64,000 nt of DNA from Candidatus Woesebacteria bacterium (GTDB taxonomy: Bacteria > Patescibacteriota > Microgenomatia > UBA1400 > UBA12108). A program made the position numbers and the translations under genes. The first letter of the stretch is position 1, and the number at the start of each line of letters is the position of its first letter. The stretch spans positions 86,070-150,069 of the forward strand of contig JAGOVG010000001.1 of the NCBI GenBank assembly GCA_018060845.1, written 5' to 3'. Under the pieces are notes generated by a model that ran no database searches, had not been told where the DNA came from, and saw nothing but the letters and a program-made list of their open reading frames with translations. Positions 1 through 64,000 of the stretch are shown piece after piece.

Positions 1-225
1 TAAAACTCTTATCACTGCTCCCTCGCACACTCGTTGCAGAAAAGTGGCTCATGGCGACGGTGCCAATTGTGATTTTTGGGGTTATGCGATACATGCAGCT
101 GATCTACGAAAAGAATGAGGGGGAGAGCCCACATAAAGTGCTCATGAGTGATAAAACCCTACTAGGGACAGTGGCTATATGGGGACTGATGGTCCTACTT
201 ATGATCTACGGAGTATAGAGCTCTA

Positions 226-1140
226 CTATTTGGTGATCGTTGTATATTTGGCTGAGACGTAACCCACGCTACCCTCGAACTCGATTTTGTGCCAGCCAGC
301 GCTCGTGGTTTCACCCAGATACTTTAGGTGTTCACCGATATCGGCTCGCCCCAAACTCTCGGCGCTACTACTAGGCTCTTTGCGGACGTTTAGGCCCCCA
401 GCAGATACAACATCCGCGGAGTCGCTCACGGTCACATAAGGTCTCACTGGCGAGGCTAGAGGAGCGGGTGAGGCGGAACTTGATGGCTTGGGAGTGGCGA
501 GAGCTGCCTTCGTACTGGCTGCAGGAGTAGCAATCGTTGGCTCTGTAGGAGCCGCAGAGACCTCCTGCGTTGGCGTAAGATTAACTGGTTCGCTCTTTAG
601 TTTGACGCTAACAACTAGGTTAAAGCCAGTTGTTGCAACGATCGGGATTTTTTGCTCGGCAAAACCGGGTGTGCCAACGATTATTTCATGGTTACCCGGA
701 CTTACCTCACGCTTACTCAGTGGGGTAAAGCCAGAGGGGACGCCGTCGATCGTTAGACTACTAGTATCAGGATCCGAAACGACCGAGATGGTCGAGAGCC
801 CAGTCTTGTCTGGGACTAAGTTGAGGCTGTAGCCAAAACTGTCGAGGACGGTCTCGCCAAAAGTGCGGGAAAGGACGGTCGAGGCAGAGCTCTCTAGCTC
901 GACTGTTGCCTCATAGGGAGTCAGGGTCGTGTCATCGGGGATCAGCCTGAGCGTATAGGTGCCGGGCGCGATATTTTGGTTTTTGAGGGGAGTTTTGCCT
1001 AGTTCTTTGTCAGATAGGTAGACTGTTGCGGGCGCGCTAGTTGAGATCTCGAGACCAGCTGGCTTTTTGACGAACAGGTTTTTGACTGTACACCCAGACA
1101 GGATCAAGCTAGATATAACGACCATAATTAACTTGAGCAT
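226..1140 (-). CDS. Lipoprotein with PEGA-like domains and C-terminal SH3b domain
   Basis: N-terminal signal peptide with lipobox LSGC. Repeated PEGA-like beta segments (VYLSDKELGKTPL..GTYTLRL). C-terminal SH3b-like segment (GLNVRKEPSSSAESLG...GWHKIEFEGSVGYVSAKY). Confidence 0.55.
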   Translation of the reverse strand: MLKLIMVVISSLILSGCTVKNLFVKKPAGLEISTSAPATVYLSDKELGKTPLKNQNIAPGTYTLRLIPDDTTLTPYEATVELESSASTVLSRTFGETVLDSFGYSLNLVPDKTGLSTISVVSDPDTSSLTIDGVPSGFTPLSKREVSPGNHEIIVGTPGFAEQKIPIVATTGFNLVVSVKLKSEPVNLTPTQEVSAAPTEPTIATPAASTKAALATPKPSSSASPAPLASPVRPYVTVSDSADVVSAGGLNVRKEPSSSAESLGRADIGEHLKYLGETTSAGWHKIEFEGSVGYVSAKYTTITK

Positions 1141-1182
1141 ATGACTCTATGTTACCACGGCTAGGTTAGTGAGCGCGGGTAC

Positions 1183-1211
1183 TTGACAAGCTAACTCCCC
1201 TATTTTATATT
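1183..1211 (+). promoter_or_regulatory. Sigma70-like promoter of the Hsp20 gene
   Basis: TTGACA at 1183-1188, 17-nt spacer, TATATT at 1206-1211, about 60 nt upstream of the ATG at 1273. Confidence 0.4.
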
Positions 1212-1215
1212 AATT

Positions 1216-1242
1216 TTGGCAGTCGTACCATGAGACTGCTAG
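1216..1242 (+). promoter_or_regulatory. CIRCE-like inverted repeat (putative HrcA operator variant) upstream of the Hsp20 gene
   Basis: TTGGCAGTC-N9-GACTGCTAG matches CIRCE TTAGCACTC-N9-GAGTGCTAA at 7/9 plus 7/9 positions, with a perfect GCAGTC/GACTGC dyad. It lies between the promoter and the RBS. Confidence 0.5.
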
Positions 1243-1272
1243 ATTATGACCAACATGGTGGAGGTATAACTT

Positions 1273-1671
1273 ATGACAATAATTCGTTGGGACCCCACAC
1301 GCGCCCTCTTACGCTGGCCAAATGTCTGGGATGATGACGATTTTATGCCAAACTCTGCAGACAACCTAGACGTCTATGAGACAAAAGACGAGGTAGTAGT
1401 TAAAGCGGCTGTAGCTGGGGTAAACCCAGAAAAAGTTGATGTAACCTTTGAAAAAGGGATACTCACGATCACAGGATCTGAGGAGAGTGAGGAAAAAGAA
1501 GATAAGAAGTATTACCGTAAGAGTAGCCGCTCTTACTCATACCGAGTGGCGGTCCCTGGCAATATCGATCTATCGGTCGAGCCAGAAGCAAAAGTAGAGC
1601 ACGGAGTAATTAGTATCAGCTTTAAAAAAGCAGAAGAGGCTAAGCCAAAGAAGATTGCGGTTAAGAAGTAA
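1273..1671 (+). CDS. Hsp20/alpha-crystallin family small heat shock protein
   Basis: 132 aa. Alpha-crystallin domain pattern (DVYETKDEVVVKAAVAGVNPEKVDVTFEKGILTITGSEE...YYRKS..SYSYRVAVP), GGAGG RBS upstream. Confidence 0.85.
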   Translation: MTIIRWDPTRALLRWPNVWDDDDFMPNSADNLDVYETKDEVVVKAAVAGVNPEKVDVTFEKGILTITGSEESEEKEDKKYYRKSSRSYSYRVAVPGNIDLSVEPEAKVEHGVISISFKKAEEAKPKKIAVKK

Positions 1672-1699
1672 AAAGTACTGAGTAACAATTGTAAGACAA

Positions 1700-1721
1700 A
1701 CCCCTGGGAAACCGGGGGTTT
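1700..1721 (+). terminator. Weak intrinsic terminator hairpin after the Hsp20 gene
   Basis: ACCCCTGG-GAAA-CCGGGGGT stem-loop followed by only a short TTT, so the call is weak. Confidence 0.3.
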
Positions 1722-1741
1722 GCTGTATAATGAAAAACGTT

Positions 1742-1814
1742 GGCCCAGTGGCGAAGTGGAAACGCGGCTGTCTGCAAAACAGCTACTGCACCAGTCCGAT
1801 TCTGGTCTGGGCCT
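1742..1814 (+). tRNA. tRNA-Cys (anticodon GCA)
   Basis: 7-bp acceptor stem GGCCCAG/CTGGGCC. Anticodon stem GCTGT/ACAGC with loop CTGCAAA (GCA). D-loop contains GG and the T-arm is ACCAG/CTGGT. A TATAAT lies about 10 nt upstream. The T-loop TCCGATT is slightly non-canonical. Confidence 0.7.
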
Positions 1815-1858
1815 CAGACAATATTGACTTCGGGTTTGTTTAGGATAATACTTAATTT

Positions 1859-2593
1859 GTGAAGAGAGATACTAGGGGTGGTTATAACAGAAAGAGTATA
1901 AACGAAAATTTCTTTAAGACATGGACGCCCTCCATGGCATATGTGCTTGGTTTTATGTATGCGGATGGGACAATAGTTGATTCTTATAAATCTAGTAGAG
2001 CGTACTATATTAGTTTTTCTAGTAATGACTTTCAGATTTTGAGTGATATCAAGGAAGTATTAAGGTCTAAACATATAATTTATACTGTTGCACCCAGAAT
2101 CTTGTCTCACAAAAATACTAGATATATTTCCAAGACAGGATATGTACTCAGATTAGGTAACAGAACCATGTATGAGGATTTGATTAAACTTGGACTAAGT
2201 CATAGAAAATCGCTAGTAATGTCACTCCCATCGATGCCAGATACATATTTTTCTTACTATTTGAGAGGATACTTTGATGGAGACGGATGTATAAGCATTA
2301 CAAAGGTAACATCGACAAGTAACAGGATTAGAGTTGTGTTTACCAGTGGTAGTACAGTTTTCCTATCACAGTTGGCTACGAGCATCTGTAGGCTGATCGA
2401 CGTTCCACTGCCTCACTATTATAAAAGTGTAGGTGCTTTTAACTTAGTACTCAGCGGAAATGCAGCTATAAAAGTCTTGGACTATTTATATAACAATATT
2501 GAACTGTCGCCTTCTTTGAAAAGAAAGAGGAAAATTTACTGTGACTTTTTAGAAAATAGTTCTAAATTTAATAAATTGCCAGTCATTACCTAG
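1859..2593 (+). CDS. LAGLIDADG-family homing endonuclease (free-standing, two-motif)
   Basis: Two LAGLIDADG motifs (YVLGFMYADGT and YLRGYFDGDGCI) at the spacing expected for a single-chain enzyme. The gene is markedly AT-rich relative to its neighbours. The GTG start is uncertain, and the ATG at 1935 is an alternative. Confidence 0.8.
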   Translation: MKRDTRGGYNRKSINENFFKTWTPSMAYVLGFMYADGTIVDSYKSSRAYYISFSSNDFQILSDIKEVLRSKHIIYTVAPRILSHKNTRYISKTGYVLRLGNRTMYEDLIKLGLSHRKSLVMSLPSMPDTYFSYYLRGYFDGDGCISITKVTSTSNRIRVVFTSGSTVFLSQLATSICRLIDVPLPHYYKSVGAFNLVLSGNAAIKVLDYLYNNIELSPSLKRKRKIYCDFLENSSKFNKLPVIT

Positions 2594-2594
2594 T

Positions 2595-3668
2595 TTAAGC
2601 ATTAGCAATATCTATCACTGTTTCGACCAGGCGATTGCTGTAACCCCATTCATTGTCATACCAGGCAAAAACTTTGACCAAATCCCCTCCGATTACCTGA
2701 GTTAAGTCGAGATCGACTATTGCCGACTCACTCCTACCGACTATGTCGGATGAGACGAGCGGCTCATCGGTAACTGCCAGGATGTTGTGAAATCTATCCT
2801 CGAGTGTAGCCTGGCGGAGAATGTTGTTTACCTCTTCTTTTGTAGTAGTCCTTTTGACGACAAACGTAAAGTCTGTGAGGGAGCCTGTGATAGTTGGCAC
2901 CCTGATGGAGACCCCATCAAAGAGACCTTTTAGCTCTGGAATAGTCTCGGTGGTTGCGATCGCAGCCCCAGTACTGGTGGGTACCATGTTCTGGGCAGCT
3001 GCTCTGGCACGGCGAAGATCCTTGTGAGAGGCATCCTGGAGGTTTTGGTCGTCGGTGTAGCTATGGATAGTGGTCATGGCCGCTTTGGCTATCCCGAGTC
3101 TATCCTGAAGAACCCAGGCTACCGGGGCCACACAGTTGGTGGTGCAGCTGGCATTATTGAGAACGCTGATAGTATTTTTACGATCAGCTTCGACTATCTC
3201 TGCCTCGTTGACGCCGATTACACTGGTCGGGACACCGCCTCCTTTGGCTGGAGCGGAGAGGACTACCTGCTTGGCACCGCCTGCCAGGTGCAGGCTCGCC
3301 TTTTCTTGAGAGGTAAATGCCCCTGTACTCTCGATTACCACTTCGACATTGTATTTACCCCAAGGGATCTTGGCAGGATCACGCTGCGCAAACACAGGGA
3401 TTTTGTGAGTACCACCGAGTATAAGGTGGCCAATGAGCGGATCCTCGTCACTCGCTTCTTTTGATGATTGATATTTTTCGTATGCGATCTCGCCATCAAA
3501 ACGACCGTAGGTAGTGTCATATTTGAGGAGGTGGGCCCAGCCTTCGATATCCATAGATCCAGAGGTATTGATTGCGGCTAGCTGGATGTCGCTCCGGTGT
3601 TTTTGCCACCAAACCCTGGCAGCTAAGCGACCTATACGGCCAAAGCCATTGATTGAGAATGATTTCAT
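2595..3668 (-). CDS. gap: Glyceraldehyde-3-phosphate dehydrogenase
   Basis: NGFGRIGR NAD-binding motif and active-site SCTTNCVAPV, full length at 357 aa. Confidence 0.92.
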   Translation of the reverse strand: MKSFSINGFGRIGRLAARVWWQKHRSDIQLAAINTSGSMDIEGWAHLLKYDTTYGRFDGEIAYEKYQSSKEASDEDPLIGHLILGGTHKIPVFAQRDPAKIPWGKYNVEVVIESTGAFTSQEKASLHLAGGAKQVVLSAPAKGGGVPTSVIGVNEAEIVEADRKNTISVLNNASCTTNCVAPVAWVLQDRLGIAKAAMTTIHSYTDDQNLQDASHKDLRRARAAAQNMVPTSTGAAIATTETIPELKGLFDGVSIRVPTITGSLTDFTFVVKRTTTKEEVNNILRQATLEDRFHNILAVTDEPLVSSDIVGRSESAIVDLDLTQVIGGDLVKVFAWYDNEWGYSNRLVETVIDIANA

Positions 3669-3854
3669 TCATTCAGTATAGCTGTAAAGTCGAAAATCCG
3701 TAAATCGGTATATTTTGATATACTTTGATATATATTCCTAATCACCTCTGGTATTTACTACCCTCACATCTGGTGTATTATCCTATAATTAGTTGACAAA
3801 TGGGGACTTTTTGGTACGATGTGTCACTTAAGCGAGGTTAATTAGCCTCGGTAT

Positions 3855-4421
3855 ATGAAAAAACATTGGTCAAGCAAAAATTTGTTAGACTGGCATCGAT
3901 TCCGACGTTTGGTTGGAATGCAGTTTGCTAGTCTCGCCTTAGCTGTATCTGTAGTCTCATACCCTACCCATGCCTTTGACTACCACTTTAGTTCTGGCGT
4001 AGAAATCATGGGTGAGTCAGAAGAGGTGGTTACTACTAGTACCTATAGCACCTTTGAGTTCCCCCTAGAGTCGACGCTCGGCATGTCACAGAGCTACCAC
4101 GGCCTACACCCAGGTGTTGACCTACGGGCCAACCGCGGCACTGGCGTCCTAGCCATGGCTGAGGGGACAGTAACGCAAGTAGAGAAGATCTGGGGCGGCT
4201 ACGGCCACTACATCCGTATTGCCCACAAAGGAACGCTATCGAGCCTTTATGCCCATTTAGACGAGGTGTATGTGGTGCCAGGCCAAAAAGTGGCTGGTGG
4301 AGAGAAGGTAGGTACTGTTGGGATGACTGGCTGGACTACTGGGCCTCACTTGCATCTTGAGGTGACACAGGGTGAGCGCGCGGTTAACCCGCTAAGTTAT
4401 TTTTCGATAAACGAAAAATAA
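3855..4421 (+). CDS. M23 family metallopeptidase (secreted)
   Basis: Signal/TM segment, then HPGVDL...GYGHYIRIAH...GPHLHLEV, the LytM/M23 zinc-binding motifs. Confidence 0.8.
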   Translation: MKKHWSSKNLLDWHRFRRLVGMQFASLALAVSVVSYPTHAFDYHFSSGVEIMGESEEVVTTSTYSTFEFPLESTLGMSQSYHGLHPGVDLRANRGTGVLAMAEGTVTQVEKIWGGYGHYIRIAHKGTLSSLYAHLDEVYVVPGQKVAGGEKVGTVGMTGWTTGPHLHLEVTQGERAVNPLSYFSINEK

Positions 4422-4460
4422 GTCGAAAGTAGCAAGTACCAAGTTATCAAGTTGAGAACA

Positions 4461-5177
4461 TTACTTTACTATCGTGCCGATTTTGGCGCCCTCGACTGCC
4501 ATCTTGGCGTTACCCTTTTGGAAGAAGTCAAAGACCATGATCGGGAGTTTGTTGTCCATACAGAGGGCAAAAGCTGATGTATCCATAACCTCGATCCTGT
4601 TTTTGAGGGCATCCATAAAGCTTAGCTCCTCATATTTGACTGCATCTGGATATTTGACAGGGTCTCGGTCGTAAATACCATCGACCTTGGTGGCCTTCAT
4701 GATGACGTCACAACCTAGTTCTAGACCGCGTAGAGCGGCTCCTGTGTCAGTAGTAAAGTAAGGTGCGCCTGTGCCGGCCGCGAGGATTAATACCCTCCCC
4801 TTGTCCATATGGCGGATCGCACGACGTCTGATGTAGGGCTCGGCAACAGCGGGCATCTCCAGACCTGATTGTACTCTGGTGTCTACCCCTATCTTCTCGA
4901 GAGCGTCCTGGATGGCCAGACTGTTCATGACAGTGGCCAACATACCCATGTAGTCGGCAGTGGATCTCTCGATGCCGTTGGCGGCCCCAGCGATGCCGCG
5001 GAAGATGTTGCCTGCGCCTATTACGACAATTACCTGGCTACCGGTCTCATGGACGCTCTTAATCTCTTCGGCTACGGCTGTTGCTGCCTTGGGATCGATC
5101 CCGTACTCCCGATCGCCAAGTAGGCTCTCGCCGCCGAGTTTGAGAAGGACGCGTTTAAAATGAGGTTGTTTGGTCAT
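4461..5177 (-). CDS. pyrH: UMP kinase
   Basis: [22 protein letters not shown] and the conserved amino-acid kinase fold. Start chosen at MTKQ (5177), which has a GGAGA RBS. The longer ORF extends to 5204. Confidence 0.88.
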
Positions 5178-5229
5178 AAAATATTCTCCAATTATTGATA
5201 CCAATGATTAGGATAACACAGTTGCTCTA

Positions 5230-5565
5230 CTATTTAATTATGAATCTATCTATAGAGATCATTGAGTAAGGATCGGCGGAATGCCAGCTCGAAAATACAG
5301 ACGCAGTATCTATGCCAGAATCACCAGTCACCACATACTTGCCTTGACTGTAATCAAAGGTAATAGTTATGCCATCCACTGACAGTGGAAGTTCAGAGTT
5401 TAGTTTTTCCATTGCACTGAGTTCTGTGTAATACTCTGGCGGAGCTATATCTAGTCTATTGCCTCCTGTTTGCTTGGGTTCTGCATTACGAATCGCCTGG
5501 TAAGATGCTATGAATGTAGTAACTAGAACTGTGACTATGACAGTAATCACTAATAATTTTTTCAT
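5230..5565 (-). CDS. Small membrane-anchored hypothetical protein
   Basis: N-terminal TM helix (LLVITVIVTVLVTTFIA). Start taken at MKKLL to avoid overlap with the upstream giant gene. Confidence 0.4.
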   Translation of the reverse strand: MKKLLVITVIVTVLVTTFIASYQAIRNAEPKQTGGNRLDIAPPEYYTELSAMEKLNSELPLSVDGITITFDYSQGKYVVTGDSGIDTASVFSSWHSADPYSMISIDRFIIK

Positions 5566-8072
5566 ATAGCCTCCGCTGGTGGGATTACTGCGTTGACCAC
5601 CCATTTAGTTCGACCACCATCACAAGTATTAGAGCAGTCTACGTCAAAACGCTCTACTGGCATTTCGTAGTTTTCGCCATAATAGGGGTCATTAAGTATT
5701 ATGCATGAGCCATCAGGACATGTCCCCACAGCTAAGGTTTGATGACCAAAACCTTTATCCCCATTTGGCTGATCGATATTGGAGTTTATCCAGACAGGTA
5801 TCCCATACTTACTGTATTCGTTGATCTGGGATACTATATTAACCACTGAGCCAGCAACAGGTACTACGTCAAAACCTTGATTTTCAAGTATTGGCTTGTG
5901 CTGTTCAAACCAGCTAGTACCTCCGGCTGATACACCACCATTTTCTTCGAGCAGGGCATTATAATCCTCAGGAGTGATGCTCGGATCTACCAATGACATG
6001 ACCATCGCTCCAGACATGATGCCACAGCCAACATCACCCCAATTTGAGCCATCAGGATTGGTAACTCCAGAGTAGTTCTTTTGATTAAAGTATGAAATAT
6101 TTCCATGTGTTGAAGTAACATTACTTTCCACAATATTATTAGCATCTGCACTTAAATTAAAGCCGCCGGTGTTGCCGGCGGTTTTTGTTGCGTTTACATT
6201 ATTTATTTGGCTAGGCCCCGTGTCATTTATCTGCGCAGGAGACTGTGTGTCCGTACCAAATGACTGCGGTTCATCTGGGGTAAATAGGTCATTTACACCA
6301 CCTATAATTGCGCCTAACACCGCACATGGATAAATAAACGGCCCACACGTAGTAGCTCCACCCATGATGCCAGAAGTAAAGCTCTTGGGTAATGTTGGGC
6401 GATCAATGTCCAAGTAAGTTGGTGCATCTTTTGCCTCTTTGCCTATCACAAAATCTGCACCTGCAATTGATATGTTAAAACCAGTATATAGATTATCCCA
6501 GTCCTCTGCTTCACTTTTTACCTTGAAAGGACTAAAGTTGATTATTGGTAAAAATCTATTCTCTTGTGATCCGATGGTCAGAACATCCCTCCCAGCTAAT
6601 GAGAAAGAGAAGCCTGAGTATATTTTGTCATTTAATGTATTGTAGGTTTTTGCTCTATTCATCGCACTTTTTCTGTCTTCTGTTCCTGATCCTTTCTGAT
6701 CTGAGGCAGTTAATCCACCACTCGCCTGGCCAAACTCGAAGGAAGTGGGGCTAAGTATCTCTTGGTTACGCTCAAATACATTTAGCTGTTCTGCGACGTA
6801 TGTCTCTTTATCTATCCATTTACCATCGTTACAGACACCGATCTCTTCTCTGGCATTACCAGAGGGAACTGTCTCGCCATTTGCTATACATGTAGCTAGT
6901 ACTTTGGGAGTTTCTCTAGGGCTAACTTCGCTAGATGGCTTGCCTACTGTATATTCGGCACCTGCGCCTGTTGGCAATATAACCTGAGCGGGATTTTCCA
7001 TATATACTTCGTGACAAGGCCTAGAATTGATGTGACCACACTTGGCATCTAACTGAACACATTGTCGTTGATTTCCATCACCTCCCATATTAAATCCAGT
7101 AGCTACATAGGTCCCAGATGAAACAGTTACGTTACCTGCTTTGCACTTATTAGTCTGCTCAGTCTGGCGTGCTGGGATATAGGAATTGGGATTGGTTGGA
7201 TTGGATGGATTAGTAGCACTAGTATTTGATGGTGTAGTCACAGTAGCACCTCTGCCAGTATTAAGAACTACTTTGCCACCACGTGTTAATGAGGTCTCAT
7301 CAACATACTCTCCATTCTCAGATTTGGTTCTCTTGAGCGTCGCTGTAGTGTCATCGACTGTTGTGCCTTTATCGTCTTTTACTACAATTTGTCTGGTTTG
7401 ATTGATGTTGCCTGTTTTTACTTCTTCTTTTGTGGATACTGTGGTAGTAGTCTCACCACCTAGCGCGTTGCGAGCTGTGGTGATGTTTTTGCTTACTTTG
7501 TTTCCCTCTTTGTCTTCACCATCGTATCCTGCTCCAGCAAATGCGTCTTTGAAAGGATTGTCATCTACGGGTTTAACTACGCAATCATCTGTCATACATC
7601 TACCAGGCTTTTCTGCTGTTGCATTTTCTGCCTTAGGAGCTACGCCAAGAGATTGCTTTTCCTCTGGCTTTTTAATAAATCCTGTAATTATTTCGACAAA
7701 ACCAGGTTTTTCTGTCGCTTTGGTTCCACCGTTTAGACTTGCCCCTTCGAATGGGTTAGATTTTTGAGTTGTAGTAGTTCCTCTCTCAGGAACGGTATTG
7801 GTAGCTGGTTTGACCGTGTCTTTTAAAGTAGTTTTTGTTGTTGTTAGACTAGAAGAGTCAACTTGCGTTCCAGCTTTTGAGCCAACTATACCTGCGCCGT
7901 TTAAAGTTCGGATTTGATTAACGGAAGGTGTAGCAGGAGTTACATAAAAATATATTAAATTGATCGCAACGACTAGTAATGCTAAACCTATTAGGATATT
8001 TTTTTTAGAAGAAATGTTGTTGCTTCGTAATACTTTTATGTTGTTTACTTTTTGTTTGGCTTTTTGCTTCAT
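5562..8072 (-). CDS. Giant membrane-anchored Thr-rich/Cys-rich surface protein with C-terminal papain/C39-like cysteine peptidase domain
   Basis: 836 aa. N-terminal signal-anchor helix and a Thr/Ser-rich low-complexity region with FxGAxLNGG motifs. A Cys-rich middle. C-terminus has GCGIMSGAMVMSL (catalytic Cys context) and GFGHQTLAVG...LNDPYYG (His/Asp), like Peptidase_C39-like domains. Confidence 0.6.
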   Translation of the reverse strand: MKQKAKQKVNNIKVLRSNNISSKKNILIGLALLVVAINLIYFYVTPATPSVNQIRTLNGAGIVGSKAGTQVDSSSLTTTKTTLKDTVKPATNTVPERGTTTTQKSNPFEGASLNGGTKATEKPGFVEIITGFIKKPEEKQSLGVAPKAENATAEKPGRCMTDDCVVKPVDDNPFKDAFAGAGYDGEDKEGNKVSKNITTARNALGGETTTTVSTKEEVKTGNINQTRQIVVKDDKGTTVDDTTATLKRTKSENGEYVDETSLTRGGKVVLNTGRGATVTTPSNTSATNPSNPTNPNSYIPARQTEQTNKCKAGNVTVSSGTYVATGFNMGGDGNQRQCVQLDAKCGHINSRPCHEVYMENPAQVILPTGAGAEYTVGKPSSEVSPRETPKVLATCIANGETVPSGNAREEIGVCNDGKWIDKETYVAEQLNVFERNQEILSPTSFEFGQASGGLTASDQKGSGTEDRKSAMNRAKTYNTLNDKIYSGFSFSLAGRDVLTIGSQENRFLPIINFSPFKVKSEAEDWDNLYTGFNISIAGADFVIGKEAKDAPTYLDIDRPTLPKSFTSGIMGGATTCGPFIYPCAVLGAIIGGVNDLFTPDEPQSFGTDTQSPAQINDTGPSQINNVNATKTAGNTGGFNLSADANNIVESNVTSTHGNISYFNQKNYSGVTNPDGSNWGDVGCGIMSGAMVMSLVDPSITPEDYNALLEENGGVSAGGTSWFEQHKPILENQGFDVVPVAGSVVNIVSQINEYSKYGIPVWINSNIDQPNGDKGFGHQTLAVGTCPDGSCIILNDPYYGENYEMPVERFDVDCSNTCDGGRTKWVVNAVIPPAEAI

Positions 8073-8074
8073 AC

Positions 8075-8461
8075 TTATGATTGCTTAATAGTAGTTAATA
8101 TAATCAATCCACTAAAACTGTCGTTGGGTAGGGGTACTACCGAGCCAGTGATCGTAACTTCTTGATCTACCAAATCTTTGTTAAATAACTTGCTGGAGCT
8201 ATCGACTACTAGTATCCGACCATCAGTGAGCACTAGCTGATATGACATTGAGGGGTCTATAGATGGATCAAATCTAAGTACACCCTGAAGAGTGGCATCG
8301 CCTAGCACAACACTCTCTCCTACCTCGAAAATGTCAACAGGCTTTGGTCTTAGTCCGCGTTCGTAATCGGTATTGACTATTGCGAGTACTAACCATACCA
8401 AGAAGATAGATAAACCTATCACCCACTTCTTTTTATTATCTTTGCGCTTTTTTAAGGTCAT
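8075..8461 (-). CDS. Small membrane-anchored protein (paralog of 10829..11209)
   Basis: 128 aa, N-terminal basic stretch plus TM helix. Shares LxLxxGxILxxxSSxxL...VTITG pattern with the 10829..11209 product. Confidence 0.45.
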   Translation of the reverse strand: MTLKKRKDNKKKWVIGLSIFLVWLVLAIVNTDYERGLRPKPVDIFEVGESVVLGDATLQGVLRFDPSIDPSMSYQLVLTDGRILVVDSSSKLFNKDLVDQEVTITGSVVPLPNDSFSGLIILTTIKQS

Positions 8462-8476
8462 ATATTTATTAGAGCT

Positions 8477-10801
8477 TTAACGAGTCGTAGATACACAGAC
8501 TCCGTCTTTTATAACACCCTGCTGATTACGATTATTAGCATCGCGGCAAGAGTCACCCTCTCTAACTAAGGTGTCAGTGTTTAGCTGAGTACCCTCAGAA
8601 TCTTCTGAGCCTTTGGTGCCGCCATCTAGGTTACCGTCAAGATTTGGATCTACATTTAGACCCTGACTGTCGTTAGGCTGAGTTACATTTTCTATTAATC
8701 GCTTGACGGTGCTTCTCGCGAGACAGCCAATTCCTTCTAGTTTTAAGAAATTTACGTCACATTGTGCATTCTTATCTTGCAACTCAGGGTTTATTGACCC
8801 GTCTTCGTCAGGACAGATGTAGTAGCCTTTGTTGTTAACGGTAGCTCCGCGTAGTTTACAGTCAGTGTCTTTTTCGACAACTTGGTTAGTCTTACCGTCA
8901 GGCTTTTGAACGATTCTGACTGCGTCAGGACTTAAGGAACCTCCAGTTTCAACTTCCAATCTAGGGGTCTCAGACTGCTTGTCGGGACTAAATGTAGGAT
9001 TTTTGGGAACGCAAATTCCTTTATTATAGACAACATTATTATTGGAGCATTTTTCGCCTGCTTCGCATGTCCAACTTATTCGACATTCTTCAGGCGCATT
9101 GAACTGACCGGAGTTCTTGTCGGCGCCCAGATTACCTGTAGCATCCCCTGTCTGAGGAGCCGCAGGAGCATTGAACTGACCTGAGTTCTTGTCATTGCCG
9201 AGGGTGCCTGTAGCATCATTAGTTGAGGCATCTTCTGGGCAGGATGTGGTCTTACTAAGGTATCCTCCCGTACACACTTGAACTGTAGTATTTGCATCTT
9301 TATTGACATGGTCACCTGGTCGGTAACACTTCTTAGCGTTACTATCCCACCAACCGGCGTTATCACCGGAAGCACATTCCTGTGAGCTCTTTGGTTCGTT
9401 AGCGTTTGTGGCTGACTGGGTAGGACAGTTGGTAGAGAGGAATGGATACTTAACATTAGGCCTGCCGCCTACAGTCCAGTCACAGACATAATTGCCTGGT
9501 GTGACTTCATCACCTATTGGATAACACTTGCCATTTAAAGGGAAAGCGTAGAGTCCACAGTTGGAGCCAGTAGTTGGAGCACAGACACTTCCTTTAGCCC
9601 TAGTTTTGACTAATTTTGTGTCTTTAGGACAGATAATTTCTGTTTGCTTGTCAGGACTGAGGGATCCGGCAGTGTCAGCACCAGTTTTTAGAGCTACAGG
9701 GACCTTGTTGGAAGCTGGTGGCGCGTAGAAAGTGTCAGACTGCTTGTCAGGGCTATATAGAGTCGTTTGCACCCCACTAGTGTTTGTTAGGTTGGTTATA
9801 TATTTCCCATTTTCGTTGAGAGTTTTGGTTATAGTAGCGGTATTCTCGTCAATCTTTTTGCCTGCTGTGTCATACTTCTCAACTTTGGAGATCAAAATCT
9901 CATTACCTGTTGGAGAGACGATAGTTCTGGTAGTGGTGACAGTCTTGCCTCCATCAGCCAGAGTTTGTGTCTCTGTTTTTGAGGTTAAAGCATTACCCTG
10001 CCCATCACTGCCGGAGTAACCACCTCCTACATTTGAATCAAACATTGCGTTCATTGCATCAATTTTGATCTTTTGCTCTTCTTGCATGTCATCCCGATTA
10101 GTTCTCGGACTGGTTGGGACGAAACTCTTTGAGATCTCTGCGCCACCATCGTCAACTTTTTCGCCTGGGCGAACAGGTGTAACACCTGATGTGCTCTTGG
10201 TGATCTCTTGAGATGGCATAGATACTCTGCCATTTTGGTCTAGATCTTTCCCTGTTACTTCTTCTGCATACTTGATTGCCTCGGTGACAATTTTGGTGTT
10301 CTGAGTTGTACCACCACCTAGGTTGGCGCCCTCAAAAGCATTTCCATAGTCAGCTTTTGGAGAAGTCTTGGTGGTAGTAACACCCGAAGCACTACGAGTA
10401 AGCTCGGCTCCACCATTGTCTGTTTTTTCTCCTGTTCTTGTAGTTGTTACATTTTGACCTGCGGTTTGCGTGCTACCAGCACCATCTTCTGTCTTGCCAC
10501 CGTTTAATTTGGCTCCTGCAAACACATCATTACCATCTTTTGGTTTGGTAGTAACTGTGCCAGTTTTTTGAGTCGTTTCGGTTGTTTTGTTTAAGGTAGT
10601 TTTTGGCGTTGTAGTTGTACTACGAGTAACCGAGCCCATACCAACTAGATTGATTGATGCTTGTTCTACAGATTGAGTAAAGAGGTAAATACCAATAAAC
10701 ACAAATGCTGTTATAGAGAGAACAAGGAATTTGTTTTTCTTAACATATTTGATAAATATGTTCTCTTTATTCTTGGTTGTTTTGTGTGTTATTTTTTTCA
10801 T
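8477..10801 (-). CDS. Giant membrane-anchored Thr-rich/Cys-rich surface protein (paralog of 5562..8072)
   Basis: 774 aa. Same N-terminal architecture and FxGAxLxGG motifs as 5562..8072. Many Cys, repeated SPDKQ(S/T) motifs and a 24-aa tandem repeat. Confidence 0.6.
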   Translation of the reverse strand: MKKITHKTTKNKENIFIKYVKKNKFLVLSITAFVFIGIYLFTQSVEQASINLVGMGSVTRSTTTTPKTTLNKTTETTQKTGTVTTKPKDGNDVFAGAKLNGGKTEDGAGSTQTAGQNVTTTRTGEKTDNGGAELTRSASGVTTTKTSPKADYGNAFEGANLGGGTTQNTKIVTEAIKYAEEVTGKDLDQNGRVSMPSQEITKSTSGVTPVRPGEKVDDGGAEISKSFVPTSPRTNRDDMQEEQKIKIDAMNAMFDSNVGGGYSGSDGQGNALTSKTETQTLADGGKTVTTTRTIVSPTGNEILISKVEKYDTAGKKIDENTATITKTLNENGKYITNLTNTSGVQTTLYSPDKQSDTFYAPPASNKVPVALKTGADTAGSLSPDKQTEIICPKDTKLVKTRAKGSVCAPTTGSNCGLYAFPLNGKCYPIGDEVTPGNYVCDWTVGGRPNVKYPFLSTNCPTQSATNANEPKSSQECASGDNAGWWDSNAKKCYRPGDHVNKDANTTVQVCTGGYLSKTTSCPEDASTNDATGTLGNDKNSGQFNAPAAPQTGDATGNLGADKNSGQFNAPEECRISWTCEAGEKCSNNNVVYNKGICVPKNPTFSPDKQSETPRLEVETGGSLSPDAVRIVQKPDGKTNQVVEKDTDCKLRGATVNNKGYYICPDEDGSINPELQDKNAQCDVNFLKLEGIGCLARSTVKRLIENVTQPNDSQGLNVDPNLDGNLDGGTKGSEDSEGTQLNTDTLVREGDSCRDANNRNQQGVIKDGVCVSTTR
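9096..9239. repeat. Tandem 72-bp direct repeat (2 copies) inside the surface-protein gene
   Basis: GCATTGAACTGACC(G/T)GAGTTCTTGTC... recurs at 9096 and 9168. It encodes the 24-aa repeat ..GxLGxDKNSGQFNAP. Confidence 0.7.
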
Positions 10802-10828
10802 GAGTTTTGACCCCTTTTGTGTCGATAA

Positions 10829-11209
10829 TTACTGAGTAGAAAGTACTTCTAATTTTGTTAAGATTAGACTTTGTGAGGAGGTAGCTGACTCGGCACTGAG
10901 CATACCTGTGACACTGACTTGTTTGCCTTCGAAACTATCTAGATTATCGGACGTGGATAAGAGAATGGCGTTTCCGCTGAGATTGAGGAGATAGTAGCTG
11001 CCTTTGACTCCAGCAGGCGTATCTTTGATAAGTACTCCCTCAAGACTGACGGTAGACTGGGAGCCGATTAGGTTAATGTCCACAGGCTTGGTCATCGAAG
11101 AAATTAGTGTGCCGACCAGTACGACTGATAGAACAGCTATAACTACAATTTTAGTTTTACTGGTTTTATTCTTACTAGTGTTACTTGAGTATTTATTGGT
11201 TTTTTTCAT
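10829..11209 (-). CDS. Small membrane-anchored protein (paralog of 8075..8461)
   Basis: 126 aa, N-terminal Lys/Ser-rich stretch plus TM helix. Sequence pattern similar to 8075..8461. Confidence 0.45.
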   Translation of the reverse strand: MKKTNKYSSNTSKNKTSKTKIVVIAVLSVVLVGTLISSMTKPVDINLIGSQSTVSLEGVLIKDTPAGVKGSYYLLNLSGNAILLSTSDNLDSFEGKQVSVTGMLSAESATSSQSLILTKLEVLSTQ

Positions 11210-11335
11210 ATTATCTCCCGCAGAACATAGATAATATCTCTATCTATTGTTTGCAATATACTATGTATCACTTAATATTATTTTGGGTGTAGTGTCAAGT
11301 AGATTGTTTTTATTTTTTCGGTCTCATTAATAAAT

Positions 11336-11358
11336 AACCCCCTTGTGCAAGGGGGTTA
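11336..11358 (-). terminator. Intrinsic terminator downstream of groEL (palindromic, possibly bidirectional)
   Basis: Perfect 9-bp stem AACCCCCTT-GTGC-AAGGGGGTT followed by T-rich ATTTTCTTG. Confidence 0.6.
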
Positions 11359-11389
11359 TTTTCTTGTCTTGAGTAAAGAAGTATTAGTT

Positions 11390-13078
<1,689 letters not shown>

Positions 13079-13100
13079 TTAATATTTAATGTGCTCAACT

Positions 13101-13403
13101 TTATTTTATTGTTGCTAAGATGTCTTCGAACTTTAAGAATTGATATTCGGTGTCATTAATCCGGACGTCGTTACCACCCCATTTTTTGTAAACTACTCTA
13201 TCGCCTACTTTAACTGGACTCTTGACCTCTTTGACGCCGCTCTCCCAAACCGAGTCACCGACGGCGATGACTGATCCTGCCTGAGGCTTTTCGTCATGGC
13301 TATCTGGGAGATAGATCCCACCTGCGGTCTGAGTGGCTTTTTCGGTTGGCTCGACCAAGACATATCCTGGCATTGGAGATAATTTTTTTGGATCTAGTTG
13401 CAT
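13101..13403 (-). CDS. groES: Co-chaperonin GroES
   Basis: 100 aa with PMPGYVLVEP...AGGIYLP...GSVIAVGD. Immediately upstream of groEL. Confidence 0.92.
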   Translation of the reverse strand: MQLDPKKLSPMPGYVLVEPTEKATQTAGGIYLPDSHDEKPQAGSVIAVGDSVWESGVKEVKSPVKVGDRVVYKKWGGNDVRINDTEYQFLKFEDILATIK

Positions 13404-13440
13404 AACTTCCTCCTGTTTAATAGTTAAATATACTTCTAAT

Positions 13441-13467
13441 TAGCAGTGTGTGACTGCGAGTGCTATG
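13441..13467 (-). promoter_or_regulatory. CIRCE-like operator upstream of groES
   Basis: Minus strand reads ATAGCACTC-GCAGTCACA-CACTGCTAA, matching CIRCE at 8/9 plus 7/9 positions. It overlaps the -10 hexamer TAACAT. Confidence 0.55.
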
Positions 13468-13495
13468 TTAGCAAAAGGTGGGATTGAGTGTCAAC
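13466..13495 (-). promoter_or_regulatory. Sigma70-like promoter of groES-groEL
   Basis: Minus strand has TTGACA (13495-13490), an 18-nt spacer, then TAACAT (13471-13466). Confidence 0.45.
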
Positions 13496-13519
13496 TGCTG
13501 TTAGTAGATCAAAACCAAG

Positions 13520-14341
13520 TTAGGCGGTAAAAACATCTTTGTCAGGGAGGCGGAAGAGTGGCTCACCCAAACGCTTTTGGTCGAGGTAGTGAGCGATCAA
13601 ACCAACAGAGCGAGAGAGGACAAAGATAGCATTAAAGAATTCGCTCTCGATTAAAGAGGCAAGCTCATCTCTCGTTAACTGTTCTTCGTGACTAAGCAAA
13701 TCAAGCATGACAGCTGCGAGGGTACCGTCGACGTTTAATATTAAGTTTGGTTTTTTGGCTGTAGTTAATTTTTCGACTGCTCGAGCAAAATCGAGGTGAG
13801 GATGAGGGATGTCTTGATTAAGATCTGATAAGAGTGAGACACGTGGATCGGGTGCATCGAGTCTGTATTTGCGATGACCAATACCAGGAATATACTCTTT
13901 TCGCTTGGCAAAATCTTCGACGAGAGTGGTTGGGTCGACACGGGGGTCGACCCCTACAGATTCAAACCATACCTTGGCGGCACCATTTACCGCGCCACCA
14001 AAACGAGGGCCAATAGTCAGGAGTCCGGCAACCAGAGAACTGACCAAGTCTTTGCCGGCGCGTGCAGTAACCATGGTGTTGACCGCACCTGAGACATAGG
14101 GACCGTGATCTACCAATAAGCGAAGTGCAAGATCAATCACTTTCTCTGTCTTTTTTGACTTTAGCTCTCGACCGAGCCAGAGACTACCAACAATCCAAGA
14201 TAGAGATTGGGTGGTAGCTACGTTGGTCAGATTTTTGCCTAGAATAGTGGGATCGCCACCTACGTCTCCACTAATAGTTGTGGTAAAGAGGGAGTGGGTG
14301 CGGTTGTCTAGGTTGTCCATAGTATGCAGTTTATCAGACAA
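13520..14341 (-). CDS. aclA: ATP-citrate lyase, citrate-synthase-like (citryl-CoA lyase) domain, encoded as a separate ORF
   Basis: LVDHGPYVSGAVNTMVTARAGKDLVSSLVAGLLTIGPRFGG...GIGHRKYR..PDPR...KKPNLILNVDG...LIAHYLDQKRL aligns closely with the C-terminal domain of eukaryotic ACLY and bacterial AclA. Confidence 0.8.
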   Translation of the reverse strand: MSDKLHTMDNLDNRTHSLFTTTISGDVGGDPTILGKNLTNVATTQSLSWIVGSLWLGRELKSKKTEKVIDLALRLLVDHGPYVSGAVNTMVTARAGKDLVSSLVAGLLTIGPRFGGAVNGAAKVWFESVGVDPRVDPTTLVEDFAKRKEYIPGIGHRKYRLDAPDPRVSLLSDLNQDIPHPHLDFARAVEKLTTAKKPNLILNVDGTLAAVMLDLLSHEEQLTRDELASLIESEFFNAIFVLSRSVGLIAHYLDQKRLGEPLFRLPDKDVFTA

Positions 14342-14374
14342 TCAGAATACTCGGAGAGTCTGAGATACGGATAA

Positions 14375-15331
14375 TCAGATTTTCAGATTATTAACAAGAT
14401 CAATGAATTCAGAGAAGGAGTTACTTACCTGAAAGCCAGCTTTTGTTAGCGCCTCACGCTTGGCGGTGGCAGTGACCCTATCTTTGTCGGCTTTGGCTTT
14501 GGCGTGACCAAACTGGGGTGATTCGGGGAAGAGGCTAGAGACGGTTCCGGCAATGTGAGCTAATACTTGCTTGGTAAATCTTCCTTCTTCTTTTAGTTTG
14601 ACCAGATCATATTCGTCCTCGCCACCTAGCTCACCATAATAGAGAACCGATTTTGTCTCTGGATCATTTTCGGCTAGTATAAAGGCGTCTCTCGGTGATA
14701 AAACAGGAAAGCGGTCACCACCAAAGCTAAGGGCAAAAGACAATCGAGCGCCGCCACTGGTTGCGATATTAATTAGCTCGTTGGTCATACCACCACTAGC
14801 AGATAAAACTGCCACACTACCCGGTTCTGTAAGATGTGACTCGTTGATCTGGACCGGCGTAATCCCACCGATTGGCCCGAGCTTGAGAACACCGGGAACC
14901 AGGAGGCCGACTGATGCAGGTCCTACTATTAACTTTGAAGAGTCACTATTCAACTTGATAAGGTTTTGCGAGTGCAGCTCGGGAACATTTTCGGCAAAGA
15001 GAGCGGCGCCACAAGCGTGTGGTAAGTGCTTGAGAAATTCTTCTGTACTAGATAGCGTGCGGCGACCTGAGAGGAGGTTGAGGAGCCAGAGATTTGAATT
15101 CGAATTTCGAAGTTCGAAATTAGTAATTGAAGTAAGGGTGGGAATAAGAATTTCTTTTCTACCCCAGAAATACTTAGCAAAACCTGAGCGGCCAGTGACT
15201 ATCCCTAGAATACTGCCCTCCCTTTTGCCAGATAAATAATCAAAATCGAGGATGCTCTGAATGATCCCGTCGTGGTTACCTAGGACTAATATTTTGTTGA
15301 TGCCACTTCTGATGTCTTCAATACTAATCAT
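14375..15331 (-). CDS. aclA: ATP-citrate lyase, CoA-binding/phosphohistidine domain (succinyl-CoA-synthetase-alpha-like)
   Basis: ILDFDYLSGK, YFWGRKEILIP, PGSVAVLSASGGMTNEL and catalytic-His motif QFGHAKAKA match the ACLY central region. Confidence 0.8.
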   Translation of the reverse strand: MISIEDIRSGINKILVLGNHDGIIQSILDFDYLSGKREGSILGIVTGRSGFAKYFWGRKEILIPTLTSITNFELRNSNSNLWLLNLLSGRRTLSSTEEFLKHLPHACGAALFAENVPELHSQNLIKLNSDSSKLIVGPASVGLLVPGVLKLGPIGGITPVQINESHLTEPGSVAVLSASGGMTNELINIATSGGARLSFALSFGGDRFPVLSPRDAFILAENDPETKSVLYYGELGGEDEYDLVKLKEEGRFTKQVLAHIAGTVSSLFPESPQFGHAKAKADKDRVTATAKREALTKAGFQVSNSFSEFIDLVNNLKI

Positions 15332-16455
15332 TGTGACCTCATGAGATAATTATTTACTTCGGTTACTACCTGAGTAAGAGGCGTCTCGTGACCATAGACA
15401 CACCCGAGGAGACTATTGTCGCTTAAGAAGTCGTGCATTAGCTTGAGTCCTGCCGCTTCGTTAGGACCGCCACGCCTGACAAACACTTTGACGCCGCTAT
15501 TGTTTAGTGAGTCTTTTTGCTCAGATAGAGCTCTGATTATTCCTTTAAACGTCTTAGCTACATCGGTAAAGTTGGCGACGCCGCCAGCAATAATTATGGC
15601 TTTTGGCGTTTTGTTTTTGATCAAGAGCATTTGCTTGAGAATAATTTTGGTATAGGAGTAGACGTCGTCGTCAGTTGGGGCACCACTGTACTCACCATAG
15701 TTGGCGAGCTGACCACCTAGACCTAGATCTGCGACTTCGTCGGCGAGGACTAGGCTAGCCCCACCCCCCGAGAGGAGCATCCAGATACTTCCATCCGGAT
15801 TTATAAGATGAAACTTAAGGCTAGCGGGGGTACTGTTATCCAGCTCGGCGATAGCCCGCTCTGACTCTGAGAGGAGTCGATCAGGGATTGCGGGGAGAGT
15901 AGAGCCAGCAGAGTCGATCTCAGCAGCCATATCGAGTGGAATAATTTTTTCACCCCTAATTACAATCGGATTCATCTCTAAAAAGGCGATATGGTGAACA
16001 TCGAGTTTGGGGATTAACTCTTGATTAATAAACTCTTCGAGGCGAGTCGGGAGTTTGTCGGTCACACTATCCCAGTGAGACTCGATTTCGACCCCACCGC
16101 TTTTACTATATTTGATATCCCAACCTTCACGTGCGCGAGTGAGTGACAAATATCGCTCCGCCCCGCTATCGTGCTCGTAGACTGGTTCTATTAAAAAATT
16201 GGTCCACCCCTGCTTGGCCCAGTCCGCAGTTACCGATTGGACGTCTTTTGGAGAAATATTGATTTTGACGAGACCTAGTTTGCCTCTTTTTTTGATCCCT
16301 TGGTCGACCTTGAGGACGAGGTTGGTGTCACCAAAGTGTTTTTTTATCTCAGATGCAGTAGTTTCCGCAGTCGCGGCAAGACCCTGGAATTTGAGATCAA
16401 AAATGGGATAGAGAGTAGTCTTAGCTACAAATTCGGAGATTTTTTGTCGGGACAT
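15328..16455 (-). CDS. aclB: ATP-citrate lyase, ATP-grasp subunit (AclB-like)
   Basis: LVLKVDQGIKKRGKLGLV, FLIEPVYEH, LINPDGSIWMLLSGGGASLV, LANYGEYSGAP and VFVRRGGPN give near-collinear identity with the ACLY N-terminal ATP-grasp region. The ATGA overlap with the next ORF suggests translational coupling. Confidence 0.85.
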   Translation of the reverse strand: MSRQKISEFVAKTTLYPIFDLKFQGLAATAETTASEIKKHFGDTNLVLKVDQGIKKRGKLGLVKINISPKDVQSVTADWAKQGWTNFLIEPVYEHDSGAERYLSLTRAREGWDIKYSKSGGVEIESHWDSVTDKLPTRLEEFINQELIPKLDVHHIAFLEMNPIVIRGEKIIPLDMAAEIDSAGSTLPAIPDRLLSESERAIAELDNSTPASLKFHLINPDGSIWMLLSGGGASLVLADEVADLGLGGQLANYGEYSGAPTDDDVYSYTKIILKQMLLIKNKTPKAIIIAGGVANFTDVAKTFKGIIRALSEQKDSLNNSGVKVFVRRGGPNEAAGLKLMHDFLSDNSLLGCVYGHETPLTQVVTEVNNYLMRSQ

Positions 16456-16465
16456 GGATATTAGT

Positions 16466-17023
16466 TTACCCTACACTCATCTCAGAGAGCAAAACGCCTT
16501 CACAGATGAGGCCGCGGTTCTGAAACTCTATATTGAGCTCAGTCTTGAGACGTGATTCGAGGTCGGCGCGTGAGGTCTTGATATTAACTGCGTCGACTGT
16601 GGTAAAGACTGCGGAGATCTTACTGCGACTAAATGGGCGGATCACTTTGCTAACAAAACTCTCCCCTATATTCTCCCAGAGTTCAGGAGCGTTTTGTTTG
16701 TCGATACGGAAGAGAATGCTACCCTCAACGATTACTTCTTTGCCGTCTTTGGTGCTAGTTTTGATTGGTTCATCCCCCAATTTTTCTTTGTTGCTTAAAT
16801 CAAAGCCTTTGTGGATCGTATATTCGAGAACCTGAGCGTTAAAGAGTTTGGCGATCTGCCAAAAAGGGATCTTAATATGAAGTCCTGGACCATAGACCTG
16901 CTTGAGGACACCTCGACCACGATCATAAAGACAGGCCACATGACCAGGTGGAACAGAGATAAAGAAGCCGCCTACGACCTCGTCAGCCAAAAATGACACC
17001 ACAAGATTGTCAAACATAAGCAA
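16466..17023 (-). CDS. SPFH/band-7 domain protein (short)
   Basis: VPPGHVACLYDRGRGVLKQVYGPGLHIKIPF, typical of the SPFH N-terminus. At 185 aa it is shorter than typical prohibitin/stomatin homologs. Confidence 0.5.
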   Translation of the reverse strand: MLMFDNLVVSFLADEVVGGFFISVPPGHVACLYDRGRGVLKQVYGPGLHIKIPFWQIAKLFNAQVLEYTIHKGFDLSNKEKLGDEPIKTSTKDGKEVIVEGSILFRIDKQNAPELWENIGESFVSKVIRPFSRSKISAVFTTVDAVNIKTSRADLESRLKTELNIEFQNRGLICEGVLLSEMSVG

Positions 17024-17029
17024 ATTGTA

Positions 17030-17821
17030 TCATGTCGTATGTGATTGCGCGGGTGGAGGGGTTGGTTCTGTGGGTGGAGTTGGCAGCTGTTCCTCTGGTG
17101 GTTTGGGAGTTAGTCTGGTCATCAACTTGTTCCCCCAGTCCTGAGCTAAGCGAAATGCGTTGTAGAGAGCAGAGATCGAGAGTGAAGTAATAACAAAGAG
17201 TTTTTTGCCTGAGGGGAGGAACATAAAGATAATATAGCTACCGATCGGGAGCACGACCTGGAGCAAGATCTTGTCTTTGCGTGACACTGGGAGGGGTGAG
17301 CGCATGGCAATAAGCACCTCGACCACAAAAATCATGATTGATTGGACTAGGTTGAGATAGGCGTTGGTATGACTAAGATCGTACTTGCCTAAGAAGAGCA
17401 AATTGATCGAGTCAGGGTGTGGCATAAAGTCGTATAGTAGATGAAAGTCTTTGCCCTCTAGGCCGGTCGCAAAGATGCGATAAAGCATCAGGATGATACC
17501 GAGCTGGATCAAAATGTTGGTAGTGGTTGCGAGGACAGTTCTGATGTTGCTGCGCATCACTACTCGAATTGCTTCTTTTTGACGGATTGGCTCATGGGCA
17601 TACAGTTTTTTGGCTTCTTCGATCTTGTCGATTATTTTCTGCTTTTCTTCTTCGCTCCGCTCCCCTGCGATGGTTAGAGGAAATGTGAGGATGCGAACTA
17701 TGATTGCAAAGATTATGACAGCGATACCCATGTCGGCGAGATCAGGGGAGATGGCACCTAGGAGAGCGTAGAGGCCGACTAGGATATTAAAAAATGGAGT
17801 ATAAATGTATGTTTCGAACAT
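17030..17821 (-). CDS. YidC/Oxa1-family membrane insertase paralog with Pro-rich C-terminal tail
   Basis: RILTFPLT...ILIQLGIILMLYRIF...FLPSGKKLFVITSLSISALYN parallels YidC conserved blocks (compare yidC at 48815..49549). Multiple TM helices. C-terminal TPKPPEEQLPTPPTEPTPPP. Confidence 0.45.
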   Translation of the reverse strand: MFETYIYTPFFNILVGLYALLGAISPDLADMGIAVIIFAIIVRILTFPLTIAGERSEEEKQKIIDKIEEAKKLYAHEPIRQKEAIRVVMRSNIRTVLATTTNILIQLGIILMLYRIFATGLEGKDFHLLYDFMPHPDSINLLFLGKYDLSHTNAYLNLVQSIMIFVVEVLIAMRSPLPVSRKDKILLQVVLPIGSYIIFMFLPSGKKLFVITSLSISALYNAFRLAQDWGNKLMTRLTPKPPEEQLPTPPTEPTPPPAQSHTT

Positions 17822-17830
17822 GCCAAGCTA

Positions 17831-18301
17831 TTATAGCTTGGATTGTTGAATAATATTAGTTGTTGAGACTGCGGGGTTGTGTGTATAAACTACCTGCAGC
17901 TCGCCCCCATACTTTTCAACTAACTTGGTCTTTTTATCTTGATGAGCAGTGTGACTACTAACGGCTAAGATAGTAGGACGGACGCTCGCAATCAAACTCT
18001 CAAATGCGGCTGGGTTGTTAAAATCTTTATCAAGAGCAATCAGGTAATCGGCGTAGGGAGTTAGATGATCTAGGCGGGTGGATTGAGTCTCCACTGGTCT
18101 ACCCTCCCCCTTAAGGACTCTAGCACGCTCGTCTGACTCGACTGCAACTACTAATATGTCTCCTGCTTTTTTGGCAGCATTTAAAAAATTAATGTGCTCC
18201 TCGTGCAATAGATCAAAAAACCCGGTCGCGAGGACCAGCTTGTTATCAGTATTACGCAGCTGGGTAGCTATGGGCGCAAATGACTTGATACTGTAATGCA
18301 T
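17831..18301 (-). CDS. Cytidylyltransferase-like nucleotidyltransferase (HldE domain II / RfaE-like)
   Basis: LVLATGFFDLLHEEHINFL...GDILVVAVESDE...LKGEGRP, the HxGH-type motif of the cytidylyltransferase superfamily. Confidence 0.5.
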   Translation of the reverse strand: MHYSIKSFAPIATQLRNTDNKLVLATGFFDLLHEEHINFLNAAKKAGDILVVAVESDERARVLKGEGRPVETQSTRLDHLTPYADYLIALDKDFNNPAAFESLIASVRPTILAVSSHTAHQDKKTKLVEKYGGELQVVYTHNPAVSTTNIIQQSKL

Positions 18302-18308
18302 GCCTGAA

Positions 18309-19136
18309 TTATAACCTTAATAATCGAACCTTTGGAGCAGGATTGCGGGGGTGAAAAAAGGCAGCGTCACGGGTAATATATTCGCGAGTGATCCTGGGCT
18401 TCATATAGAGGTATTGGAGTGAGTAGGCGAGTCGTTCGTATATTGGATATCGTGTGCCAGATACTTTATGGGTTTTAGTTATAGGTAGGGGGTAGTTGGG
18501 TAGATAAGTCTTGATCCAAGAGTTAGACGATAGTAGTTCTGCGTGAGTATTGTTTGGGTCATAGAGCGGAGTCATCTGCAATAGCTCGTAGGCTGTATAG
18601 AGTGAGCGGCGAGAGGCGGGCATTAAGTAAGAATCGGGGGTTAGATAGAGGTTGAGACAGAGTTTGCCCATAATATTAGTGGTCTTTGGGGTGCGACGCA
18701 GGCCTAGGAGGGAGGTGTACATAGTCAATAGTAGACGTGTCGTCCAGAGCAGCCCTGGCCTCGCAATAACTAGTAGATCGATGTCGTCGTGGCCATCGGT
18801 ATTATTCATGGCGAGACTGCCTGTTAAATATATAGCCATAACAGATGGTATACGTCGTAGGATGGGGACGTAGGACATAGCCAAATCTTTGAGTGGCTTA
18901 GATAGCTTGTCATAAAGCAACCTCTGTTTGACGAGAATACTTTGATTGGGTAAGAAGTAAAATCCCGCTTTGGTTTCGATAGCTTTTGACTTTATTAGAG
19001 CTTTTGCTTCACTCTCTAGTTTGTTCTTGACTACTTTTTGCCCCACTAGCCTCACGTGGAGCTCATCCATAGTTAGAGGATAGTGAAAATGATTAGAGTA
19101 AGAGAGCGTTGTGATAATAGCTTTGGCGAGTGTCAT
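18309..19136 (-). CDS. Pol-beta-superfamily nucleotidyltransferase domain protein
   Basis: GSLAMNNTDGHDDIDLLVI fits the G[GS]-x9-13-DhDh minimal NTase motif. Rest of protein is unrecognised. Confidence 0.4.
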   Translation of the reverse strand: MTLAKAIITTLSYSNHFHYPLTMDELHVRLVGQKVVKNKLESEAKALIKSKAIETKAGFYFLPNQSILVKQRLLYDKLSKPLKDLAMSYVPILRRIPSVMAIYLTGSLAMNNTDGHDDIDLLVIARPGLLWTTRLLLTMYTSLLGLRRTPKTTNIMGKLCLNLYLTPDSYLMPASRRSLYTAYELLQMTPLYDPNNTHAELLSSNSWIKTYLPNYPLPITKTHKVSGTRYPIYERLAYSLQYLYMKPRITREYITRDAAFFHPRNPAPKVRLLRL

Positions 19137-20602
19137 TTGGCGTCTGGGAACTTGGTCATAACCTGGGCAACGCCTGCGTCTAATGTCTTGGTGATTGAGT
19201 CGACGGTGCTCCCATTATTTATTGTGTTGATCCCATCTTCGTAGTATTTGATTAGCTGATCGTTGATCCCCTCGTCATATGTGCGACTGGTCAGATACCA
19301 GGAGACATAGTTGGGTGCCTGAGCCACATAAGGGCCAGCAAGAGGATCGCTACTCAGAAGAGTTGCCATGCTAGTTAAAGGATATGGCTCGCCGATAGTA
19401 TGGACTTGTGCGGCACCTGCATAGATTTTTTGGAGTGATTCTTCACTACTCATAAATTTGATAAATTTCCACGCCTCTTCTGCATTCTTGCTCGTTTTTG
19501 GGACAGCTTCCATCCAGTAACTAGCCCACGCGATCTTAGTGGAGGGCAAAGTAGGAGCTGGTGCGACCCCAAATTTGAGATCGGGATTAATCGCTTTGAT
19601 CTCTGGGATCTGCCAACTAGGTGCTAGGATCATGGCAACTGTGCCGGTTGCAAACGCATAGACGGAGTTAGGCTGCGCGCTATCCCAGGATTTGTCTTGA
19701 GTACTAAAGATCGTATAAAAAGTAATGGCATCCTGAACTGCGCTACTAGTCGGCTTGGATGGATCACCCGAGTTTTGCAAGATTAAGAGTCCAAGAATAT
19801 CGGACCAATGCTCGACATTACCTGTCGTACCCATCGCTGCACCAGCGCGCTCGATCACCTTGGTTTCGAGGTTAATTTTGGTTAGGTCAAAGGCTAGTTT
19901 GCGAAAACTGTTCCAGTCGGCAGGCGGTGTCGCCCCAACTTCTGCGAGCATATCCTCGTTATAGAGGAGAGCTAGGCCATCGATACCGATTGGGAGTGCA
20001 TAAGTCTTGCCAGCGCTGGTTGCGTTCTTTTTGACGACTGGGTAGTAGGCGTCAATCGTGCTTGTCGGGACCACTGCCTCTGGGGCAGGAGTGAGTGAAT
20101 TTTTAAACATTGGGAGCCAAGTGTTGTGGATCCTGGCAATGTCGGGGGCGGTATCACCATTGATTGCAGACTGCAAACGGCTCCTGTAGTTTTTGGGGCT
20201 TTGCATGGAGTATTCGATCTTTACGTTTGGATTTTGGGATTCATAATCGGCTATTACCGCTTGCATAACCGAGCTTGGTTCCCAGAGACCCCAGTAGGTG
20301 AGCGTAATATTCTCGACTTTCTTGCTGAGGCGAGGGAGGATGGTCATCGCGAGGACGACCAGGACTATGATGACGCCGAGCCCGATTAGGATCGGGATCA
20401 TGTTGCGAAAAGGAGACGGTGAAACATATTGGTCTGCAGAAGTCGGAGTTGGTGCAGGTGGGACTGAGGAAGTATTAATAGGTGCTGGATCAGGCGCTTG
20501 GTACACGGGCACCTCAGCCTGCTGAGGCGTGTTGACTACTGGCTTGTTGGGATCAACTGGGGTCGCATCGTAGTTTTTTGTTGGATCAGGGAATTTGGAC
20601 AT
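19133..20602 (-). CDS. ABC transporter substrate-binding protein (family 1, sugar-type), membrane-anchored
   Basis: Pro-rich N-terminus and TM helix. Then LTYWGLWEP...TAPDIARIHNTWLP and a length typical of SBP_bac_1. No permease or ATPase genes are adjacent. Confidence 0.65.
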   Translation of the reverse strand: MSKFPDPTKNYDATPVDPNKPVVNTPQQAEVPVYQAPDPAPINTSSVPPAPTPTSADQYVSPSPFRNMIPILIGLGVIIVLVVLAMTILPRLSKKVENITLTYWGLWEPSSVMQAVIADYESQNPNVKIEYSMQSPKNYRSRLQSAINGDTAPDIARIHNTWLPMFKNSLTPAPEAVVPTSTIDAYYPVVKKNATSAGKTYALPIGIDGLALLYNEDMLAEVGATPPADWNSFRKLAFDLTKINLETKVIERAGAAMGTTGNVEHWSDILGLLILQNSGDPSKPTSSAVQDAITFYTIFSTQDKSWDSAQPNSVYAFATGTVAMILAPSWQIPEIKAINPDLKFGVAPAPTLPSTKIAWASYWMEAVPKTSKNAEEAWKFIKFMSSEESLQKIYAGAAQVHTIGEPYPLTSMATLLSSDPLAGPYVAQAPNYVSWYLTSRTYDEGINDQLIKYYEDGINTINNGSTVDSITKTLDAGVAQVMTKFPDAK

Positions 20603-20665
20603 AAACTTAGTATAAAGTACTTAGTACCGAGTTATTAGATATATGTATTATGATAGCAGAGACAT

Positions 20666-22411
20666 ATGAAAAAAGTGCAGAAGAAGAGCAGTGTTTTAAA
20701 AATGAGTGGTTACTACCTGCTCGGAGTCCTGGCAGGGCTGCTCGGCATGATTGCGATGACCCGGATAATATGGCATAGCAAGTTTTATCCTAACGTAACT
20801 ATAGCTAACCTGGCGGTTGGTGGTATGACCAGAGCGGAGGCAGCGACCACTCTACAGCAAGCGATTGGTGAGAGAAAAATAACCCTTAACTACAACGGCT
20901 ACGCTTGGGAGCTAGATACAAGCTCAGTAGACATTAATATTGACGAGAGTCTCAACCGCGCCTACCGTGTGGGGCGAAGACTAGACCTACGCGACTACGC
21001 GCTCGTGTTTGTGGCGCAGCCGCAAGAGTTTGGAATAGTGCTCGGTACTGGGACTACACCTGAGTATATAAAAATGGTTGAGGAGATAGCTCAGACTGTA
21101 GAGATCCCTTCTATTCAGACAGAGCTGAGTGTAAAAAACGGAGTAGTTAACTTGATTAATGGCCACGATGGACTAGCTGTTGATACTCAAGAACTTTCTA
21201 AGGCCATCGGTGAGCGAGCGACACTATTGTCCCCTGATCCTGTTGCTGTCCCCACTAAAGTTATTTTGACCCAGCTCAGAGACGAGGAGCAGGCAGTACT
21301 CAAAGAGCGAGCGATTACCCTTTTGCCAAAGCAGTTAATCCTAGGATTGGACGATGAGCGCATAAAGCTGTTGGGGGTCGAGCTTATTCAGTTTTTGAGT
21401 CGCGAACCAGGTCAGAACAAACTAGTCGATTCTAATGCGGTATCAGAGTATGTGAGTGGCCTAAAGGAGAGTTTGAATAGAGAGGCGGTCGATGCCAAGT
21501 TTAAGTACGAAGACGGTCGGGTTACTGAGTTTGCACCCGGGCGAGATGGGATAAAAGTTGACCTAGAAAAAACAGCACAAAACATAGAGCTGGCTATGGC
21601 TACGCTAAGCGAGAATGAGGAAAAAGAAACAAAGATAGAGATCGTGGTGGATAGAACATCACCAAAGGTGACGATCGACAAAATAAATGAACTGGGGATA
21701 AAAGAGCGGATTGGTCGAGGTGAGTCATATTATGCTCACTCCATACCCAACCGCGTGTTTAATGTAGGACTAGCTGCGGAGAGAACCAACTCAGTACTAG
21801 TGCCACCTGGTGAAGAGTATAGTTTTAATAAGAGTGTGGGTGAGATATCGGGAGCCACTGGGTATCGGACAGCCTATGTGATATCTGGTGGGCGGACGGT
21901 ACTGGGGGACGGGGGCGGTGTGTGCCAGGTATCTACTACCCTATTCCGCGCAGCGATGAATGCAGGACTACCGATTACAGAGCGGTGGGCGCATGCATAC
22001 CGAGTCGGGTATTACGAGCAGAATAGTAAGCCGGGGGTTGATGCAACCGTATACTCCCCTAGCAAAGATCTAAGATTTAAGAATGACACGCCAGGTCATA
22101 TCCTCGTGCAGACTATTAATGATCCAAAAGAGCTCCACCTGGTTGTTGAGATTTATGGCACGAGTGATGGGAGAGTGGCCACGGTGACCGAGCCAAAAGT
22201 CTCGGGGATGAGTGGACCACTGCCGACTATCTATCAAGACGACCCATCGTTACCTACTGGGACGATGAAACAGGTAGACTGGGCAGCATCGGGCGCAAAA
22301 ACTAGTTTTGAATATAAAGTTGAGAGGAACGGGGATGTCTTGCAAGACAAAGTGTTTAGCTCCAACTACCGCCCATGGGCATCGGTGTTTTTGAGAGGGA
22401 CGGGGCAATAG
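20666..22411 (+). CDS. VanW family protein
   Basis: N-terminal TM helix and C-terminal VanW domain with GGGVCQVSTTLFRAA. Confidence 0.8.
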   Translation: MKKVQKKSSVLKMSGYYLLGVLAGLLGMIAMTRIIWHSKFYPNVTIANLAVGGMTRAEAATTLQQAIGERKITLNYNGYAWELDTSSVDINIDESLNRAYRVGRRLDLRDYALVFVAQPQEFGIVLGTGTTPEYIKMVEEIAQTVEIPSIQTELSVKNGVVNLINGHDGLAVDTQELSKAIGERATLLSPDPVAVPTKVILTQLRDEEQAVLKERAITLLPKQLILGLDDERIKLLGVELIQFLSREPGQNKLVDSNAVSEYVSGLKESLNREAVDAKFKYEDGRVTEFAPGRDGIKVDLEKTAQNIELAMATLSENEEKETKIEIVVDRTSPKVTIDKINELGIKERIGRGESYYAHSIPNRVFNVGLAAERTNSVLVPPGEEYSFNKSVGEISGATGYRTAYVISGGRTVLGDGGGVCQVSTTLFRAAMNAGLPITERWAHAYRVGYYEQNSKPGVDATVYSPSKDLRFKNDTPGHILVQTINDPKELHLVVEIYGTSDGRVATVTEPKVSGMSGPLPTIYQDDPSLPTGTMKQVDWAASGAKTSFEYKVERNGDVLQDKVFSSNYRPWASVFLRGTGQ

Positions 22412-22421
22412 ATTAAATGAT

Positions 22422-22757
22422 TTAACTTTTACCTAATTCTGTTAGCCAATTAATAGTCTCATTCACTGTCAAGTGCATAGTAGCGTCAAACCAAGAGGTG
22501 TCAGGGTGGCCAGTTGCCTTTATAGATGCCACAATTCTTTCGTGCTCAGCTAGGGTTTCTGTGCTCATTTGCCAAACTTTTTGATCATCTGGATTAAAAC
22601 CTAGAGCTAACAATCTGTCGCGTCGTAAATGTAAATAATCTCGTGGAGCGAATTTTTTACTCTTGCGTTTTATTGCTGAGCTATAAGTATCACCAATATA
22701 TTCGTTCCAAGTCGAGTCTGCGTCTGGTAGATTTAGTTTTTCTGTTTTTGCTGACAT
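22422..22757 (-). CDS. Hypothetical protein
   Basis: 111-aa ORF with no recognisable motifs. Compact intergenic spacing. Confidence 0.3.
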   Translation of the reverse strand: MSAKTEKLNLPDADSTWNEYIGDTYSSAIKRKSKKFAPRDYLHLRRDRLLALGFNPDDQKVWQMSTETLAEHERIVASIKATGHPDTSWFDATMHLTVNETINWLTELGKS

Positions 22758-22807
22758 CAGATTATTCTACTATCCTGGTCAAGCCTGGTTTGGTAGAATA
22801 GCTGGAT

Positions 22808-25147
22808 ATGACAATGGCAAAGAACTTTGATCACACGGCAGTAGAATCCCAGATTTATGATGAGTGGGAGAAGTCGGGGGCTTTTCAGCCTCGTGAATCC
22901 GTAAACCCGTCTAACCGTAAATCCGTTAATAAACCTTTTACCATAGTGCTCCCTCCCCCTAATGCCTCTGGCAAGATGCACATGGGGAATGTACTGATGA
23001 TTGCGATAGAGGACTTGATGATCCGCCACCACCGAATGAAGGGTGATCCAACCCTTTGGATCCCAGGAACAGACCATGCTGGGTTTGAGACGCAGATCAC
23101 CTACGAGCGAGAGCTAAAGAAACAAGGAAAGTCACGGTTTGAGTTTGACCGCAGTACTCTATACCAAAACATCTGGGAATTTGTGCAGAATAATAAGAGT
23201 CAGATTGAGGGACAGATCAAACAGATGGGTGCCTCAGTTGATTGGAGTCGCTACACCTTTACACTCGATCCACACGTAATAGAAACGGTTTATACAACAT
23301 TTGCCAAGATGTATAAAGAGGGATTGGTTTACCGTGACAACTATATGGTTAACTACTGCCCCAAATGTGGGACGACTTTTGCTGATCTAGAGATACTGCA
23401 CGAAGAGAGAGTGGGGAAACTTTATTATATTCGTTATGCCGTAAATCCGTTGTCCCGTAAATCCGTAAAGACAGAATATATCCAGGTAGCGACAACGAGA
23501 CCTGAAACGATCATGCTAGATACTCATATTGCGGTGAATCCTAAAGATAAAAAGCGAGCAAGTTGGATCGGAAAAAAGGTGATTAATCCCCTAACGAATA
23601 CCGAGATGGAGATAATCGGCGATGAGTTTGTGGATCCTAAGTTTGGGACAGGGTTTGTTAAGTTAACACCTGCTCATGACAAGAATGATTACGAGGCTGG
23701 CAAGAAACATGGATTGCCATTTATTGTGGGCATTGGGATGGATGGGCGGATGACTTCTGCAGCTGGCCGCTGGGCTGGCAAAACTGTGTTTACTGCAAGA
23801 GAAGAAGTGGTCAAGGAGCTAACTGAAACAGGGGCGATCGAAAAAGTAGATGACAAATATAACCAAAGTGTCACGGTGTGTTACAAGGGTGGCCACGATA
23901 TAGAGCCAATGATGCTGCCCAACTGGTTTGTAAAAGTTGAGTCACTCAAAAAACCTGCGCTTGAAGCAGTGACTAGTGGGAAAGTAAAGATTTATCCCAA
24001 GTGGCGAGAGATAACCTATACCAAGTGGATGGAGGAGATGCATGACTGGCCCATTAGTCGACAAGTGGTTTGGGGGATCAGGATACCAGTGTGGTACGAG
24101 GTCGGAAAATCCGAAAATCAGAAAATCCAGATAACTTTCTTAAATAAGGAGAAAAATGTAGTGAGTGGCACGATAGGTGAACTGCTTGCAACATATAGTT
24201 TTGAAGAAATACGGGACGGTCTGCAGACACTGATTGCACCAGCTGGGTGTGAGATGGTGGTGTCGGCGACTAGTCCAGGTGAGGGATGTCTGCAAGAAAC
24301 AGATACTTTTGACACCTGGTTCTCTTCTGGACACTGGCCACTAGTTACGCTTAAATATCCCGACTCAGACGATTTTGCCAAGTTCTACCCCACCTCAGTA
24401 CTAGAGACTGGATGGGAGATCATCCGGTTCTGGGTGTCACGCATGATTATGTTTGGGATCTACCTGACCGGCAAACCTCCATTTGAGTATGTCTACTTAC
24501 ATGGACTAGTTAGATCGCTCGATGGACGCAAAATGAGCAAGAGCCTGGGCAACGTAATAAACCCCGACGAATACATGGAGAAGTATGGAGTGGATGCTCT
24601 GCGAATGGGGCTAATATCAGGTACTGCAAATGGTAAGGATTTCGCTTTCCCCAAAGATAAAATTATCGCTTACCGCAACTTTGCTAACAAGCTCTGGAAT
24701 ATGGCACGTTTTTACCACATGATGGTAGACCCCACTTCGTCCCGCGAGGGCGGAACTTCGTTAGGGGCAAGGGAAATTAAGTGGTACGAGCCAGGGATGG
24801 AGGGGTTAACAACCAGCGACACTGAGATCATGAGCAAGTTAAACGACACGATAAAAATGACTGATGAGCTACTAGAGAAGTTCCGCTTTGCGGAGGCAGC
24901 TGAGACGATTTACCATTTTATGTGGGATGAGGTGGCGGCAAAGTATCTAGAAGAAGTAAAGAATCGAGAAGATCAGGATATTGCCCTGACTGTCCTTAGA
25001 CATGTACTACTAACAGGCCTCAAACTACTGCATCCATTTATGCCGTTTGTAACAGAGGCGATCTGGAAAGAGATGCCAAGGAAATACAATGACATGTTGA
25101 TAGTTTCGAAGTGGCCCTCCTACACTCAGGCACCGACGAGTAAATGA
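22808..25147 (+). CDS. valS: Valyl-tRNA synthetase (compact form)
   Basis: PPPNASGKMHMGN (HIGH region, ValRS-type PPPNxTG), VATTRPETIM and KMSKSLGN. At 779 aa it lacks a long C-terminal coiled coil. Confidence 0.8.
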   Translation: MTMAKNFDHTAVESQIYDEWEKSGAFQPRESVNPSNRKSVNKPFTIVLPPPNASGKMHMGNVLMIAIEDLMIRHHRMKGDPTLWIPGTDHAGFETQITYERELKKQGKSRFEFDRSTLYQNIWEFVQNNKSQIEGQIKQMGASVDWSRYTFTLDPHVIETVYTTFAKMYKEGLVYRDNYMVNYCPKCGTTFADLEILHEERVGKLYYIRYAVNPLSRKSVKTEYIQVATTRPETIMLDTHIAVNPKDKKRASWIGKKVINPLTNTEMEIIGDEFVDPKFGTGFVKLTPAHDKNDYEAGKKHGLPFIVGIGMDGRMTSAAGRWAGKTVFTAREEVVKELTETGAIEKVDDKYNQSVTVCYKGGHDIEPMMLPNWFVKVESLKKPALEAVTSGKVKIYPKWREITYTKWMEEMHDWPISRQVVWGIRIPVWYEVGKSENQKIQITFLNKEKNVVSGTIGELLATYSFEEIRDGLQTLIAPAGCEMVVSATSPGEGCLQETDTFDTWFSSGHWPLVTLKYPDSDDFAKFYPTSVLETGWEIIRFWVSRMIMFGIYLTGKPPFEYVYLHGLVRSLDGRKMSKSLGNVINPDEYMEKYGVDALRMGLISGTANGKDFAFPKDKIIAYRNFANKLWNMARFYHMMVDPTSSREGGTSLGAREIKWYEPGMEGLTTSDTEIMSKLNDTIKMTDELLEKFRFAEAAETIYHFMWDEVAAKYLEEVKNREDQDIALTVLRHVLLTGLKLLHPFMPFVTEAIWKEMPRKYNDMLIVSKWPSYTQAPTSK
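22897..22928. repeat. CCGTAAA-type heptamer micro-array, in-frame within valS (encodes NPSNRKSVN)
   Basis: ATCCGTAAACCCGTCTAACCGTAAATCCGTTA. Confidence 0.6.
23439..23470. repeat. CCGTAAATCCGT heptamer micro-array, in-frame within valS (encodes NPLSRKSVK)
   Basis: CCGTAAATCCGTTGTCCCGTAAATCCGTAAAG. Confidence 0.6.
24104..24130. repeat. GAAAATC(C/A) tandem heptamer x3 within valS
   Basis: GGAAAATCCGAAAATCAGAAAATCCAG encodes GKSENQKIQ. Confidence 0.5.
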
Positions 25148-26208
25148 CCGGAAACATTTCGCGGATTAAGACGATAGAGGGTTTACGAGGGCTAGCTGCG
25201 CTGTCAGTTACGATACACCACGGACTATTGGTTTTGGCGATTAATGGAGTAGGTAATCTGTGGATGCAGCCCCTATATGCTGGACTAGGTACAGAGAGCT
25301 TGATTGTGCAGACTCTACTTTGGCTAAGCAACGGCAGCTTTTTTGTAATGGTGTTTATGGTGATATCAGGATGGGCGAGCTCAGTTTCTTACTCACCGAG
25401 TAATGGGCTCTACTCTTATTACACCCGTCGGTTGTCCCGACTAATGCCGGTGTACGTGGTTACAACTCTACTACTATATTTAGCAGTCGTTACTAGAATG
25501 GCGCCTGTCACTATACCTAATGCGAGCTTGTGGTGGGGGTGGTGGCTGCAGGGACCGATTAGTATAAGAGAACTGTTTGAACATCTATTATTTCTAAAGC
25601 CTGGACTCGGAGGTGCTACCTGGACAATGAGTGTGTTTGTGGTTGGAGCAATAGTTTATCCACTGCTCTACAGATTAAAAGATAAGTTGAACGGGTGGGT
25701 ATACAGTTTAATATTTCTCGACCTAATACTACTTGCTTGGATTACAAGTAAAGATGAGTACCTGCTCTTTGGGGCATTTATATTGGGCACGATGATAAAT
25801 AAATACTCATCTAAACTCGCGTGGGTCTATAACAAGCTAAGCGGGCACGGGCTATTTGTCATAACTATGTTAGTAATGAGTTTGCGCTATCTAATATTCA
25901 CTAGGTGGGTCTGGATTATTGAAGCCATCTGGGCATTCATCCTAGTTGGGTCGGTGATCTACAACAAGCTCCCAGTGTTTGAAAATAAACCTCTGATATA
26001 TCTTGGCAAGATTTCTTACAGCTATTACTTGTGGCATTTTTTGGTTTTATATGCGATTACGCCATTGTTGGTAGGGAGTATGGGTGGAAGGTCAGCAACA
26101 TTACTACTAAATACTGCGCTTAGCGTGGTGGCTACTGTGCCAGTGGCATACATTAGCTACCGTTTTATTGAGCAAAATCAGTGGATGAGAAGAGTCTCTA
26201 GAGAGTAA
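25144..26208 (+). CDS. Acyltransferase family 3 membrane protein
   Basis: IEGLRGLAALSVTIHH plus about 10 TM helices. The start overlaps the valS stop (ATGA). Confidence 0.8.
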   Translation: MTGNISRIKTIEGLRGLAALSVTIHHGLLVLAINGVGNLWMQPLYAGLGTESLIVQTLLWLSNGSFFVMVFMVISGWASSVSYSPSNGLYSYYTRRLSRLMPVYVVTTLLLYLAVVTRMAPVTIPNASLWWGWWLQGPISIRELFEHLLFLKPGLGGATWTMSVFVVGAIVYPLLYRLKDKLNGWVYSLIFLDLILLAWITSKDEYLLFGAFILGTMINKYSSKLAWVYNKLSGHGLFVITMLVMSLRYLIFTRWVWIIEAIWAFILVGSVIYNKLPVFENKPLIYLGKISYSYYLWHFLVLYAITPLLVGSMGGRSATLLLNTALSVVATVPVAYISYRFIEQNQWMRRVSRE

Positions 26209-27237
26209 TTATCCTATCTTTGGGATTTTGTAATAAGTGGCGCGGCCTGATCCGAGGCGGCGCAAAATCTGATATTTTACGAGACGAGAGAGTCGTGACT
26301 GTGAAGTACGCAATGGCACTGAGAGAATATCACTCACGTCACTACTACTAACTTTGCCAAGCGTTAAGACAAAGTCGATAATTTTGAGATCAGATGAGTC
26401 AAGATTTCGATCCCTTAGAGAGCCAGTACCAGCGAGAAGTGAGTTAACAGACTCTTGTAATTGAAGTGCTTCGACCCAAAAACCTTGGATAAAATAGGTA
26501 AGCCAAGAGGTTAAGTCGTCTCTGCCCTCTTTTAGTGCTTGGTAATACGCAGAGCGATCTAGGTTGTAGTATTCCTCTAGAACTAGCCCGCGACGAAAAT
26601 CCCAACCGGACTGGTAGAGTGAGAGAAGCGTTAGGAGGCGACCAACGCGGCCATTGCCATCAGGAAAAGGGTGAATAGACTCAAACTGGAAATGTAAAAT
26701 ACCAGCTCGGATAACAGGATGAACATTACTGGCAGATTTGTGCCAAGAAAACAAATTTTTGATAAGAGCTTTTACCTGATCTGCAGAGGGCGGGGTGTAA
26801 ACTATTTCGTCTGGTCTGCCGAGGCGAGTGTTAACGATGTAGACTGGACCAGTGCGAAGTACGCCTATTTTGGCAGAGGGCAATAATCCCTGCATTGTTT
26901 GACGATGGAGTGAGAGGAGGTGTGACAAGGTAATACTCGACTTGGTAGCGAGCTGGCTAACTGTTTCGATTGCTTTGAGATAGTTTTCGACTTCAAGTCG
27001 ATCTTGATTTGGCACCAATAGTGGTTGCTTGGCGGCGACTTTTTCGACCTCTTCTTCGGATAGAGAGTTTCCTTCGATACTAGTACTACTATGCGTCATT
27101 CTGATGATCGCCCGTCGACGCAAAATGGTCTCTCGGACGGGGAGCAATTGGGCTTGCGCTATTTTAGCGCGAATTTCGGCGATATCTGACAACCAGGCTA
27201 GAATTTGATCTGTAATCTGGTATTTTGGGTTGAACAT
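26209..27237 (-). CDS. Fic family protein (AMPylase-type)
   Basis: Canonical Fic motif HPFPDGNGRVGR. C-terminal winged-helix-like region. Confidence 0.85.
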   Translation of the reverse strand: MFNPKYQITDQILAWLSDIAEIRAKIAQAQLLPVRETILRRRAIIRMTHSSTSIEGNSLSEEEVEKVAAKQPLLVPNQDRLEVENYLKAIETVSQLATKSSITLSHLLSLHRQTMQGLLPSAKIGVLRTGPVYIVNTRLGRPDEIVYTPPSADQVKALIKNLFSWHKSASNVHPVIRAGILHFQFESIHPFPDGNGRVGRLLTLLSLYQSGWDFRRGLVLEEYYNLDRSAYYQALKEGRDDLTSWLTYFIQGFWVEALQLQESVNSLLAGTGSLRDRNLDSSDLKIIDFVLTLGKVSSSDVSDILSVPLRTSQSRLSRLVKYQILRRLGSGRATYYKIPKIG

Positions 27238-27278
27238 GAGTTGATTATAACATAATCGCGCAACTATCGCGCAATGAT

Positions 27279-27791
27279 CTAGATATTATAGATTGAGGGG
27301 TAAAAAGTCTTAAAGACGTGGTGCCAGGCTTCGCCAAAGTTGGCTGGGTTTGATTGGACTAGTGATTTAATGTCTTCTTTGGTGAACCATTTAAACTCGA
27401 CTGATTCGTGGTTTAGAACTGGGTCTTCGTCTGTATAGATCTCATAAACTACAAAGAAGTGATTTTCGCGACGACCGATAACTTCGCGATTATATATAGT
27501 TGTACCTATGAGCTTGTAATTTGTTGGCGTGATGCCACACTCCTCCTGGCATTCGCGGATTAGTGTCGCATCGTCCGACTCCCCGGCGCTAACATGGCCG
27601 CCAACGGGAGAGACAAACTGTCCTGCATCCTGCTTGTCGCTAGATTGACGGACAAAACAAAACTCGCCACGACTATTAATAAGCTGAGAAATAACTGTTT
27701 TATGAAGCAGTCCTTCTTTGTGAGCTTGCGACTTTGGCACAGTCGCCACAACTACTTCAGTGGGATCAATTATGTCGACTAATTCATCCAT
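27279..27791 (-). CDS. NUDIX hydrolase
   Basis: Nudix box GGHVSAGESDDATLIRECQEECGI. Confidence 0.8.
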   Translation of the reverse strand: MDELVDIIDPTEVVVATVPKSQAHKEGLLHKTVISQLINSRGEFCFVRQSSDKQDAGQFVSPVGGHVSAGESDDATLIRECQEECGITPTNYKLIGTTIYNREVIGRRENHFFVVYEIYTDEDPVLNHESVEFKWFTKEDIKSLVQSNPANFGEAWHHVFKTFYPSIYNI

Positions 27792-27801
27792 AACTTTTAT
27801 T

Positions 27802-28680
27802 TTAGCGATCTTTAGCTTTTTCTGCCTTTAGATATGGATTGGGCATCCAGGACTCAATCATGTCCTTGGTAACTGGATCTGCCAACTTCCAGAGCGCTTG
27901 GTGGAGAGAGATCAATGAACTTGCGAGATTACTGCTTCTGATTTTGATTCCCCAGACTTCTTTGTCTTTGACTGAGACTATCCAGACACGATCGCCTTTG
28001 AGCCGGACCATAATATTAAAGTTTTGCATCTCAAATGGGAGGTAGCGAAACTGAGCACGATCTAGGTAGTGAGGGTTGCGCTCGACCTGATAAGAGAGGA
28101 CGTGTTTGGTCCAGTCGGTCATTGGGGTTAGATTGTACTCAATCCCCCTCCCACCCACACGTTTTTTAATACCTCGATCAACCCCTTTGTTCATTTCTAC
28201 CCCACCGGTCGCATCCATCGGGACTTGATAATCAAAAACATAGGAATCTTCATCGACTCCGTCGTAGTCAAACATGACGTAGTTGGCGCCCTCCATTCCT
28301 GGGAAAAACTGAAAATCAGAATCTGTTGTGTCTTTGAGATATTCTTTTTTTAGCCAAGGGAGGATTTCAACAATATCAACTTCCTGAGAATTTAGTGATT
28401 TTTGTTTGGTGTGAATGATGTCTCTGAGGACGCTCGGGTTTTTGACTATCACCTTGGTTTGCTGCTTCATGAGCCCCGTTGCACTCTCTAGTTCGACCAG
28501 ACCCTTTAGAGCGAGATCAGTTAAGACGGCATAGACAGTGGTACGAGCGATCCCGGTCGCTTTGGCAATTTTGAATGGCGAAGTTTGACCTAGCTCCACA
28601 GCTTTTTGGTAAACAATGGCTTCGTTGTCTGACAAGCCAAAGTTTTTTAAGACTTCGATTGTACGTTTTTGATAATCCAT
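27802..28680 (-). CDS. TrmB-family transcriptional regulator (paralog 1 of 4)
   Basis: N-terminal HTH with LGLSDNEAIVYQKAVELGQTSPFKIAKATGIARTTVYAVLTDLALKGLV. C-terminal TrmB-like effector domain. Confidence 0.65.
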   Translation of the reverse strand: MDYQKRTIEVLKNFGLSDNEAIVYQKAVELGQTSPFKIAKATGIARTTVYAVLTDLALKGLVELESATGLMKQQTKVIVKNPSVLRDIIHTKQKSLNSQEVDIVEILPWLKKEYLKDTTDSDFQFFPGMEGANYVMFDYDGVDEDSYVFDYQVPMDATGGVEMNKGVDRGIKKRVGGRGIEYNLTPMTDWTKHVLSYQVERNPHYLDRAQFRYLPFEMQNFNIMVRLKGDRVWIVSVKDKEVWGIKIRSSNLASSLISLHQALWKLADPVTKDMIESWMPNPYLKAEKAKDR

Positions 28681-28779
28681 TTTTCCCTCCCCTACTGTTG
28701 TTTACTGACGACAGTGATCGTCACTTTTGACACTAAGTATAGCAGGGGAGTAGGATACGAGCAACTATGGAGGATAGAT

Positions 28780-29553
28780 ATGTGCACGCAAGCAGTAAAG
28801 AGAGTAAATAATACCTGGTACCTTATGAAGACCCGTGACCCAGTGTCATGGATGCGGCACGAGGATGAGATCAAGCTCTTTGACTCCCCTACTGATAAGT
28901 ACCGCAAGCTGATTATCCAGAACCCAGTGCCTTACGAGGATGGATATTATGGAGGGATTAATGAGCAGGGAGTGGCCTTTATCTCGACATTTGTCAGAAC
29001 TAGCGAAGACCAGATCAGTTATATTCGCAAGCCATATATCAGGTTAATTTTGAATGCTGCTACTGCCAAAGAAGCTGTCGAGATAATCAAGAGCTTTAAC
29101 CCAAAAATTGGTGGGAATATGTTTGTCGCAGATCCAGATGAGTGTTACGGGATAGAAGCTACAGCTCATGAATACTTTGTCGAGCAGATCGATGATCAAG
29201 CAGTAAAGGCTAATCATTTTTGTCATATACCTGATCGGAATATCAACTTTAACAATGATCCAGAGTTTGAGATATGGAGTAAGACGCATGAGACCAGAGC
29301 TACAGAACTTGTTGCAGAGGTAGTTACTCTAGATGATTGCGAGCAACTACTGTCAGACCGAGCTAACAGTGGTACTAAACGGGCGATCTGTACCACACCA
29401 GAAGAAGCCCCGGTATATACCTACTCAGCGTTCGTGCTTGATACTAATAACAAGGTGGTGAGATATGCACAGGGATGCCCGGGTATAGTCGGGTTTAAGG
29501 AGTATTCGTTTAAGAAACCACCAAAGAACACTGCGACAGAACAGGTCGACTAG
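28780..29553 (+). CDS. Ntn-hydrolase-like protein (choloylglycine hydrolase / linear amide C-N hydrolase family-like)
   Basis: N-terminal MCTQAV with Cys2 as putative nucleophile, followed by an R-D pair (KTRD) as in CBAH/PVA enzymes. GGAGG RBS 7 nt upstream. Start trimmed from the longer ORF at 28669. Confidence 0.4.
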   Translation: MCTQAVKRVNNTWYLMKTRDPVSWMRHEDEIKLFDSPTDKYRKLIIQNPVPYEDGYYGGINEQGVAFISTFVRTSEDQISYIRKPYIRLILNAATAKEAVEIIKSFNPKIGGNMFVADPDECYGIEATAHEYFVEQIDDQAVKANHFCHIPDRNINFNNDPEFEIWSKTHETRATELVAEVVTLDDCEQLLSDRANSGTKRAICTTPEEAPVYTYSAFVLDTNNKVVRYAQGCPGIVGFKEYSFKKPPKNTATEQVD

Positions 29554-29568
29554 ATTACAATAACTCAC

Positions 29569-30756
29569 ATGGCAATAATCAAGATAGCAGAGCGAAATAT
29601 TCAAACTTTCTTTTATACCGAGGGGTTTAGGAGTCTGGTTTTTACAATCCCTGTCTGGATAGCATATCTACAGGAGCGGATCTCGATCCCACAGATATCA
29701 CTGTACCTGGCTATTGGATTTGCCACCCAGCTCATCCTAGAGCTGCCAACGGGAGCACTAGCAGACCTAATCGGGAGACGTAAAACCGTTATTCTGGGTC
29801 ACCTAATCGACTTTGTGCAGTACGGATTGTTTGCATTCGCCGTAACATTTCCCCAATTTGCTGTCCTCTCTGTTTTGTCTGGGACAGCTGAGGCGCTTCG
29901 CTCTGGGTCGCTCGAAGCACTGGTGTATGACTCGCTCAAACAGGAAAAACGGGAATCGGAGTTCCAATCCGTGATGGCAAAAATTGGTAAATGGTTCCAG
30001 ATAGGGCTGATGACTGGGACACTGCTCGGTGGCTTTATGGCGAGCTGGTGGGTGGCCCTGCCTTACCTGGCATCGTCTTTTGCCGTCTTTTGTGCAGGGA
30101 TCTGTGCCACGCGCTTTGTTGAGCCAACAATTGATAGCGAGAAGTTTGGGCTGCGCAACTACCTCCGACAAATTAAGTGGGGAGCGATAGAAGCCTTTAA
30201 GACCCAGAAGCACCGGGATATGTCGCTGTACTACATAGCTGTTGGGTCAATTACCTGGCTGTGTGCCACCTATTTTAACGATTCGATGTTGATTACCCTC
30301 GGCTTTGGTGGTGAAGAGCGCGGGATGATAGCGGCAGCACTAAGACTAATTAATGTGGTCGTGATAGCCAAACTACTGACTCAAGAAAAGTTATTCGATT
30401 TTCGCCGGACGATCATGTTCTTTCCTATCCTTATGTCTTTGGCATTACTACCCGGGTGGTGGCTGCAGGGATACTGGGGAGTCCCGTTTGTGGGTATGGC
30501 GATGATGGCTTCGACTGCTCGGTGGATACTGCTCGGCAAATATACTAACGCGGTTTTTTCCTCTAAATATCGGGCAACGGCGATCTCGGCCCTGTCTATG
30601 GCAATTAGTGTCATCTATATTTTAGGGGTAGTCTTGGCGGGACTGATCATGGGCAAGTACGGAGACACGAGACTCATATATAGTCTACTCGGGTTAATCA
30701 CAGTGTTCACTGTACCTTATCTTGGATACAGGCTAGTTGCAAATAAAGCTCGTTAA
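29569..30756 (+). CDS. MFS transporter (paralog)
   Basis: 12-TM profile. Motif LPTGALADLIGRRKTVILG (MFS loop 2-3 signature). Confidence 0.75.
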   Translation: MAIIKIAERNIQTFFYTEGFRSLVFTIPVWIAYLQERISIPQISLYLAIGFATQLILELPTGALADLIGRRKTVILGHLIDFVQYGLFAFAVTFPQFAVLSVLSGTAEALRSGSLEALVYDSLKQEKRESEFQSVMAKIGKWFQIGLMTGTLLGGFMASWWVALPYLASSFAVFCAGICATRFVEPTIDSEKFGLRNYLRQIKWGAIEAFKTQKHRDMSLYYIAVGSITWLCATYFNDSMLITLGFGGEERGMIAAALRLINVVVIAKLLTQEKLFDFRRTIMFFPILMSLALLPGWWLQGYWGVPFVGMAMMASTARWILLGKYTNAVFSSKYRATAISALSMAISVIYILGVVLAGLIMGKYGDTRLIYSLLGLITVFTVPYLGYRLVANKAR

Positions 30757-31607
30757 ATTAGTAAAACTGCACCAATAAAAGCCAAAACTGACCCAATTAT
30801 TTTATTGGGGATTCTGTTTCGCTCTTTGAGAAAAATGTAGCTGAGAATTGTTGTAGTAATAATACTTAATTGTTGTAGCGGTGAGATGATACTGGCCATA
30901 CCTCCTGCCTTGTAAGCTCCAAATATTGTGATGGAGGAAAGTGAATAAATGATACAGCATATTATCAGTTTTGCGAGAGTAGCTCTGTCGAAGTAGTGCG
31001 GGATAGCTTTTATTGAAGATGGTTTTACAAATAGTGTGAATATCCCAGGAAGAGTGAATGCTACAATCATATATGATGCAATGCTGTTGTATCGGCCAAT
31101 AATATAGGCGTCATTTATAAATGCAACACCAAATAGAAATGCACCCGCTGCTGCATAAAGGTGACCCAAGCTTAGCTTCCATTTTGATCGAGTAATATTG
31201 ATCACCACTATCCCACTGACTATTAATAAAATGCCTAGGTAGTTAGAGACCTTTAAGCGCTCTCCCAACAATACTGAGGCAGAAATGATTGCCCATATAG
31301 AGCTAGAGGAAAAAATGACGGCAACTTCTGAAGCATCGGCTAGTTTAAAGGCTTTGAAGGTAAATATATTGCCAAGACTGTAAAAGATGGTCATTACTAT
31401 CAGGTTTACCCATAGATCGGATATGTTGGGCAACTCTAAACTGTTGGTTGCTAAGGTATATATCAAGAATAATAGAGCAACTATTGTTTGAAACACAAAT
31501 CCTAGAGCGTAAGCGTCCCCCTGCTTGTTTGATAACAGTACCTTCTGCAACACCCTGGCAATAGAACCAAATAGTGCGCTAAGCAGTGCGAGCGTAATCC
31601 AACTCAT
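30753..31607 (-). CDS. EamA/DMT family transporter
   Basis: 10 TM helices with two EamA-like halves. AT-rich gene. Confidence 0.7.
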   Translation of the reverse strand: MSWITLALLSALFGSIARVLQKVLLSNKQGDAYALGFVFQTIVALLFLIYTLATNSLELPNISDLWVNLIVMTIFYSLGNIFTFKAFKLADASEVAVIFSSSSIWAIISASVLLGERLKVSNYLGILLIVSGIVVINITRSKWKLSLGHLYAAAGAFLFGVAFINDAYIIGRYNSIASYMIVAFTLPGIFTLFVKPSSIKAIPHYFDRATLAKLIICCIIYSLSSITIFGAYKAGGMASIISPLQQLSIITTTILSYIFLKERNRIPNKIIGSVLAFIGAVLLI

Positions 31608-31623
31608 ATGAGAATGATATCAC

Positions 31624-32817
31624 TTATCTATGCATGAATGATCTAGTTTTTGTAAATGATCTTTTTAGTGTGATTGTTAATAATATGACGACATATATCG
31701 AGAATAGCGTAGGGAGGTTTTGGATTTCAGTCATGTAGGCGAAGGCCATGGTCAGAAAGATATATGGTATCTGACTAAATAGTGCGAGAGTGGAGAGAGT
31801 GGTTGCGCGGTGTTTGGAGTCTGTATGCTCGTTGATAATGGTAGAGGTTAAGGGCTTAACGACATTCTCAATACTATTAATGATTAGGTAGTATGCTGCG
31901 CCAATTAGAGGGTTATTTGTTGTGGCGGCAACTAGAAAAGCAAGCGTGAAAGCAAGTAGACTAAATGTTGTTAATTTCTGATCTCCGAATCGTATGCGAA
32001 GTTGTGCAAATTTAAATGATACATAGATGGCGGGAATTGAGATCGCAGCAAATAGGTATCCGAATGTCTCACCGGAGTAGCCAAAATAAGCGGCGGTCGA
32101 CTGGCGAACAATACCTTGGTAGAGCTTAATGAAGGTGGCAAAGGTAAAGAGAGACAACAAGTATGGTCTAAGATTGTTATTAAAAAGTGTGATAGTCCCC
32201 TCTTTAAGATGCGCTAGGTAGTTACGAAAATTAAACCTGACAGTGTCTACTTTAGGTTCTTTCATAAAAATGAGAATAAGAATTGAGAAGATTAGAAAGA
32301 TTGTCCACGCATAAAATGGATAGGTGGGACTCTGGCCATAGAGATAGCCACCAATAACGGTTGAGAAAAGAGTGGCAGAAATGGTGATCGAAGATGATTT
32401 ACCAATAACTTCGGAATATTTGTCTGCTTTCTTTTTTTCTTTGAGGGAATCGTAGGCTAGAGCTTCGGTTGCGCCAGAGTGAAAAGCAAAACCAATAAAC
32501 ATAATTGAGTTACCAATGAGGAAGTGTTCGAATTGAGTAGAGTTAACAAGTATTAGACAGGAGATTAGTTGAAAGAGGCTTCCCATAATCAAAGTGTTGC
32601 GTTTACCTAAAAGGTCTGCGAGTACGCCTGAGGGAACTTCCATGATAATACCTATCAAGACTGCGATTCCTTCGACTAGTCCTACTTGGCTCTGTGAAAT
32701 ATACTGGCGGAAGTAGAATACCCAATTGGGGAGAATAAACCAGCCGTTAATGAACAAAGTTAACCAATAAAAGAGCCGAATATTGCTGATGCCGAAATAA
32801 GGGAAGTGTCTTTTCAT
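31624..32817 (-). CDS. MFS transporter (paralog)
   Basis: VPSGVLADLLGKRNTLIMG, 12 TM. Start set at MKRHF (GGGGGA RBS), 13 nt after the upstream stop. Confidence 0.75.
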   Translation of the reverse strand: MKRHFPYFGISNIRLFYWLTLFINGWFILPNWVFYFRQYISQSQVGLVEGIAVLIGIIMEVPSGVLADLLGKRNTLIMGSLFQLISCLILVNSTQFEHFLIGNSIMFIGFAFHSGATEALAYDSLKEKKKADKYSEVIGKSSSITISATLFSTVIGGYLYGQSPTYPFYAWTIFLIFSILILIFMKEPKVDTVRFNFRNYLAHLKEGTITLFNNNLRPYLLSLFTFATFIKLYQGIVRQSTAAYFGYSGETFGYLFAAISIPAIYVSFKFAQLRIRFGDQKLTTFSLLAFTLAFLVAATTNNPLIGAAYYLIINSIENVVKPLTSTIINEHTDSKHRATTLSTLALFSQIPYIFLTMAFAYMTEIQNLPTLFSIYVVILLTITLKRSFTKTRSFMHR

Positions 32818-32830
32818 AAATCCCCCGTCA

Positions 32831-33703
32831 CTATGATTTTTGGAAGATTTTTGATGGTAAGTTACCAATGATAATTGCTATAACGATTAACAATCCACCA
32901 TATAAATCTGTGGTGCTAGGAATTTCGGCAAAAAGTAGGTAGCCAAATAGAGTTGCAAACACGACTTCAGAAGAGATAGCTATAGTGCCTAGGTTTAAGT
33001 CAAAGTGTTGAAAACCATAGAGTAGTAGGTAGTTAACACTAAAGAGTAGAGCCCCAAAAATAATACCTACTACCCAGCTAGATGTAGTTATTGTGGGAAT
33101 TTGAAATGTTGCTGATTGGATCATAAAAATAGTTGCGACTATTATTCCCCCGATTTGTGGAATTAATGTCAAAACTACGCGATTTATTTTGCCTGACAGG
33201 TGTTTTCGGAAAGAATTGGAGACCACATCAAACAAACCGCCAACTATTCCTAATAGTATTCCAACATTAAATGAGTCAAATCCTTTTGCAAAGAAAGAAA
33301 ATCCGACCACTACCAACGCAAGGCTAAGAGCTTTTTGTAATGTAATTGTTTCTTTAAACACCAACATCCCAATTAAAAGAGAAGAGAAAATAGAACCTAG
33401 ATAAAACGAGAATATTGATAACATTATTGTGGTATTGAGAACAGATAGTGTGTAGCAAATGACGCCTATTGGAAAGGAGATACCAAATAGTAGTAGATAT
33501 TTAGGCGATACTCCCTCAAAATTGAGCTTTATTTTGGTAGTTATAATGATTAACAGGGCTACACCAAGAGCCATAACATTTCGAAAAGCAATTTGTTGGT
33601 AAGATGATAGATCGACAGACAAAAGTCTAACCCACACACCAAACGAGCCAAAAATAAGGCCTGCAAAAATTAGTGAGAGTAATCCAAGAGTTGATCGTTT
33701 CAT
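32831..33703 (-). CDS. EamA/DMT family transporter
   Basis: 10 TM, EamA repeats. Confidence 0.7.
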   Translation of the reverse strand: MKRSTLGLLSLIFAGLIFGSFGVWVRLLSVDLSSYQQIAFRNVMALGVALLIIITTKIKLNFEGVSPKYLLLFGISFPIGVICYTLSVLNTTIMLSIFSFYLGSIFSSLLIGMLVFKETITLQKALSLALVVVGFSFFAKGFDSFNVGILLGIVGGLFDVVSNSFRKHLSGKINRVVLTLIPQIGGIIVATIFMIQSATFQIPTITTSSWVVGIIFGALLFSVNYLLLYGFQHFDLNLGTIAISSEVVFATLFGYLLFAEIPSTTDLYGGLLIVIAIIIGNLPSKIFQKS

Positions 33704-33731
33704 TGGTATATGATAACAGAAATACTATAGT

Positions 33732-34580
33732 TTAATCATTCAAGTGCGCAGCTCCGCGAGAACTGGAAATTGTAAATTTGACAGCACCTGACCAGAGATA
33801 TTCAAAGAGTTGTCGCTGCATGTCGGCGAGCTCGCTAGAGTGGATCTCGACGCAAAAAATGTCATTCCCTGTGTATTTGTACGTGCAATAGACGTCGTTG
33901 TAGATGAGGATCTCAAACTGGAAAGGTTTACCATTCGGGTCTAAGTGTTTGATCTCCCAATATTTTTCGACTATCTCGGTGACGTTGGTATACGCATCTA
34001 CTTTTGTAGCATTGGTAAGGGTGCGAATTTTAATCCGGTTGTCCACAAATCTCTGACGTAGTTTTTCGGCTTCGTACTGATCCATAAATGCGTTCATTGT
34101 GGAGAGTTCGTACGTAAGGAGTTCTCCTTTGGCTTTTAGAGAGTTATAGGTAACCTGCTTGAGACCATCTATGCCATGATAATAGAGTACCCTTGACTTG
34201 GGAGATGCACTACTTATACCTGATAGTTCGGATTGGAGCGTAGGGAAAGTTTGGCGGAGTTTCTCTAGTTCGTGCTCGCGGTCTAAGAGGAGGAATTCTA
34301 GCTGGTCTGGTAGAGTTGCGACAAAACGCATGCCCCGCTCGCCTACCCTAGTCACAATTAATTTTTTAGCGAGCAAATTGTCCAATAACCTATACACCTT
34401 TGTTCTTGCTAGTTTAATATTGCGAGAAATAGTGAGAGCTGTGTCTGCCCTTCCCGATAATATCTCCAGGTATATTTTGGCTTCTAGCTCACCAATCCCA
34501 AATTGGGTGAGAAGAGAAATAGTAGTGTCTACTTTTTCGGACATCAGATTGAATATTAACAGATTTGTGGCAGAATGCAA
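33732..34580 (-). CDS. TrmB-family transcriptional regulator (paralog 2)
   Basis: HTH GIGELEAKIYLEILSGRADTALTISRNIKLARTKVYRLLDNLLAKKLI plus TrmB-like C-terminal domain. Confidence 0.6.
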   Translation of the reverse strand: MHSATNLLIFNLMSEKVDTTISLLTQFGIGELEAKIYLEILSGRADTALTISRNIKLARTKVYRLLDNLLAKKLIVTRVGERGMRFVATLPDQLEFLLLDREHELEKLRQTFPTLQSELSGISSASPKSRVLYYHGIDGLKQVTYNSLKAKGELLTYELSTMNAFMDQYEAEKLRQRFVDNRIKIRTLTNATKVDAYTNVTEIVEKYWEIKHLDPNGKPFQFEILIYNDVYCTYKYTGNDIFCVEIHSSELADMQRQLFEYLWSGAVKFTISSSRGAAHLND

Positions 34581-34946
34581 GAAAAAGGAGGAGTTATGAC
34601 TGAGTTTGCTAAACCATTATTGGATCTGGTGCCTGGGCAAGAAGGATTACTAAAAGATGTACAGGATTTAATGCTTGTCGGTGGCATGGCAATAAAACGA
34701 ATTGATTTTGAGTCTCGCAAAAGGCTAGAGCCTGATCTAGAAGCACATGGTGCTATGAGATATTACTCGATATTAGAATTGATGAATATTTTAGCTAAGT
34801 TAGTTGAGAGTGTTGATATGCAATCTGCACGATTGGGAATATCTTCTGAGACCTGGATGGATCATCAGGGATTTCTCTTAAAAAGAGCTCAAGATTACTG
34901 TATGCTTGGGAGAGCTGAAATTGTTCGTCTACAAAATCGAGCTTAA
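34575..34946 (+). CDS. Hypothetical protein
   Basis: 123-aa ORF, no motifs. Start may be at MTEFAK. Confidence 0.3.
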   Translation: MQEKGGVMTEFAKPLLDLVPGQEGLLKDVQDLMLVGGMAIKRIDFESRKRLEPDLEAHGAMRYYSILELMNILAKLVESVDMQSARLGISSETWMDHQGFLLKRAQDYCMLGRAEIVRLQNRA

Positions 34947-34955
34947 TAACTGTTT

Positions 34956-35534
34956 ATGATTACTACTAATTTATTTTTAATATTCTCTATAGTTGCAGGA
35001 TTTGTGTCGCCAATTATCGGCGTGACTAGTGTGATTAAGGGGAGTTTCCGACCCCAGAGAATGACTAGATTCCTTATTTTCCTGGTATCTCTCTTATTTG
35101 TTGGAACGCTGTATGCTCAGGGCGACCGAAATTCTATATATATGGCGAGCGCACAACTCCTGGGGAGTGCTGTTCTTTTTTACCTATCTCTCAAGCGAGG
35201 AATGGGTGGAAACAATAGACTAGATTGGATTGTTTTCGCGATGGCGATAGTGTCTCTGGTCGTATGGCAAACGACTAACAATCCCCTATTAGGCTTGATC
35301 ATGTCGATAGTGACGGATTTTATTGGCTTTGTACCAACCTTGATTAAGACGTGGAAGTATCCAGACACAGAAGACTGGAAATTTTATATGTCAGATGTCG
35401 TGGCAAGTTTTTTTAGTATTTTGTCGATTGGAGTATTTTCGCTTAGCAACCTAGTCTTTCCGATATACATTTTTATAATAAATATTGTGAGTGTCGTGAT
35501 GATCTTGGGGAGAAAAAGACGTCTCGCCAGGTAG
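34956..35534 (+). CDS. Small polytopic membrane protein (unknown function)
   Basis: 192 aa, about 6 TM helices. Confidence 0.4.
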   Translation: MITTNLFLIFSIVAGFVSPIIGVTSVIKGSFRPQRMTRFLIFLVSLLFVGTLYAQGDRNSIYMASAQLLGSAVLFYLSLKRGMGGNNRLDWIVFAMAIVSLVVWQTTNNPLLGLIMSIVTDFIGFVPTLIKTWKYPDTEDWKFYMSDVVASFFSILSIGVFSLSNLVFPIYIFIINIVSVVMILGRKRRLAR

Positions 35535-35720
35535 TGTTTTGGTTTATCGGTTCAATAGAATTTTTAAGACAATTTCTTTAACACTTCATTTGGTTTTCCA
35601 GATATGTAGATTGTGTCGGCAGGGTTGATGCCGAGATTCGTTTGTATAGATATGTTTGGAAATATTGTTGATCTGGTGATTTGGTTGTAGTCCGAAAAGG
35701 AATTGTCCAGCGACGAATGA

Positions 35721-36470
35721 TCAGTCTGCGACGATATAGCAAAATTGTTCATAGCGCTTCCCATCTTTATCTGGTGCAAAAAAGTCAGTGGAGCCTTGAG
35801 CGTTCTCTTGAGAATATTGAGATTTGTGGCACGCGATCGCCTGAGTTCTAATCTTCTCCTGATCGGTAATATCAATAAAAATTGTATCCTCGTGTCCCCA
35901 CGAGTCGACAAAGAGAAACTCGGAGCAGGAGTGGCCTGACAACCCGTCTTTAATATGCTCGGGATAGAAGAGGAGGTCGCGACTGTAGGGATAAGCGGCA
36001 TCGACAGTCACCTCGGCGGTATGGCGGTGATCGCGGTGATTGACGTAGTATCCCCCACTCTCGTCACGGATTAGTGTTTTTTCGGGATTGTGAGTGACAA
36101 TGAGATCGGGCTTAAATTTACGGATCTCTTTGACTACTTTGCCTATTGTTTCGAGATTAGTTTCGATCTCGCCATCACCTAGATCGAGATTAACGCTGTC
36201 AGTATATTTGAGTCCTAGGACTTTGAGTGCCTCTGCATCTTCTGACTCTCTGGTTTTGGCCAGGTCGGCTTCGGAGATAGTCTCGCCGCGAGACCCCTTG
36301 TTCCCTGTCGTCATCTTAATGAGTTTTACCTGCTTACCATCTTTGGCTAGTCTTGCGATTAGTCCTCCACAATAAATCTCGGCATCGTCGGGATGAGCAA
36401 AGACAAACATAACTCTTTGTTTTTCGCTGAATATTTTGGAGTATGAATCTTGCATTTGTATATTATACAA
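35721..36470 (-). CDS. PIG-L/LmbE family deacetylase
   Basis: MFVFAHPDDAEIYCGG and a downstream HxxH context (NHRDHRHTAEV). Confidence 0.75.
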   Translation of the reverse strand: MYNIQMQDSYSKIFSEKQRVMFVFAHPDDAEIYCGGLIARLAKDGKQVKLIKMTTGNKGSRGETISEADLAKTRESEDAEALKVLGLKYTDSVNLDLGDGEIETNLETIGKVVKEIRKFKPDLIVTHNPEKTLIRDESGGYYVNHRDHRHTAEVTVDAAYPYSRDLLFYPEHIKDGLSGHSCSEFLFVDSWGHEDTIFIDITDQEKIRTQAIACHKSQYSQENAQGSTDFFAPDKDGKRYEQFCYIVAD

Positions 36471-36476
36471 CTGGAT

Positions 36477-37328
36477 CTAGCGCATGAGGTAGATGGCGAT
36501 GAGGACCAGGATGCTAGAGAAGATTTTGCGAGCTAAGGAGTCGCGCTCGCCCAGAAGGAGGATTCCAATTAAGACCACAAAAGGGGTGGTTGAGGTGGCG
36601 ATCGGCATGACGTTGCTCGCCTCCCCTAGCGTTAGCGCTTTGAGCATAAAGCCATAACCAATGAGATTAAAGAATCCAAGTACTAGGAACTGCCACCAGG
36701 GAGTGAGTTTTAGCTCTCGTACTAATTGCTTCTTTTTGATAGTTGGGAAGAATGAGCTCATGACGACTGGCGCAAAGAACGAGAACATACAAAACACCCC
36801 TACTCCCCAGGCCTTGACGTTGACGGCGTCAAAGAGCCAGGCGACTGAAAGAATGAGAGCGAGTAGTAGTGTATATCGCACACCTCTTGGATCAATTTTG
36901 GCGTGTCGGAGGTTGCCTGCTAAGAGAATAATGTTGGCCGCGACAATTAAGATAACCCCGGCGAGTTTGGAGTAAGTAAAAGTCTCTCCAAGAAAAATGA
37001 GAGCTAGGAAAAAACTTATGACAGGACCTAGTTTGATTATGATCGAGAAAACTGAGGCCTCGGTGTGTTTTTTGGCAAAGTATTCAAAACGTCCGTTGAG
37101 TCCCCAGATAACGAGACCGAGAACAGTCATAAAGATGACGTAGGGAGTGATGCCTGTGGGCATGGTCTGATCAAAGAGGAAAATAATGGGAGACATGAGG
37201 GCGACGCCTAGGTTATAGATGACGGCAAATGCCTGAGGGTTCTCGGAGCGAGTAGCTAGGTAGCGGCCAGCAACGTCGTATATGACAAAGAATGATACTG
37301 CTAGGAGGGAGAGAATAAGCCAAGACAT
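36477..37328 (-). CDS. EamA/DMT family transporter
   Basis: 10 TM, EamA repeats. Confidence 0.7.
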   Translation of the reverse strand: MSWLILSLLAVSFFVIYDVAGRYLATRSENPQAFAVIYNLGVALMSPIIFLFDQTMPTGITPYVIFMTVLGLVIWGLNGRFEYFAKKHTEASVFSIIIKLGPVISFFLALIFLGETFTYSKLAGVILIVAANIILLAGNLRHAKIDPRGVRYTLLLALILSVAWLFDAVNVKAWGVGVFCMFSFFAPVVMSSFFPTIKKKQLVRELKLTPWWQFLVLGFFNLIGYGFMLKALTLGEASNVMPIATSTTPFVVLIGILLLGERDSLARKIFSSILVLIAIYLMR

Positions 37329-37335
37329 GAATTAA

Positions 37336-37731
37336 TTATGACAGATCTTCTGGTGATTGGAGTAGTTGATTCATTGCTTGTTGGACTCTATTCGCGTCAA
37401 AACCTTCAGCTTCAATGTTTTCAACGCCAACCAACTGCAGTAAATAGACTGCCGAAGGGTAACCTCCGTCTGAGTAAAGAATTCTTTCAATGAGTTGGAA
37501 GGCGACCTGCCACGGGGGAGCGCCCGTGTAGACGTGCGAGCGAACATTGTCTGGAAAATGAGCTTCTATTAGTAATTCCCATCGTTCTTTTGCGTCAAGG
37601 GGTCCGACAAGTTCCACTAATTCTTGTTGGACTGTTATGCGTGTGGCACTGGAAATAAGACTTTTTTGAATAATCTGGAATTCGACTGATTGATCTCCTC
37701 CTCCAATGACTTCCCTATATTTGGTATTCAT
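37336..37731 (-). CDS. Hypothetical protein
   Basis: 131-aa ORF, no recognised motif. Confidence 0.3.
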   Translation of the reverse strand: MNTKYREVIGGGDQSVEFQIIQKSLISSATRITVQQELVELVGPLDAKERWELLIEAHFPDNVRSHVYTGAPPWQVAFQLIERILYSDGGYPSAVYLLQLVGVENIEAEGFDANRVQQAMNQLLQSPEDLS

Positions 37732-37791
37732 GCACGCGATTTTAGATTAATCTGGATAAGTAATATACTTGTTGTGTATAATTTGCACAGT

Positions 37792-38586
37792 ATGAGTAAA
37801 CATAATAAAGATAAGATTATTGAGTTTGTGCAGAAGATGGGATTTTCCGCGGAAGCAGCGAGGGTATACCAAACCATGGTTTTGCGTGGGGCGATGAGCT
37901 TGTCTGAACTATCGAGAGAGTCGGGGGTAGAGCGGACGAGGTTATACCGCCAAGTACCAGAGTGGGTGGCGCAAGGTCTACTACAAGAACTACTGGCATA
38001 TAAATCACGTCGATATGCGGCAGTAGAGCCCACAATGCTTGCCAACAAACTTAGTGTGCAGAAGAAGAGAATTGAGGAGTTAGAGCTACAAGTTCCCGAG
38101 ATAGAGCAGATAGCCAGCGAAGCAATGGGCCAGCAAAAGACCAGGGTTAAGTACTTCCGGGGAGTTGAAGGGATCAAGCAGATACTTTGGAATGAGAGTA
38201 AAGCCAGGAGCGAAGTAGTGGGATATACCTACCGAAACTTGATTGAGGTGGTGGGGAAAGAGTTTTTTGAAGAGTATGCGAGAGAGCTTGAGAAAAATAA
38301 AGTGAAGATGCGTGACCTGCGCGCAGACGCGTTTATGGAGAGCGTTAAGAGCGAAGGGTTTGTGAGGAGACACATTGAACACTCTGGTTGGAGGTATCTA
38401 CCTGACTCGACCATGAAGCTGACCCACAACTTAGATGTTTACGATGATGTGGTTGCTATGTACTACTGGGATGATAATGATGTCTGGGGAGTGGAGATCC
38501 AGAATGCGCGCATGGCGAAGATGCAGAGGAGTATTTTTGAGACTCTGTGGGGGATCGCTAAAAAAGTAAAACTAGAAAGCCGCTAA
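37792..38586 (+). CDS. TrmB-family transcriptional regulator (paralog 3)
   Basis: HTH MGFSAEAARVYQTMVLRGAMSLSELSRESGVERTRLYRQVPEWVAQGLL. A TATAAT lies just upstream of the ATG at 37792. The longer ORF from 37690 was trimmed. Confidence 0.6.
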   Translation: MSKHNKDKIIEFVQKMGFSAEAARVYQTMVLRGAMSLSELSRESGVERTRLYRQVPEWVAQGLLQELLAYKSRRYAAVEPTMLANKLSVQKKRIEELELQVPEIEQIASEAMGQQKTRVKYFRGVEGIKQILWNESKARSEVVGYTYRNLIEVVGKEFFEEYARELEKNKVKMRDLRADAFMESVKSEGFVRRHIEHSGWRYLPDSTMKLTHNLDVYDDVVAMYYWDDNDVWGVEIQNARMAKMQRSIFETLWGIAKKVKLESR

Positions 38587-38882
38587 TCAGGATGAATGAT
38601 TTGGCCGGTGGCGTAGCGATGAAGGATACTACTGGCTAGCGTTTGGTAAGGCATACCCAGCTTTGCTGCTGACTCCCTAAGTTTCTCTAGGGTCGTTGGC
38701 TGTAAGCGGATATTAATGTTTTTTGATTTAACAAGTTTAAGAGTCAGAGCTGCAGAGCGCTTCAGCTCTTCGCGGCGCTTAGTAATGTTTTTAACTGACT
38801 TCCACTCACCCCTATTATAAGAGTCAAGTATTTCTTGCTCTTCTTTGTCAAGCTTGTAGACTGGTTCTAATATAGATTTCAT
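38583..38882 (-). CDS. brnA: BrnA-type antitoxin (ribbon-helix-helix)
   Basis: 99 aa. ...NINIRLQPTTLEKLRESAAKLGMPYQTLASSILHRY resembles the BrnA antitoxin family. It overlaps the upstream toxin ORF by 4 nt. Confidence 0.6.
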   Translation of the reverse strand: MKSILEPVYKLDKEEQEILDSYNRGEWKSVKNITKRREELKRSAALTLKLVKSKNINIRLQPTTLEKLRESAAKLGMPYQTLASSILHRYATGQIIHPD

Positions 38883-39187
38883 ATATTTTTCTCCTTGGTT
38901 AGATTATATTTTTTATTAGCTTTGCGGCTGGGAATAATTGTCTTTAGAAAGCGTTTTTCTGAGTCTTCGACGTATGGAACTAGATAGGTGTAGTTACGAA
39001 TAGAGACTATGAGCATTTGTTGATGTGGATATTTTGATTGATTGGGGTGTGGACCATCAAAGAGGACTCTTTTTGCTTTAACTGCTCTGACTACTTGATC
39101 AAAAGTAATTTTCCGCAAAGCTTTTAATGTGCTATTTTTATCTGGATCCCACTCGAATGGCTTGTCCATACTTGGATAATATGACAA
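38879..39187 (-). CDS. brnT: BrnT-type toxin
   Basis: FEWDPDKNSTLKALRKITFDQVVRAV, the BrnT family N-terminal signature. Confidence 0.6.
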   Translation of the reverse strand: MSYYPSMDKPFEWDPDKNSTLKALRKITFDQVVRAVKAKRVLFDGPHPNQSKYPHQQMLIVSIRNYTYLVPYVEDSEKRFLKTIIPSRKANKKYNLTKEKNI

Positions 39188-39204
39188 ATGATATACAATG
39201 TCAA

Positions 39205-40383
39205 CTACTTAATCTGTTTACTGAGATAAATTGCAGATGGCAAGACGAGGATGAGACCAATAATAGCGGAGTAGCCGAAGGTGGTCGCAACACTCCCCTG
39301 CTCCATAAGATAGCCGATGAGTGGTCCTACGCCAGCGATTAGGATATTACCGAGGAGAGAGATGGCAGAGAGACTGGTCGCACGATAGCGGGATTCGAGT
39401 TCGACGTTCTGTAGTCTAGTGAGGATAGGGCTCCTCATGCCGTCGGACATTTTGCGCAAGTAGACACTACTGACCGCCCCAAAGCTATTTTCAATAAATG
39501 AGAGAGCAGAGCCAAATGCCTGGAAAAGAGTAAGGAAAATTGGGATATTCTTGTCTCCGAGCTTCATAACCAAAGGAATCAGCTTGGTGCCGAGTGCGCG
39601 AATTACGTATGTACCTGCTACCAGATATCCCAGGTAAGAGGCGGGAAAGTTGGCTTCGGCGAGCCTGGGCTCATACAGATACCACAAGCCGACATAGGCT
39701 ACAAAATTGATCGCAATGCTGAAAATAGAAATGGCGGCGATACGAGAATGGCGGAAGATGTGGATGGTCCCCTCCCAGTTTTGGCGTAAATATGATTTGA
39801 GAGTAAATTTCTCACTATCTAGCTCTGGTTCTTCGAGGGGAAGCGCAGTAATGAGAGCACCAATAGCCACTAGTGTGGTTAAGGCATAAGGGAGCTGGGG
39901 ATGTAGCGTATAGAGATAGCCGCCCAGCACACTACTGATTGCCATACCGATAGTGCACCAAAAGAAGGTGTCTGCCTCGACTTTTTGATACTCTTCTTCG
40001 CTACGACCATTTTCTTTCATAGAGTCAAATAGGAGTGCAGAGAGGGCGCCTGATTCAAATGCCCAGTTGGCGAGGTAGAGAATGTTACCAAGTAAAAACA
40101 TCCAAAAGTTGGTTGCAAAGGTGAGGATGCCAAAACCGACAACACCGAGGACGCGACCAAGTAGGACGGTGTTTTTCCGTCCCCAGAGATCAGCTAGAGC
40201 ACCTGATGGGAGCTCAAGTAGTAGTTGGAGAAAAAGACTAATTGAGGTAATGAGAGCTATTTCTTGCCACGATAAATAACTGCGCCAGATAAGCACCCAG
40301 ACACCAATGACTACAAAAAACCACTGAAAAATCGACGTGATCATGAAGTATTTGATGTTTTGTTTGACGTTGGTTTTGGCCAT
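39205..40383 (-). CDS. MFS transporter (paralog)
   Basis: LPSGALADLWGRKNTVLLG, 12 TM. Confidence 0.75.
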   Translation of the reverse strand: MAKTNVKQNIKYFMITSIFQWFFVVIGVWVLIWRSYLSWQEIALITSISLFLQLLLELPSGALADLWGRKNTVLLGRVLGVVGFGILTFATNFWMFLLGNILYLANWAFESGALSALLFDSMKENGRSEEEYQKVEADTFFWCTIGMAISSVLGGYLYTLHPQLPYALTTLVAIGALITALPLEEPELDSEKFTLKSYLRQNWEGTIHIFRHSRIAAISIFSIAINFVAYVGLWYLYEPRLAEANFPASYLGYLVAGTYVIRALGTKLIPLVMKLGDKNIPIFLTLFQAFGSALSFIENSFGAVSSVYLRKMSDGMRSPILTRLQNVELESRYRATSLSAISLLGNILIAGVGPLIGYLMEQGSVATTFGYSAIIGLILVLPSAIYLSKQIK

Positions 40384-40472
40384 AGTATTTATTTTATGTT
40401 ATCCACATATGTTTGTGGTTATCAACATAGTTGTCCACATATTCTATCTGTATTATTGAATATGTTAAACTG

Positions 40473-41240
40473 ATGTTCACTATGGTGAACAGGTCATTAC
40501 TCAGAATAATTAAGCAGATGGGGCTGACAAGTAAACATGCTTTGATATATGAGATCCTCAATAAGAAGCCTGCCACTACCCCACTACAATTATCACGTGA
40601 AACTAAGTTGAATAGATCGTCGCTCTACCGCTATCTCGAAGAACTGAGAGAGAGAGGGTTAGTTGAGCTAATTTTAGGTGACAAGACGAGCAAATACCGG
40701 ACAAGTCCAGATGGATTTGACCGATACCTCGCAAGCGAAGAGCTGCGAGTCACAAGCCTGAAGAACGAGATCCCCGCCCTCCTGCGAGCGCTGCCAAAAA
40801 ATGAAGGTGGAGAGCGGTCTGAAATAAAGTACTTTCAAGGTAAAGATGGGCTTAAACAAATGCTGTGGAATGTGGTCTCTAGTGGGCACGACTTCGTCGG
40901 CTTAGGATATGAGGATTGGAATACCAGTGTAGGTAAAACTTTTGCTGAGAGATTGCGCGTAAAGAATATAGAAACTGGGGCAAGATCCCGAGAAATAACA
41001 AATGATAAAGATGATGATTATGAATATACGACTCTTGGAGAGAAGTATCATAAGGTTTATGAACACCGCGGAATCAACGCAACCGTCCTAGAGATCAAAC
41101 ACGACACGTATATTTATGGCGAAGTTTTTTCCTATTACTACCACTATCAGGGCGAGCACTTTGGCGTCGAGATACATAACAGAGAGATTGCTAGGACTGA
41201 GAGACAGATGTTTGAAATTTTGTGGAAAATAGCAAAATAG
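40473..41240 (+). CDS. TrmB-family transcriptional regulator (paralog 4)
   Basis: HTH MGLTSKHALIYEILNKKPATTPLQLSRETKLNRSSLYRYLEELRERGLV. The C-terminal domain is similar to the other three paralogs (..FGVEIHNREIARTERQMFEILW). Start uncertain. Confidence 0.6.
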   Translation: MFTMVNRSLLRIIKQMGLTSKHALIYEILNKKPATTPLQLSRETKLNRSSLYRYLEELRERGLVELILGDKTSKYRTSPDGFDRYLASEELRVTSLKNEIPALLRALPKNEGGERSEIKYFQGKDGLKQMLWNVVSSGHDFVGLGYEDWNTSVGKTFAERLRVKNIETGARSREITNDKDDDYEYTTLGEKYHKVYEHRGINATVLEIKHDTYIYGEVFSYYYHYQGEHFGVEIHNREIARTERQMFEILWKIAK

Positions 41241-41289
41241 CTCCGACTCAGAATTTTTTGGTCTAACCAGGGACTGATATACTCGGTTT

Positions 41290-41775
41290 ATGAAAAAGCA
41301 GGTTGGTTTTTTGGGTAGTTTTGAAAATTACACGTGGATAGTATTAGAGAGAGCGTCACCTTCCCTACCCTATTTTGCGGCAGGGTTAGTGTTCTTAATG
41401 ATTGGATCATCGATAGTTAGAAGTAAGGCGAGTTTGGCGGGCGTACGCGACCTGCGAGAGGCAAGTATTAGGGCGGCGGGTGTTGGAGATTACACGAAGG
41501 CACAGGATTTGTTTAATCTTCACAAATCACAAATCATAAATTCTCAAAATGTTTTGGGGGTGGAGAACGAAGAGGACCTAGTTTTTCCGTATAGAGTAAT
41601 TGAGCGTGAGATAGCAAAATATGAGGAGATGCTTGAGAGGTACCCCGGTCACCGAGACATATATCTAGTGCTATCTAAGCTGCACAACCAAATTGGGGAG
41701 AGCGAACAGGCTACGGCTTACCTCGAACTGGCAAGAGAACTAGATCCGAACAATGAGATGGTTATTCTTTTTTAG
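41290..41775 (+). CDS. TPR-like repeat protein
   Basis: Helical-repeat patterns (AQDLFNLHKSQ...YLELARELDPNNE). Confidence 0.35.
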   Translation: MKKQVGFLGSFENYTWIVLERASPSLPYFAAGLVFLMIGSSIVRSKASLAGVRDLREASIRAAGVGDYTKAQDLFNLHKSQIINSQNVLGVENEEDLVFPYRVIEREIAKYEEMLERYPGHRDIYLVLSKLHNQIGESEQATAYLELARELDPNNEMVILF

Positions 41776-42421
41776 CATCGTCAGCTTTGGGAGCGTCAGC
41801 GCCTTCGGCAGGTGCGGCTGCGACCTCTCCCTCTGCTGGAGCGGCTGCGACCACCTCTTCTTCTTTGGCTGGCTCTTGGATGGTGGCGATCACTTCTTCG
41901 TCCTCGACCATTAGGGTTACTTTGGAGCGATCAAGCTTGAGATCTTTGGCGTGAATGGTAGCACCTACTTCGGTTAAGACAGTGATGTCGACCTCGATCT
42001 CACTTGGGAGATCGGCTGGGAGTGCCTCGACTTCGATTTCGTTTCTTTGGAGAGCTAAGACGTTTCCTGCTTTGACAGCCTCTGATTCACCGACTGGTTT
42101 GAGAGGTACCATGGCTGTGGTTTTGACGTTTAGATCTACTTCGTGAAAGTCGACGTGGAGGAGCTCACCACTAACTGGATCCTGGGCATAACCAGCAACT
42201 AGTACTGGGTGAGCCTTACCTGTGTCAACAACTAAATCGATTAGACTAGTTTCGCCGGCTTTTTTGAGAATTTCTTTGAGAGCTTTGATTTCGATCTGGA
42301 TCGAGAGAGATTTCATCTTTTTACCAAAGATGTTAGCTGGAACAATGCCAGTCTTTCGGAGGGTGCGGACACGTCGTCCGAGGGCGGTGCGAGTAGCTGC
42401 TTTGACTGTAAAGTTGGACAT
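41762..42421 (-). CDS. rplY: 50S ribosomal protein L25/general stress protein Ctc
   Basis: MSNFTVKAATRTALGRRVRTLRKTGIVPANIFGK... L25 beta-barrel with Ctc-type C-terminal acidic tail. Confidence 0.85.
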   Translation of the reverse strand: MSNFTVKAATRTALGRRVRTLRKTGIVPANIFGKKMKSLSIQIEIKALKEILKKAGETSLIDLVVDTGKAHPVLVAGYAQDPVSGELLHVDFHEVDLNVKTTAMVPLKPVGESEAVKAGNVLALQRNEIEVEALPADLPSEIEVDITVLTEVGATIHAKDLKLDRSKVTLMVEDEEVIATIQEPAKEEEVVAAAPAEGEVAAAPAEGADAPKADDAKKE

Positions 42422-42482
42422 AGTGTTCCTTTAGTAATTAGTTATCAGTAATTATGTATGTGCAGATTATAGCAGATTAGAA

Positions 42483-45260
42483 CTAAAATTGAATCGAGAG
42501 GCGGTGGTCTGTATCGTTTAGGAAATCAAACCTTAGTTTTTGCGAATCTAGTACCGAAGGCTCGGGCGAGAGTTTGGAGGGTTTGAGGTAGAGAGGTAGG
42601 TTGTAGTTTACAGTTAACTTGTCCTGCGACCTAGTGCCAGATTGCCTCTGGTAGTAGAGAGTATAGAAAGAGCCAGACTTAAGCTGGGTGCGGTTGGTAT
42701 ATACCACTGTGCTCGTGGTCAGTCTGTTGATCGGAACAGTCACTAGGTATGAGACTACGAGGCGGCCATGCTCCTCGGCAACAGCGTAGTCAGATGGAGA
42801 GAGAGCATTCTCCCCTACTCTGATCTCGACAAGGCTCGAGGATGGAGGCAGATAAAGCCGTGCGTAGTTTTTGTAGGAGCCAGCTGGCCAAGCATTACTG
42901 GTCGCGGCATTTTTCCAGGTAGTTGTTAGGGTATGGGTGGGCTCGCCATCTTTACTGACATTAATATCCAAGTTCATATCTTTGGTGATGTAAAAATTAG
43001 CTTTGTTGACACCAAAGTTGCTGTCGACGCTATAGAGATAGTCGTCGTAGCAAGGACTGGTTGGACAGGGCTTATTTTCGATCCCACCATTCCAGCCGAG
43101 CGTCTGGAGGATCCGCTCGGAGTTGGGACTGGTCACGCTCACTTGAGTATCGCTACTCTCAAGCGAGCTCATGAGGGCAGCGCTTACGCTCAGGAGTGAT
43201 TTGGCGTCCGCGGTTTTTATTTTTTCGAATAAGGCGTCTGCCACACTACTTAAAAACTCTTTTTTGGCAGTGCTACCAGGAAAGAAGTTGACCTCGGCGT
43301 GGTACTGAGCACGCTCGGCTAGGTTGCCTGCATTAATCGTTTCATCATAGTCAGGCAGCTCTAGAGGACCGATTGCGGACAAGAGGAGCTTTAAGGTTTC
43401 GAGATTAACTGCGATTGTACCTGAGACATCTTGGTTCATCGATTTTTTGAGGAACCACTCGGCACGCCTGGCACTAGTTGGGAAGTCGGGGTCAAAGTTA
43501 CTGTCTCTTAAGTACCATTTGGCTTCGCCCAGAATATTTTTGATCGGAGCGGGCGGTTCGACGTGCCCTTTTAGTGCGCCGTCGGCGGTATAGACGTCAT
43601 AAACCTGAAAATCGTAGAGCTTACCTTTTTCAAAAGAAATGATGCCGTAGCTGCCAATAAAACCACCAGTCCCCCGGAGCTCCATATTATTTTGAAATAA
43701 CACGAGGTATTTAGCCCGATCACTGAGACTGATCAGGTCTGGGAGGATGCTAACAACCCCCTTGCCTAGTAAAGTATTTTTTTTGAGACTTGGTAGCAAG
43801 TTTTTGATAGCCTGATAATCGTCGCTCATGCTCGTGATGAGATCTGGCGTCTTTGCGGGGAGCGTGCCATCGAGGAGAGAAAGCTCTTGGTAGAGTGTCT
43901 CGACATCCAGCCTGGCGGTGGTTAAGGTGCTAGCCAAATTGAGATCAACATCGCTCAAAATGTAAGAAGAGATGTCGCGCGCGCCGAGTGAGAGATTGGA
44001 AGTGGTCTCGCCAAGCTTTAGCGCCTGTTGATAGGCATCAAGAAGCAGAGATGCGTCGGTTAGCCCAAAAGCCACTGAGTTGGTGTATAGATATTTAGCG
44101 GCAGTCTTTGCCACTGGGTTGGATTTAAGATTATCGAGAGAGCCGGCCACAAATTGATTTTTGTAGTTGGTGATAGTGACCCATGTAATACCGAGAGTGA
44201 GAGCAAGCGAACCTAAGTAAAAAATTAACCCAAAAAGCAATCCTTTGGCGACTACCCTCAGGCCACGCTTCTTGAGAAATGAGGGAACAGTCAACTTTCT
44301 TTTGACCCGAGTCTTCTTCTTTGGCACAAACTCGAGTCCGGTTAGGTTGTATGTTTTTGGCTTGACTGGCTCCGACTCAGTCGTCCGAACAAGTTTGGGG
44401 AGGCGAGTCTTAGGGAGAGTGATAACCGGTTCTTTTACTGATTCTGTCTCTGGTTCTAGATTTGGATCAGGCAGTGGCACTGGAATAGGTTCAGTTTTTG
44501 GAGTTGGATCTCCCTTGGGTTTATGTTCCTTTAAGTAGTTTATCGCCAGATCGAGCGTGCTCTCTTTGGGTAGATCACTTAGGAGCTGATGAGTGGAGCG
44601 ATAAAAACTGGGAGAGACTGGGGAGACTATACCATCATCTGAATAGGTGACCTCACCTCTGGACTCTTGCGAGTCAGTAATCAACTGCAAGAGTGTGGTT
44701 AGGGAGACTCCGCTCGTGTTACCAATATTGATCTGGGGCGCTTCGGTCTGACTAACTAGGATCCTAATAACCGCATTAACTAAATATTCTTCACTCATCA
44801 AGTGCAGCGCAGACAGGCCGCCCTCCCCCAGACTGACTGGACTCATTCCGTTAATCTCTCGCTCCAGGCTAGCGAGTGTGGGTGAACCTTCGCCATCCAA
44901 CCCCAGGTACTCCCCTACTACCAACCTAGTGGCCCGACTCGAGACTTCGAGGGGGATTTTTTGCCAGGCTCGCTCAACCAAATAGAGATGAGGGTGTGGG
45001 TATGAGGTGAGCATGCTCCAGACTCCCCTGCCCTCGCCAACAAAAAAACTAGCTAGTTCCGGCGTCAAAAAAATGAGCCAGGCGTCGTGTACTGGGAAGG
45101 ATTGATCTGTAAAGCCGAGCATTTGGTCGAGCGAATAGTGATGAGTCTCGAGGTTGTGCTTTTCGGCATATTGACCGATCACACGATCGACATCTTGAGC
45201 GTTCGAGAGAATCGCAACATTACCACGCACGGCTTCAACCGCAAATCTTACAGCAGGCAT
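42483..45260 (-). CDS. Large membrane protein with cytoplasmic N-domain, single TM helix and large extracytoplasmic domain (DUF4012-like?)
   Basis: 925 aa. TM helix at about aa 330 (LLFGLIFYLGSLALTLGITWVTI). Pro/Lys-rich linker. C-terminal region with NMELRGTGGFIGSYG. Confidence 0.45.
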   Translation of the reverse strand: MPAVRFAVEAVRGNVAILSNAQDVDRVIGQYAEKHNLETHHYSLDQMLGFTDQSFPVHDAWLIFLTPELASFFVGEGRGVWSMLTSYPHPHLYLVERAWQKIPLEVSSRATRLVVGEYLGLDGEGSPTLASLEREINGMSPVSLGEGGLSALHLMSEEYLVNAVIRILVSQTEAPQINIGNTSGVSLTTLLQLITDSQESRGEVTYSDDGIVSPVSPSFYRSTHQLLSDLPKESTLDLAINYLKEHKPKGDPTPKTEPIPVPLPDPNLEPETESVKEPVITLPKTRLPKLVRTTESEPVKPKTYNLTGLEFVPKKKTRVKRKLTVPSFLKKRGLRVVAKGLLFGLIFYLGSLALTLGITWVTITNYKNQFVAGSLDNLKSNPVAKTAAKYLYTNSVAFGLTDASLLLDAYQQALKLGETTSNLSLGARDISSYILSDVDLNLASTLTTARLDVETLYQELSLLDGTLPAKTPDLITSMSDDYQAIKNLLPSLKKNTLLGKGVVSILPDLISLSDRAKYLVLFQNNMELRGTGGFIGSYGIISFEKGKLYDFQVYDVYTADGALKGHVEPPAPIKNILGEAKWYLRDSNFDPDFPTSARRAEWFLKKSMNQDVSGTIAVNLETLKLLLSAIGPLELPDYDETINAGNLAERAQYHAEVNFFPGSTAKKEFLSSVADALFEKIKTADAKSLLSVSAALMSSLESSDTQVSVTSPNSERILQTLGWNGGIENKPCPTSPCYDDYLYSVDSNFGVNKANFYITKDMNLDINVSKDGEPTHTLTTTWKNAATSNAWPAGSYKNYARLYLPPSSSLVEIRVGENALSPSDYAVAEEHGRLVVSYLVTVPINRLTTSTVVYTNRTQLKSGSFYTLYYQRQSGTRSQDKLTVNYNLPLYLKPSKLSPEPSVLDSQKLRFDFLNDTDHRLSIQF

Positions 45261-45563
45261 GAGTTCAGTTTATCGGCATTTAGCTAAATCAGCAAATAGC
45301 GAGATTGTTGATCGTTTACGACCTATATATTCTATTGACCTAACAACACTCTTCGTTATGACGTTTTTTTGTTCCGTTCTTTTGTTAATCTCTCTTGATA
45401 TGTCGCCTACTGTGTTCGTTCTTACGTTTTTTGCACGTTCTGTTTGGTCTGCACTGTTTCTTTGCCGGCTTCACTCTTTTTCACGTTTTTGTAAACCTAT
45501 AGCTATCAAAGATTAAGACACGAAATTACCGCTTATTAAGAAATATGACCGACTAGTAAAGAT

Positions 45564-45974
45564 TTACTGGTGATTATCTAGTGCATCGTTAACGAGGCTG
45601 TCTGCGAGAGAGTTGCCTTCGCGATAGGTGTGAGCGATACCCCAGGACTGGATTTTGCTAAGTAGTCCCCTCACCTCCTGAATCCTCGGGATTAAGTCTG
45701 GACTTTTTACCTTGTAGAGGCCTTTGACCTGGTTAACGATAAGCAATGAATCCATTTTGATACTCAACTTGGCGGTGGGATGATTGGTCGCAACCCAGGT
45801 TAAGCCGGCAATTAAACCCTGGTATTCTGCCTGATTGTTGGTAGTGACCCCTATGTAATTACCGCATTTTTCCAGTACGATTCCCGCACTATCACTAATG
45901 TCGTACACTACATAGCCATAGGCAGCGGGACCGGGGTTGCCGCGTGAGCCACCGTCACACTGGAGGAGGATTTT
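45564..45974 (-). CDS. rnhA: Ribonuclease HI
   Basis: DGGSRGNPGPAAYG, TNNQAEY and YREGNSLADSL catalytic motifs. Start set at MKILL. Confidence 0.85.
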   Translation of the reverse strand, partial: KILLQCDGGSRGNPGPAAYGYVVYDISDSAGIVLEKCGNYIGVTTNNQAEYQGLIAGLTWVATNHPTAKLSIKMDSLLIVNQVKGLYKVKSPDLIPRIQEVRGLLSKIQSWGIAHTYREGNSLADSLVNDALDNHQ

Positions 45975-45997
45975 CATAAATCTCAAATCTTAAATTC

Positions 45998-47212
45998 TCA
46001 AATTCTCAAATGGGAATCTTGAGTTCTGTGTGAATAATACAGGAGAGAGATAAAAATGAGAAGCTCGGTAACACCAGTAATAATAGCTGCAGCAACTACT
46101 CCATGGTGGGGGATAGCCCAGAGGTTGGCGGAGACGTTTAGGAGTGCGGCGATTATGTATATTTTTAAGACTAAGCCATCTTTGGACTTGGCCACAAGAT
46201 CCCACATGAGTGGTGCGGTTAGGTAGAAGAGTGGGAGAGAGAGCGAGAGTATGCGTAGAGTGGTTATCGAGAGACCCAGCTCTGGCTTGATATAGATTAT
46301 GAGAGGAGCCAGGACGTAGGTAGCAATACCAGCGAGGAAGCCGAGGGAGCCGAGTGTTTTTAGGGTAGGAATGAGCAGACTCTCTTTGTTTTTGAGCATG
46401 AGAGGGTAGAGAGAGTTCATGACAAAAACAGGCAGAACTAGGATTACGTCAAAAATGCGGTAAGCAAAAGCATACTGCCCAACCTCGCTACTAGTGCGAA
46501 AAACACCCAGGAGAATAGTGTCCACTTTGCTACTTAGGATACTAAAGATTAGGATGGCGCCCAGAGTAGAAGCGCGAAGAAGTGTTGGCACTACCTCCCG
46601 AAGATCACTAATCTGGATGTCTTTGAAGAGCAATCTGGGAAGTAATAAGAATGTTGAGACTGCCATTACAAAATACCCAAAGGTAATTGAGAGAGTAAGG
46701 CTCGGGAGAGTAGGGGATGAGCTTAGGTAATATAGCGTTAAGATGGTTGTCACTATAGTGCCGAGAATTACTGAGATTGTGGAGCGCCAATAATTCATGC
46801 TGTACTGAAAATAAGCATTGCCCGAGGTATAAATACTCTGGAATAGTATACCTATACTTGCTACCCAAAACAGCGACTTGATCTCTGGACTATAACCCCC
46901 AGGGAGTAGAAATACGAATGTGTTAAGCACCATGATCGCAACGAGTGCGAGCGCTAGTCGGGTAAGCATCACTCGCCGCGTTAACTGAAGCATCGAGGAT
47001 ACCCCTGTAGCCCTACGAACTGCGTCGGCATTTAGCCCAAAATCTATTACAGTAAAGCCTAGTGCGACGAGAACTAAGATTTTGCTCAAGTCTCCATACA
47101 GATAGAGTCCGGCGATTCTGATGGTAAAAAAGGTGGTAAGTAAGGTCAGGCCTGCCCCAAAGAACTTGGCGGTTAGCTGGGCTAGGGTGTTACTCGCGAT
47201 GTTTTTGAACAT
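45998..47212 (-). CDS. Polysaccharide biosynthesis/flippase (Wzx/MOP-like) membrane protein
   Basis: 404 aa, about 12 TM, N-terminal MFKNIASNTLAQLTAKFFGAGLTLL typical of Polysacc_synt family. Confidence 0.6.
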   Translation of the reverse strand: MFKNIASNTLAQLTAKFFGAGLTLLTTFFTIRIAGLYLYGDLSKILVLVALGFTVIDFGLNADAVRRATGVSSMLQLTRRVMLTRLALALVAIMVLNTFVFLLPGGYSPEIKSLFWVASIGILFQSIYTSGNAYFQYSMNYWRSTISVILGTIVTTILTLYYLSSSPTLPSLTLSITFGYFVMAVSTFLLLPRLLFKDIQISDLREVVPTLLRASTLGAILIFSILSSKVDTILLGVFRTSSEVGQYAFAYRIFDVILVLPVFVMNSLYPLMLKNKESLLIPTLKTLGSLGFLAGIATYVLAPLIIYIKPELGLSITTLRILSLSLPLFYLTAPLMWDLVAKSKDGLVLKIYIIAALLNVSANLWAIPHHGVVAAAIITGVTELLIFISLLYYSHRTQDSHLRI

Positions 47213-48428
47213 GGGAGTAGTTTACTACTTTGAGATAGAGTAAGAGGATAAGTAATCCCTGTGGAGAAGTCAGAAGGTAATGATCGAGGAGAAGAAGAGG
47301 AAATAATGGGAGATAATCGTAAAGCCGTATAGCCGTATAGCCGTATAGCCGTATTAAATAAATGATTGATAGGATCCCAGCCAAGCCAAACCAGGAAACG
47401 AAGAGGGTAAAGCTATTGTGGTCGGGCTGGAGGAGTCTGAAAGTAGTGTTTAGTTGAGGGTAAGAGGCAATACTAGCTTGAGCTCCTGTACCAAATATCG
47501 GGTAGTTAGCGATAGCTTTTAGTGAAACAGATTGCAGCGAGAGGCGCTCGGATAGGGATAGATCAGCTCTCTCGGGAACAACCAATGACCAATAACCAAT
47601 TGCTAGTGAAAATAGGATTGCAAAATACAGGGCGCGGACTCGGAGAGATTTGAGCATATAAACTGGGATGATAATGCCAAACAATGACAAGAGAGCCGAT
47701 CTACTCTGGGTTAGCAACGCCCCTAGAATAGTTATTAAGAAATAACTGTAATTAATTACTATATTTTTACTAAACCGAAGAATTATGAGGAAGGTAATGA
47801 CTAGCCATCCAGCGAGGACGTTGGGGTGACCAAAAGTACCATAGGCGCGTAGCACTACCTGGTCCATAAACATGGCCAAGGCGACCCCAGGCTGGCCCAC
47901 AGATACCATCCGCTCGCCTAGGTAGTAGAGAGGTCCCTGAATAGAGCGACCAAGCCATACTTGGGTGACTGAAAGTGAGAGTTGAAAAAGCGAAGCGAGG
48001 AACAAACTAGTGGTTAATAGCTTTTGATTAATAATCAATGAGAATGAAGAAAAAAACGAAATATAGAGCAAGAGATGAAGAGACCAGGAGAGGGTGGAGA
48101 GAGGGTTAATACTAAAGATAAGGTTGGATAAGAGAAGAATAATAAAATATGGTGCGCCGTAAATCCGTAAACCTGCCTGCGCAGGCAGGCCCGTAAATCT
48201 GTTTAGTGATAAGTAAGATATTATTAATAGGTCGAGGAAGTAGAGGGTGGGGGAGAGATAGTCGACCCGGACCCCATAGATAAGGGACGAGCTCGGCCAG
48301 AAATGCAAGCCCAACTGGGTCGGGATGAGAAAAAGGATAAGAAAGAGTACGACCCTCTTAGTTTTTTGGAGCCAAGATGAGACGGCGATCGACCCCTTGT
48401 CCCTCGGAATAAGTTGTGAGCGTTTCAT
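47190..48428 (-). CDS. O-antigen ligase/polymerase-like (Wzy_C-like) membrane protein
   Basis: Polytopic with an extracytoplasmic loop YPIFGTGAQAS. The 5' end overlaps jag, so the true start is probably internal. Confidence 0.4.
   Translation of the reverse strand: MKRSQLIPRDKGSIAVSSWLQKTKRVVLFLILFLIPTQLGLHFWPSSSLIYGVRVDYLSPTLYFLDLLIISYLSLNRFTGLPAQAGLRIYGAPYFIILLLSNLIFSINPLSTLSWSLHLLLYISFFSSFSLIINQKLLTTSLFLASLFQLSLSVTQVWLGRSIQGPLYYLGERMVSVGQPGVALAMFMDQVVLRAYGTFGHPNVLAGWLVITFLIILRFSKNIVINYSYFLITILGALLTQSRSALLSLFGIIIPVYMLKSLRVRALYFAILFSLAIGYWSLVVPERADLSLSERLSLQSVSLKAIANYPIFGTGAQASIASYPQLNTTFRLLQPDHNSFTLFVSWFGLAGILSIIYLIRLYGYTAIRLYDYLPLFPLLLLDHYLLTSPQGLLILLLYLKVVNYSHVQKHRE
47318..47356. repeat. 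CCGTATAG tandem octamer array (x3-4) in-frame at the 3' end of the ligase-like gene
   Basis: CGTAAAGCCGTATAGCCGTATAGCCGTATAGCCGTATTA encodes IRLYGYTAIRLY on the minus strand. Confidence 0.7.
48157..48205. repeat. CCGTAAATCCGTAAA micro-array flanking an 18-bp palindrome, in-frame in the ligase-like gene
   Basis: CCGTAAATCCGTAAACC-TGCCTGCGCAGGCAGG-CCCGTAAATCTG encodes RFTGLPAQAGLRIYG on the minus strand. Confidence 0.65.
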
Positions 48429-48804
48429 GATCTTGGAAGATAAGGTGAACAGCGCGCCTGTCGGTCGAACTGAGAGGAGGGAAAGCGTGAGGAGTGCCAG
48501 TTGCCTCTACCTCGGCGCTTATGCGCTCTGCCATGCTACCCAACACACTCATTCTCTCTTGTCGATAACCACCAACGTCAACTGAAACATGGAGATGGGA
48601 GGTATTACCATTATTAATCATTAAAGAAATAATTAACTGGAGCGAATCGAGTGTGGCAGCATAGCGACCAATAAAGCGACCAGATTCTTCACTTGGAACA
48701 TCTAGTGTTATGGTTAGCATGTCGCCATCTTCACTGATCTGAACCTGATCACTAGTTAGACCAAAGTAGCTAAAGAACTGATTAATTAGATCTTGATATT
48801 GCAT
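48358..48804 (-). CDS. jag: Jag/KhpB RNA-binding protein (KH + R3H domains)
   Basis: C-terminal R3H motif RRAVHLIFQDHETLTTYSEGQGVDRRLIL. Conserved position after yidC. Confidence 0.7.
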   Translation of the reverse strand: MQYQDLINQFFSYFGLTSDQVQISEDGDMLTITLDVPSEESGRFIGRYAATLDSLQLIISLMINNGNTSHLHVSVDVGGYRQERMSVLGSMAERISAEVEATGTPHAFPPLSSTDRRAVHLIFQDHETLTTYSEGQGVDRRLILAPKN

Positions 48805-48814
48805 AGATTCCTTT

Positions 48815-49549
48815 TTATTTATTAAACATTTTGCTAATTTTGGCCCAGTAGAGAGTAATCCCGCCGGGACCAGAGACTACTAATTGCTGTACGAGTGAAA
48901 AGCCTGTGGTAATAACCCAGTAGAGAGCGAGGCCTGAGGGGAACTGGAGTGAGAAGATAACCGTCATGATTGGCATCATAAAAACCATTTGTTGTTGCAT
49001 GCTCGTTGCCATCTCGGCAATGTCTTCTTTTTGTTCTTTGGTACCTTCTCGCTTAGCTGGCTCGTTTTCTATCGCAGGAAGTAGGGCAACAGAAGTAATA
49101 AACTGTAAGATGCCGGCGAGCACCGGGAGGACGTAGGTAGTGTCCTTAACTTTGAGATCCCACCAGAGGAAAAGTGAATTTATCTCGCCCATGCCATTGC
49201 CACCCAAGGTGTTCATAAAGACCTGGTACAGTGCAATTAAGACTATAAACTGGGCAATAAAGGGTAGGCAGCCAGCAGCGGGGTTGATCTGATTCTTTTG
49301 ATATAGCTCGAGAGTCTTTTGCTGTAAGAGCTTGGCATCGCTGCCGTGTTTTTTCTTAAGTGCATCCAACTCGGGTTTAAGCGCAGCCATCTTTTTGGCT
49401 GATTTCATCTGGGGGAGGGTGAACGGGATTAAAACTGTGCGAACCAAGAGGGTGAGCGCGATGATAGCAAAACCTAGATTGTTGCCGGTTGCACCATAGA
49501 GCCAGGTCAAGGTATTTAGAATGGGTTGGTAGACGAGTTGGTTGTACAT
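48815..49549 (-). CDS. yidC: Membrane protein insertase YidC (short form)
   Basis: LLVRTVLIPFTLPQMKS...NPAAGCLPFIAQFIVLIALYQV...FPSGLALYWVITTGFSLVQQ. Confidence 0.85.
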   Translation of the reverse strand: MYNQLVYQPILNTLTWLYGATGNNLGFAIIALTLLVRTVLIPFTLPQMKSAKKMAALKPELDALKKKHGSDAKLLQQKTLELYQKNQINPAAGCLPFIAQFIVLIALYQVFMNTLGGNGMGEINSLFLWWDLKVKDTTYVLPVLAGILQFITSVALLPAIENEPAKREGTKEQKEDIAEMATSMQQQMVFMMPIMTVIFSLQFPSGLALYWVITTGFSLVQQLVVSGPGGITLYWAKISKMFNK

Positions 49550-49585
49550 AGTAGTTTTTAAGTTTAAAGTAGCAAGTTTATAAAG

Positions 49586-49801
49586 TTAGGGGATGGGATC
49601 ATAACCACCCTTGCTCCATGGGTGACATTTTAACAGCCTTATGACAGATAACCAAGCACCCTTGAGTAGTCCGTGTTTTTTAAATGCCTGACTGGCGTAG
49701 AGCGAACAAGTGGGAGAGTAGCGACATGAACCTCGAGAGATGCCAAGGTTTATAGAAATTACTTTGAGGTAAGGTGAGAGCTTTCGGTATAGCTTATACA
49801 T
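49586..49801 (-). CDS. yidD: Membrane protein insertion efficiency factor YidD
   Basis: [46 protein letters not shown]. Confidence 0.8.
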
Positions 49802-50117
49802 GGAGCTCGGTGAGTAATAGCTGCTTAGTAGGCGTAGTTTTTTTTAACGACATAGGTTTGAACACCACAACCACGTCCATTTTTTGGTCTTTGATTTGGG
49901 GCCAGAGCGTATCGTATACCAGGCGCTTGAGATAGTTGCGAGTAGTTGCGAGTTTGTTTACTTTTTTGGGGATTATTACTCCGAGGCGAGCGGGGGAAGA
50001 GGTAGCTAGTATGTGTGTGGTAAAAACTGAGGAGACTACTCTTTTGGCGCGAGAGCGAAATCTAAGAAAATCGGTACGGAGAGGGAATTTGCGGGAATGA
50101 GGAATCATATACAACAA
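49794..50117 (-). CDS. rnpA: RNase P protein component
   Basis: Basic small protein ([23 protein letters not shown]) between rpmH and yidD. Confidence 0.7.
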
Positions 50118-50159
50118 ATGTACACCAATTATTAATTTACAATTTGAAAGTTGAGAGAC

Positions 50160-50294
50160 TTAGACGGTTAGGCTACGTCTGCCAGATTGGCGGCGGCGAG
50201 AGAGGACGAGGCGACCCTTGTGGGTAGCCATGCGGGCACGGAAACCATGTACTCTTACTCTTTTTTTCTTTTTTGGCTGGTAGGTTTGTTTCAT
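50160..50294 (-). CDS. rpmH: 50S ribosomal protein L34
   Basis: [44 protein letters not shown], 44 aa, from the internal ATG of the listed 77-aa ORF. Confidence 0.9.
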
Positions 50295-50425
50295 GTGATG
50301 GATTATAAGCGATGAGAGGGGATTTGTCACTGTGGGATACAGTTGTGCCCTATTTTCAATTGTGGAAAAAATGGGGATAATTGATCCAATCACTAGTTTA
50401 TATAACTGCCCCGGAATAACAGAGT

Positions 50426-51772
50426 ATGGATGCTACCTCAGTATGGAGAGCGGTATTAACCGATCTAGAACTTACATTGTCTAAGACGTATTTTGCTGGA
50501 TATATCAAACCTTTATCGCTCATCTCATTAGAACAAGAGGGTGGTCGCGTAACCGCAACCATATTGTCTCCCACCAAATACCACGTCCAGATGATGGATG
50601 AAAAATATGGGAAGCACGTAATAAAGGCGATTGAGAGAGTAGTTAACAGCCCATGCACCATTAAGTACGAAATAGGCAAGGAGGGGGGAATGGAGCAGAC
50701 TGGCTCTATGCCACTATTTCAGCCGGCTCCCAAAGTAAGTGCTCCGATAGGGAGCGGATCACACAACCTTAATCCAAGGTTAACTTTTGACACTTATATT
50801 GTTGGTTCTTCGAACAACTTTGCATATGCTGCAGCACAAGGAGCGGCCAAGAGTCCTGGAACGAGATATAACCCTTTGTTTATTTATGGCGGAGTAGGAC
50901 TTGGTAAGACCCACCTTATGCATGCCATAGGTCACGCCGTGTACGCAGACCATCCAGACTGGGACATTATGTATATCTCGGCAGAGACCTTTGGGAGCGA
51001 TTTGATTGCGAGCTTACAGAACAAGAGAACGGCGGCGTTTAAAAAGAAGTATCGTGCGCCAAACCTACTACTAATCGATGACATTCAGTTTATTGCCGGC
51101 AAAGAATATATACAAGAAGAGTTTTTTCACACCTTTAACGAGTTATATATGTCTCAAAGACAGATTGTCCTCACATCTGACAGACCCCCACAAGAGATCT
51201 CACGACTAGAAGAGCGGCTCTCCTCCCGATTTATGGGTGGACTCATGGTGGATGTACAAAGCCCTGACTTTGAGACAAGAACTGCGATTTTGACGCAAAA
51301 ATGTATTGTGCTAGGACTCGAGGTTTCGCCAGACCTAATTGCACTAGTTGCCGAGAAGGCGGTGGGTAATATCCGTGAGCTAGAGGGAACTCTCCAAGCA
51401 ATAATTGCCAAGTCACATTCAGAAAAGAGACCAATAGATCAAGACCTGATTAGAGAAAACTTTGGAGCATCGTCTGAGCGGCGAAATCACCGGATTAGGC
51501 CACAATCAGTAATAAATAAGACTGCTCAATATTTTAGTTACAAAGTAACAGAGTTAACGGGGGCGAGCCGCAAGGCACCGCTGACAGCGGCAAGGCACAC
51601 TGCGATGTATTTGTTATATGAAGAGTTGTCACTACCATACGTGCAAATAGGGGAGCTGTTTGGCGGGAGAGATCATACAACCATAATCCACGCGGTTGAA
51701 AAGATTAAAGAAGAGTTAAAAACTAATCCTCAACTCTCAAAGACTCTGGCAGACATAAGACATGATTTATGA
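50426..51772 (+). CDS. dnaA: Chromosomal replication initiator protein DnaA
   Basis: AAA+ Walker [14 protein letters not shown], Walker [11 protein letters not shown]-terminal DnaA-box-binding HTH ([11 protein letters not shown]). Confidence 0.93.
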
Positions 51773-51775
51773 GGC

Positions 51776-52010
51776 CCGCAAGTTATCCACATCAGTTGTG
51801 GATAAGTATGAGGAAAAGTAAGGGAAAAGATGAGGATAACTTGAGGATAATGGTGGATAAGTCGGTTATCAACAATAACCCTTTACTTATCCCCAAACCT
51901 ATCCGAGCGGTTATCCACACTACTAGCAGATAGGTATCCACTTATCCACTGACCCTACTATAATTACTAATTAATATTAAAGTGAATAGTCTATAGTACA
52001 TATAAGGGGA
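51776..52010. promoter_or_regulatory. oriC: DnaA-box cluster and AT-rich unwinding element between dnaA and dnaN
   Basis: TTATCCACA at 51784 and 51911. TGTGGATAA at 51797, forming a palindromic pair with the 51784 box. Near-consensus boxes TGGATAAG, TTATCCCCA, GTATCCACTTATCCACT. AT-rich stretch 51961-52005. Confidence 0.6.
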
Positions 52011-52013
52011 AAA

Positions 52014-53117
52014 ATGAAAATAGAAATCTTACAAGAAGAGTTATTAAAAGGCATGGCCGTTGTAATGAGAGCGGTTTCGAACCGTACCCAGCTACCAGTT
52101 TTATCTTCTATTAGGATTGAGGCTAAGCCAACGGAGATCGTTCTTTCGGCGACTGACCTAGAGATAGGGATCAGGTTAGTCATATCTGCAAAAGTTGAGG
52201 AAGTAGGAGTTTTTGCAGTACCTGCAAAAACCTTTAGCGAACTACTCTCTACTCTCTCGCCAGGCAAACTCTCGATGGAGCTAAAAGAGATGGTATTGAC
52301 TATAAAGTCAGGAAGTTTTAAGGGCAAGATAACGACTGTCGACGCATCCGAGTTTCCGGTGCTACCCACAATGAAAGAATCTTTGATTGAAATGTCTTCG
52401 AGTGAGTTATCTCAGGGTATTTTGAATGTGGGCTTTGCTAGCGCCAAGGATTCCCTACGTCCCGTCTTAACTGGCGTGCTTATGGAGGTCTCACAGAGTC
52501 TGCGATTGGTAGCGACCGATGGATTCCGCCTAGCGGTAGCTACGGTCAAAATAAAAGGCTCTACAGCGACCCAGGGACTATCACTACTAGTTCCGGCACG
52601 AGCACTTTTTGAGTGTGGCAAAATTATCAAAGAGGGAGTGATTAAAATAGGATACCTACCAGAATCTAAGCAGGTATTGTTTGAAGGGGAGCAGTTGTTG
52701 TTTATTACTCAGATAATAGAGGGCAACTTTCCTGACTACAATAAAATCTTGCCCAAAGAGTTTGTGGAGAGGATAACTCTATCCAGAGAAGAGCTTCTGG
52801 GTGCTGTAAAAACAGCGCTTGTTTTTGCGAGAGATAACTCAAATATGATGAAGTGGACGGTTACACGTGGCAAGCTATCGGTAGCTGCTAGCTCGACAGG
52901 AAGTGGGGAGGGCTCGATTGAGGTGGGAGCCAAGACGGAGGGTGAGGAATCGCTAGAGGTTATTTTTAACGCAAAGTATGTGATGGATTATCTACAGCTA
53001 TTGAGCACAGAGTCGATCTGGATTGGGCTTGGTGGTAAGCTGGCACCAGGAATGATTGCGGAGAGTGACGCGGGTCGCGAAAATACTTTTTATGTAGTGA
53101 TGCCGATAAATGCGTGA
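52014..53117 (+). CDS. dnaN: DNA polymerase III beta subunit (sliding clamp)
   Basis: 367 aa, three-domain clamp, MKIEILQEELLKG...VMPINA. Confidence 0.9.
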   Translation: MKIEILQEELLKGMAVVMRAVSNRTQLPVLSSIRIEAKPTEIVLSATDLEIGIRLVISAKVEEVGVFAVPAKTFSELLSTLSPGKLSMELKEMVLTIKSGSFKGKITTVDASEFPVLPTMKESLIEMSSSELSQGILNVGFASAKDSLRPVLTGVLMEVSQSLRLVATDGFRLAVATVKIKGSTATQGLSLLVPARALFECGKIIKEGVIKIGYLPESKQVLFEGEQLLFITQIIEGNFPDYNKILPKEFVERITLSREELLGAVKTALVFARDNSNMMKWTVTRGKLSVAASSTGSGEGSIEVGAKTEGEESLEVIFNAKYVMDYLQLLSTESIWIGLGGKLAPGMIAESDAGRENTFYVVMPINA

Positions 53118-53168
53118 TACTGGACAATCGGAAAACTCGGGGTGTCGGCTGGTCGGCGATTCAGTAGA

Positions 53169-55052
53169 TCAGATAGTTGGTTTATCAGGTGGAGTCGGTG
53201 GAGTATTGAGTTTTTGGGCGAGGGTAACCTGAGCTTGTTTGATTGCCTGAGCCTCGGCTTCTTCTTTTTTACGAAGAGTCTCTCTAGGATCGGTGGTAAT
53301 GAGCGCGTGTTCTTCGGGGGACGCGACGACTCGCATGGCAACGTGGTTTTGGCCGGCGAAGAATAGAGACTCCCCCACCTCGGCAGTGAGGAGTAGGTGA
53401 CGCTCACCCTGTGAGAGATAGAAGACGTTAGCTAGTTTTTCAATAGCACTAGTGCTTTGTTTCATTAAAACCTGAATACTGGCGTTACTAACAATAGCCT
53501 TCCCGTGATCGTCTTTTAAGAAGTCTTCGACATCTTGAGTAATGGTAGTTAGACCCAAGAAATATTTGCGAGCCCGTTTGGCAATGCCATAGAGGAAAGT
53601 GGCGGAGTCCTCGTTTTTCATAAGATACCAGGCTTCATCAACCACCAAGAGACGACGCTTTAAATCTCTTTTTACCTTGGTCCAGATATAGTCGAGAATA
53701 ATGAAGATGGCGGTAGGGCGGAGCTCATCCTGAAGGTTTTTAATACCAAAGACAGTTAGCTGTTTGCCAAAGTCCACATTACTTTTTTGGGAGAAAATAC
53801 CCTGAAAACTACCCTTAACATATTTTTCGAGGCGGTCGGCTAGGCCGCGAGCTACCGCTTCTTCCATTCCAACTAGAGCTTTATAGAGATCTTCCATCAG
53901 GGGTGGTTCATTTTTATGAGTAGCAGGATCACGATTTATGCCTTTCATTTGATAGGTCATGACAAGAGCGCGGTCGAGTAGGGCCTCTTCTTGGGCAGTC
54001 ACGTCGCCGAGCATGATTTTGAGTAGTGAGTGGAGCGAGATAATTTTCATAGCCAGTTCGTTTTCGTCAGGCTCGGCAAGTTGAGGGAGCTCAAAGGGGT
54101 TAATACGATTGGGGCTAGTAAAACTAAAGTCGATATAGGTACCGTTTACGGTCTGGGACATTTTACGGTACTCGTCTTCGGGGTCGATAATGATTACCTC
54201 GGTCTCAAATAGTAGTGAGCGGAGGATCTCTAGCTTGACCATGTAACTTTTACCAGAGCCAGACTTAGCAAAGACAACCATGTTGGCATTCTCGAGACTA
54301 AAACGGTCAAAAACCACAAGACTATCGTTGTGTTCGTTGATCCCGTACATAATGCCTTCGTTGGCGGTTAACTCACTGCTAGTAAATGGGAAGGTGGTCG
54401 CTAGGCTGGTCGTGTCCATGTTGCGGTTGATTTTGAGGAAGTCTTTACCCATAGGGAGAGTGGTTTTGAAGCCGTCTTCGATCTGGAGAGTGGCGGTCTT
54501 GGCTACGATAAGGAGAGCTCCTAGAGTTGATTTAATATGATTGGTAACTTTGTCGAGCGCGTCTTTTTTGTCGTCGCGAATAGTAATGTAGAGACCAAAC
54601 TGGAAGAAACGTTCGGCGCCTTTGGCGAGTTGTTCTTGGAGACTACGTGCATCTTCTAGTTTGACCTGGGTATCAATATTGATAATCTTGCCTCGTTGAA
54701 TATCACCTTGTAGCTCCGCCTCCATCTCGGCAATCTTGCGTCTTAGATCCTCAATAACCCCCTTGCCATCGACGGGGTAAATAAACATTGAAATGGAGAG
54801 GGAGTGGGGGAAGTTGATGAGGGGAGAGAGCCAGTTGGCGTTGACGAAGCGGGGGTAGCCGGCGACAAAGAGAGTGCGGTAGTAGGTGTCGTTAATCTTG
54901 ACGTCTGACCAGTCAACTTCGATTGCCTCTGGTGCAATTATATCTTTGACGTTGGTGGTGCCAGTTGAGAGGACTTGGACGGCGGCAGGAACTCCGGAAT
55001 TAGCGTCTTCGGTCGGTTTCTTTTTGCCAGCAAAAGGAAAGGGCAAGTTCAT
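53169..55052 (-). CDS. VirB4/TrsE-like type IV secretion (conjugal transfer) ATPase
   Basis: Walker A FAKSGSGKSY, Walker B LLVVDEAWYLM, IIIDPEDEY, Gram-positive VirB4-like architecture, 627 aa. Confidence 0.75.
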   Translation of the reverse strand: MNLPFPFAGKKKPTEDANSGVPAAVQVLSTGTTNVKDIIAPEAIEVDWSDVKINDTYYRTLFVAGYPRFVNANWLSPLINFPHSLSISMFIYPVDGKGVIEDLRRKIAEMEAELQGDIQRGKIINIDTQVKLEDARSLQEQLAKGAERFFQFGLYITIRDDKKDALDKVTNHIKSTLGALLIVAKTATLQIEDGFKTTLPMGKDFLKINRNMDTTSLATTFPFTSSELTANEGIMYGINEHNDSLVVFDRFSLENANMVVFAKSGSGKSYMVKLEILRSLLFETEVIIIDPEDEYRKMSQTVNGTYIDFSFTSPNRINPFELPQLAEPDENELAMKIISLHSLLKIMLGDVTAQEEALLDRALVMTYQMKGINRDPATHKNEPPLMEDLYKALVGMEEAVARGLADRLEKYVKGSFQGIFSQKSNVDFGKQLTVFGIKNLQDELRPTAIFIILDYIWTKVKRDLKRRLLVVDEAWYLMKNEDSATFLYGIAKRARKYFLGLTTITQDVEDFLKDDHGKAIVSNASIQVLMKQSTSAIEKLANVFYLSQGERHLLLTAEVGESLFFAGQNHVAMRVVASPEEHALITTDPRETLRKKEEAEAQAIKQAQVTLAQKLNTPPTPPDKPTI

Positions 55053-55221
55053 ATGGATTTAGTATAACGCATTAATTAGACTGAGTGTCGCGATTTTGCA
55101 GTCCTCACAGCTATCTGACGTATCAGAGGAGACGCTCCGGGCTGAAAATCATCGCCACTCAGTCTTTGTAAATAACTTTCTTAGCAATACTTAGAGAGAT
55201 GGCGGTAGTTATGTATGGCCA

Positions 55222-55266
55222 GGCCTGCGCTAAATTTTTCTTTGTGAAACTACGTCTACGCCGACA
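55222..55266. repeat. Conserved ~45-bp intergenic element, copy A (upstream of the VirB4-like gene)
   Basis: GGCCTGCGCTAAATTTTTCTTTGTGAAACTACGTCTACGCCGACAC is about 85 percent identical to copy B. Confidence 0.55.
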
Positions 55267-55274
55267 CACAAAAA

Positions 55275-55913
55275 CTATTTAGCAATATTTGGGGCGACGA
55301 CAGGTGTTTCGTAATCTGAGGCGGTCGTGAATTTTTGACCTTTAACGGTTGAATTATAGTAACCGTGGAAGAGTTTCATGAGGTTCTGGCTATTTAACTG
55401 CTGGGCGGTTAAACCAATCCTAGTTAACTGCTTGATAATATGGTCTCTTTTTGGCTCGAGGTCGGCCTTGGCGCGACTTAGGAGTTCTTCGGTTACCTCA
55501 ACTTTGCCTGACAGTGTGACCATTTGGTAGGAGACGATGATATAGAATTTTTTATCGAGCACATTTTGCTCTTGGATGGTGGTCTCGATAAAGTTCCTAT
55601 ACTGCGACATGCGGGTTTTCATGGTTTCGTCTTTGAGTTTCTTTTCCTGAGTAACCAGGAGCTCTAGGTAACTACTGATGTCTTTTTTCTCGGATTTGAT
55701 TACCATCTGGACGGGGAAGCTAAGTGAGTTGAGGAGGCCGGCATACGCGTAGATGGTCGCATCCTGTTCTTCTTCGGAGAGGAGACCAAAGTTGATGGCT
55801 GAAGTTTGGATTACGACGCTTATTAGGCCACCGCGGAGGACCACCACATCATCTTGAATGGTTTCGACCTCGAGATGATCTTGGGTTGTTGCGACGATGA
55901 TTGAGTCAGACAT
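55275..55913 (-). CDS. Hypothetical T4SS-associated protein
   Basis: 212-aa ORF between PrgI-like and VirB4-like genes. No recognised motif. Confidence 0.35.
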   Translation of the reverse strand: MSDSIIVATTQDHLEVETIQDDVVVLRGGLISVVIQTSAINFGLLSEEEQDATIYAYAGLLNSLSFPVQMVIKSEKKDISSYLELLVTQEKKLKDETMKTRMSQYRNFIETTIQEQNVLDKKFYIIVSYQMVTLSGKVEVTEELLSRAKADLEPKRDHIIKQLTRIGLTAQQLNSQNLMKLFHGYYNSTVKGQKFTTASDYETPVVAPNIAK

Positions 55914-56008
55914 CTTTTTAGTATATCAGCTTCGGTTCGGTGCGTTTCACGCGAAAAAGCGGTCTGACTGCGTCTGGTGTCGCAGCGACCTCGAGTTCGG
56001 CCTACCCG

Positions 56009-56053
56009 GCCTGCACTAAATTTTTCTTAGTGAAATCGCGCCTCGCCGGCCCT
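56009..56053. repeat. Conserved ~45-bp intergenic element, copy B (upstream of 55275..55913)
   Basis: GGCCTGCACTAAATTTTTCTTAGTGAAATCGCGCCTCGCCGGCCC. Confidence 0.55.
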
Positions 56054-56057
56054 GCTA

Positions 56058-57080
56058 TTATCCTGTGGCCTGTATCTCGAAAGGTTGGATAATAGTGTCG
56101 TTGATAACTAGTTGCTGAGCGGGGAAGGTGTGACCATCTGACTCGACTTCGAGGCGGTAGGTCCCAGGAGATAGAGGGGTGCTAGTCGCAAACTGGCCGA
56201 GTGCGTTGGTTTTCATGGCGCGGGCTGGGACACCAGTTGAATCTAGTACCTGAACTATCGCACCCTCGACCAACTTGCCTGCTGGGTCGGTTGTGATCCC
56301 AACAATAAGATTGGGTGAGCGAGGTGGGACGGGGAGATTAATTGATTTGAGTTTGGTGGTGGCTTTGGTTTGGGGAGCTGGTGTGGCTGCTATGGGCGCG
56401 GCAGAAAAGATGAGATTGTCTGGAATTGACGACTCTTGTGGTTTGTCTGACTTTACCACTGGTTTGTCGACGACGGTCGGCTGGACTGGGGGAATCACGA
56501 CAGGAGTAGCTTTGGTCGGGGGCGGGGCAACTGTGTCTTCTACTGCTTTGAGTTTGCGTACAGTGACACCAGGCTTGTCAAAAGTAATTTCTGGTTTAGG
56601 GGTCGAATTAACTGGGGCAGATGGCATAGTAGTAAAAATGGAATTAAGGGCTTTGAGTTGCGAATTTTCTCCTTCGCTATAATCGGAGGGTGCTATAGTA
56701 GTGGATTTGATTGTGGGAGCCTTGATGGTTTTGGTGACTGTGTTGGTTGGGGCTATCTGATGAGCCGTAAAGGTAAAAATGTTAGGGATTTTGTTAGTTT
56801 TTTTCCAGGTGAAACGAGTGGGTTTGTAGATAGCGTGTACAAAATTAATAATCCATTGATCGAGTGGGCGGTCTTCGATGGGGAAGAAAGCTAGGGCGAT
56901 ACCAAAAAAAACGGAGAGGAGAATCAGAGGTGCTTTAAAGATAAAGAGTAGGTTGCTACTGTAGAAAAGAAATGCGAGCACTAGTCCGGATGCTAGTTCG
57001 AGAAACTGTTTGAGAGTCATGTCTCCAACAAGACGGAACTGATACTGAGTGACGTTTTGGGGCACTGGATGCTGGTTCAT
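56058..57080 (-). CDS. PrgI-family (VirB3-like) membrane protein with C-terminal carboxypeptidase-regulatory-like beta domain
   Basis: N-terminus PVPQNVTQYQFRLVGDMTLKQFLEL plus two TM helices, typical of PrgI/VirB3 of Gram-positive T4SS. Pro/Thr-rich linker. C-terminal GAIVQVLDSTGVPA...GTYRLEV. Confidence 0.5.
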   Translation of the reverse strand: MNQHPVPQNVTQYQFRLVGDMTLKQFLELASGLVLAFLFYSSNLLFIFKAPLILLSVFFGIALAFFPIEDRPLDQWIINFVHAIYKPTRFTWKKTNKIPNIFTFTAHQIAPTNTVTKTIKAPTIKSTTIAPSDYSEGENSQLKALNSIFTTMPSAPVNSTPKPEITFDKPGVTVRKLKAVEDTVAPPPTKATPVVIPPVQPTVVDKPVVKSDKPQESSIPDNLIFSAAPIAATPAPQTKATTKLKSINLPVPPRSPNLIVGITTDPAGKLVEGAIVQVLDSTGVPARAMKTNALGQFATSTPLSPGTYRLEVESDGHTFPAQQLVINDTIIQPFEIQATG

Positions 57081-57125
57081 TAATACAGTATAAAGTACCG
57101 AGTAAAAAGTACCTAGTGTGCGAAG

Positions 57126-57731
57126 TTAGTTGGAGAAGGAGTAAGTGTGGCTATCTGGGTCTAGTCCATTTTCTTTGACCCAGTCCCTTAAAGAGTTGAT
57201 GATCTCGCTTCGTTCTTCGACCCCCTCTTTAAGAGTGATTTCGAATGCCATTGGGGATTTGTACATAACAGTAAAACCTGGTGCTTCGTAGGGTATTTTG
57301 GCGGCCAGAGGGTAATCGCGCGCAATCTCCTCTCCCACCTCTTGGGCGTGACGAGGATCGCTTTGTTGTGGTTTAACTGTATAGGTGAGAGATGCGATTG
57401 GATTATTTTGATAACTTATATTTAGTAAATACTGTGTGTTGATAAGGAGGTATTTTTTGGACTTAAGTATTACGCTACCATTCGATTTAAGAGATATATC
57501 CCAATCTTCTTCGGGAATGGAGTTCACTACGAGCTCGTCTGGGTTGATATCCTTATCAAACCTGAGTTGTATCTCGTCAAAATAATTAATAGAAGATCGA
57601 TCTTTGGGGGTGCTGTTTAGTAGAGATGGGGCGGGTGGGGTGGGGCGATAGAAAAGAGAAAATAGAAGTGTGGCTAGAGCTACAACACCAAGAGTAATTA
57701 GAGTTAATTTGTTGGTCAAAATTTTGTACAT
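57126..57731 (-). CDS. Membrane-anchored hypothetical protein (possible VirB8-like component)
   Basis: N-terminal TM helix plus about 170-aa periplasmic/extracellular domain. The VirB8 role is assigned from position only. Confidence 0.35.
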   Translation of the reverse strand: MYKILTNKLTLITLGVVALATLLFSLFYRPTPPAPSLLNSTPKDRSSINYFDEIQLRFDKDINPDELVVNSIPEEDWDISLKSNGSVILKSKKYLLINTQYLLNISYQNNPIASLTYTVKPQQSDPRHAQEVGEEIARDYPLAAKIPYEAPGFTVMYKSPMAFEITLKEGVEERSEIINSLRDWVKENGLDPDSHTYSFSN

Positions 57732-57745
57732 AGGTATATTCTAGC

Positions 57746-60592
57746 TTAGATTTTTTTTAGACACCCCGCGATTTTACTACTTAACCAAGTGCCGCTACCT
57801 GGGCCTCTTACAACGCCTGGACCTGCTCCGTTTGCATCGGATACTTGAGAGGTTGCACCACCATTCTTGATAAAGATTCCAGTGTGACCCCAAGTGCCAG
57901 TAGTATCGACAAAGAAGTCTCCTGGTGAGCAGCTGCCGACACCAAGAACAGGCTTATACCCGCTAGGAGGGTTAGATAATAGAGTTTTTGCATCTCCAAA
58001 GCCTGTGCCAGTGCCTCCGTTTGCAACATCGATCGCGACAATAAAGCCCACACACTGTAGGACACTATAGTTGGTGGCTGAATATTGTAGCGCTGCTAGG
58101 GAGCTCTGGGCCAATGTACTCGCCAACATACACTGCCAAGTAGACCCCTGAGCATTGCTAGCAGTTAATGGATTAATACTACATTTACTTAATATTTCGG
58201 CGATACAGGCTGCTGTTTGGATGCGAGAGTTGTTCTGACCTCCTCCCTCGCCTGAGTTACAGAGAATATTGCCGATAAATTCGCCCAGGCCTGAGTCTAA
58301 GTTTATACTAACATCGAGTCGAAAAGTGTTTTTTATGTTATTTTGAGTAAAACTGGTTATAAATGGCAAGCTCACACTTAGGACAAAGGCAACAAGCAAA
58401 TTGATGAATGCTCCAGAGATCAGTCCTGATACTGTAGTAAAAAATCCCAATATTGCCGCTGGAATACCAAGTAGTACTGCACCGATCGCAGCACCACCAA
58501 GTATTATGCTTTCACGAAAGTTGCTGTTTGATATAAACTCTTTTAGTAGCCCCCAACCTAGTTTGAATAGTTCAATGACTGTTTGAATAGCAAAAACCAC
58601 TGTTAATGCAATGCCCACACCCGACAGTGCAGAGAATAGTGCCAAGACAGTCTTTGACCCGGCGCGCGCTAGAGATCTCCCGCCCAATTTTAGTAGTAGT
58701 CTTGTGACAGTTCTTTTTACAGAAACTCCTGAATACTTAAAAACGGATGTAAGTCCGACCTTGGCTATCCCCCACTTGATTGCAGAACTCCAGGCTGCTT
58801 TGCGGATGTGTGCGAGAGCACCGTTATAGGTATATCCACCGAGCTCGTACTGTCTAAATGACCAGTTAACGAGAGAGCCAAAACCCGTACTAGTTTTTGT
58901 ACTAGATATTATGGATTTTACAGATGATTTTTTAAACTGTTTGAGCTGATCGGTAACCCATGGAAAAATCTTAAAAAGAGGGATCTTGGTGCCAGGAATA
59001 CTAAAATTAGTCGAAAACTCGTCCCACTTACTATATATAAACTCATGAAGTTTTTTGCCAGTAACAATGCTTTCAAAGTCAAACCACTTTTCCCAGCCCA
59101 ACCTCTGTGCCTCCGTTAATCCAGAGCGTAGTTCTAATACAAATCTTCCAAACTGAGTCCTTTTAAGTAGACGAGCTTGTTTTGGGGTTAGGTTCTTATA
59201 ATAATATTCGTAGTCGCTAAGCGATCTAATTTTTCTTATTTTTTGTATGTTGGGAGAAGGAGAATTTAACTCATGTTCTTCGAGTTGTTTGAGAGTGGTG
59301 AGTCTGCTATTACCACTTAGGTTGTTGGCTTGGTTATATTCGTTAATGAGCGAATTAGTCTCAAAACCTAGTTTTAGCTTTGATTTAAATGAATAAAATG
59401 GGTTTATTCCTAGTTTAATTAGTTTTAACTCAGCTCTAGTTAGTGCGTGACCGTTGACCAATAGAGACATCTCATTCTGTCTATATTCAATTACTGAATC
59501 GAGGCCTGTCTCTCTTAAGCTTTTTTTAATTAACAATAAAGTAGCAGCGTCTAGATTTTTTAACCCAAGTTTTTTTGAGACTTTTTTTGATGCCAGTATT
59601 AGTAGTTGGTCTGATGTAAGTTGTTGGGCAGAGGACATCGTGATCTCTGTAAGAATGCTCTCAGAGATAAGATCTCGTTCTTTTTGGCTAAGGTTGGGTG
59701 GGAGCGCTGACTTGATTTCTGATAGGAGAGCTTGTTGTCCAGGGATAAAATCGGTACTACTAGTGGATGCTGCAACCTGAGCTCTTTTATACTCAGAGAG
59801 GGGGGTAGAACTGTTGTCAAAGTATCCTACCTTAATCCTGTTAACATAATTTCTGACTAGTGTTCCGGCTTGTCTGTCATTAATAAAATTGAGAAGGCCC
59901 GATGCATCTGGATTTTCTTCTTTGATTATCTTGAATAGTTCCTTAGTAACTGCAAAGTCCCTTCTTTCGTCACTATCACCAACCGAACCGGCTGAGTACA
60001 GCCTATCAAAATTTTTACAGATGATTTGAGCAAGCAAAGTTTTCGTTAGATTGTGTTGATTTTGATCAAGGCCATTGGGAACTAGTGTGCTTAGAACATT
60101 ACCAGGTACACCAGATTGTGAATACCGAAGTAATTTAAAATAGAGCCGATTATACTCATCGAACGCCTTGCCGGTATCAAATCTAGAAGGTTGAGCTGAA
60201 TTTATTGACTGCTGTTGCTTGCGATAGGTTTCGAGGTTGCTAATCCTGGTTGCGTTGAGTAGTTTATGTGGATCAGCAATGCGGTTCGAGTATACTAGCT
60301 GTGCATATCTGGCAAACTCAGCAAAACTGTTAATTGATAATAATACTCTTTTATCTTTTGTTAGGAGATTTTCTGTTGAATCTAAATATTCAACTACCAT
60401 TTTTTTGGCTTCGTCGAGAGAGATATACTCTGGGCTTTGAGTAGAGGATGGCAGCTCGACCCCTCTACTACCAGCTGCAATCCTGCCTTGTGTTTCTAGT
60501 CCTGGTAGTAGGTAGTTTTCGATTAGATAGCGATCACAACCACCGTTTATTCGATAATAGCTAGTTTGGTTGAAGAGACTAGGGTTTGCCAT
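57746..60592 (-). CDS. Large T4SS-associated protein: N-terminal soluble domain, VirB6-like multi-TM region, C-terminal CHAP peptidoglycan hydrolase domain
   Basis: 948 aa. Cluster of 5-6 TM helices at aa 640-760. C-terminal CHAP-like Cys/His (LQCVGFIVAID ... GDFFVDTTGTWGHTGIFIKN). Confidence 0.55.
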   Translation of the reverse strand: MANPSLFNQTSYYRINGGCDRYLIENYLLPGLETQGRIAAGSRGVELPSSTQSPEYISLDEAKKMVVEYLDSTENLLTKDKRVLLSINSFAEFARYAQLVYSNRIADPHKLLNATRISNLETYRKQQQSINSAQPSRFDTGKAFDEYNRLYFKLLRYSQSGVPGNVLSTLVPNGLDQNQHNLTKTLLAQIICKNFDRLYSAGSVGDSDERRDFAVTKELFKIIKEENPDASGLLNFINDRQAGTLVRNYVNRIKVGYFDNSSTPLSEYKRAQVAASTSSTDFIPGQQALLSEIKSALPPNLSQKERDLISESILTEITMSSAQQLTSDQLLILASKKVSKKLGLKNLDAATLLLIKKSLRETGLDSVIEYRQNEMSLLVNGHALTRAELKLIKLGINPFYSFKSKLKLGFETNSLINEYNQANNLSGNSRLTTLKQLEEHELNSPSPNIQKIRKIRSLSDYEYYYKNLTPKQARLLKRTQFGRFVLELRSGLTEAQRLGWEKWFDFESIVTGKKLHEFIYSKWDEFSTNFSIPGTKIPLFKIFPWVTDQLKQFKKSSVKSIISSTKTSTGFGSLVNWSFRQYELGGYTYNGALAHIRKAAWSSAIKWGIAKVGLTSVFKYSGVSVKRTVTRLLLKLGGRSLARAGSKTVLALFSALSGVGIALTVVFAIQTVIELFKLGWGLLKEFISNSNFRESIILGGAAIGAVLLGIPAAILGFFTTVSGLISGAFINLLVAFVLSVSLPFITSFTQNNIKNTFRLDVSINLDSGLGEFIGNILCNSGEGGGQNNSRIQTAACIAEILSKCSINPLTASNAQGSTWQCMLASTLAQSSLAALQYSATNYSVLQCVGFIVAIDVANGGTGTGFGDAKTLLSNPPSGYKPVLGVGSCSPGDFFVDTTGTWGHTGIFIKNGGATSQVSDANGAGPGVVRGPGSGTWLSSKIAGCLKKI

Positions 60593-60640
60593 ATCATTTA
60601 TTTTAGCATTGAAATTTGTCTGGTGTGGTAAAATTGTGAT

Positions 60641-63600
60641 ATGCCACCAAGCCCAGAAAAAACACTAGTTAGACCTACTGAAAAAAGGATTGCTGATTCT
60701 GTTGTTGGCCAGCCAAAAAAAGAAGCAGAGAATGCAATTATCGAGTTTTTTAAGAAACTGATTACCCAAGGTGATCTAGAACAGAGCACCAAGGCACTAG
60801 CCGAGCTAGAGAAGAAGACCAAATGGGATGAAGGTGATTTAAAGCTAATCAGTGGTCTGCGAAAAAGAGTGGTAGAACGAAAAGCAGTAATTGATGATGC
60901 GGTAGGGAAGATTTTTGAAAAGGCAAAGGGTGGAGCTGCTGACGTGAGACTAGCCAAGCAAGAGGCTGCTAAACTCTTAAAAGAGCACGGTCAAGATCTA
61001 GCGTTTGCTCGATCTCCAGACGAACGAAAAAAACTTAAGGCATTTGTAGAGCAATCGATACATGTATTTGGGCAAATAGAACGAGGTCCGGTTAAGCTAG
61101 ACGACGCTAACTCACTAGAGTATGCAAAGGTCGTGGTTACTGCCAAGAGGTACGAGAATATGGGTGTTGATAGAGAAGAGTTTGAAGTAAGAGCAGAGCA
61201 GCTACAAAGCACTATCGAGAGAGAAACTACTATAGTAAGCATGCATACAATAATGGCGGGTGCACCTAACGCAAATCCCAGGAATCAGGCTAAACATGAT
61301 AGAGAGAAAAGAGAAAAGGTTACCCTTAAAGACATAGGGTTGCGTGGAACAGATGAGATAGATAATAGACGAAAATCTTTTAGAGCTGAGGCGTTGAGAC
61401 TTAGGGTTAGGAATACGATGACGAACAGAATAGATGAGTTTTATGGAGATGGAGCCAACGACCCCAAAGACTCAGATTATTGGAACAGGATAGAAGAGCG
61501 CGTTGAGGCTATAACTAAGAAAAGCCAAACTGGATATGATGTACCAATTGACGAGCAAAAAGAGCAGTTGAGAGCAGTCGCTGAATGGATAAGAGAGGCT
61601 CGTAAACCGATGGCAAAGGTAAAAGAAAGAGCGATTTTAGAGAATATAGACCAAAATTTGTTGGCAAATACACCAAGAGCTAAGAGTAAGATTAAAGAGA
61701 GAGGGGTACTACTCGAATCGTTGAAAGGTAGTGCAAGAGAGCGAGTATTAGCAGCTGTGAGTTATGTTGAGATATCAACCGATCCAGCTACTGCTGCCAG
61801 AGGCGTCGAACTAATCGCTGAAGCACTGGAGCCTGGTTCGAGAACTGGTACTCACCCAATCATTTTTAATGAAGCGGCGCGGATATATGGCAACCTAAGG
61901 AACTGGGATCAGATAAACGGCGAGTTTGAACAAGCTATATTTAACACTCAGCGCAGCGTAGAGACAAAACTACTTAATCTTCATAGTGGTTCAGAAAAGT
62001 TGTTGCTTGAGCAATATGGGATTGACGCTAAATATACGATGACTGACGCACAGTGGGGTCTCATGCATGGACTAGTAGCGCCTGGTATGGATAATGCTGA
62101 AGGCAAGTTAAACATGACTCCGAGAGGTAAAGAAAAGATCGAATTTATCCGTGCCAATTATTCTAGACAAGAAGAATATATAGATAACACGGGAGCTGTT
62201 GTAAAGAAATACTTGGACAATGATATGTATTCGGAATATGAGCGTATGAAAAGAGATGGTCAAATGCCAAGCAGTGTCAAGGATAGGATGAATCAGCGTG
62301 GAATGATGGCACAGATGTTTGACATACAGTATGAAGAGTTAATCGCCCGCAAAACCCCACCAGATGTGGCGGAGCGGATAATGCAGGGTAAGATCCACGA
62401 ACGAATAGAGTCGTTAGTTTTTCAGATAATGCGTACTCAAGACGGGTCTCGTGAGGCAGTGAACCAAATGTCTTCATGGGAACTATTTGAATTATTTGGA
62501 CACCGTTTTGTCGGCTCTGATGCCCGAGACCTCTGGCAGGCGCGACTAGGGTTGTACGATGTGTCCGTCTATGCAGGTAGCGCAGAGTCGATTGAGGATT
62601 GGTCAAAAATTGCCTCATTTATGCCAAAGGAGTTTTTGTGGATGGTGTTTGATGAGGATACAATTAAAAATGTTATTCAGTTCCAAGTTGAAAATCCGTC
62701 GACTGGTGTCAAAGAGCTCAAATCAGTTTCTCTAAGTATGAAGGGGATGTTGAGTGCATTAGAAATGAAGGTGCCAGGAACAGATAAGAGTGCACGCGAA
62801 ATCTGGATGGGTGAGATACTGGGATCGGATGATATGAGTAAGATTGATCGGAATAAGAGACGTTTTTTTGCTTTTGCACTGGGACAGCAGATGGGGGTAG
62901 AGTTTGAGATGGTGGGCGACAAATTTCAGGTTAAGAACAACCCCGCTAATAATGAGCGCGCGAGGATTGGAATAGAGCAGGGTAAAGAAATAATGATCTT
63001 AAATATGGTAGGACTAGACAGTAATGGAGAAGTAGTTAAGATTGACTACTTTAAGAACCTGACCAGCGGAGATGAAGTAAAGGCGACAAGAATGCTAGCT
63101 GATTTTGAAAAGAACGACATCTGGGGTCAGTATGGTTGGTATGTTAATAACGCTCTCATGTTTAATCATCTAACTCTTAATTCGGTTGAGTTAGAGCGTG
63201 GTGGCAACTCCAAGGGGATGTGGAAATATATGCCCAATGTGCTACGCAAGTTACATGGGGCGGCAATGAAACATTATTTTAATCAGAAAGACATGGGGAT
63301 GGTGCATGCGCGCGAGATGGTGGATTCTTATTGGAGGTCTTTTGTCGCCTGGAAATTGAGGAGTGGTGTATTTTCGGGGAACGAGAATTCTGTTGGCGAC
63401 ATTAAGGAGGCGGTTAAAAGAGGAGGAGTGGGTATAGCGGGAGGAGTAAAGTGGTCAAGAAAACATCGCGAGGGAATTTTGGCTGGAGTTGGGATAGGTG
63501 AAGTAGAAGAAGTTGGTTTTGATCAGCTCTACTACGAAGTAGCTTTTTCTGAAGACCTACAAAATAATGAAGGTGTTAGTGGTTCTTTGAGAAGCATAGA

Positions 63601-64000
63601 GGATGTTAGAAATCTCGCTACGGCTGAGGGTATTAAAACCGATGCTTATAAACGAATTGTAGAGAAATGGAAAAAGTTTGATACGACTGGAGCATTTAAC
63701 TGGGGGCCGCTACTAGAGGCCATGGGAATCACGAGTCTTCCGACAGTTACAGGAGAGAGTGGCCTCAGGTTATTTTTGCAGAACTACGATAAATATAAAC
63801 TAATGAACTGGAAGGGTGTGCAACATAGTGATTGGCGCGATTTTATTAAATATACCGGCAAATCTAACGAAACATTTAACAACCTTATTCCTGTTACTGA
63901 GCATCCCGGTAGTGATGAGTTAATATCCAAGATCGCTCGACATATTGAAGGATACTTGGGCATAAAAGGAAAGGAAGCCTTTGCTACCAAATATGCCTCT
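60641..64000 (+). CDS. Giant hypothetical protein (N-terminal 1120 aa; ORF runs off the window end)
   Basis: Continuous open frame from ATG 60641 to the window edge, translated manually with no stops. Lys/Glu-rich and helical, with no Walker or relaxase motifs. Divergent from the VirB6-CHAP gene. Confidence 0.5.
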   Translation, partial: MPPSPEKTLVRPTEKRIADSVVGQPKKEAENAIIEFFKKLITQGDLEQSTKALAELEKKTKWDEGDLKLISGLRKRVVERKAVIDDAVGKIFEKAKGGAADVRLAKQEAAKLLKEHGQDLAFARSPDERKKLKAFVEQSIHVFGQIERGPVKLDDANSLEYAKVVVTAKRYENMGVDREEFEVRAEQLQSTIERETTIVSMHTIMAGAPNANPRNQAKHDREKREKVTLKDIGLRGTDEIDNRRKSFRAEALRLRVRNTMTNRIDEFYGDGANDPKDSDYWNRIEERVEAITKKSQTGYDVPIDEQKEQLRAVAEWIREARKPMAKVKERAILENIDQNLLANTPRAKSKIKERGVLLESLKGSARERVLAAVSYVEISTDPATAARGVELIAEALEPGSRTGTHPIIFNEAARIYGNLRNWDQINGEFEQAIFNTQRSVETKLLNLHSGSEKLLLEQYGIDAKYTMTDAQWGLMHGLVAPGMDNAEGKLNMTPRGKEKIEFIRANYSRQEEYIDNTGAVVKKYLDNDMYSEYERMKRDGQMPSSVKDRMNQRGMMAQMFDIQYEELIARKTPPDVAERIMQGKIHERIESLVFQIMRTQDGSREAVNQMSSWELFELFGHRFVGSDARDLWQARLGLYDVSVYAGSAESIEDWSKIASFMPKEFLWMVFDEDTIKNVIQFQVENPSTGVKELKSVSLSMKGMLSALEMKVPGTDKSAREIWMGEILGSDDMSKIDRNKRRFFAFALGQQMGVEFEMVGDKFQVKNNPANNERARIGIEQGKEIMILNMVGLDSNGEVVKIDYFKNLTSGDEVKATRMLADFEKNDIWGQYGWYVNNALMFNHLTLNSVELERGGNSKGMWKYMPNVLRKLHGAAMKHYFNQKDMGMVHAREMVDSYWRSFVAWKLRSGVFSGNENSVGDIKEAVKRGGVGIAGGVKWSRKHREGILAGVGIGEVEEVGFDQLYYEVAFSEDLQNNEGVSGSLRSIEDVRNLATAEGIKTDAYKRIVEKWKKFDTTGAFNWGPLLEAMGITSLPTVTGESGLRLFLQNYDKYKLMNWKGVQHSDWRDFIKYTGKSNETFNNLIPVTEHPGSDELISKIARHIEGYLGIKGKEAFATKYAS

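What the first reader, a model, noticed from the sequence alone, without database searches (positions are those of the whole stretch)
1742..2593. AT-rich free-standing LAGLIDADG homing endonuclease inserted between tRNA-Cys and gap
A two-motif LAGLIDADG enzyme (GFMYADG / GYFDGDG) sits 45 nt downstream of an apparently intact tRNA-Cys. It is not within an intron or intein, and its GC content is far below the flanking genes. Its stop is 1 nt from the stop of gap on the opposite strand. This looks like a horizontally acquired selfish element that has landed next to a tRNA, or is the remnant of an intron-encoded enzyme.
Basis: partly seen in the sequence, partly recalled or inferred. Interest (0 to 1): 0.5.

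Follow-up and report, generated by a model that had tools for sequence, protein, structure and literature searches.

The report
Homing endonuclease gene beside swapped tRNA-Cys
A selfish DNA-cutting enzyme gene sits right after the cysteine tRNA gene of an ultrasmall (Patescibacteria) bacterium, apparently arrived together with a replacement copy of that tRNA, and belongs to a large, seemingly undescribed family whose members almost always sit beside a particular tRNA gene.

Summary
tRNA-Cys(GCA) lies at 1742-1815. After a 43-nt spacer comes an intact 244-aa two-motif LAGLIDADG ORF (1859-2593). Its stop is 1 nt from the stop of gap on the other strand. This is the lowest-GC stretch of the window.

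It is free-standing: no intron, intein, rRNA or transposon features were found.

Six close relatives, with GAPDH 75-97% identical, have tRNA-Cys next to gap and no endonuclease. Their spacers there are 1-98 nt. Homology with the nearest relative breaks exactly at 1737/1738 and 2594/2596. So the tRNA was replaced as well: it is 63% identical to a tRNA that is 100% identical between two endonuclease-free relatives.

Other lineages carry full-length copies at the same site, and one carries a truncated copy.

In this enzyme's family, 70 of 79 loci have a tRNA within 250 nt. Three enzyme clades each have their own partner: tRNA-Cys upstream, tRNA-Cys downstream, or tRNA-Met/tRNA-Asp. Only 1 of 80 more distant viral relatives has a nearby tRNA.

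Best reading: an intron-less homing element that targets the tRNA-Cys gene or its edge and converts the tRNA along with itself, much as phage T4 SegB does. Cleavage and the target site are inferred, not shown.

I rate it a new variant of a known kind, interest about 0.6.

The parts
1738..2594 (+). Segment with no counterpart in the nearest relatives. It holds the replaced tRNA-Cys, the HE promoter-like leader and the HE gene.
   Evidence: blastn of window 1-5300 against L002, L053 and L003 aligns 1..1737 and 2594/2596..5259 and nothing between. The alignment shows the same break.
1742..1815 (+). tRNA-Cys(GCA). It is intact but not the allele of this lineage.
   Evidence: ARAGORN and Rfam at 54.9 bits. 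It is 63% identical to the tRNA-Cys of L002 and L053, which are 100% identical to each other. The tRNA tree disagrees with the GAPDH tree. Cloverleaf -26.2 kcal/mol.
1824..1852 (+). Promoter-like leader of the HE gene: TTGACT, 17 nt, AATACT. The start codon follows 6 nt after the second hexamer, so the mRNA is probably leaderless.
   Evidence: It is the only sigma-70-like match in 1600-2750. The same TTGAC(T/A)-about 17 nt-(T)AATAAT/AATACT layout, with ATG or GTG 5-7 nt downstream, is conserved in 12 related elements. It is also visible as I/L/V-D-F in over-called N-termini of homologues.
1859..2593 (+). Free-standing LAGLIDADG homing endonuclease gene, 244 aa, a two-domain monomer.
   Evidence: Pfam and PHROG 4645 'endonuclease' at 2.8e-41. 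AF2 model pLDDT 91.6 with two alpha-beta-beta-alpha-beta-beta-alpha domains. Foldseek hits only monomeric LAGLIDADG enzymes. There are 2565 homologues at E<=1e-3.
1940..1969 (+). LAGLIDADG motif 1 (YVLGFMYADG, aa 28-37). Catalytic Asp36 is at 1964-1966.
   Evidence: D36 and G37 are invariant in 38 homologues. Helix 24-36 of the model ends at D36.
2258..2287 (+). LAGLIDADG motif 2 (YLRGYFDGDG, aa 134-143). Catalytic Asp142 is at 2282-2284.
   Evidence: R136-G143 are invariant or nearly so. Helix 128-142 of the model ends at D142.
1865..1924 (+). Conserved basic N-terminal extension (RD-RGG-[HY]-NRK..N..FFK.W, aa 3-22) specific to this family. It supports GTG 1859 as the true start.
   Evidence: R6, G7, G8, N10, R11, F18, F19, K20 and W22 are at least 90% conserved. 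The NCBI annotation starts at ATG 1934 (P0001, 219 aa) and would cut this region off.
2595..3668 (-). gap (GAPDH). It is the right-hand homologous flank, not part of the element.
   Evidence: Pfam Gp_dh_N and Gp_dh_C. In HE-less relatives its stop codon lies 1-98 nt from the tRNA-Cys 3' end.
1697..1737 (+). Left-hand homologous flank: the hsp20 terminator hairpin and the TATAAT (1726-1731) of the resident tRNA promoter. It is conserved with L002 and L053 up to 4 nt before the tRNA.
   Evidence: Alignment. Hairpin -22.5 kcal/mol, z -5.5. The blastn break is at 1737.

Best explanation
This is a free-standing ('intron-less') LAGLIDADG homing endonuclease element in the chromosome of a Microgenomates-type Patescibacterium. 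The element is a promoter-like leader plus a probably leaderless 244-aa ORF and nothing else.

Proposed mechanism:
1. The enzyme cuts endonuclease-free alleles of this locus, in or at the edge of the tRNA-Cys gene.
2. The break is repaired from an endonuclease-bearing allele, using the conserved flanks as homology. These are the tRNA promoter/hsp20 terminator on one side and the gap 3' end on the other.
3. Repair copies in the endonuclease gene and, by co-conversion, the donor's tRNA-Cys.
4. The resulting allele escapes cutting. Either the insertion separates the two halves of the site, or the imported tRNA differs in sequence.

Shown here:
- The gene is intact and has the LAGLIDADG fold and both catalytic Asp residues.
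- It is absent from the same site in the nearest relatives.
- The segment lacking homology comprises exactly the tRNA plus the HE gene.
- The tRNA allele is foreign to this lineage.
- Full-length, truncated and empty states of the same site exist in related lineages.
- The whole enzyme family is tRNA-associated, clade by clade.

Inferred, not shown:
- The enzyme is active.
- Its target lies in or overlaps the tRNA-Cys gene.
- The transfer was break-induced gene conversion.
For: **Identity and integrity of the enzyme**
- Pfam LAGLIDADG_3 and LAGLIDADG_1.
- D36 and D142 are invariant.
- The AF2 model has pLDDT 91.6. Foldseek hits are I-Tsp061I, bI3 maturase, I-AniI, I-HjeMI and the I-OnuI group.

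**Free-standing**
- Only the tRNA appears in Rfam at E<=1, and only tRNAs in 20 homologous loci.
- There are no terminal inverted repeats or target-site duplication.

**Presence/absence**
- L002, L053, L003, L005, L004 and L058 (GAPDH 97, 90, 88, 82, 77 and 75% identical) keep tRNA-Cys next to gap without the HE gene.
- Their spacers there are 1-98 nt.
- The window's two flanks joined (..GGCCTCAGA|TTTAAGCATT..) reproduce the empty site of L053.

**Co-conversion**
- Homology breaks at 1737/1738 and 2594/2596.
- The tRNA-Cys is 63% identical to that of L002 and L053, which are identical to each other.
- The window is sister to L002 in the GAPDH tree.
- The tRNA tree is incongruent with the GAPDH tree.
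- HE-bearing genomes each have a unique tRNA-Cys allele, at most 82% identical to any other. HE-less genomes share two conserved classes, 88-100% and 92% identical within class.

**Life-cycle states at the same site**
- Full-length copies: L006, L082, L088, L243, L244 and L245.
- Truncated copy with the first domain only: L100.

**Family habit**
- 70 of 79 loci have a tRNA within 250 nt, and three HE clades match three tRNA partners.
- tRNA-Cys is adjacent in 15 of 15 clade-A loci where the upstream sequence is visible. This includes loci where gap is not the neighbour (L006, L084, L087).
- Control: 1 of 80 viral-contig relatives has a tRNA within 300 nt.

**Precedent**
- T4 SegB is a free-standing HE in a tRNA cluster. 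It recognises a T-psi-C-arm motif inside tRNA genes and co-converts the tRNA region (PMC2330249).
Against: - No cleavage data exist, and the target site could not be located by comparison.
- No position in the tRNA consistently separates HE-bearing from HE-less alleles.
- The distance from the tRNA end to the HE leader varies from 8 to about 60 nt.
- Most clade-A loci are the same syntenic locus (PEGA-tRNA-Cys-HE-gap), so their tRNA adjacency is not independent evidence.
- No close donor was found. The best HE match is 59% identical over 118 aa (L100). The best tRNA-Cys match is 81% (L112).
- Low GC is a family trait, so it does not date the event.
- Whether this is the genome's only tRNA-Cys was not checked beyond the 64-kb window.
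Confidence: 0.62

Rival explanations
1. Same kind of element, but the recognition site is the short junction between the tRNA-Cys 3' end and the gap 3' end, or the gap 3' end alone. The insertion splits this site. On this view the tRNA adjacency in clade A mostly reflects inherited synteny, and the tRNA replacement is a by-product of resection.
For: In HE-less relatives the tRNA 3' end and the gap stop codon are only 1-4 nt apart in L058, L004 and L053. The window's joined flanks equal the L053 empty site. gap is the downstream neighbour in the window, L082, L083, L088, L100 and L243, and over-called C-termini of P0008 and P0010 read the gap 3' end in antisense.
Against: tRNA-Cys stays adjacent where gap does not (L006, L084/L085, L087, L245). 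A sister clade sits next to tRNA-Cys in a different context, tRNA-Cys-tRNA-Leu clusters. In L082, L088, L244 and L245 the tRNA is inverted relative to the HE. Spacer length in empty sites ranges from 1 to 98 nt.
Confidence: 0.2
2. An inactive or merely hitch-hiking gene. The tRNA-Cys/HE block entered by ordinary homologous recombination or from a phage, with no endonuclease-driven homing. The family's tRNA adjacency would reflect tRNA flanks being tolerated insertion spots.
For: Relatives occur in phages: PHROG 4645 and 550 viral stretches. No activity data exist. tRNA flanks are common integration hot spots (general knowledge).
Against: The catalytic residues and full length are conserved across a very large family. 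The partners are clade-specific tRNA species rather than any tRNA. Viral relatives are not tRNA-adjacent, 1 of 80. No integrase, attachment repeats or other cargo are present.
Confidence: 0.1
3. A domesticated LAGLIDADG protein with a host function tied to the neighbouring tRNA. It could be a maturase-like RNA chaperone or a DNA-binding regulator of tRNA-Cys expression.
For: The best structural matches include the maturases bI3 and I-AniI. The conserved basic N-terminal motif has no known role. In clades B and C the gene abuts the tRNA 5' end.
Against: The gene is absent from the six closest relatives, which have the same tRNA-gap arrangement. A truncated copy exists in L100. Both catalytic Asp are invariant, unlike in pure maturases (the contrast with maturases is general knowledge). 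The low GC is typical of selfish genes.
Confidence: 0.04
4. A remnant of an intron- or intein-encoded endonuclease whose host element has decayed.
For: Most characterised LAGLIDADG enzymes are intron- or intein-encoded. Patescibacteria carry many rRNA and tRNA introns (PMC11270868, PMC13011429).
Against: No group I or II intron signal appears here or in 20 homologous loci. The tRNA is uninterrupted. The ORF has its own promoter-like leader, start and stop. Only LAGLIDADG domains are found, with no Hint/intein domains.
Confidence: 0.02

Closest known systems
Phage T4 SegB (free-standing GIY-YIG homing endonuclease in the T4 tRNA gene cluster; PMC2330249)
   Same: Both are free-standing genes between or next to tRNA genes and are absent from the homologous region of close relatives. 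SegB's recognition site includes a conserved tRNA-gene motif and it drives inheritance of the adjacent tRNA genes by co-conversion ('intron-less homing'). Here the tRNA next to the HE has likewise been replaced.
   Different: The nuclease fold differs (LAGLIDADG, not GIY-YIG). This one is in a bacterial chromosome rather than a phage. Each clade has a single specific tRNA partner (Cys, or Met/Asp). Cleavage is not demonstrated here.
Other T4 free-standing endonucleases SegA-G and MobA-E (intron-less homing, marker exclusion)
   Same: Intergenic position, own expression signals, presence/absence polymorphism, co-conversion of flanking markers.
   Different: Different enzyme families, a phage co-infection setting, and targets in protein-coding genes.
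LAGLIDADG endonucleases in rRNA insertions and group I introns of CPR/Patescibacteria (Tsurumaki et al. 2024, PMC11270868)
   Same: Same host phylum, same enzyme superfamily, and targeting of highly conserved RNA genes.
   Different: Those lie inside 16S or 23S rRNA genes and interrupt them. This one lies outside the RNA gene, leaves it intact, and has no intron.
[quoted passage not shown] 2026, PMC13011429)
   Same: Mobile elements associated with tRNA genes in the same phylum. tRNA-Asp is a partner there, as it is for clade C here.
   Different: Those insert in the anticodon loop and need splicing. The HE genes reported there are HNH in Patescibacteria, and LAGLIDADG (PF03161) only in cyanobacterial tRNA-Arg introns. 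No free-standing tRNA-flanking LAGLIDADG genes are mentioned.
Solved monomeric LAGLIDADG enzymes I-Tsp061I (2dch), I-AniI (1p8k), I-HjeMI (3uvf) and the I-OnuI group
   Same: Predicted two-domain fold, with both motif helices ending in the catalytic Asp.
   Different: Only 10-18% sequence identity and TM 0.5-0.6. The profile E-value to any PDB chain is no better than 1.5e-4. This family has an extra conserved basic N-terminal segment. All of the solved enzymes are intron-encoded.

Membership tests
LAGLIDADG homing endonuclease, two-motif monomer | Two LAGLIDADG motifs in one chain | tested here: met
   LGFMYADG (aa 30-37) and RGYFDGDG (aa 136-143). Pfam PF14528 and PF00961 score above their cut-offs.
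LAGLIDADG homing endonuclease, two-motif monomer | Acidic catalytic residue at the end of each motif helix | tested here: met
   D36 and D142 are invariant in 38 homologues. They sit at the C-terminal ends of helices 24-36 and 128-142.
LAGLIDADG homing endonuclease, two-motif monomer | Pseudo-symmetric alpha-beta-beta-alpha-beta-beta-alpha x2 fold | tested here: met
   AF2 pLDDT 91.6, pTM 0.88. The top Foldseek PDB hits listed are LAGLIDADG homing endonucleases, a LAGLIDADG maturase, or an endonuclease-bearing intein, with E down to 1.7e-9.
LAGLIDADG homing endonuclease, two-motif monomer | Site-specific cleavage of a long (about 20 bp) DNA site | not testable with these tools
   Needs protein expression and cleavage assays.
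Free-standing homing endonuclease with intron-less homing (T4 Seg/Mob type behaviour) | Gene lies in an intergenic region, not in an intron or intein | tested here: met
   Rfam finds only the tRNA. The gene has its own start, stop and leader. No Hint domains.
Free-standing homing endonuclease with intron-less homing (T4 Seg/Mob type behaviour) | Absent from the otherwise homologous locus of close relatives | tested here: met
   L002, L053, L003, L005, L004 and L058 lack it.
Free-standing homing endonuclease with intron-less homing (T4 Seg/Mob type behaviour) | Co-conversion of flanking sequence with the endonuclease gene | tested here: met
   The adjacent tRNA-Cys is replaced within the same homology gap, 1738-2594. 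That the replacement was break-induced is inference.
Free-standing homing endonuclease with intron-less homing (T4 Seg/Mob type behaviour) | Cleavage site present in the endonuclease-less allele near the insertion point | not testable with these tools
   Comparison of HE-bearing and HE-less alleles gave no discriminating positions.
Group I intron-encoded endonuclease | ORF enclosed by ribozyme structure within an RNA or protein gene | tested here: not met
   No intron family at E<=1 in 1-6000. None at gathering score in 20 related loci. The tRNA is continuous.
Intein-associated endonuclease | In-frame insertion in a host protein with Hint splicing blocks | tested here: not met
   Only LAGLIDADG domains are found. 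The ORF is bounded by the promoter-like leader and its own stop, between a tRNA and a convergent gene.
CPR rRNA-insertion LAGLIDADG genes | Located inside a 16S or 23S rRNA gene | tested here: not met
   No rRNA match in the region or in 20 related loci.
Transposon/IS or integrase-borne island at a tRNA | Transposase or integrase, terminal inverted repeats, target duplication or a repeat of the tRNA 3' end | tested here: not met
   The insert holds a single ORF. There are no flanking repeats beyond short chance matches.

The most novel reading that the evidence does not exclude
A large family of chromosomal free-standing LAGLIDADG endonucleases in Patescibacteria-like genomes uses single tRNA genes as homing targets. 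It numbers about 2,500 detectable relatives and was not found in the searched literature. Clades appear specialised on tRNA-Cys or tRNA-Met/tRNA-Asp.

By co-conversion these elements would repeatedly overwrite an essential tRNA gene with foreign alleles. That would explain the patchy, host-incongruent and unusually divergent tRNA-Cys alleles seen here, and would make these elements a driver of tRNA gene turnover in reduced genomes.
Probability: 0.5. Interest if true: 0.7.

Novelty: new variant of a known kind. Interest (0 to 1): 0.6.

Why it matters
If the inference holds, it extends intron-less homing at tRNA genes from one phage enzyme (T4 SegB, GIY-YIG) to a large LAGLIDADG family living in bacterial chromosomes.

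It would show that a selfish element can replace an essential tRNA gene, probably single-copy, without interrupting it.

It offers a concrete mechanism for horizontal turnover of tRNA alleles in Patescibacteria.

It also supplies a set of compact (220-260 aa), sequence-diverse monomeric meganucleases whose natural targets can be guessed from their tRNA neighbours. That is useful for enzyme discovery.

The claim is directly testable with one recombinant protein and two synthetic substrates.

Tried and rejected
1. **Group I intron or other RNA structure around the ORF.** Rfam at E<=1 on 1-6000, and at gathering score on 20 related loci, found only tRNAs. Rejected.
2. **Transposon or island signatures.** No meaningful terminal or direct repeats. 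Rejected.
3. **Paralogues in the window.** tblastn finds none.
4. **Remnants of an HE leader in the 98-nt (L002) and 53-nt (L003) spacers of HE-less relatives.** Local alignment scores are no better than shuffles, z<=2. No footprint.
5. **Positions in tRNA-Cys that separate HE-bearing from HE-less alleles, to locate the target.** No consistent pattern. The target stays unknown.
6. **Search for a donor.** The best HE relative is 53-59% identical and the best tRNA-Cys is 81%. No donor is in the collections.
7. **Low GC as evidence of recent arrival.** Weakened, because HE GC is lower than flanks in 53 of 54 loci.
8. **MFE folding of the tRNA alone.** It did not return the cloverleaf, but the cloverleaf lies within 1.7 kcal/mol of the MFE.
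9. **NCBIfam.** No specific family, only a weak match to an archaeal RNA polymerase A'' model (NF011491, E 0.0017, 16.5 bits against a cut-off of 783), read here as reflecting a LAGLIDADG/intein insert in that model, which was not checked.
10. **Literature.** Five searches and four papers gave no description of tRNA-flanking free-standing LAGLIDADG genes in bacteria. The library is incomplete, so this is absence of evidence only.
11. **Failed scripts.** Two failed for technical reasons: a time-out and a wrong file path.
Full report
**1. What is there**

The window comes from a Patescibacteria (Microgenomates-type) MAG. The same sequence is in GCA_020049755.1, contig JAHZTO010000034.1, and in a separate Logan assembly of run SRR11088367. 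Whether the two assemblies come from independent data was not established.

The local gene order is:
- a PEGA/SH3 protein (226-1140, - strand);
- hsp20 (1273-1671, + strand);
- tRNA-Cys(GCA) (1742-1815, + strand);
- a 244-aa ORF (1859-2593, + strand);
- gap (2595-3668, - strand);
- an M23 peptidase and pyrH.

The tRNA is called by ARAGORN and by Rfam at 54.9 bits. It has four fully paired stems, a U73 discriminator and an A13:A22 mismatch. Its cloverleaf lies within 1.7 kcal/mol of the MFE.

The ORF hits Pfam LAGLIDADG_3 and LAGLIDADG_1 above their cut-offs and PHROG 4645 'endonuclease' at 2.8e-41. Their terminal Asp residues, D36 and D142, are invariant in an alignment of 38 homologues.

An AlphaFold model has pLDDT 91.6 and shows two alpha-beta-beta-alpha-beta-beta-alpha domains, with each motif helix ending at its Asp. 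Its top PDB matches are monomeric LAGLIDADG enzymes and maturases plus one endonuclease-bearing intein. They include I-Tsp061I, bI3 maturase, I-AniI, I-HjeMI and the I-OnuI group, at 10-18% identity. The sequence-profile match to any solved chain is weak, at best 1.5e-4.

The ORF has 35.0% GC against 44.8% for the window and 50.7% for gap. It is the lowest-GC 735-nt stretch of the window. The stop codons of the HE gene and gap are separated by one base.

**2. It is free-standing**

- Rfam at E<=1 over 1-6000 finds nothing but the tRNA.
- Twenty homologous loci give only tRNAs at gathering score.
- There are no Hint/intein domains.
- There are no terminal repeats or target duplication.
- There is no second ORF in the insert.

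**3. Presence, absence and the real extent of the insert**

A scan of one genome per species with the GAPDH protein returned the orthologous locus from relatives. Six of them keep tRNA-Cys next to gap but have no endonuclease gene:

| Locus | GAPDH identity to window |
|---|---|
| L002 | 97% |
| L053 | 90% |
| L003 | 88% |
| L005 | 82% |
| L004 | 77% |
| L058 | 75% |

In these, the distance from the tRNA 3' end to the gap stop is 1-98 nt. It is 1 nt in L058, 2 nt in L004 and 4 nt in L053.

blastn of the window against L002, L053 and L003 aligns 1..1737 and 2594/2596..5259 at 73-83% identity, with nothing between. The left break is 4 nt before the tRNA, just after the conserved TATAAT of the tRNA promoter. 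The right break is at the gap stop codon. So the segment with no counterpart is 1738-2594, which includes the tRNA.

The window's flanks joined together (..GGCCTCAGA|TTTAAGCATT..) reproduce the empty site of L053.

**4. The tRNA was swapped**

The tRNA-Cys genes of L002 and L053 are 100% identical. Those of L004 and L003 are 93% and 88% identical to them. The window's tRNA is only 63% identical, with changes in the acceptor, D, anticodon and T arms.

In the GAPDH tree the window is sister to L002, inside the group that carries this conserved 'class B' tRNA. The change therefore happened in the window's own lineage. Its boundaries coincide with those of the HE insertion.

More widely, the tRNA-Cys tree conflicts with the host tree. 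HE-less genomes carry one of two conserved classes. In contrast, each genome with a full or truncated HE (window, L100, L243, L006, L082, L088) has a distinct allele, at most 82% identical to any other. The sample is small, but the pattern is what co-conversion from diverse donors would produce.

**5. Other states of the same site**

- Full-length homologues, 42-52% identical, occupy the same place next to tRNA-Cys in L006, L082, L088, L243, L244 and L245. They sit within the same PEGA...gap synteny.
- L100 (GAPDH 78% identical) retains only the first domain, a 122-aa product ending 35 nt before gap.

Empty, occupied and decayed sites are the classical life-cycle states of a homing endonuclease gene. 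That interpretation rests on general knowledge of such elements.

**6. The element's own signals**

Between the tRNA and the start codon lies TTGACT-17 nt-AATACT (1824-1852). It is the only sigma-70-like match in 1600-2750.

Alone it is not significant. However, the same layout recurs in 12 related elements with 40-59% protein identity: TTGAC(T/A), about 17 nt, (T)AATAAT or AATACT, then ATG or GTG 5-7 nt later. It is even readable in over-called N-termini of database proteins.

There is no Shine-Dalgarno sequence, so a leaderless mRNA is likely; this is inference.

Residues 3-22 (RD.RGG[HY]NRK..N..FFK.W) are conserved across the family. This supports GTG 1859 as the start. The NCBI gene model begins at ATG 1934 (219 aa) and probably truncates the protein.

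**7. The family habit**

A metagenome scan with the family alignment returned 80 loci. ARAGORN shows that 70 of 79 loci with a long match have a tRNA within 250 nt. The neighbour-joining tree of the enzymes splits into three clades that coincide with the tRNA partner:

| Clade | Identity to the window's enzyme | tRNA partner and position |
|---|---|---|
| A (the window's clade) | 40-59% | tRNA-Cys 44-99 nt upstream, on either strand |
| B | 32-42% | tRNA-Cys 7-201 nt downstream (mostly under 120), usually followed by tRNA-Leu(TAA) |
| C | 30-38% | between tRNA-Met(CAT) and tRNA-Asp(GTC) |

In clade A, tRNA-Cys is adjacent in 15 of 15 loci where upstream sequence exists. This includes loci where gap is not the neighbour (L006, L084, L087, L245).

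As a control, 80 more distant relatives on viral contigs (25-38% identical) have a tRNA within 300 nt in only one case.

The enzymes are AT-rich relative to their flanks in 53 of 54 loci. Low GC is therefore a lineage trait and not a clock.

**8. Mechanism proposed**

The simplest account is intron-less homing:
1. The enzyme cuts HE-less alleles in or at the edge of the tRNA-Cys gene. The replaced recipient segment is essentially the 75-nt tRNA plus a few bases.
2. Repair from an HE-bearing allele uses the conserved tRNA-promoter region and the gap 3' end as homology.
3. Repair copies in the HE cassette and the donor tRNA.

Phage T4 SegB is the closest described precedent. It is a free-standing GIY-YIG enzyme in the tRNA cluster whose 27-bp site contains the T-psi-C-arm motif of tRNA genes, and it drives inheritance of the neighbouring tRNA genes (PMC2330249).

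A variant is that the site spans the tRNA/gap junction and is split by the insertion. This fits the 1-4-nt empty sites. It fits less well with the loci without gap, the inverted tRNAs and clade B.

Activity, target and break-induced conversion are all inferences. Comparison of HE-bearing and HE-less tRNA alleles did not reveal the site.

**9. Comparison with the literature**

Known LAGLIDADG genes of Patescibacteria lie inside rRNA insertions (PMC11270868; PMC7143001). The recent survey of tRNA introns in this phylum reports HNH genes in tRNA-Asn introns and LAGLIDADG genes only in cyanobacterial tRNA-Arg introns. It does not mention free-standing genes beside tRNAs (PMC13011429).

Searches for free-standing LAGLIDADG genes in bacteria returned only organelle papers. 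I found no description of this family's tRNA association. The library is incomplete, so the novelty claim is provisional.

**10. Verdict**

This is not a chance landing next to a tRNA. It is a member of a tRNA-associated family, and it brought a replacement tRNA-Cys with it.

- Kind: free-standing homing endonuclease, a new variant (LAGLIDADG, bacterial chromosome, tRNA-Cys partner).
- Confidence that it is an acquired free-standing HE gene: about 0.9.
- Confidence that the tRNA was co-replaced: about 0.8.
- Confidence that the target lies in or at the tRNA-Cys gene: about 0.6.
- Interest: 0.6.

Noticed in passing
window 1859-1936: The NCBI gene model (P0001, 219 aa) starts at ATG 1934. It omits a family-conserved basic N-terminal segment (RD.RGG[HY]NRK..N..FFK.W). 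GTG 1859 fits the homologues and the promoter-like leader, so the deposited annotation is probably truncated.
   Followed up: partly
window 1789-1795; L002 3573-3647 and many tRNA-Cys in L086-L139: The T-loops of these tRNA-Cys genes depart from the near-universal U54-U55-C56. The window and L017 have UCCGAUU (C55). L002, L053, L003, L004 and many metagenomic copies have UGCAAAU or UGCGAxx (G55). I did not determine what this means for tRNA-Cys structure or for endonuclease recognition.
   Followed up: no
L103 4001-5590: Two paralogous endonuclease genes sandwich a tRNA pair: HE (4001-4711), tRNA-Cys (4764-4837), tRNA-Leu(TAA) (4853-4936), then a second HE (about 4940-5590, 34% identical to the window's).
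   Followed up: partly
L109-L161 (clade C), e.g. L124 40-883: A sister clade of the enzyme sits between tRNA-Met(CAT) and tRNA-Asp(GTC), often only 1-25 nt from the tRNA-Asp 5' end. tRNA-Asp is also a reported target of group I introns in Patescibacteria (PMC13011429). A possible link was not examined.
   Followed up: no
L100 3875-4401: A truncated endonuclease gene (first LAGLIDADG domain only, 122-aa product) sits at the same site in a relative with 78% GAPDH identity. It is a decaying copy.
   Followed up: yes
L082 658-730, L088 292-364, L244 2822-2896, L245 2831-2904: In several lineages the tRNA-Cys next to the endonuclease is on the opposite strand, within the same PEGA...gap synteny. 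This implies local inversion or re-insertion of the tRNA gene.
   Followed up: no
L002 3475-3572: The closest HE-less relative has a 98-nt spacer of unknown origin between tRNA-Cys and gap. It contains an inverted repeat (ATTCAGC...GCTGAAT). Other relatives have 1-17 nt there. It shows no similarity to the HE leader.
   Followed up: partly
L002, L003, L004, L007, L008 and others (record titles): Many contigs that share this Patescibacteria-type locus are titled 'uncultured Pseudomonadales' or 'Gammaproteobacteria bacterium', and one HE homologue is titled 'Spirochaetia bacterium'. L002 has GAPDH 97% identical to the window. These taxonomic labels look wrong.
   Followed up: no
L047 4222-6077 and 8697-10555: Two copies of pyrH-gap lie 4.5 kb apart, with the same identity to the query. 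This is either a tandem duplication or an assembly repeat.
   Followed up: no
window 10481-11476, 32481-33986, 58691-60066: These are the window's other low-GC islands (0.35-0.38). The first covers the 5' part of a 774-aa ORF and a 126-aa ORF, neither with a Pfam match. The second covers MFS and EamA transporter genes. The third covers part of a 948-aa protein with a weak CHAP match.
   Followed up: partly
window 1697-1731: The hsp20 terminator hairpin (-22.5 kcal/mol, z -5.5) overlaps the -35 region of the tRNA-Cys promoter (TATAAT at 1726-1731). This 40-nt block is almost identical in L002 and L053. It is where the left recombination junction lies.
   Followed up: partly

Follow-up and report, generated by a model that had tools for sequence, protein, structure and literature searches.

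A variable island of predicted surface proteins in Woesebacteria pairs a papain-like peptidase domain with a small, putatively exported protein

Introduction

What does a tandem set of small and giant membrane-anchored proteins, encoded between groEL and pyrH in the genome of an uncultured member of the Woesebacteria, do for a cell of this kind? Like other Microgenomates, the Woesebacteria are uncultured bacteria with tiny genomes that are thought to depend on other cells, and to our knowledge almost nothing is known about how they touch or exploit them. The locus lies in a window of 64,000 nucleotides, which is the whole stretch of DNA that was analyzed. A preliminary description had proposed that a cassette pairing a small membrane-anchored protein with a giant Thr/Cys-rich surface protein is repeated, forming a diversifying family with dedicated partner proteins, and had suggested that genes of this class may mediate host attachment by an episymbiont. 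In limited literature searches, neither the locus nor its families were found to have been described.

Results

The locus comprises five ORFs, all on the minus strand, in the order A1-G1-A2-G2-A3. Cassettes 1 and 2 begin with the membrane-anchored OB-fold proteins A1 (10829..11209, 126 aa) and A2 (8075..8461, 128 aa), each followed by a giant, predicted type-II-anchored surface protein, G1 (8477..10801, 774 aa) and G2 (5562..8072, 836 aa), respectively. The last gene, A3 (5230..5565), encodes a small, putatively exported or membrane-anchored protein of 111 aa counted from its MKKLL start, the mechanical ORF extending to 5604. The intergenic gaps are 27 nt (A1-G1), 15 nt (G1-A2) and 2 nt (A2-G2), and G2 and A3 overlap by 4 nt at the G2 stop codon; coordinates, order, spacing and motifs all agree with the preliminary description, and the repeated cassette that it proposed is borne out. 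Upstream of A1, an AT-rich spacer of 180 nt contains a TTGACA hexamer and a GGGAGA Shine-Dalgarno sequence, and a terminator-like hairpin after groEL (11338..11354, minus strand; CCCCTTGCACAAGGGGG followed by a T-run) separates the cassette genes from groESL. Because of this hairpin and the tight or overlapping gene spacing, the five genes are predicted to form one operon. Every product has a Lys-rich start followed by one strong N-terminal hydrophobic helix, which, together with the Cys counts even once the catalytic Cys of G2 is set aside and the lipoprotein nature of stand-alone homologues of the G2 peptidase, suggests that the operon encodes cell-envelope proteins only, with an extracytoplasmic location. 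None of the five window proteins reaches any family cut-off in Pfam or NCBIfam.

In Woesebacteria and related Microgenomates the island keeps its place between groESL and pyrH. It was present in every relative examined at the groEL-pyrH locus, and in all of them its core neighbors are groESL, pyrH, an M23 peptidase, GAPDH and a PEGA/SH3 protein. A gene of 662–678 aa in the groEL-A1 interval of the sister lineage was considered as a third giant and rejected, as its product has no TM helix and an unrelated sequence; it matches Transglut_core.

G1 and G2 contain 13 and 10% Thr and 20 and 15 Cys residues, respectively, the latter count being 14 plus the catalytic C683. Their homology is confined to the N-terminal third, which consists of the anchor, a Thr-rich spacer, the FxGAxLxGG motif and a beta module of ~90 aa (G1 140-348 against G2 98-270, BLASTP E 6e-11; 83-residue core, hhalign probability 97.4%, E 1.3e-11). 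No relationship was detectable between the C-terminal halves. Among 70 collected proteins of 300 aa or more, a set that includes several duplicate copies of the same orthologues, the motif F.G[AVSM].[LI].GG was counted 22 times, where shuffled sequences predict 0.16. In G1, a TM helix (residues 25-43) is followed by a Thr-rich spacer with two FxGAxLxGG motifs (residues 94 and 156) and by the beta module (residues ~255-337; 9791..10039, minus strand), which is homologous to G2 176-259 and forms the core of the paralogy; the G2 counterpart is modeled as a beta meander with pLDDT of about 88. The C-terminal half of G1 (residues 391-769) is Cys-rich, with 20 Cys, and is interrupted by SLSPDKQ linkers. 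Orthologues of G1 were found only in the sister lineage and at one further locus (P0020/L008), and searches of PDB, Pfam and NCBIfam with G1 gave no match. G1 is presumably a non-enzymatic, Cys-rich variant with a binding role, in which the Cys modules would make the contacts.

G2 corresponds to the NCBI hypothetical protein KBD69_00500 of Candidatus Woesebacteria (100% match to P0001). Alignments were shallow, with 8 and 20 sequences. The AF2 model of G2, in which 364 of the 836 residues have pLDDT <50, places a TM helix at 24-44, a disordered stretch at 45-168, the beta module at 180-272, a Cys module at 308-430, a low-confidence beta region at 486-546, a hydrophobic helix at 581-596, a second disordered stretch at 597-657 and the peptidase at 660-836. 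The Cys-rich module (6783..7151, minus strand; pLDDT about 90) carries the patterns CKAGNVTV..GTWVATG..C..C.H..S..C and C.ANGETVPSGN..E.GVC.DG.W. It is common to ~25 other Microgenomates giants (exhaustive HMM search, profile positions ~230-460), and has no Pfam match and no credible match to any solved fold. Residues 566-597 (6282..6377, minus strand) form a hydrophobic segment rich in Gly and Ala that carries the conserved Cys pair C576/C583, and the relatives P0011, P0014 and P0016 end just past its equivalent. This segment lies between the ectodomain and the peptidase; were it a single membrane span, the peptidase would be cytoplasmic, contradicting the model discussed below. Searches of PDB, Pfam and NCBIfam with 18 giant relatives gave nothing. 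The N-terminal and central parts of these 18, of G1 and of G2 hold no Pfam or NCBIfam domain, only the TM anchor and a lineage-specific signature made up of a K/R-rich segment, the TM helix, [ST]G[TS]GP[LF]S and then [DS]IN.

The two upstream small proteins are related, as had been proposed: A1 and A2 match each other at a pairwise E of 6e-4, with a clear family alignment and HMM E-values down to 1e-50. Their ectodomain is modeled as a five-stranded closed beta-barrel with OB topology. A1 falls below the curated cut-offs of DUF5818 (13.7 bits versus 27), DUF1980_C (12.4 versus 25.9) and TIGR03943 (19.4 versus 88.8), and the family comprises only 7 clusters among 5.8 billion proteins. In every related locus with upstream sequence the OB gene is the first of its cassette (the window, with two copies, L001-3, L004/5, L007, L008/9 and L012, with two each for the latter two, L015, L016, L023 and L025), and it often overlaps the start of the giant gene, as in L015 and L016. 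The idea of a dedicated small partner is thus upheld for this family, and the constant pairing suggests that the OB-fold protein is a membrane-proximal docking or assembly partner of the giant.

The C-terminal domain of G2 (residues 660-836; 5565..6095, minus strand), which the preliminary description had missed, has the alpha+beta fold of a papain-like cysteine peptidase (clan CA, C39/C70-like). An alignment of 15 homologues shows no variation at Q664, C683, H777 and D795, which follow the order Q-C-H-D/N of clan CA, and by these residues the hydrolase appears catalytically intact. G2 itself scores below the gathering cut-offs of Peptidase_C39_2 (PF13529; 21.6 bits versus 24) and Peptidase_C70 (PF12385; 17.5 versus 19), whereas its relatives P0015 and P0021 pass both and P0019 passes that of C70. 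Because only relatives reach a cut-off, the G2 domain is placed in a subfamily adjacent to C39_2/C70, and G2 is not a scored member of either. Among solved structures, those closest in sequence to the His-Asp half belong to Cpe1-type T6SS/CDI toxins and AvrRpt2, at marginal E-values (1.6e-3 to 0.024) and over ~50 residues only; no significant relationship to Cpe1 and no association with PAAR, VgrG, Rhs or CdiA was found. Scans of genomes and metagenomes seeded with one or two peptide patterns of the peptidase yielded 5 and 10 loci, among which were several duplicates. The domain is elsewhere fused to GGDEF, kinase-like and PP2C proteins, and distant copies occur on signaling proteins within the same phylum. 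Stand-alone homologues are lipoproteins; for one of them (L027) no A3 gene is present, which means that pairing with A3 is not obligatory for the enzyme.

A3 had been grouped with A1 and A2 as a third small TM protein. Pairwise comparison shows no relation, and an HMM of the OB family matched no A3-family gene in the related loci searched, save two homologues at marginal E-values (1e-3 and 0.02); the three proteins thus fall into two unrelated families, the partners A1/A2 and A3, which is tied to the G2 peptidase domain. Besides its hydrophobic N-terminus (residues 4-22), A3 has no credible Pfam, PDB or NCBIfam match and represents an orphan family, its best NCBIfam scores being below cut-off and restricted to the signal-like N-terminal region (AimP_fam, 24.7 bits versus 35). 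After the anchor, the tripeptide TGG is invariant in an otherwise variable linker in six of six aligned homologues, and it is also present in the remaining A3 sequences read. A match to the A3 HMM (E 1e-11 to 1e-57) lies directly downstream of the giant-borne peptidase domain in 10/10 lineages (the window, the L001 group, L006, L007/L022, the L012/L023/L025 group, L015, L016/17, L019/L028, L020 and L026) and after none of six giants that lack the domain (window G1, L004_G, L007_G, L008_G, the second L012 giant and P0031 in L018), although these lineages are phylogenetically non-independent and the counts overstate the statistical support. Two of the domain carriers, a GGDEF protein of 1930 aa and a protein of 2252 aa, lie at unrelated loci. 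Pairwise divergence of the peptidase domain and of A3 is correlated with a Pearson r of 0.80 (15 pairs, uncorrected for phylogeny) and a Spearman coefficient of 0.43 (p 0.11). From the pattern of co-occurrence we infer that A3 is a partner dedicated to the peptidase domain. Its most likely role is to bind and neutralize the hydrolase on the producer's own surface, in the manner of an inhibitor or immunity protein; alternatively, it is possibly a substrate of the peptidase.

Compared with the sister lineage, the flanking genes share 94–97% protein identity and the cassette genes 64–76%, with dN values of 0.02–0.04 and 0.18–0.24, respectively, a difference of ~10-fold. Positive selection was not shown, as pN/pS is <1 in every 60-codon window, and dN/dS ratios are unreliable with dS saturated (>1). 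The number of cassettes is one (L004, L016) or two (the window, L001, L012, L007). The two window cassettes share no long DNA repeat, which argues that their duplication is ancient. The first ~325 nt of L004_G, a G2-type giant, and L008_G, a G1-type giant, are nearly identical, with a handful of mismatches; the similarity stops abruptly after an FAGxQLGGG motif and the sequences are unrelated beyond it. In the two L007 giants, at least 300 nt of the 5' end are 100% identical. The C-terminal ends of the giants vary, comprising the peptidase, an HExxH domain, a Gly-rich hydrophobic tail, a divergent Cys-His domain or a Cys-rich region. Diversity thus appears to arise by duplication and by recombination of a constant 5' region onto different C-terminal bodies, and the locus is a position-conserved, hypervariable island in Microgenomates. 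The preliminary description of a diversifying family is in keeping with the dN values, the variable cassette number and the recombined N-termini, and of the two comparisons that it had called for, copy number does vary, whereas dN/dS gave no sign of positive selection.

Discussion

On balance we lean toward a joint reading of the locus, in which polymorphic surface effector or adhesin proteins, each with an OB-fold partner, are combined with a protease and its cognate exported partner. Each giant would be held in the membrane by its N-terminal helix in an N-in/C-out orientation and would project a disordered Thr-rich stalk bearing folded beta and disulfide-rich modules, while the small OB-fold protein encoded just upstream would aid its docking or assembly near the membrane. 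G2 would bear the papain-like cysteine hydrolase at its distal end, and A3, exported to the same compartment, would bind and neutralize this hydrolase on the producer surface. The system may act on a host or a neighboring cell. A more far-reaching version is doubtful: a contact weapon or attachment system peculiar to CPR bacteria, complete in itself and operating without a known secretion machine, with an extracellular effector-immunity pair drawn from two new protein families. In such a system, the N-terminal sorting signature and the OB partner would constitute a new anchoring or release route, the stalk and Cys modules would bind the host cell, into whose envelope the Gly-rich hydrophobic segment would insert and whose wall or surface proteins the PeiR/C39-like hydrolase would cut, and the exported A3 would shield the producer's own surface.

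The strict co-occurrence of peptidase and A3 suits a substrate as well as an inhibitor, and the peptidase could instead be a maturation or release enzyme that acts on A3 and possibly on the giants. Cleavage of A3 after the TGG that is invariant in the variable linker of six aligned homologues would free a soluble domain of ~75 aa, comparable with the action of C39 peptidases and of Cpe1, which cleaves at a GG motif (PMC12136450), and releasing peptidases have been described in polymorphic toxins (Zhang et al. 2012, PMC3482391). This is nevertheless unlikely. The leader-like consensus LSxxELxxIxGG is absent; classical C39 domains are cytoplasmic and act on substrates of ABC transporters, and no ABC transporter is present here. 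In the giants, TGG shows no enrichment, the other domain carriers whose sequences were read lack the TGGFNLS that precedes the G2 peptidase, and FxGAxLxGG also begins a folded beta module and need not be a cleavage site. There is no support for general double-glycine cleavage of the giants at TGG or FxGAxLxGG, and the idea survives for A3 only.

An inhibitory A3 could also belong to a housekeeping function, with an autolysin-like endopeptidase checked by A3 taking part in remodeling and scaffolding of the cell's own wall or S-layer. That the island is fixed among core genes in all relatives, that distant copies of the domain are found on signaling proteins of the same phylum and that dN/dS, albeit with saturated dS, is <1 throughout are consistent with this explanation. 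It is rendered quite improbable by the observation that such enzymes rarely evolve ~10 times faster than their neighbors, differ in copy number or exchange their C-terminal bodies by recombination, and by the relatives that carry an HExxH domain, a Gly-rich hydrophobic tail or a divergent Cys-His domain instead of the peptidase. The opposite extreme, a classical polymorphic toxin-immunity system in which the G2 protease is delivered into the cytoplasm of a competitor (cf. Cpe1, CdiA-CT) and A3 is the immunity protein, would account for the constant N-terminus, the variable C-terminus and the recombination junction, as well as for a small gene immediately downstream that is specific to this type of C-terminal domain; polymorphic toxins are known to include Tox-PL-C39 domains (PMC3482391), and Cpe1-type toxins and AvrRpt2 are the nearest solved sequences to the His-Asp half. 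However, the Cpe1-type matches are marginal and short, and no T5, T6 or T7 secretion, Rhs, PAAR, LXG or pre-toxin domain was detected with Pfam or NCBIfam. A3 has an N-terminal signal or anchor where Cpi1-type immunity proteins are cytoplasmic, the locus is not followed by orphan toxin or immunity cassettes, and GGDEF, kinase-like and PP2C proteins carry the domain as well. A classical toxin-immunity system is highly improbable.

The locus, at a chromosomal position that stays the same, offers a concrete candidate for cell contact that can be followed from one genome to the next. The peptidase-A3 and OB-giant pairs provide simple hypotheses for expression tests, and the OB partner, A3 and the Cys module and N-terminal signature of the giants can be defined as new families for CPR annotation. 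Should the locus serve ordinary surface maintenance, it would still be a useful marker of strain-level variation.

Each component resembles known systems in part. BOF/YgiW, NigD-like lipoprotein domains and potempins have an extracytoplasmic OB fold, and A1/A2 are likewise predicted to be membrane-tethered and outward-facing; all Pfam and NCBIfam matches are far below cut-off and give no family membership, and the A1/A2-type gene, in distinction to these proteins, is always paired with a giant. The C39 domains of PCAT1, ComA and LahT are N-terminal to an ABC transporter, whereas the G2 domain is C-terminal and predicted to be extracytoplasmic, in an operon that, unlike those of bacteriocin-processing C39 peptidases, encodes no ABC transporter; the canonical leader peptide of double-glycine peptidases is also absent. 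Pfam Peptidase_C39_2 proteins include that of B. anthracis (3erv), and G2 itself is under the cut-off of this family. The PeiR family of pseudomurein endoisopeptidases belongs to methanogen prophages. PeiR (8z4h) has 16% sequence identity to the G2 domain and no sequence-level family match with it. A secreted cysteine protease with a co-transcribed specific inhibitor is found in staphopain-staphostatin, streptopain SpeB-Spi and the Tannerella KLIKK peptidases-potempins. Staphostatins are cytoplasmic beta-barrels, whereas A3 carries a signal or anchor, and in contrast to staphopain, SpeB and the KLIKK peptidases the protease is carried as the distal domain by an anchored protein of 836 aa and has no recognizable pro-peptide. 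Polymorphic toxins (Tox-PL-C39/Tox-PL1, PMC3482391) and Cpe1-Cpi1 (PMC12136450) are alike in having a large exported protein with a swappable C-terminal domain, a recombination junction at a conserved motif, a papain-like Cys protease as the C-terminal domain and a small downstream gene, often overlapping, that co-occurs specifically with the domain type; the structures of Cpe1 and CdiA-CT show weak profile similarity to the G2 domain. In contrast to polymorphic toxins, G2 has an N-terminal TM anchor instead of a recognized secretion or trafficking domain, Rhs or filamentous repeats, the candidate immunity protein A3 is itself predicted to be exported or anchored, an additional OB-fold partner gene lies upstream, and the locus is held at a fixed chromosomal position among core genes and is restricted to Microgenomates (CPR).

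Results

The locus between groEL and pyrH is made up of five minus-strand ORFs in the order A1 (10829-11209), G1 (8477-10801), A2 (8075-8461), G2 (5562-8072) and A3 (5230-5565), where A1, A2 and A3 encode small proteins and G1 and G2 giant ones. On re-examination the coordinates of the preliminary description matched exactly, and the spacing it gave, a 2-nt gap between A2 and G2 and a 4-nt overlap between G2 and A3, was reproduced. G2 is identical to the NCBI hypothetical protein KBD69_00500 from a Candidatus Woesebacteria MAG. All products from A1 to A3 have a Lys-rich start followed by a single strong hydrophobic helix. A terminator-like hairpin after groEL (11338-11354), together with an AT-rich spacer, a TTGACA hexamer and good Shine-Dalgarno sequences upstream of A1 and G1, points to a separate transcription unit for the five genes, and the transcript possibly extends into pyrH. 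Directly upstream of groES lies a split ATP-citrate-lyase-like set of three genes (13520-16455, minus strand), with a Citrate_synt C-terminal domain, Ligase_CoA/Succ_CoA_lig, and Citrate_bind with Citrate_synth_N; this set is also kept at L001, L004 and L016, three of the related loci fetched from other genomes (L numbers).

G2 is an anchored giant as first described, but its C-terminal peptidase domain had been overlooked; it emerges from Pfam, profile search and structural model. Residues 658-810 matched the Pfam families Peptidase_C39_2 and C70 below threshold. An exhaustive profile search with the G2 family among 1.84 billion representatives yielded 54 relatives (P numbers) in two separable modules, the C-terminal peptidase domain and a Cys-rich unit. 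The peptidase domain turns up again at the C terminus of larger proteins (560-2250 aa) and also by itself, in proteins of about 250 aa, and three relatives pass the Pfam cut-off (P0015 and P0021 for both families, P0019 for C70 only). Gln, Cys, His and Asp residues corresponding to Q664, C683, H777 and D795 of G2 are invariant across 15 homologues. The domain model matches papain-like folds, with a Foldseek probability of 1.0 against Alr0975, and a PDB sequence profile search gave marginal matches to Cpe1-type T6SS/CDI protease toxins and AvrRpt2 (E 1.6e-3 to 0.024). Some related giants carry a metallopeptidase-like HEFMH (HExxH) motif (L012 4000-6795; P0012 residues about 880-900), for which Pfam returned nothing; the L012 example is the second giant of its island, and no A3-like gene follows it.

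The three small membrane proteins had been described together. A1 and A2 do form one family, alignments upholding them as true paralogues, but A3 belongs with the peptidase and not with the cassette repeat; it is unrelated to A1 and A2 in sequence, which rules it out as a third copy of that partner. When all fetched loci were scanned with HMMs built for A3, the OB-fold proteins (the A1/A2 family) and the peptidase domain, every large protein ending in the peptidase domain had an A3 homologue directly downstream, mostly overlapping or a few nt away. This holds for the window, its sister lineage (L001-3, L010, L011, L021), L006, L007/L022, the GW2011_GWF2_46_18 Microgenomates group (L012/L024, L023, L025), L015, L016/17 and L026, and extends to unrelated loci, where A3 follows a 1930-aa GGDEF protein of Woesebacteria GW2011_GWB1_45_5 (L019/L028; E 7e-22) and a 2252-aa protein (L020; E 5e-13). 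A3 was found downstream of none of six giants without the peptidase domain, among them the L004 giant, whose divergent Cys-His C terminus is unseen by the peptidase HMM. The stand-alone lipoprotein peptidase L027 has no A3 either, so that only giant-borne peptidases show the coupling. The peptidase domain and A3 diverge in a correlated manner, with a Pearson r of 0.80, not corrected for phylogeny, and a Spearman coefficient of 0.43 (p 0.11). A3 itself has an N-terminal signal or anchor and a linker in which TGG is invariant; searches of Pfam, NCBIfam and PDB gave it no credible match. L011 (contig CAZSVV010000020.1), 89% identical to the peptidase and A3 region of the window, is labelled "uncultured Pseudomonadales" and is probably mis-binned Woesebacteria DNA.

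The shared architecture attributed to the giants is confined to their N-terminal third, which is homologous by BLASTP (E 6e-11 over ~200 residues) and by profile-profile comparison (97.4% probability for an 83-residue core, G1 255-337 against G2 176-259), but the C-terminal halves are unrelated. In the G2 model this core is a beta meander (pLDDT about 88). DNA comparison of the two cassettes, each an OB gene plus a giant, showed no long repeat common to both, and the duplication is old. The FxGAxLxGG-type motif is real, with 22 occurrences against 0.16 expected from shuffles, counted over a collection of 70 proteins (300 aa or longer), several of which repeat an orthologue already included. 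G1 contains 20 Cys and G2 15 (14 plus the catalytic one), compatible with disulfide-bonded extracytoplasmic proteins. The Cys-rich module of G2 (308-430, pLDDT about 90) is common to about 25 other giants and matched no Pfam family or solved fold. A surface protease is hardest to reconcile with G2 566-597, a Gly/Ala-rich hydrophobic segment situated between two extracytoplasmic-looking parts. This segment may serve as a re-entrant anchor or insert into a membrane; some relatives terminate right after its equivalent. G1 also harbors a 55-nt near-tandem repeat (window 9091-9217; 84% identity, 72-nt spacing) that codes for two copies of GNLG.DKNSGQFNAP. In G1-type giants, copies of the linker motif G-[ST]-L-S-P-D-K-Q separate the Cys modules: four in G1 (residues 350, 382, 605 and 624; window about 8930-9750), six in L003_G1 and five in L008_G. 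In G2 an invariant TGGFNLSxD lies about 25 aa before the peptidase domain (G2 635-643; window about 6144-6170). This may be where processing or modification takes place.

The A1/A2 family is tiny, with 7 clusters among 5.8 billion proteins. Its AF2 model consists of a TM helix and a five-stranded barrel (pLDDT 85-92), and a juxtamembrane [KR]P.DIN motif is the counterpart of the SINLVG/DINKV motif of the giants. A superfamily signature, a K/R-rich start, TM helix, [ST]G[TS]GP[LF]S, about 5 residues and [DS]IN, was seen at the N termini of P0012, P0013, P0022, P0027-P0062, G1/G2 and A1/A2. The GTGPL part occurs in 14 of 54 giants and [DS][IV]N, a very loose three-residue pattern, in 31 of 54; G1 and G2 retain the second part alone, and KPVDINLIG occupies the equivalent position in the OB proteins. 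The signature, to which no NCBIfam or Pfam signal model matched, may be a dedicated sorting signal. At one related locus only, L015, a signal peptidase I gene (Peptidase_S26; 336-1184) lies directly upstream of the OB gene, which recalls operons that have their own signal peptidase.

In all relatives with visible flanks, the cassettes lie between groES-groEL and pyrH, with an M23 peptidase gene and GAPDH next. Their content varies across related genomes: L004 has an OB gene and a giant; L016 an OB gene, a peptidase giant and A3; L007 an OB gene, a giant, a peptidase giant and A3; and L012 an OB gene, a peptidase giant and A3 followed by an OB gene and the HExxH giant. The sister lineage has the window arrangement plus a transglutaminase-like gene of 662-678 aa between groEL and A1 (L001 4783-6771, L003 383-2419), where the window has merely 180 nt (11210-11389). 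Lacking a TM helix and scoring 24.1 bits for Transglut_core (cut-off 23), this product adds a further papain-fold protein to the island. Between window and sister lineage, protein identity is 94-97% in the flanks and 64-76% for A1, G1, A2, G2 and A3, with dN of 0.02-0.04 and 0.18-0.24, respectively. Identity along the giants is uneven, as in a mosaic: it reaches 98% at G1 340-399 (90-98% across 310-489) and falls to 33-42% at G1 552-612 and G2 461-555. Of the diversifying family first proposed, fast evolution is borne out, but positive selection is unsupported because dS is saturated and pN/pS is always <1. Four of the five cassette genes have pS of 0.65-0.76 (A3, 0.55), and most flanking genes 0.41-0.58 (groES, 0.70); the higher cassette values suggest that alleles at the island have been exchanged or coalesce further back in time, within the limits set by saturation. 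Recombination in the giants can be read directly from the sequences. Over about 325 nt L004_G (G2-type) hardly differs from L008_G (G1-type), then the similarity breaks off sharply just past the FAGxQLGGG motif, and the two L007 giants are identical over at least 300 nt of their 5' ends. Named relatives are only Woesebacteria, Collierbacteria and "Microgenomates group" MAGs, all annotated hypothetical; the system is restricted to Microgenomates.

Discussion

We favor, with slightly better than even confidence, a picture of anchored giants with OB partners, a protease-bearing G2 and a cognate exported A3. The giants would be type-II-anchored surface proteins atop disordered Thr-rich stalks, G1 a Cys-rich variant without an enzyme and G2 tipped by a predicted catalytically competent papain-like hydrolase. 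The OB proteins would act as membrane-proximal partners translationally coupled to the giants, and A3 as the hydrolase's exported partner, which most likely binds and neutralizes it. The data show how the genes are paired, the folds, the catalytic residues and the variability; where the proteins reside, what they act on and which way the relationship between A3 and the peptidase runs are what we infer.

That direction could be reversed, with A3 a double-glycine-type substrate of the peptidase. The invariant TGG in the A3 linker speaks for this and the lack of an ABC transporter at the locus against it; we regard this reading as unlikely. A housekeeping role in wall or S-layer remodelling was prompted by a PeiR match and the core-gene neighborhood; set beside cassette genes that diverge far faster than those neighbors, it seems distinctly improbable. 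A classical polymorphic toxin aimed at the cytoplasm, with immunity, would also pair an enzyme-tipped giant with a small downstream gene, but the locus has no trafficking domain and A3 bears a signal or anchor, and we consider this very improbable. The A1-A3 locus is a clearly delimited candidate, open to testing, for a role in the interaction of an uncultured lineage with other cells, but hypervariable surface-protein islands and protease-partner pairs are already familiar themes.

The locus falls in none of the defined families for which membership was assessed, and no curated family covers the OB partner, A3, the Cys module or the N-terminal signature of the giants. G2 scores under the cut-offs of the Pfam C39_2/C70 peptidases, C39 peptidases of ABC transporters differ in their associated transporter, and similarity to the described Cpe1/Cpi1 pair (PMC12136450) is merely marginal, the partner here being exported. 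In its working the locus is most similar to a polymorphic toxin/effector locus with a Tox-PL-C39-type end domain (PMC3482391) or to a secreted cysteine protease whose inhibitor is co-transcribed.

What the first reader, a model, noticed from the sequence alone, without database searches (positions are those of the whole stretch)
13520..16455. Complete ATP-citrate lyase encoded as three ORFs next to groESL in a reduced genome
Three adjacent co-directional ORFs align almost collinearly with the three regions of eukaryotic ACLY and bacterial AclB/AclA. The first (15328..16455) is the ATP-grasp domain, with LVLKVDQGIKKRGKLGLV and LANYGEYSGAP. The second (14375..15331) is the CoA-binding/phosphohistidine domain, with QFGHAKA. 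The third (13520..14341) is the citrate-synthase-like lyase domain, with GIGHRKYR and KKPNLILNVDG. ACL is a hallmark of reductive TCA autotrophs and of eukaryotic cytosolic acetyl-CoA supply. Its presence in what otherwise looks like a streamlined, probably symbiotic genome suggests host-derived citrate is converted to acetyl-CoA plus oxaloacetate. The AclA part being split into two ORFs is unusual: it is either a genuine three-subunit enzyme or a recent pseudogenising break.
Basis: partly seen in the sequence, partly recalled or inferred. Interest (0 to 1): 0.7.

Follow-up and report, generated by a model that had tools for sequence, protein, structure and literature searches.

The report
Three-gene ATP-citrate lyase in CPR bacterium
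Three adjacent genes in this small-genome (CPR/Patescibacteria) bacterium encode a complete, selectively maintained ATP-citrate lyase whose large subunit was split in two in an ancestor, so the enzyme is real and the split is inherited rather than damage; the enzyme itself was already known in this group.

Summary
Three co-directional minus-strand ORFs (15328-16455, 14375-15331, 13520-14320/14341) match the three modules of ATP-citrate lyase (ACL). They match ACL far better than succinyl-CoA synthetase, citrate synthase or the Hydrogenobacter citryl-CoA synthetase/lyase: 176-207 bits to human and Methanosaeta ACLY, against 33-75 bits to those rivals.

The catalytic residues checked are present: the equivalents of human E599, H760, H900, H975, D1026 and R1065, plus the ATP-grasp and citrate-binding motifs.

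The AclA split is not a recent break.
- The same three-gene layout and flanking synteny occur in about 20 species-level relatives (Woesebacteria, Collierbacteria, Microgenomates).
- There the spacer is usually 4 nt and the two genes are out of frame.
- The split loci form one clade, sister to CPR lineages with a fused ~600-aa AclA.
- dN/dS is 0.06-0.12 for all three genes.
- The identical split recurs in an independent assembly.

ACL in CPR genomes is already published and annotated. The new element is a conserved fission at the linker between the synthetase and lyase modules. The physiological role (external citrate to acetyl-CoA plus oxaloacetate) is plausible and has precedent, but is untested. 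No citrate transporter or partner enzyme was found in the ~84 kb examined. Moderate interest.

The parts
15328..16455 (-). aclB-like gene (375 aa): ATP-grasp domain plus ACL citrate-binding domain
   Evidence: Pfam PF16114 200 bits and PF24948 99.8 bits, both above cutoff. PDB best hits: Methanosaeta ACLY-A 207 bits, human ACLY 204, Chlorobium AclB 142, Hydrogenobacter CcsA 50, SCS-beta 33. Residues K49, R57, E90, N162, D175, GGGAS 230-234, NYGEYSG 252-258, N295/T297 and R327/R328 are invariant against a metazoan-length ACLY homologue. The short length comes from loop deletions only. The 372-377 aa length is typical of the closest relatives. dN/dS 0.098 against L005.
14375..15331 (-). aclA N-module gene (318 aa): CoA-binding and CoA-ligase domains with the phosphohistidine loop. 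Overlaps aclB by 4 nt.
   Evidence: Pfam Ligase_CoA and Succ_CoA_lig. PDB: human ACLY 176 bits over residues 497-798, Methanosaeta 175, Chlorobium AclA 96, SCS-alpha 75, Hydrogenobacter CcsB 66. H276 = human H760 in QFGHAKA, E114 = E599, E234 = E718 (roles of these residues from PMC11365397). More than 120 homologues at 65-93% identity are all 300-370 aa stand-alone proteins. dN/dS 0.115.
14321..14374 (-). 54-nt spacer between the aclA N-module stop (TGA) and the CCL start. It contains a second in-frame TGA.
   Evidence: Sequence and translation. In relatives this spacer is usually 4 nt and the two genes are out of frame; in L010 it holds an inserted 309-aa ORF. It lies at the position of the 20-35 aa inter-module linker of fused AclA and ACLY.
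13520..14320 (-). Stand-alone citryl-CoA lyase (CCL) module gene, 266 aa (the ORF lister extends it to TTG 14341, 273 aa)
   Evidence: Pfam Citrate_synt, profile positions 147-353 of 357 only. PDB: human ACLY CCL module 6hxk 198 bits, Methanosaeta 191, Chlorobium 137, Hydrogenobacter Ccl 67, citrate synthases 42 or less. H72 = H900, H149 = H975, D198 = D1026 and R237 = R1065 are invariant in alignment A1 and nearly so across the split clade. dN/dS 0.064. The source assembly calls the same 266-aa gene.
13427..13494 (-). Boundary feature: groES promoter-like site, followed by a CIRCE-like inverted repeat and (at about 13407-13412, just outside this range) an AGGAGG ribosome-binding site. It marks groESL as a separate transcription unit.
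   Evidence: TTGACA-18-TAACAT with a TG extension. TAGCACTC-N9-CACTGCTAA and AGGAGG read from the sequence. The CIRCE consensus is from memory.
16466..20602 (-). Upstream co-directional, tightly spaced genes (SBP, Polbeta-like, cytidylyltransferase-like, YidC-like, Band7). Conserved synteny; possibly the same transcript.
   Evidence: Pfam. The same gene order occurs in L001, L003 and L087. Only 10 nt separate Band7 from aclB. Co-transcription is inferred, not shown.

Best explanation
The locus encodes a functional ATP-citrate lyase built from three polypeptides instead of two.

Proposed mechanism:
1. ORF1 (AclB-like) binds ATP in its ATP-grasp domain and citrate in its citrate-binding domain.
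2. ORF2 (the N-terminal two thirds of AclA) carries the swinging loop with His276. This His is phosphorylated by ATP and passes the phosphate to citrate. The resulting citryl-phosphate is attacked by CoA to give citryl-CoA.
3. ORF3 (the C-terminal third of AclA, the citryl-CoA lyase module) cleaves citryl-CoA to acetyl-CoA plus oxaloacetate, using the His/His/Asp/Arg set shared with citrate synthase.

Origin: the two-gene aclBA operon became three genes through one fission of aclA, at the linker between the synthetase and lyase modules. This happened in an ancestor of a Microgenomatia clade (Woesebacteria, Collierbacteria and relatives), and the three genes have been kept under purifying selection since.

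What is shown: family assignment, residue conservation, conservation and monophyly of the split, and purifying selection.

What is inferred:
- Enzymatic activity.
- Whether ORF3 still docks non-covalently onto the ORF1/ORF2 module or acts on free citryl-CoA.
- The physiological direction and role. I favour cleavage of imported citrate to supply acetyl-CoA and oxaloacetate in an organism without a TCA cycle.
For: Family identity:
- Pfam and PDB score hierarchy for all three ORFs.
- Catalytic and ligand-binding residues conserved.

Split conserved in relatives:
- More than 120 stand-alone ORF2 homologues of 300-370 aa.
- Identical three-gene layout and synteny in relatives at ~70% identity.
- Of 80 best species-representative loci, all with at least 60% CCL identity are split, usually with a 4-nt out-of-frame junction. 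Most below that are fused at ~600 aa.

Single origin: in an NJ tree of AclA-N plus CCL (573 columns), the 19 split sequences (the window plus 18 loci) are monophyletic in 79 of 100 bootstraps. They are sister to the fused CPR clade, and further outgroups are all fused (CCL-only tree).

Selection and assembly:
- dN/dS 0.06-0.12 for each gene against the closest relative.
- The same split appears in an independent Logan assembly and in the NCBI source contig.

Physiological precedent: a CPR Gracilibacterium ACL was proposed to convert external citrate to acetyl-CoA and oxaloacetate (PMC6851277). Patescibacteria MAGs with aclAB lack the other rTCA genes (PMC9671151).
Against: - No biochemical data exist for any CPR ACL.
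- The phosphohistidine loop reads GHAKA rather than the canonical GHAGA; the effect is unknown.
- Pfam CoA_binding was not detected in ORF2, although that region aligns to human ACLY 497-620.
- No citrate transporter, acetate-forming enzyme or oxaloacetate-consuming enzyme was recognised in the window or in 10 kb on each side.
- Bootstrap support for a single fission is moderate: 79% on the concatenate, 56% on CCL alone. Only NJ trees were made.
- One split-clade genome (L010) has His900 replaced by Asn and a foreign ORF between the genes.
Confidence: 0.8

Rival explanations
1. The ORF2/ORF3 break is a recent nonsense mutation, a frameshift or an assembly error in a normal aclA, and the enzyme is decaying.
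For: In this window the two ORFs are in the same frame, separated only by two TGA codons and 11 sense codons. That looks like a point-mutated linker.
Against: The split is shared by about 20 species-level relatives down to ~47-60% identity, mostly with a 4-nt out-of-frame junction. dN/dS is 0.06-0.12. Catalytic residues are intact. The identical split occurs in an independent assembly.
Confidence: 0.02
2. The genes are succinyl-CoA synthetase (SucCD) plus a short citrate synthase, not ACL.
For: NCBIfam lists only SCS alpha/beta and citryl-CoA lyase/citrate synthase models. Some public annotations call the homologues succinyl-CoA synthetase subunits.
Against: All of those NCBIfam hits are far below cutoff (49.5 against 375; 93.7 against 336; 84.6 against 212). 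ORF1 has the ACL-specific citrate-binding domain at 200 bits. PDB scores to ACLY are 3-6 times those to SCS or CS. ORF3 covers only the C-terminal part of the CS profile.
Confidence: 0.01
3. It is an ancestrally unfused citryl-CoA synthetase plus citryl-CoA lyase system of the Hydrogenobacter/Aquificae kind (as CPR sequences were labelled in bioRxiv 10.1101/2022.10.25.513756), not a split ACL.
For: The architecture is the same: large subunit, small subunit and a separate lyase. The split clade is sister to, not nested inside, the fused CPR clade. The ancestral state therefore rests on outgroups.
Against: Bit scores to Hydrogenobacter CcsA, CcsB and Ccl are 50, 66 and 67, against 207, 176 and 198 to ACLY. 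All nearer outgroups in the trees are fused AclA. ORF1 carries the ACLY-type domains.
Confidence: 0.07
4. The enzyme is ACL but runs mainly in reverse: acetyl-CoA + oxaloacetate + ADP + Pi gives citrate + ATP. It would serve as an ATP-conserving citrate synthase in a fermenter, as described from memory for Desulfobacter postgatei (Moller et al. 1987).
For: From general biochemical knowledge, the ACL reaction is close to equilibrium. No citrate importer was recognised nearby. CPR bacteria depend on substrate-level phosphorylation (PMC6851277 discussion).
Against: No aconitase, isocitrate dehydrogenase or citrate exporter was seen in the ~84 kb examined. Published CPR reconstructions favour cleavage (PMC6851277). 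Nothing here tests direction.
Confidence: 0.1
5. TGA read-through or recoding joins ORF2 and ORF3 into a normal fused AclA.
For: Both intervening stops are TGA and the frames coincide in this genome and in L013, L017 and L019. Some CPR lineages reassign TGA, and Trp-rich AclA representatives P0166 and P0167 hint at code-25 genomes.
Against: TGA terminates 14 of 53 long ORFs in this window, aclB included. Most relatives have the two genes in different frames, and L010 has another gene between them. The ORF3 N-terminus is conserved from its own ATG.
Confidence: 0.02

Closest known systems
Heteromeric prokaryotic ATP-citrate lyase AclB/AclA, especially Methanosaeta (Methanothrix) concilii ACLY-A/B (PDB 6hxi, 6znw), and human ACLY (6poe, 6hxh, 6hxk)
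   Same: The three modules occur in the same order: ATP-grasp plus citrate-binding; CoA-binding/ligase with the phosphohistidine; CCL. Scores are 175-207 bits. The equivalents of E599, H760, H900, H975, D1026 and R1065 and the citrate-binding motifs are conserved. aclB is a separate gene overlapping the next one, as in other CPR loci.
   Different: - AclA is cut at the inter-module linker into two genes, and the 20-35 residue linker is gone.
- AclB is compact (375 aa against 400-430) through loop deletions.
- The phosphohistidine loop is GHAKA, not GHAGA.
- The genomic setting is a CPR genome in which no rTCA genes were seen.
Fused two-gene aclBA of other CPR/Patescibacteria (Levyibacteriota, Roizmanbacteria, Saccharibacteria, Dojkabacteria; Gracilibacterium ACL of PMC6851277)
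   Same: Closest sequence relatives outside the split clade, at 54-59% CCL identity. They share the GHAKA loop, the aclB-aclA order and a probable non-autotrophic role.
   Different: AclA is a single ~600-aa protein. The neighbours differ: murB downstream in 27 loci and fusA upstream in 22, rather than Band7 upstream and groESL downstream.
Citryl-CoA synthetase (CcsA/CcsB) plus citryl-CoA lyase (Ccl) of Hydrogenobacter thermophilus (PDB 6hxq, 6hxp)
   Same: Three polypeptides with the same division of labour, so the split enzyme may work like this two-enzyme system (architecture).
   Different: Only distantly related in sequence (50, 66 and 67 bits). The CPR genes descend from ACL and not from the Aquificae proteins, according to the trees.

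Membership tests
ATP-citrate lyase (AclB/AclA, EC 2.3.3.8) | Beta-type subunit with an ATP-grasp domain and the ACL-specific citrate-binding domain | tested here: met
   PF16114 200.2 bits (cutoff 26.8) and PF24948 99.8 bits (cutoff 83). Invariant motifs against a metazoan-length ACLY homologue.
ATP-citrate lyase (AclB/AclA, EC 2.3.3.8) | Alpha-type module with the catalytic phosphohistidine (human H760) in a GHAGA-type loop, plus the E599 equivalent | tested here: met
   H276 and E114 align to H760 and E599. The loop is QFGHAKA in 19 of 19 split and 59 of 61 fused CPR sequences. The Gly-to-Lys change is a clade signature of unknown effect.
ATP-citrate lyase (AclB/AclA, EC 2.3.3.8) | Citryl-CoA lyase module with the His/His/Asp/Arg catalytic set (human H900, H975, D1026, R1065) | tested here: met
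   H72, H149, D198 and R237 are invariant in alignment A1. Positions were mapped through the PDB alignments. Conserved in 18-19 of 19 split-clade sequences.
ATP-citrate lyase (AclB/AclA, EC 2.3.3.8) | Synthetase alpha module and CCL module fused in one AclA polypeptide | tested here: not met
   Two stop codons and a 54-nt spacer lie between them. The genes are separate in all close relatives and in an independent assembly.
ATP-citrate lyase (AclB/AclA, EC 2.3.3.8) | Phylogenetic placement among ACL sequences rather than CCS/CCL, SCS or CS | tested here: met
   PDB score hierarchy. NJ trees place the clade among fused AclA sequences. All-CPR clade 85 of 100 bootstraps, split clade 79 of 100. 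No ML tree was made.
ATP-citrate lyase (AclB/AclA, EC 2.3.3.8) | Citrate-, ATP- and CoA-dependent production of acetyl-CoA and oxaloacetate; assembly around a CCL tetramer | not testable with these tools
   Needs purified proteins and structural or hydrodynamic analysis.
Citryl-CoA synthetase + citryl-CoA lyase (Hydrogenobacter type) | Lyase encoded as a separate polypeptide from the two synthetase subunits | tested here: met
Citryl-CoA synthetase + citryl-CoA lyase (Hydrogenobacter type) | Sequence affiliation with CcsA, CcsB and Ccl | tested here: not met
   50.3, 66.2 and 66.7 bits to 6hxq_B, 6hxq_A and 6hxp_A, against 207, 176 and 198 bits to ACLY chains.
Succinyl-CoA synthetase + citrate synthase | Scores above the curated SCS alpha/beta and citrate synthase model cutoffs; full-length citrate synthase | tested here: not met
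   49.5 against 375.6, 93.7 against 336, and at most 58.6 against at least 332 bits. ORF3 matches only CS profile positions 147-353.
Reductive TCA cycle autotrophy | Co-occurrence with 2-oxoglutarate:ferredoxin oxidoreductase, fumarate reductase, aconitase and the other cycle enzymes | tested here: inconclusive
   None were seen in the 64-kb window or in 10 kb on each side. The literature reports aclAB without other rTCA genes in Patescibacteria MAGs (PMC9671151).

The most novel reading that the evidence does not exclude
The fission may have uncoupled the two half-reactions. ORF1/ORF2 would then act as a free citryl-CoA synthetase and ORF3 as a free citryl-CoA lyase, with no ACL holoenzyme. 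That would be a natural reversal of the proposed CCS + CCL to ACL fusion, maintained across a whole CPR clade. It could allow independent regulation, or reverse, ATP-yielding operation in an organism without a TCA cycle.
Probability: 0.2. Interest if true: 0.6.

Novelty: new variant of a known kind. Interest (0 to 1): 0.4.

Why it matters
ACL is usually read as a marker of rTCA autotrophy or of eukaryotic cytosolic acetyl-CoA supply. Here it sits in a minimal, probably host-dependent bacterium, and the GTDB scan shows it is common in several CPR classes.

The clade-wide, selectively maintained split at the synthetase/lyase linker is a natural experiment. It asks whether the covalent tether of ACL, thought to have arisen by fusion of CCS and CCL, is needed for catalysis or substrate channelling.

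There is also a practical point for annotation. The three genes are often labelled succinyl-CoA synthetase subunits, citrate synthase or hypothetical protein. Automated metabolic reconstructions of these genomes will therefore miss a route to acetyl-CoA and oxaloacetate.

Tried and rejected
- **Alternative genetic code (TGA as a sense codon) fusing ORF2 and ORF3.** Rejected from stop-codon usage and the out-of-frame junctions in relatives.
- **groESL adjacency as a functional link.** Rejected. groES has its own promoter-like site, a CIRCE-like repeat and a strong RBS. Fused-AclA lineages have different neighbours.
- **Citrate transporter or acetyl-CoA/oxaloacetate partner enzymes.** I looked in the window and 10 kb beyond each end. 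Only generic MFS and EamA transporters below every NCBIfam cutoff turned up, plus an Acyl_transf_3 protein.
- **Neighbourhood clustering across 81 loci.** It gave only housekeeping neighbours: murB, fusA, and a few Kbl-like/Tdh-like genes.
- **Rfam and tRNA scans of the window.** They found only tRNA-Cys.
- **Verschueren et al. 2019 (Nature).** The paper could not be read, so statements about the ACLY CCL tetramer core rest on my own knowledge.
- **Structure prediction.** Not run. The sequence matches to solved ACLY chains (E about 1e-50 to 1e-60) already settle the folds, and the tools cannot model a heteromer.
- **Walking further along the 227-kb source contig.** Not possible, because look-ups are limited to proteins encoded in the window.


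Full report
**Observation.** Three co-directional minus-strand ORFs lie at 15328-16455 (375 aa), 14375-15331 (318 aa) and 13520-14341 (273 aa). groES (13101-13403) and groEL (11390-13033) follow them. ORF1 and ORF2 overlap by 4 nt, as their coordinates show. ORF2 and ORF3 are in the same reading frame, separated by TGA, 11 codons and a second TGA. TGA is a normal stop in this window: it ends 14 of 53 long ORFs, ORF1 included.

The true ORF3 start is probably ATG 14320, giving 266 aa. The N-terminus MDNLDNRTHSLF then matches relatives, and the source assembly's gene call uses the same start.

**Identity.** Pfam assigns the following:
- ORF1: the ACL citrate-binding domain (PF16114, 2.6e-59) and the ACLY ATP-grasp domain (PF24948).
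- ORF2: Ligase_CoA and Succ_CoA_lig.
- ORF3: the C-terminal part of the citrate synthase fold.

Bit scores against solved structures show the same hierarchy for all three ORFs:

| Reference | ORF1 | ORF2 | ORF3 |
|---|---|---|---|
| Methanosaeta ACLY-A/B | 207 | 175 | 191 |
| Human ACLY | 204 | 176 | 198 |
| Chlorobium AclB/AclA | 142 | 96 | 137 |
| Hydrogenobacter CcsA/CcsB/Ccl | 50 | 66 | 67 |
| SCS (ORF1, ORF2) or citrate synthase (ORF3) | 33 | 75 | 42 |

NCBIfam SCS, CS and citryl-CoA lyase models all fall far below their cutoffs.

**Catalytic residues.** Human numbering was transferred through the printed alignments.
- ORF2: E114 = E599, H276 = H760 (in QFGHAKA), E234 = E718.
- ORF3 (266-aa numbering): H72 = H900, H149 = H975 (GIGHR), D198 = D1026 (LILNVDG), R237 = R1065.

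The roles of H760, E599 and E718 are described in PMC11365397. The CCL residue roles are from my own knowledge of the ACLY literature. All of these residues are invariant in alignment A1. Across 19 split-clade sequences they are conserved 18-19 times out of 19.

ORF1 keeps the ATP-grasp and citrate-binding motifs. Its short length comes from loop deletions only and is typical of its closest relatives.

One clade-wide peculiarity stands out. The phosphohistidine loop is GHAKA in 78 of 80 CPR sequences, against GHAGA in most others.

**The split is old and maintained.**
- More than 120 ORF2 homologues at 65-93% identity are all stand-alone proteins of 300-370 aa.
- Relatives at ~70% identity show the same layout: SBP, Polbeta-like, cytidylyltransferase-like, YidC, Band7, aclB, aclA-N, CCL, groES, groEL.
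- A scan of GTDB species representatives with a CCL alignment found 448 loci. The best 80 have Patescibacteria titles (Woesebacteria at 90% identity, Microgenomates, Roizmanbacteria, Levyibacteriota, Saccharibacteria) or what I infer to be placeholder names.
- Classifying these loci by tblastn and ORF tracing gave a clear pattern. Every locus with at least 60% CCL identity is split, usually with a 4-nt out-of-frame junction. L007 has a 350-nt spacer and L010 a 1-kb spacer. Nearly all more distant loci have a fused AclA of ~600 aa.
- NJ trees group the split loci into one clade, sister to the fused CPR clade, with further fused outgroups. Bootstrap support for the split clade is 56 of 100 on CCL alone and 79 of 100 on AclA-N plus CCL.
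- dN/dS against the closest relative is 0.098, 0.115 and 0.064 for the three genes.
- The window comes from NCBI GCA_020049755.1, contig JAHZTO010000034.1. An independent Logan assembly carries the identical split.
- The break falls at the inter-module linker, which is 20-35 residues in the full-length fused AclA and ACLY sequences aligned and is absent here.

Pseudogenisation, assembly error and TGA read-through are therefore rejected.

**Mechanism and role.** The chemistry is that of ACL. ATP-dependent phosphorylation of H276 is followed by formation of citryl-phosphate and then citryl-CoA on the ORF1/ORF2 module. ORF3 then cleaves citryl-CoA in a retro-Claisen reaction. The residues for each step are shown to be present; activity is inferred.

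Two questions remain open: whether ORF3 still forms the core of a non-covalent holoenzyme, and whether it instead acts on free citryl-CoA as in Hydrogenobacter.

The setting is a typical CPR genome. It carries DUF4012, a VirB4/PrgI-type secretion cluster beside dnaA-dnaN, and few metabolic genes. No rTCA enzymes, citrate carrier or acetate-forming enzymes were seen in ~84 kb. groESL is a separate unit, with its own promoter-like site and a CIRCE-like repeat.

The favoured role is cleavage of imported citrate to supply acetyl-CoA and oxaloacetate. This rests on precedent: a Gracilibacterium ACL (PMC6851277), and Patescibacteria MAGs with aclAB but no other rTCA genes (PMC9671151). Reverse, ATP-yielding operation remains possible.

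**Novelty.** ACL in CPR is already annotated, for example as 'ATP citrate lyase b-subunit [Microgenomates group bacterium GW2011_GWA2_46_16]' and as 'ATP citrate (pro-S)-lyase' by JGI. It has also been reported in the literature (PMC6851277, PMC9671151, PMC12577380). A preprint noted CPR and DPANN sequences that group with CCS/CCL and are misannotated as SCS or CS (10.1101/2022.10.25.513756).

This analysis adds three points. The three-gene form in the Woesebacteria/Collierbacteria clade derives from ACL. It arose by a single fission at the linker. It has been kept under purifying selection. I found no paper describing this. It is a new variant of a known enzyme and of moderate interest.

Noticed in passing
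window 14498-14506 (ORF2 residues 276-278); loci L001-L084: The phosphohistidine loop reads GHAKA (Gly to Lys two residues after the catalytic His) in 78 of 80 CPR AclA sequences, against GHAGA in most non-CPR ACLs. This is a clade signature of unknown consequence.
   Followed up: partly
L010:4997-5926 and L010:6001-6810: In one split-clade genome a 309-aa ORF of unknown function sits between the aclA-N and CCL genes. Its CCL has the H900 equivalent replaced by Asn (LVDNGP).
   Followed up: partly
L059:4986-6807 (Microgenomates bacterium OLB23): AclA is broken at a different position, inside the ligase domain, with overlapping ORFs of 274 and 351 aa. This looks like a frameshift or an independent disruption.
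   Followed up: no
proteins P0166 and P0167: Two fused AclA representatives have Trp where Gly is conserved (for example WIPEQD, SWWMMNEL). They look like TGA=Gly (code 25) genomes translated with the wrong table, which implies ACL also occurs in Gracilibacteria/Absconditabacteria-like organisms.
   Followed up: no
window 1742-2593: tRNA-Cys (1742-1815, +) is followed directly by a free-standing LAGLIDADG homing-endonuclease-like ORF (1859-2593, +), next to GAPDH (2595-3668, -).
   Followed up: no
window 27802-41240: Four TrmB-family regulators are interleaved with three MFS and three EamA transporters. None reaches an NCBIfam cutoff, so their substrates are unknown.
   Followed up: partly
window 48815-57080 and beyond the 3' end (L089): The replication-origin region (yidC, dnaA 50426-51772, dnaN 52014-53117) adjoins a type IV secretion-like cluster: VirB4/TraG-like 53169-55052 and PrgI-like 56058-57080. 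Three T4SS_pilin genes lie just outside the window.
   Followed up: no
window 13440-13494: groES is preceded by a promoter-like TTGACA-18-TAACAT site and an imperfect CIRCE-like inverted repeat (TAGCACTC-N9-CACTGCTAA). This suggests HrcA-type heat-shock control in this CPR genome (the CIRCE consensus is from memory).
   Followed up: partly
window 17831-18301: A small cytidylyltransferase-like gene is conserved in synteny upstream of the ACL genes in the split clade. Its best NCBIfam hit is RfaE domain II (95 bits, below cutoff), with a weak archaeal pantetheine-phosphate adenylyltransferase hit (29 bits). A link to CoA metabolism is speculative.
   Followed up: no
loci L023-L084 (fused-AclA CPR genomes): murB follows aclA in 27 loci and fusA precedes aclB in 22. 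A Kbl-like aminotransferase occurs nearby in 8 loci and a Tdh-like dehydrogenase in 6. If the Kbl/Tdh reading (made by eye from the sequences) is right, these two enzymes convert threonine to glycine plus acetyl-CoA.
   Followed up: partly
window 17030-17821 and 48815-49549: There are two YidC/60KD_IMP paralogues. The divergent one (60 bits) lies in the conserved block upstream of the ACL genes, and the canonical one (165 bits) lies near dnaA.
   Followed up: no
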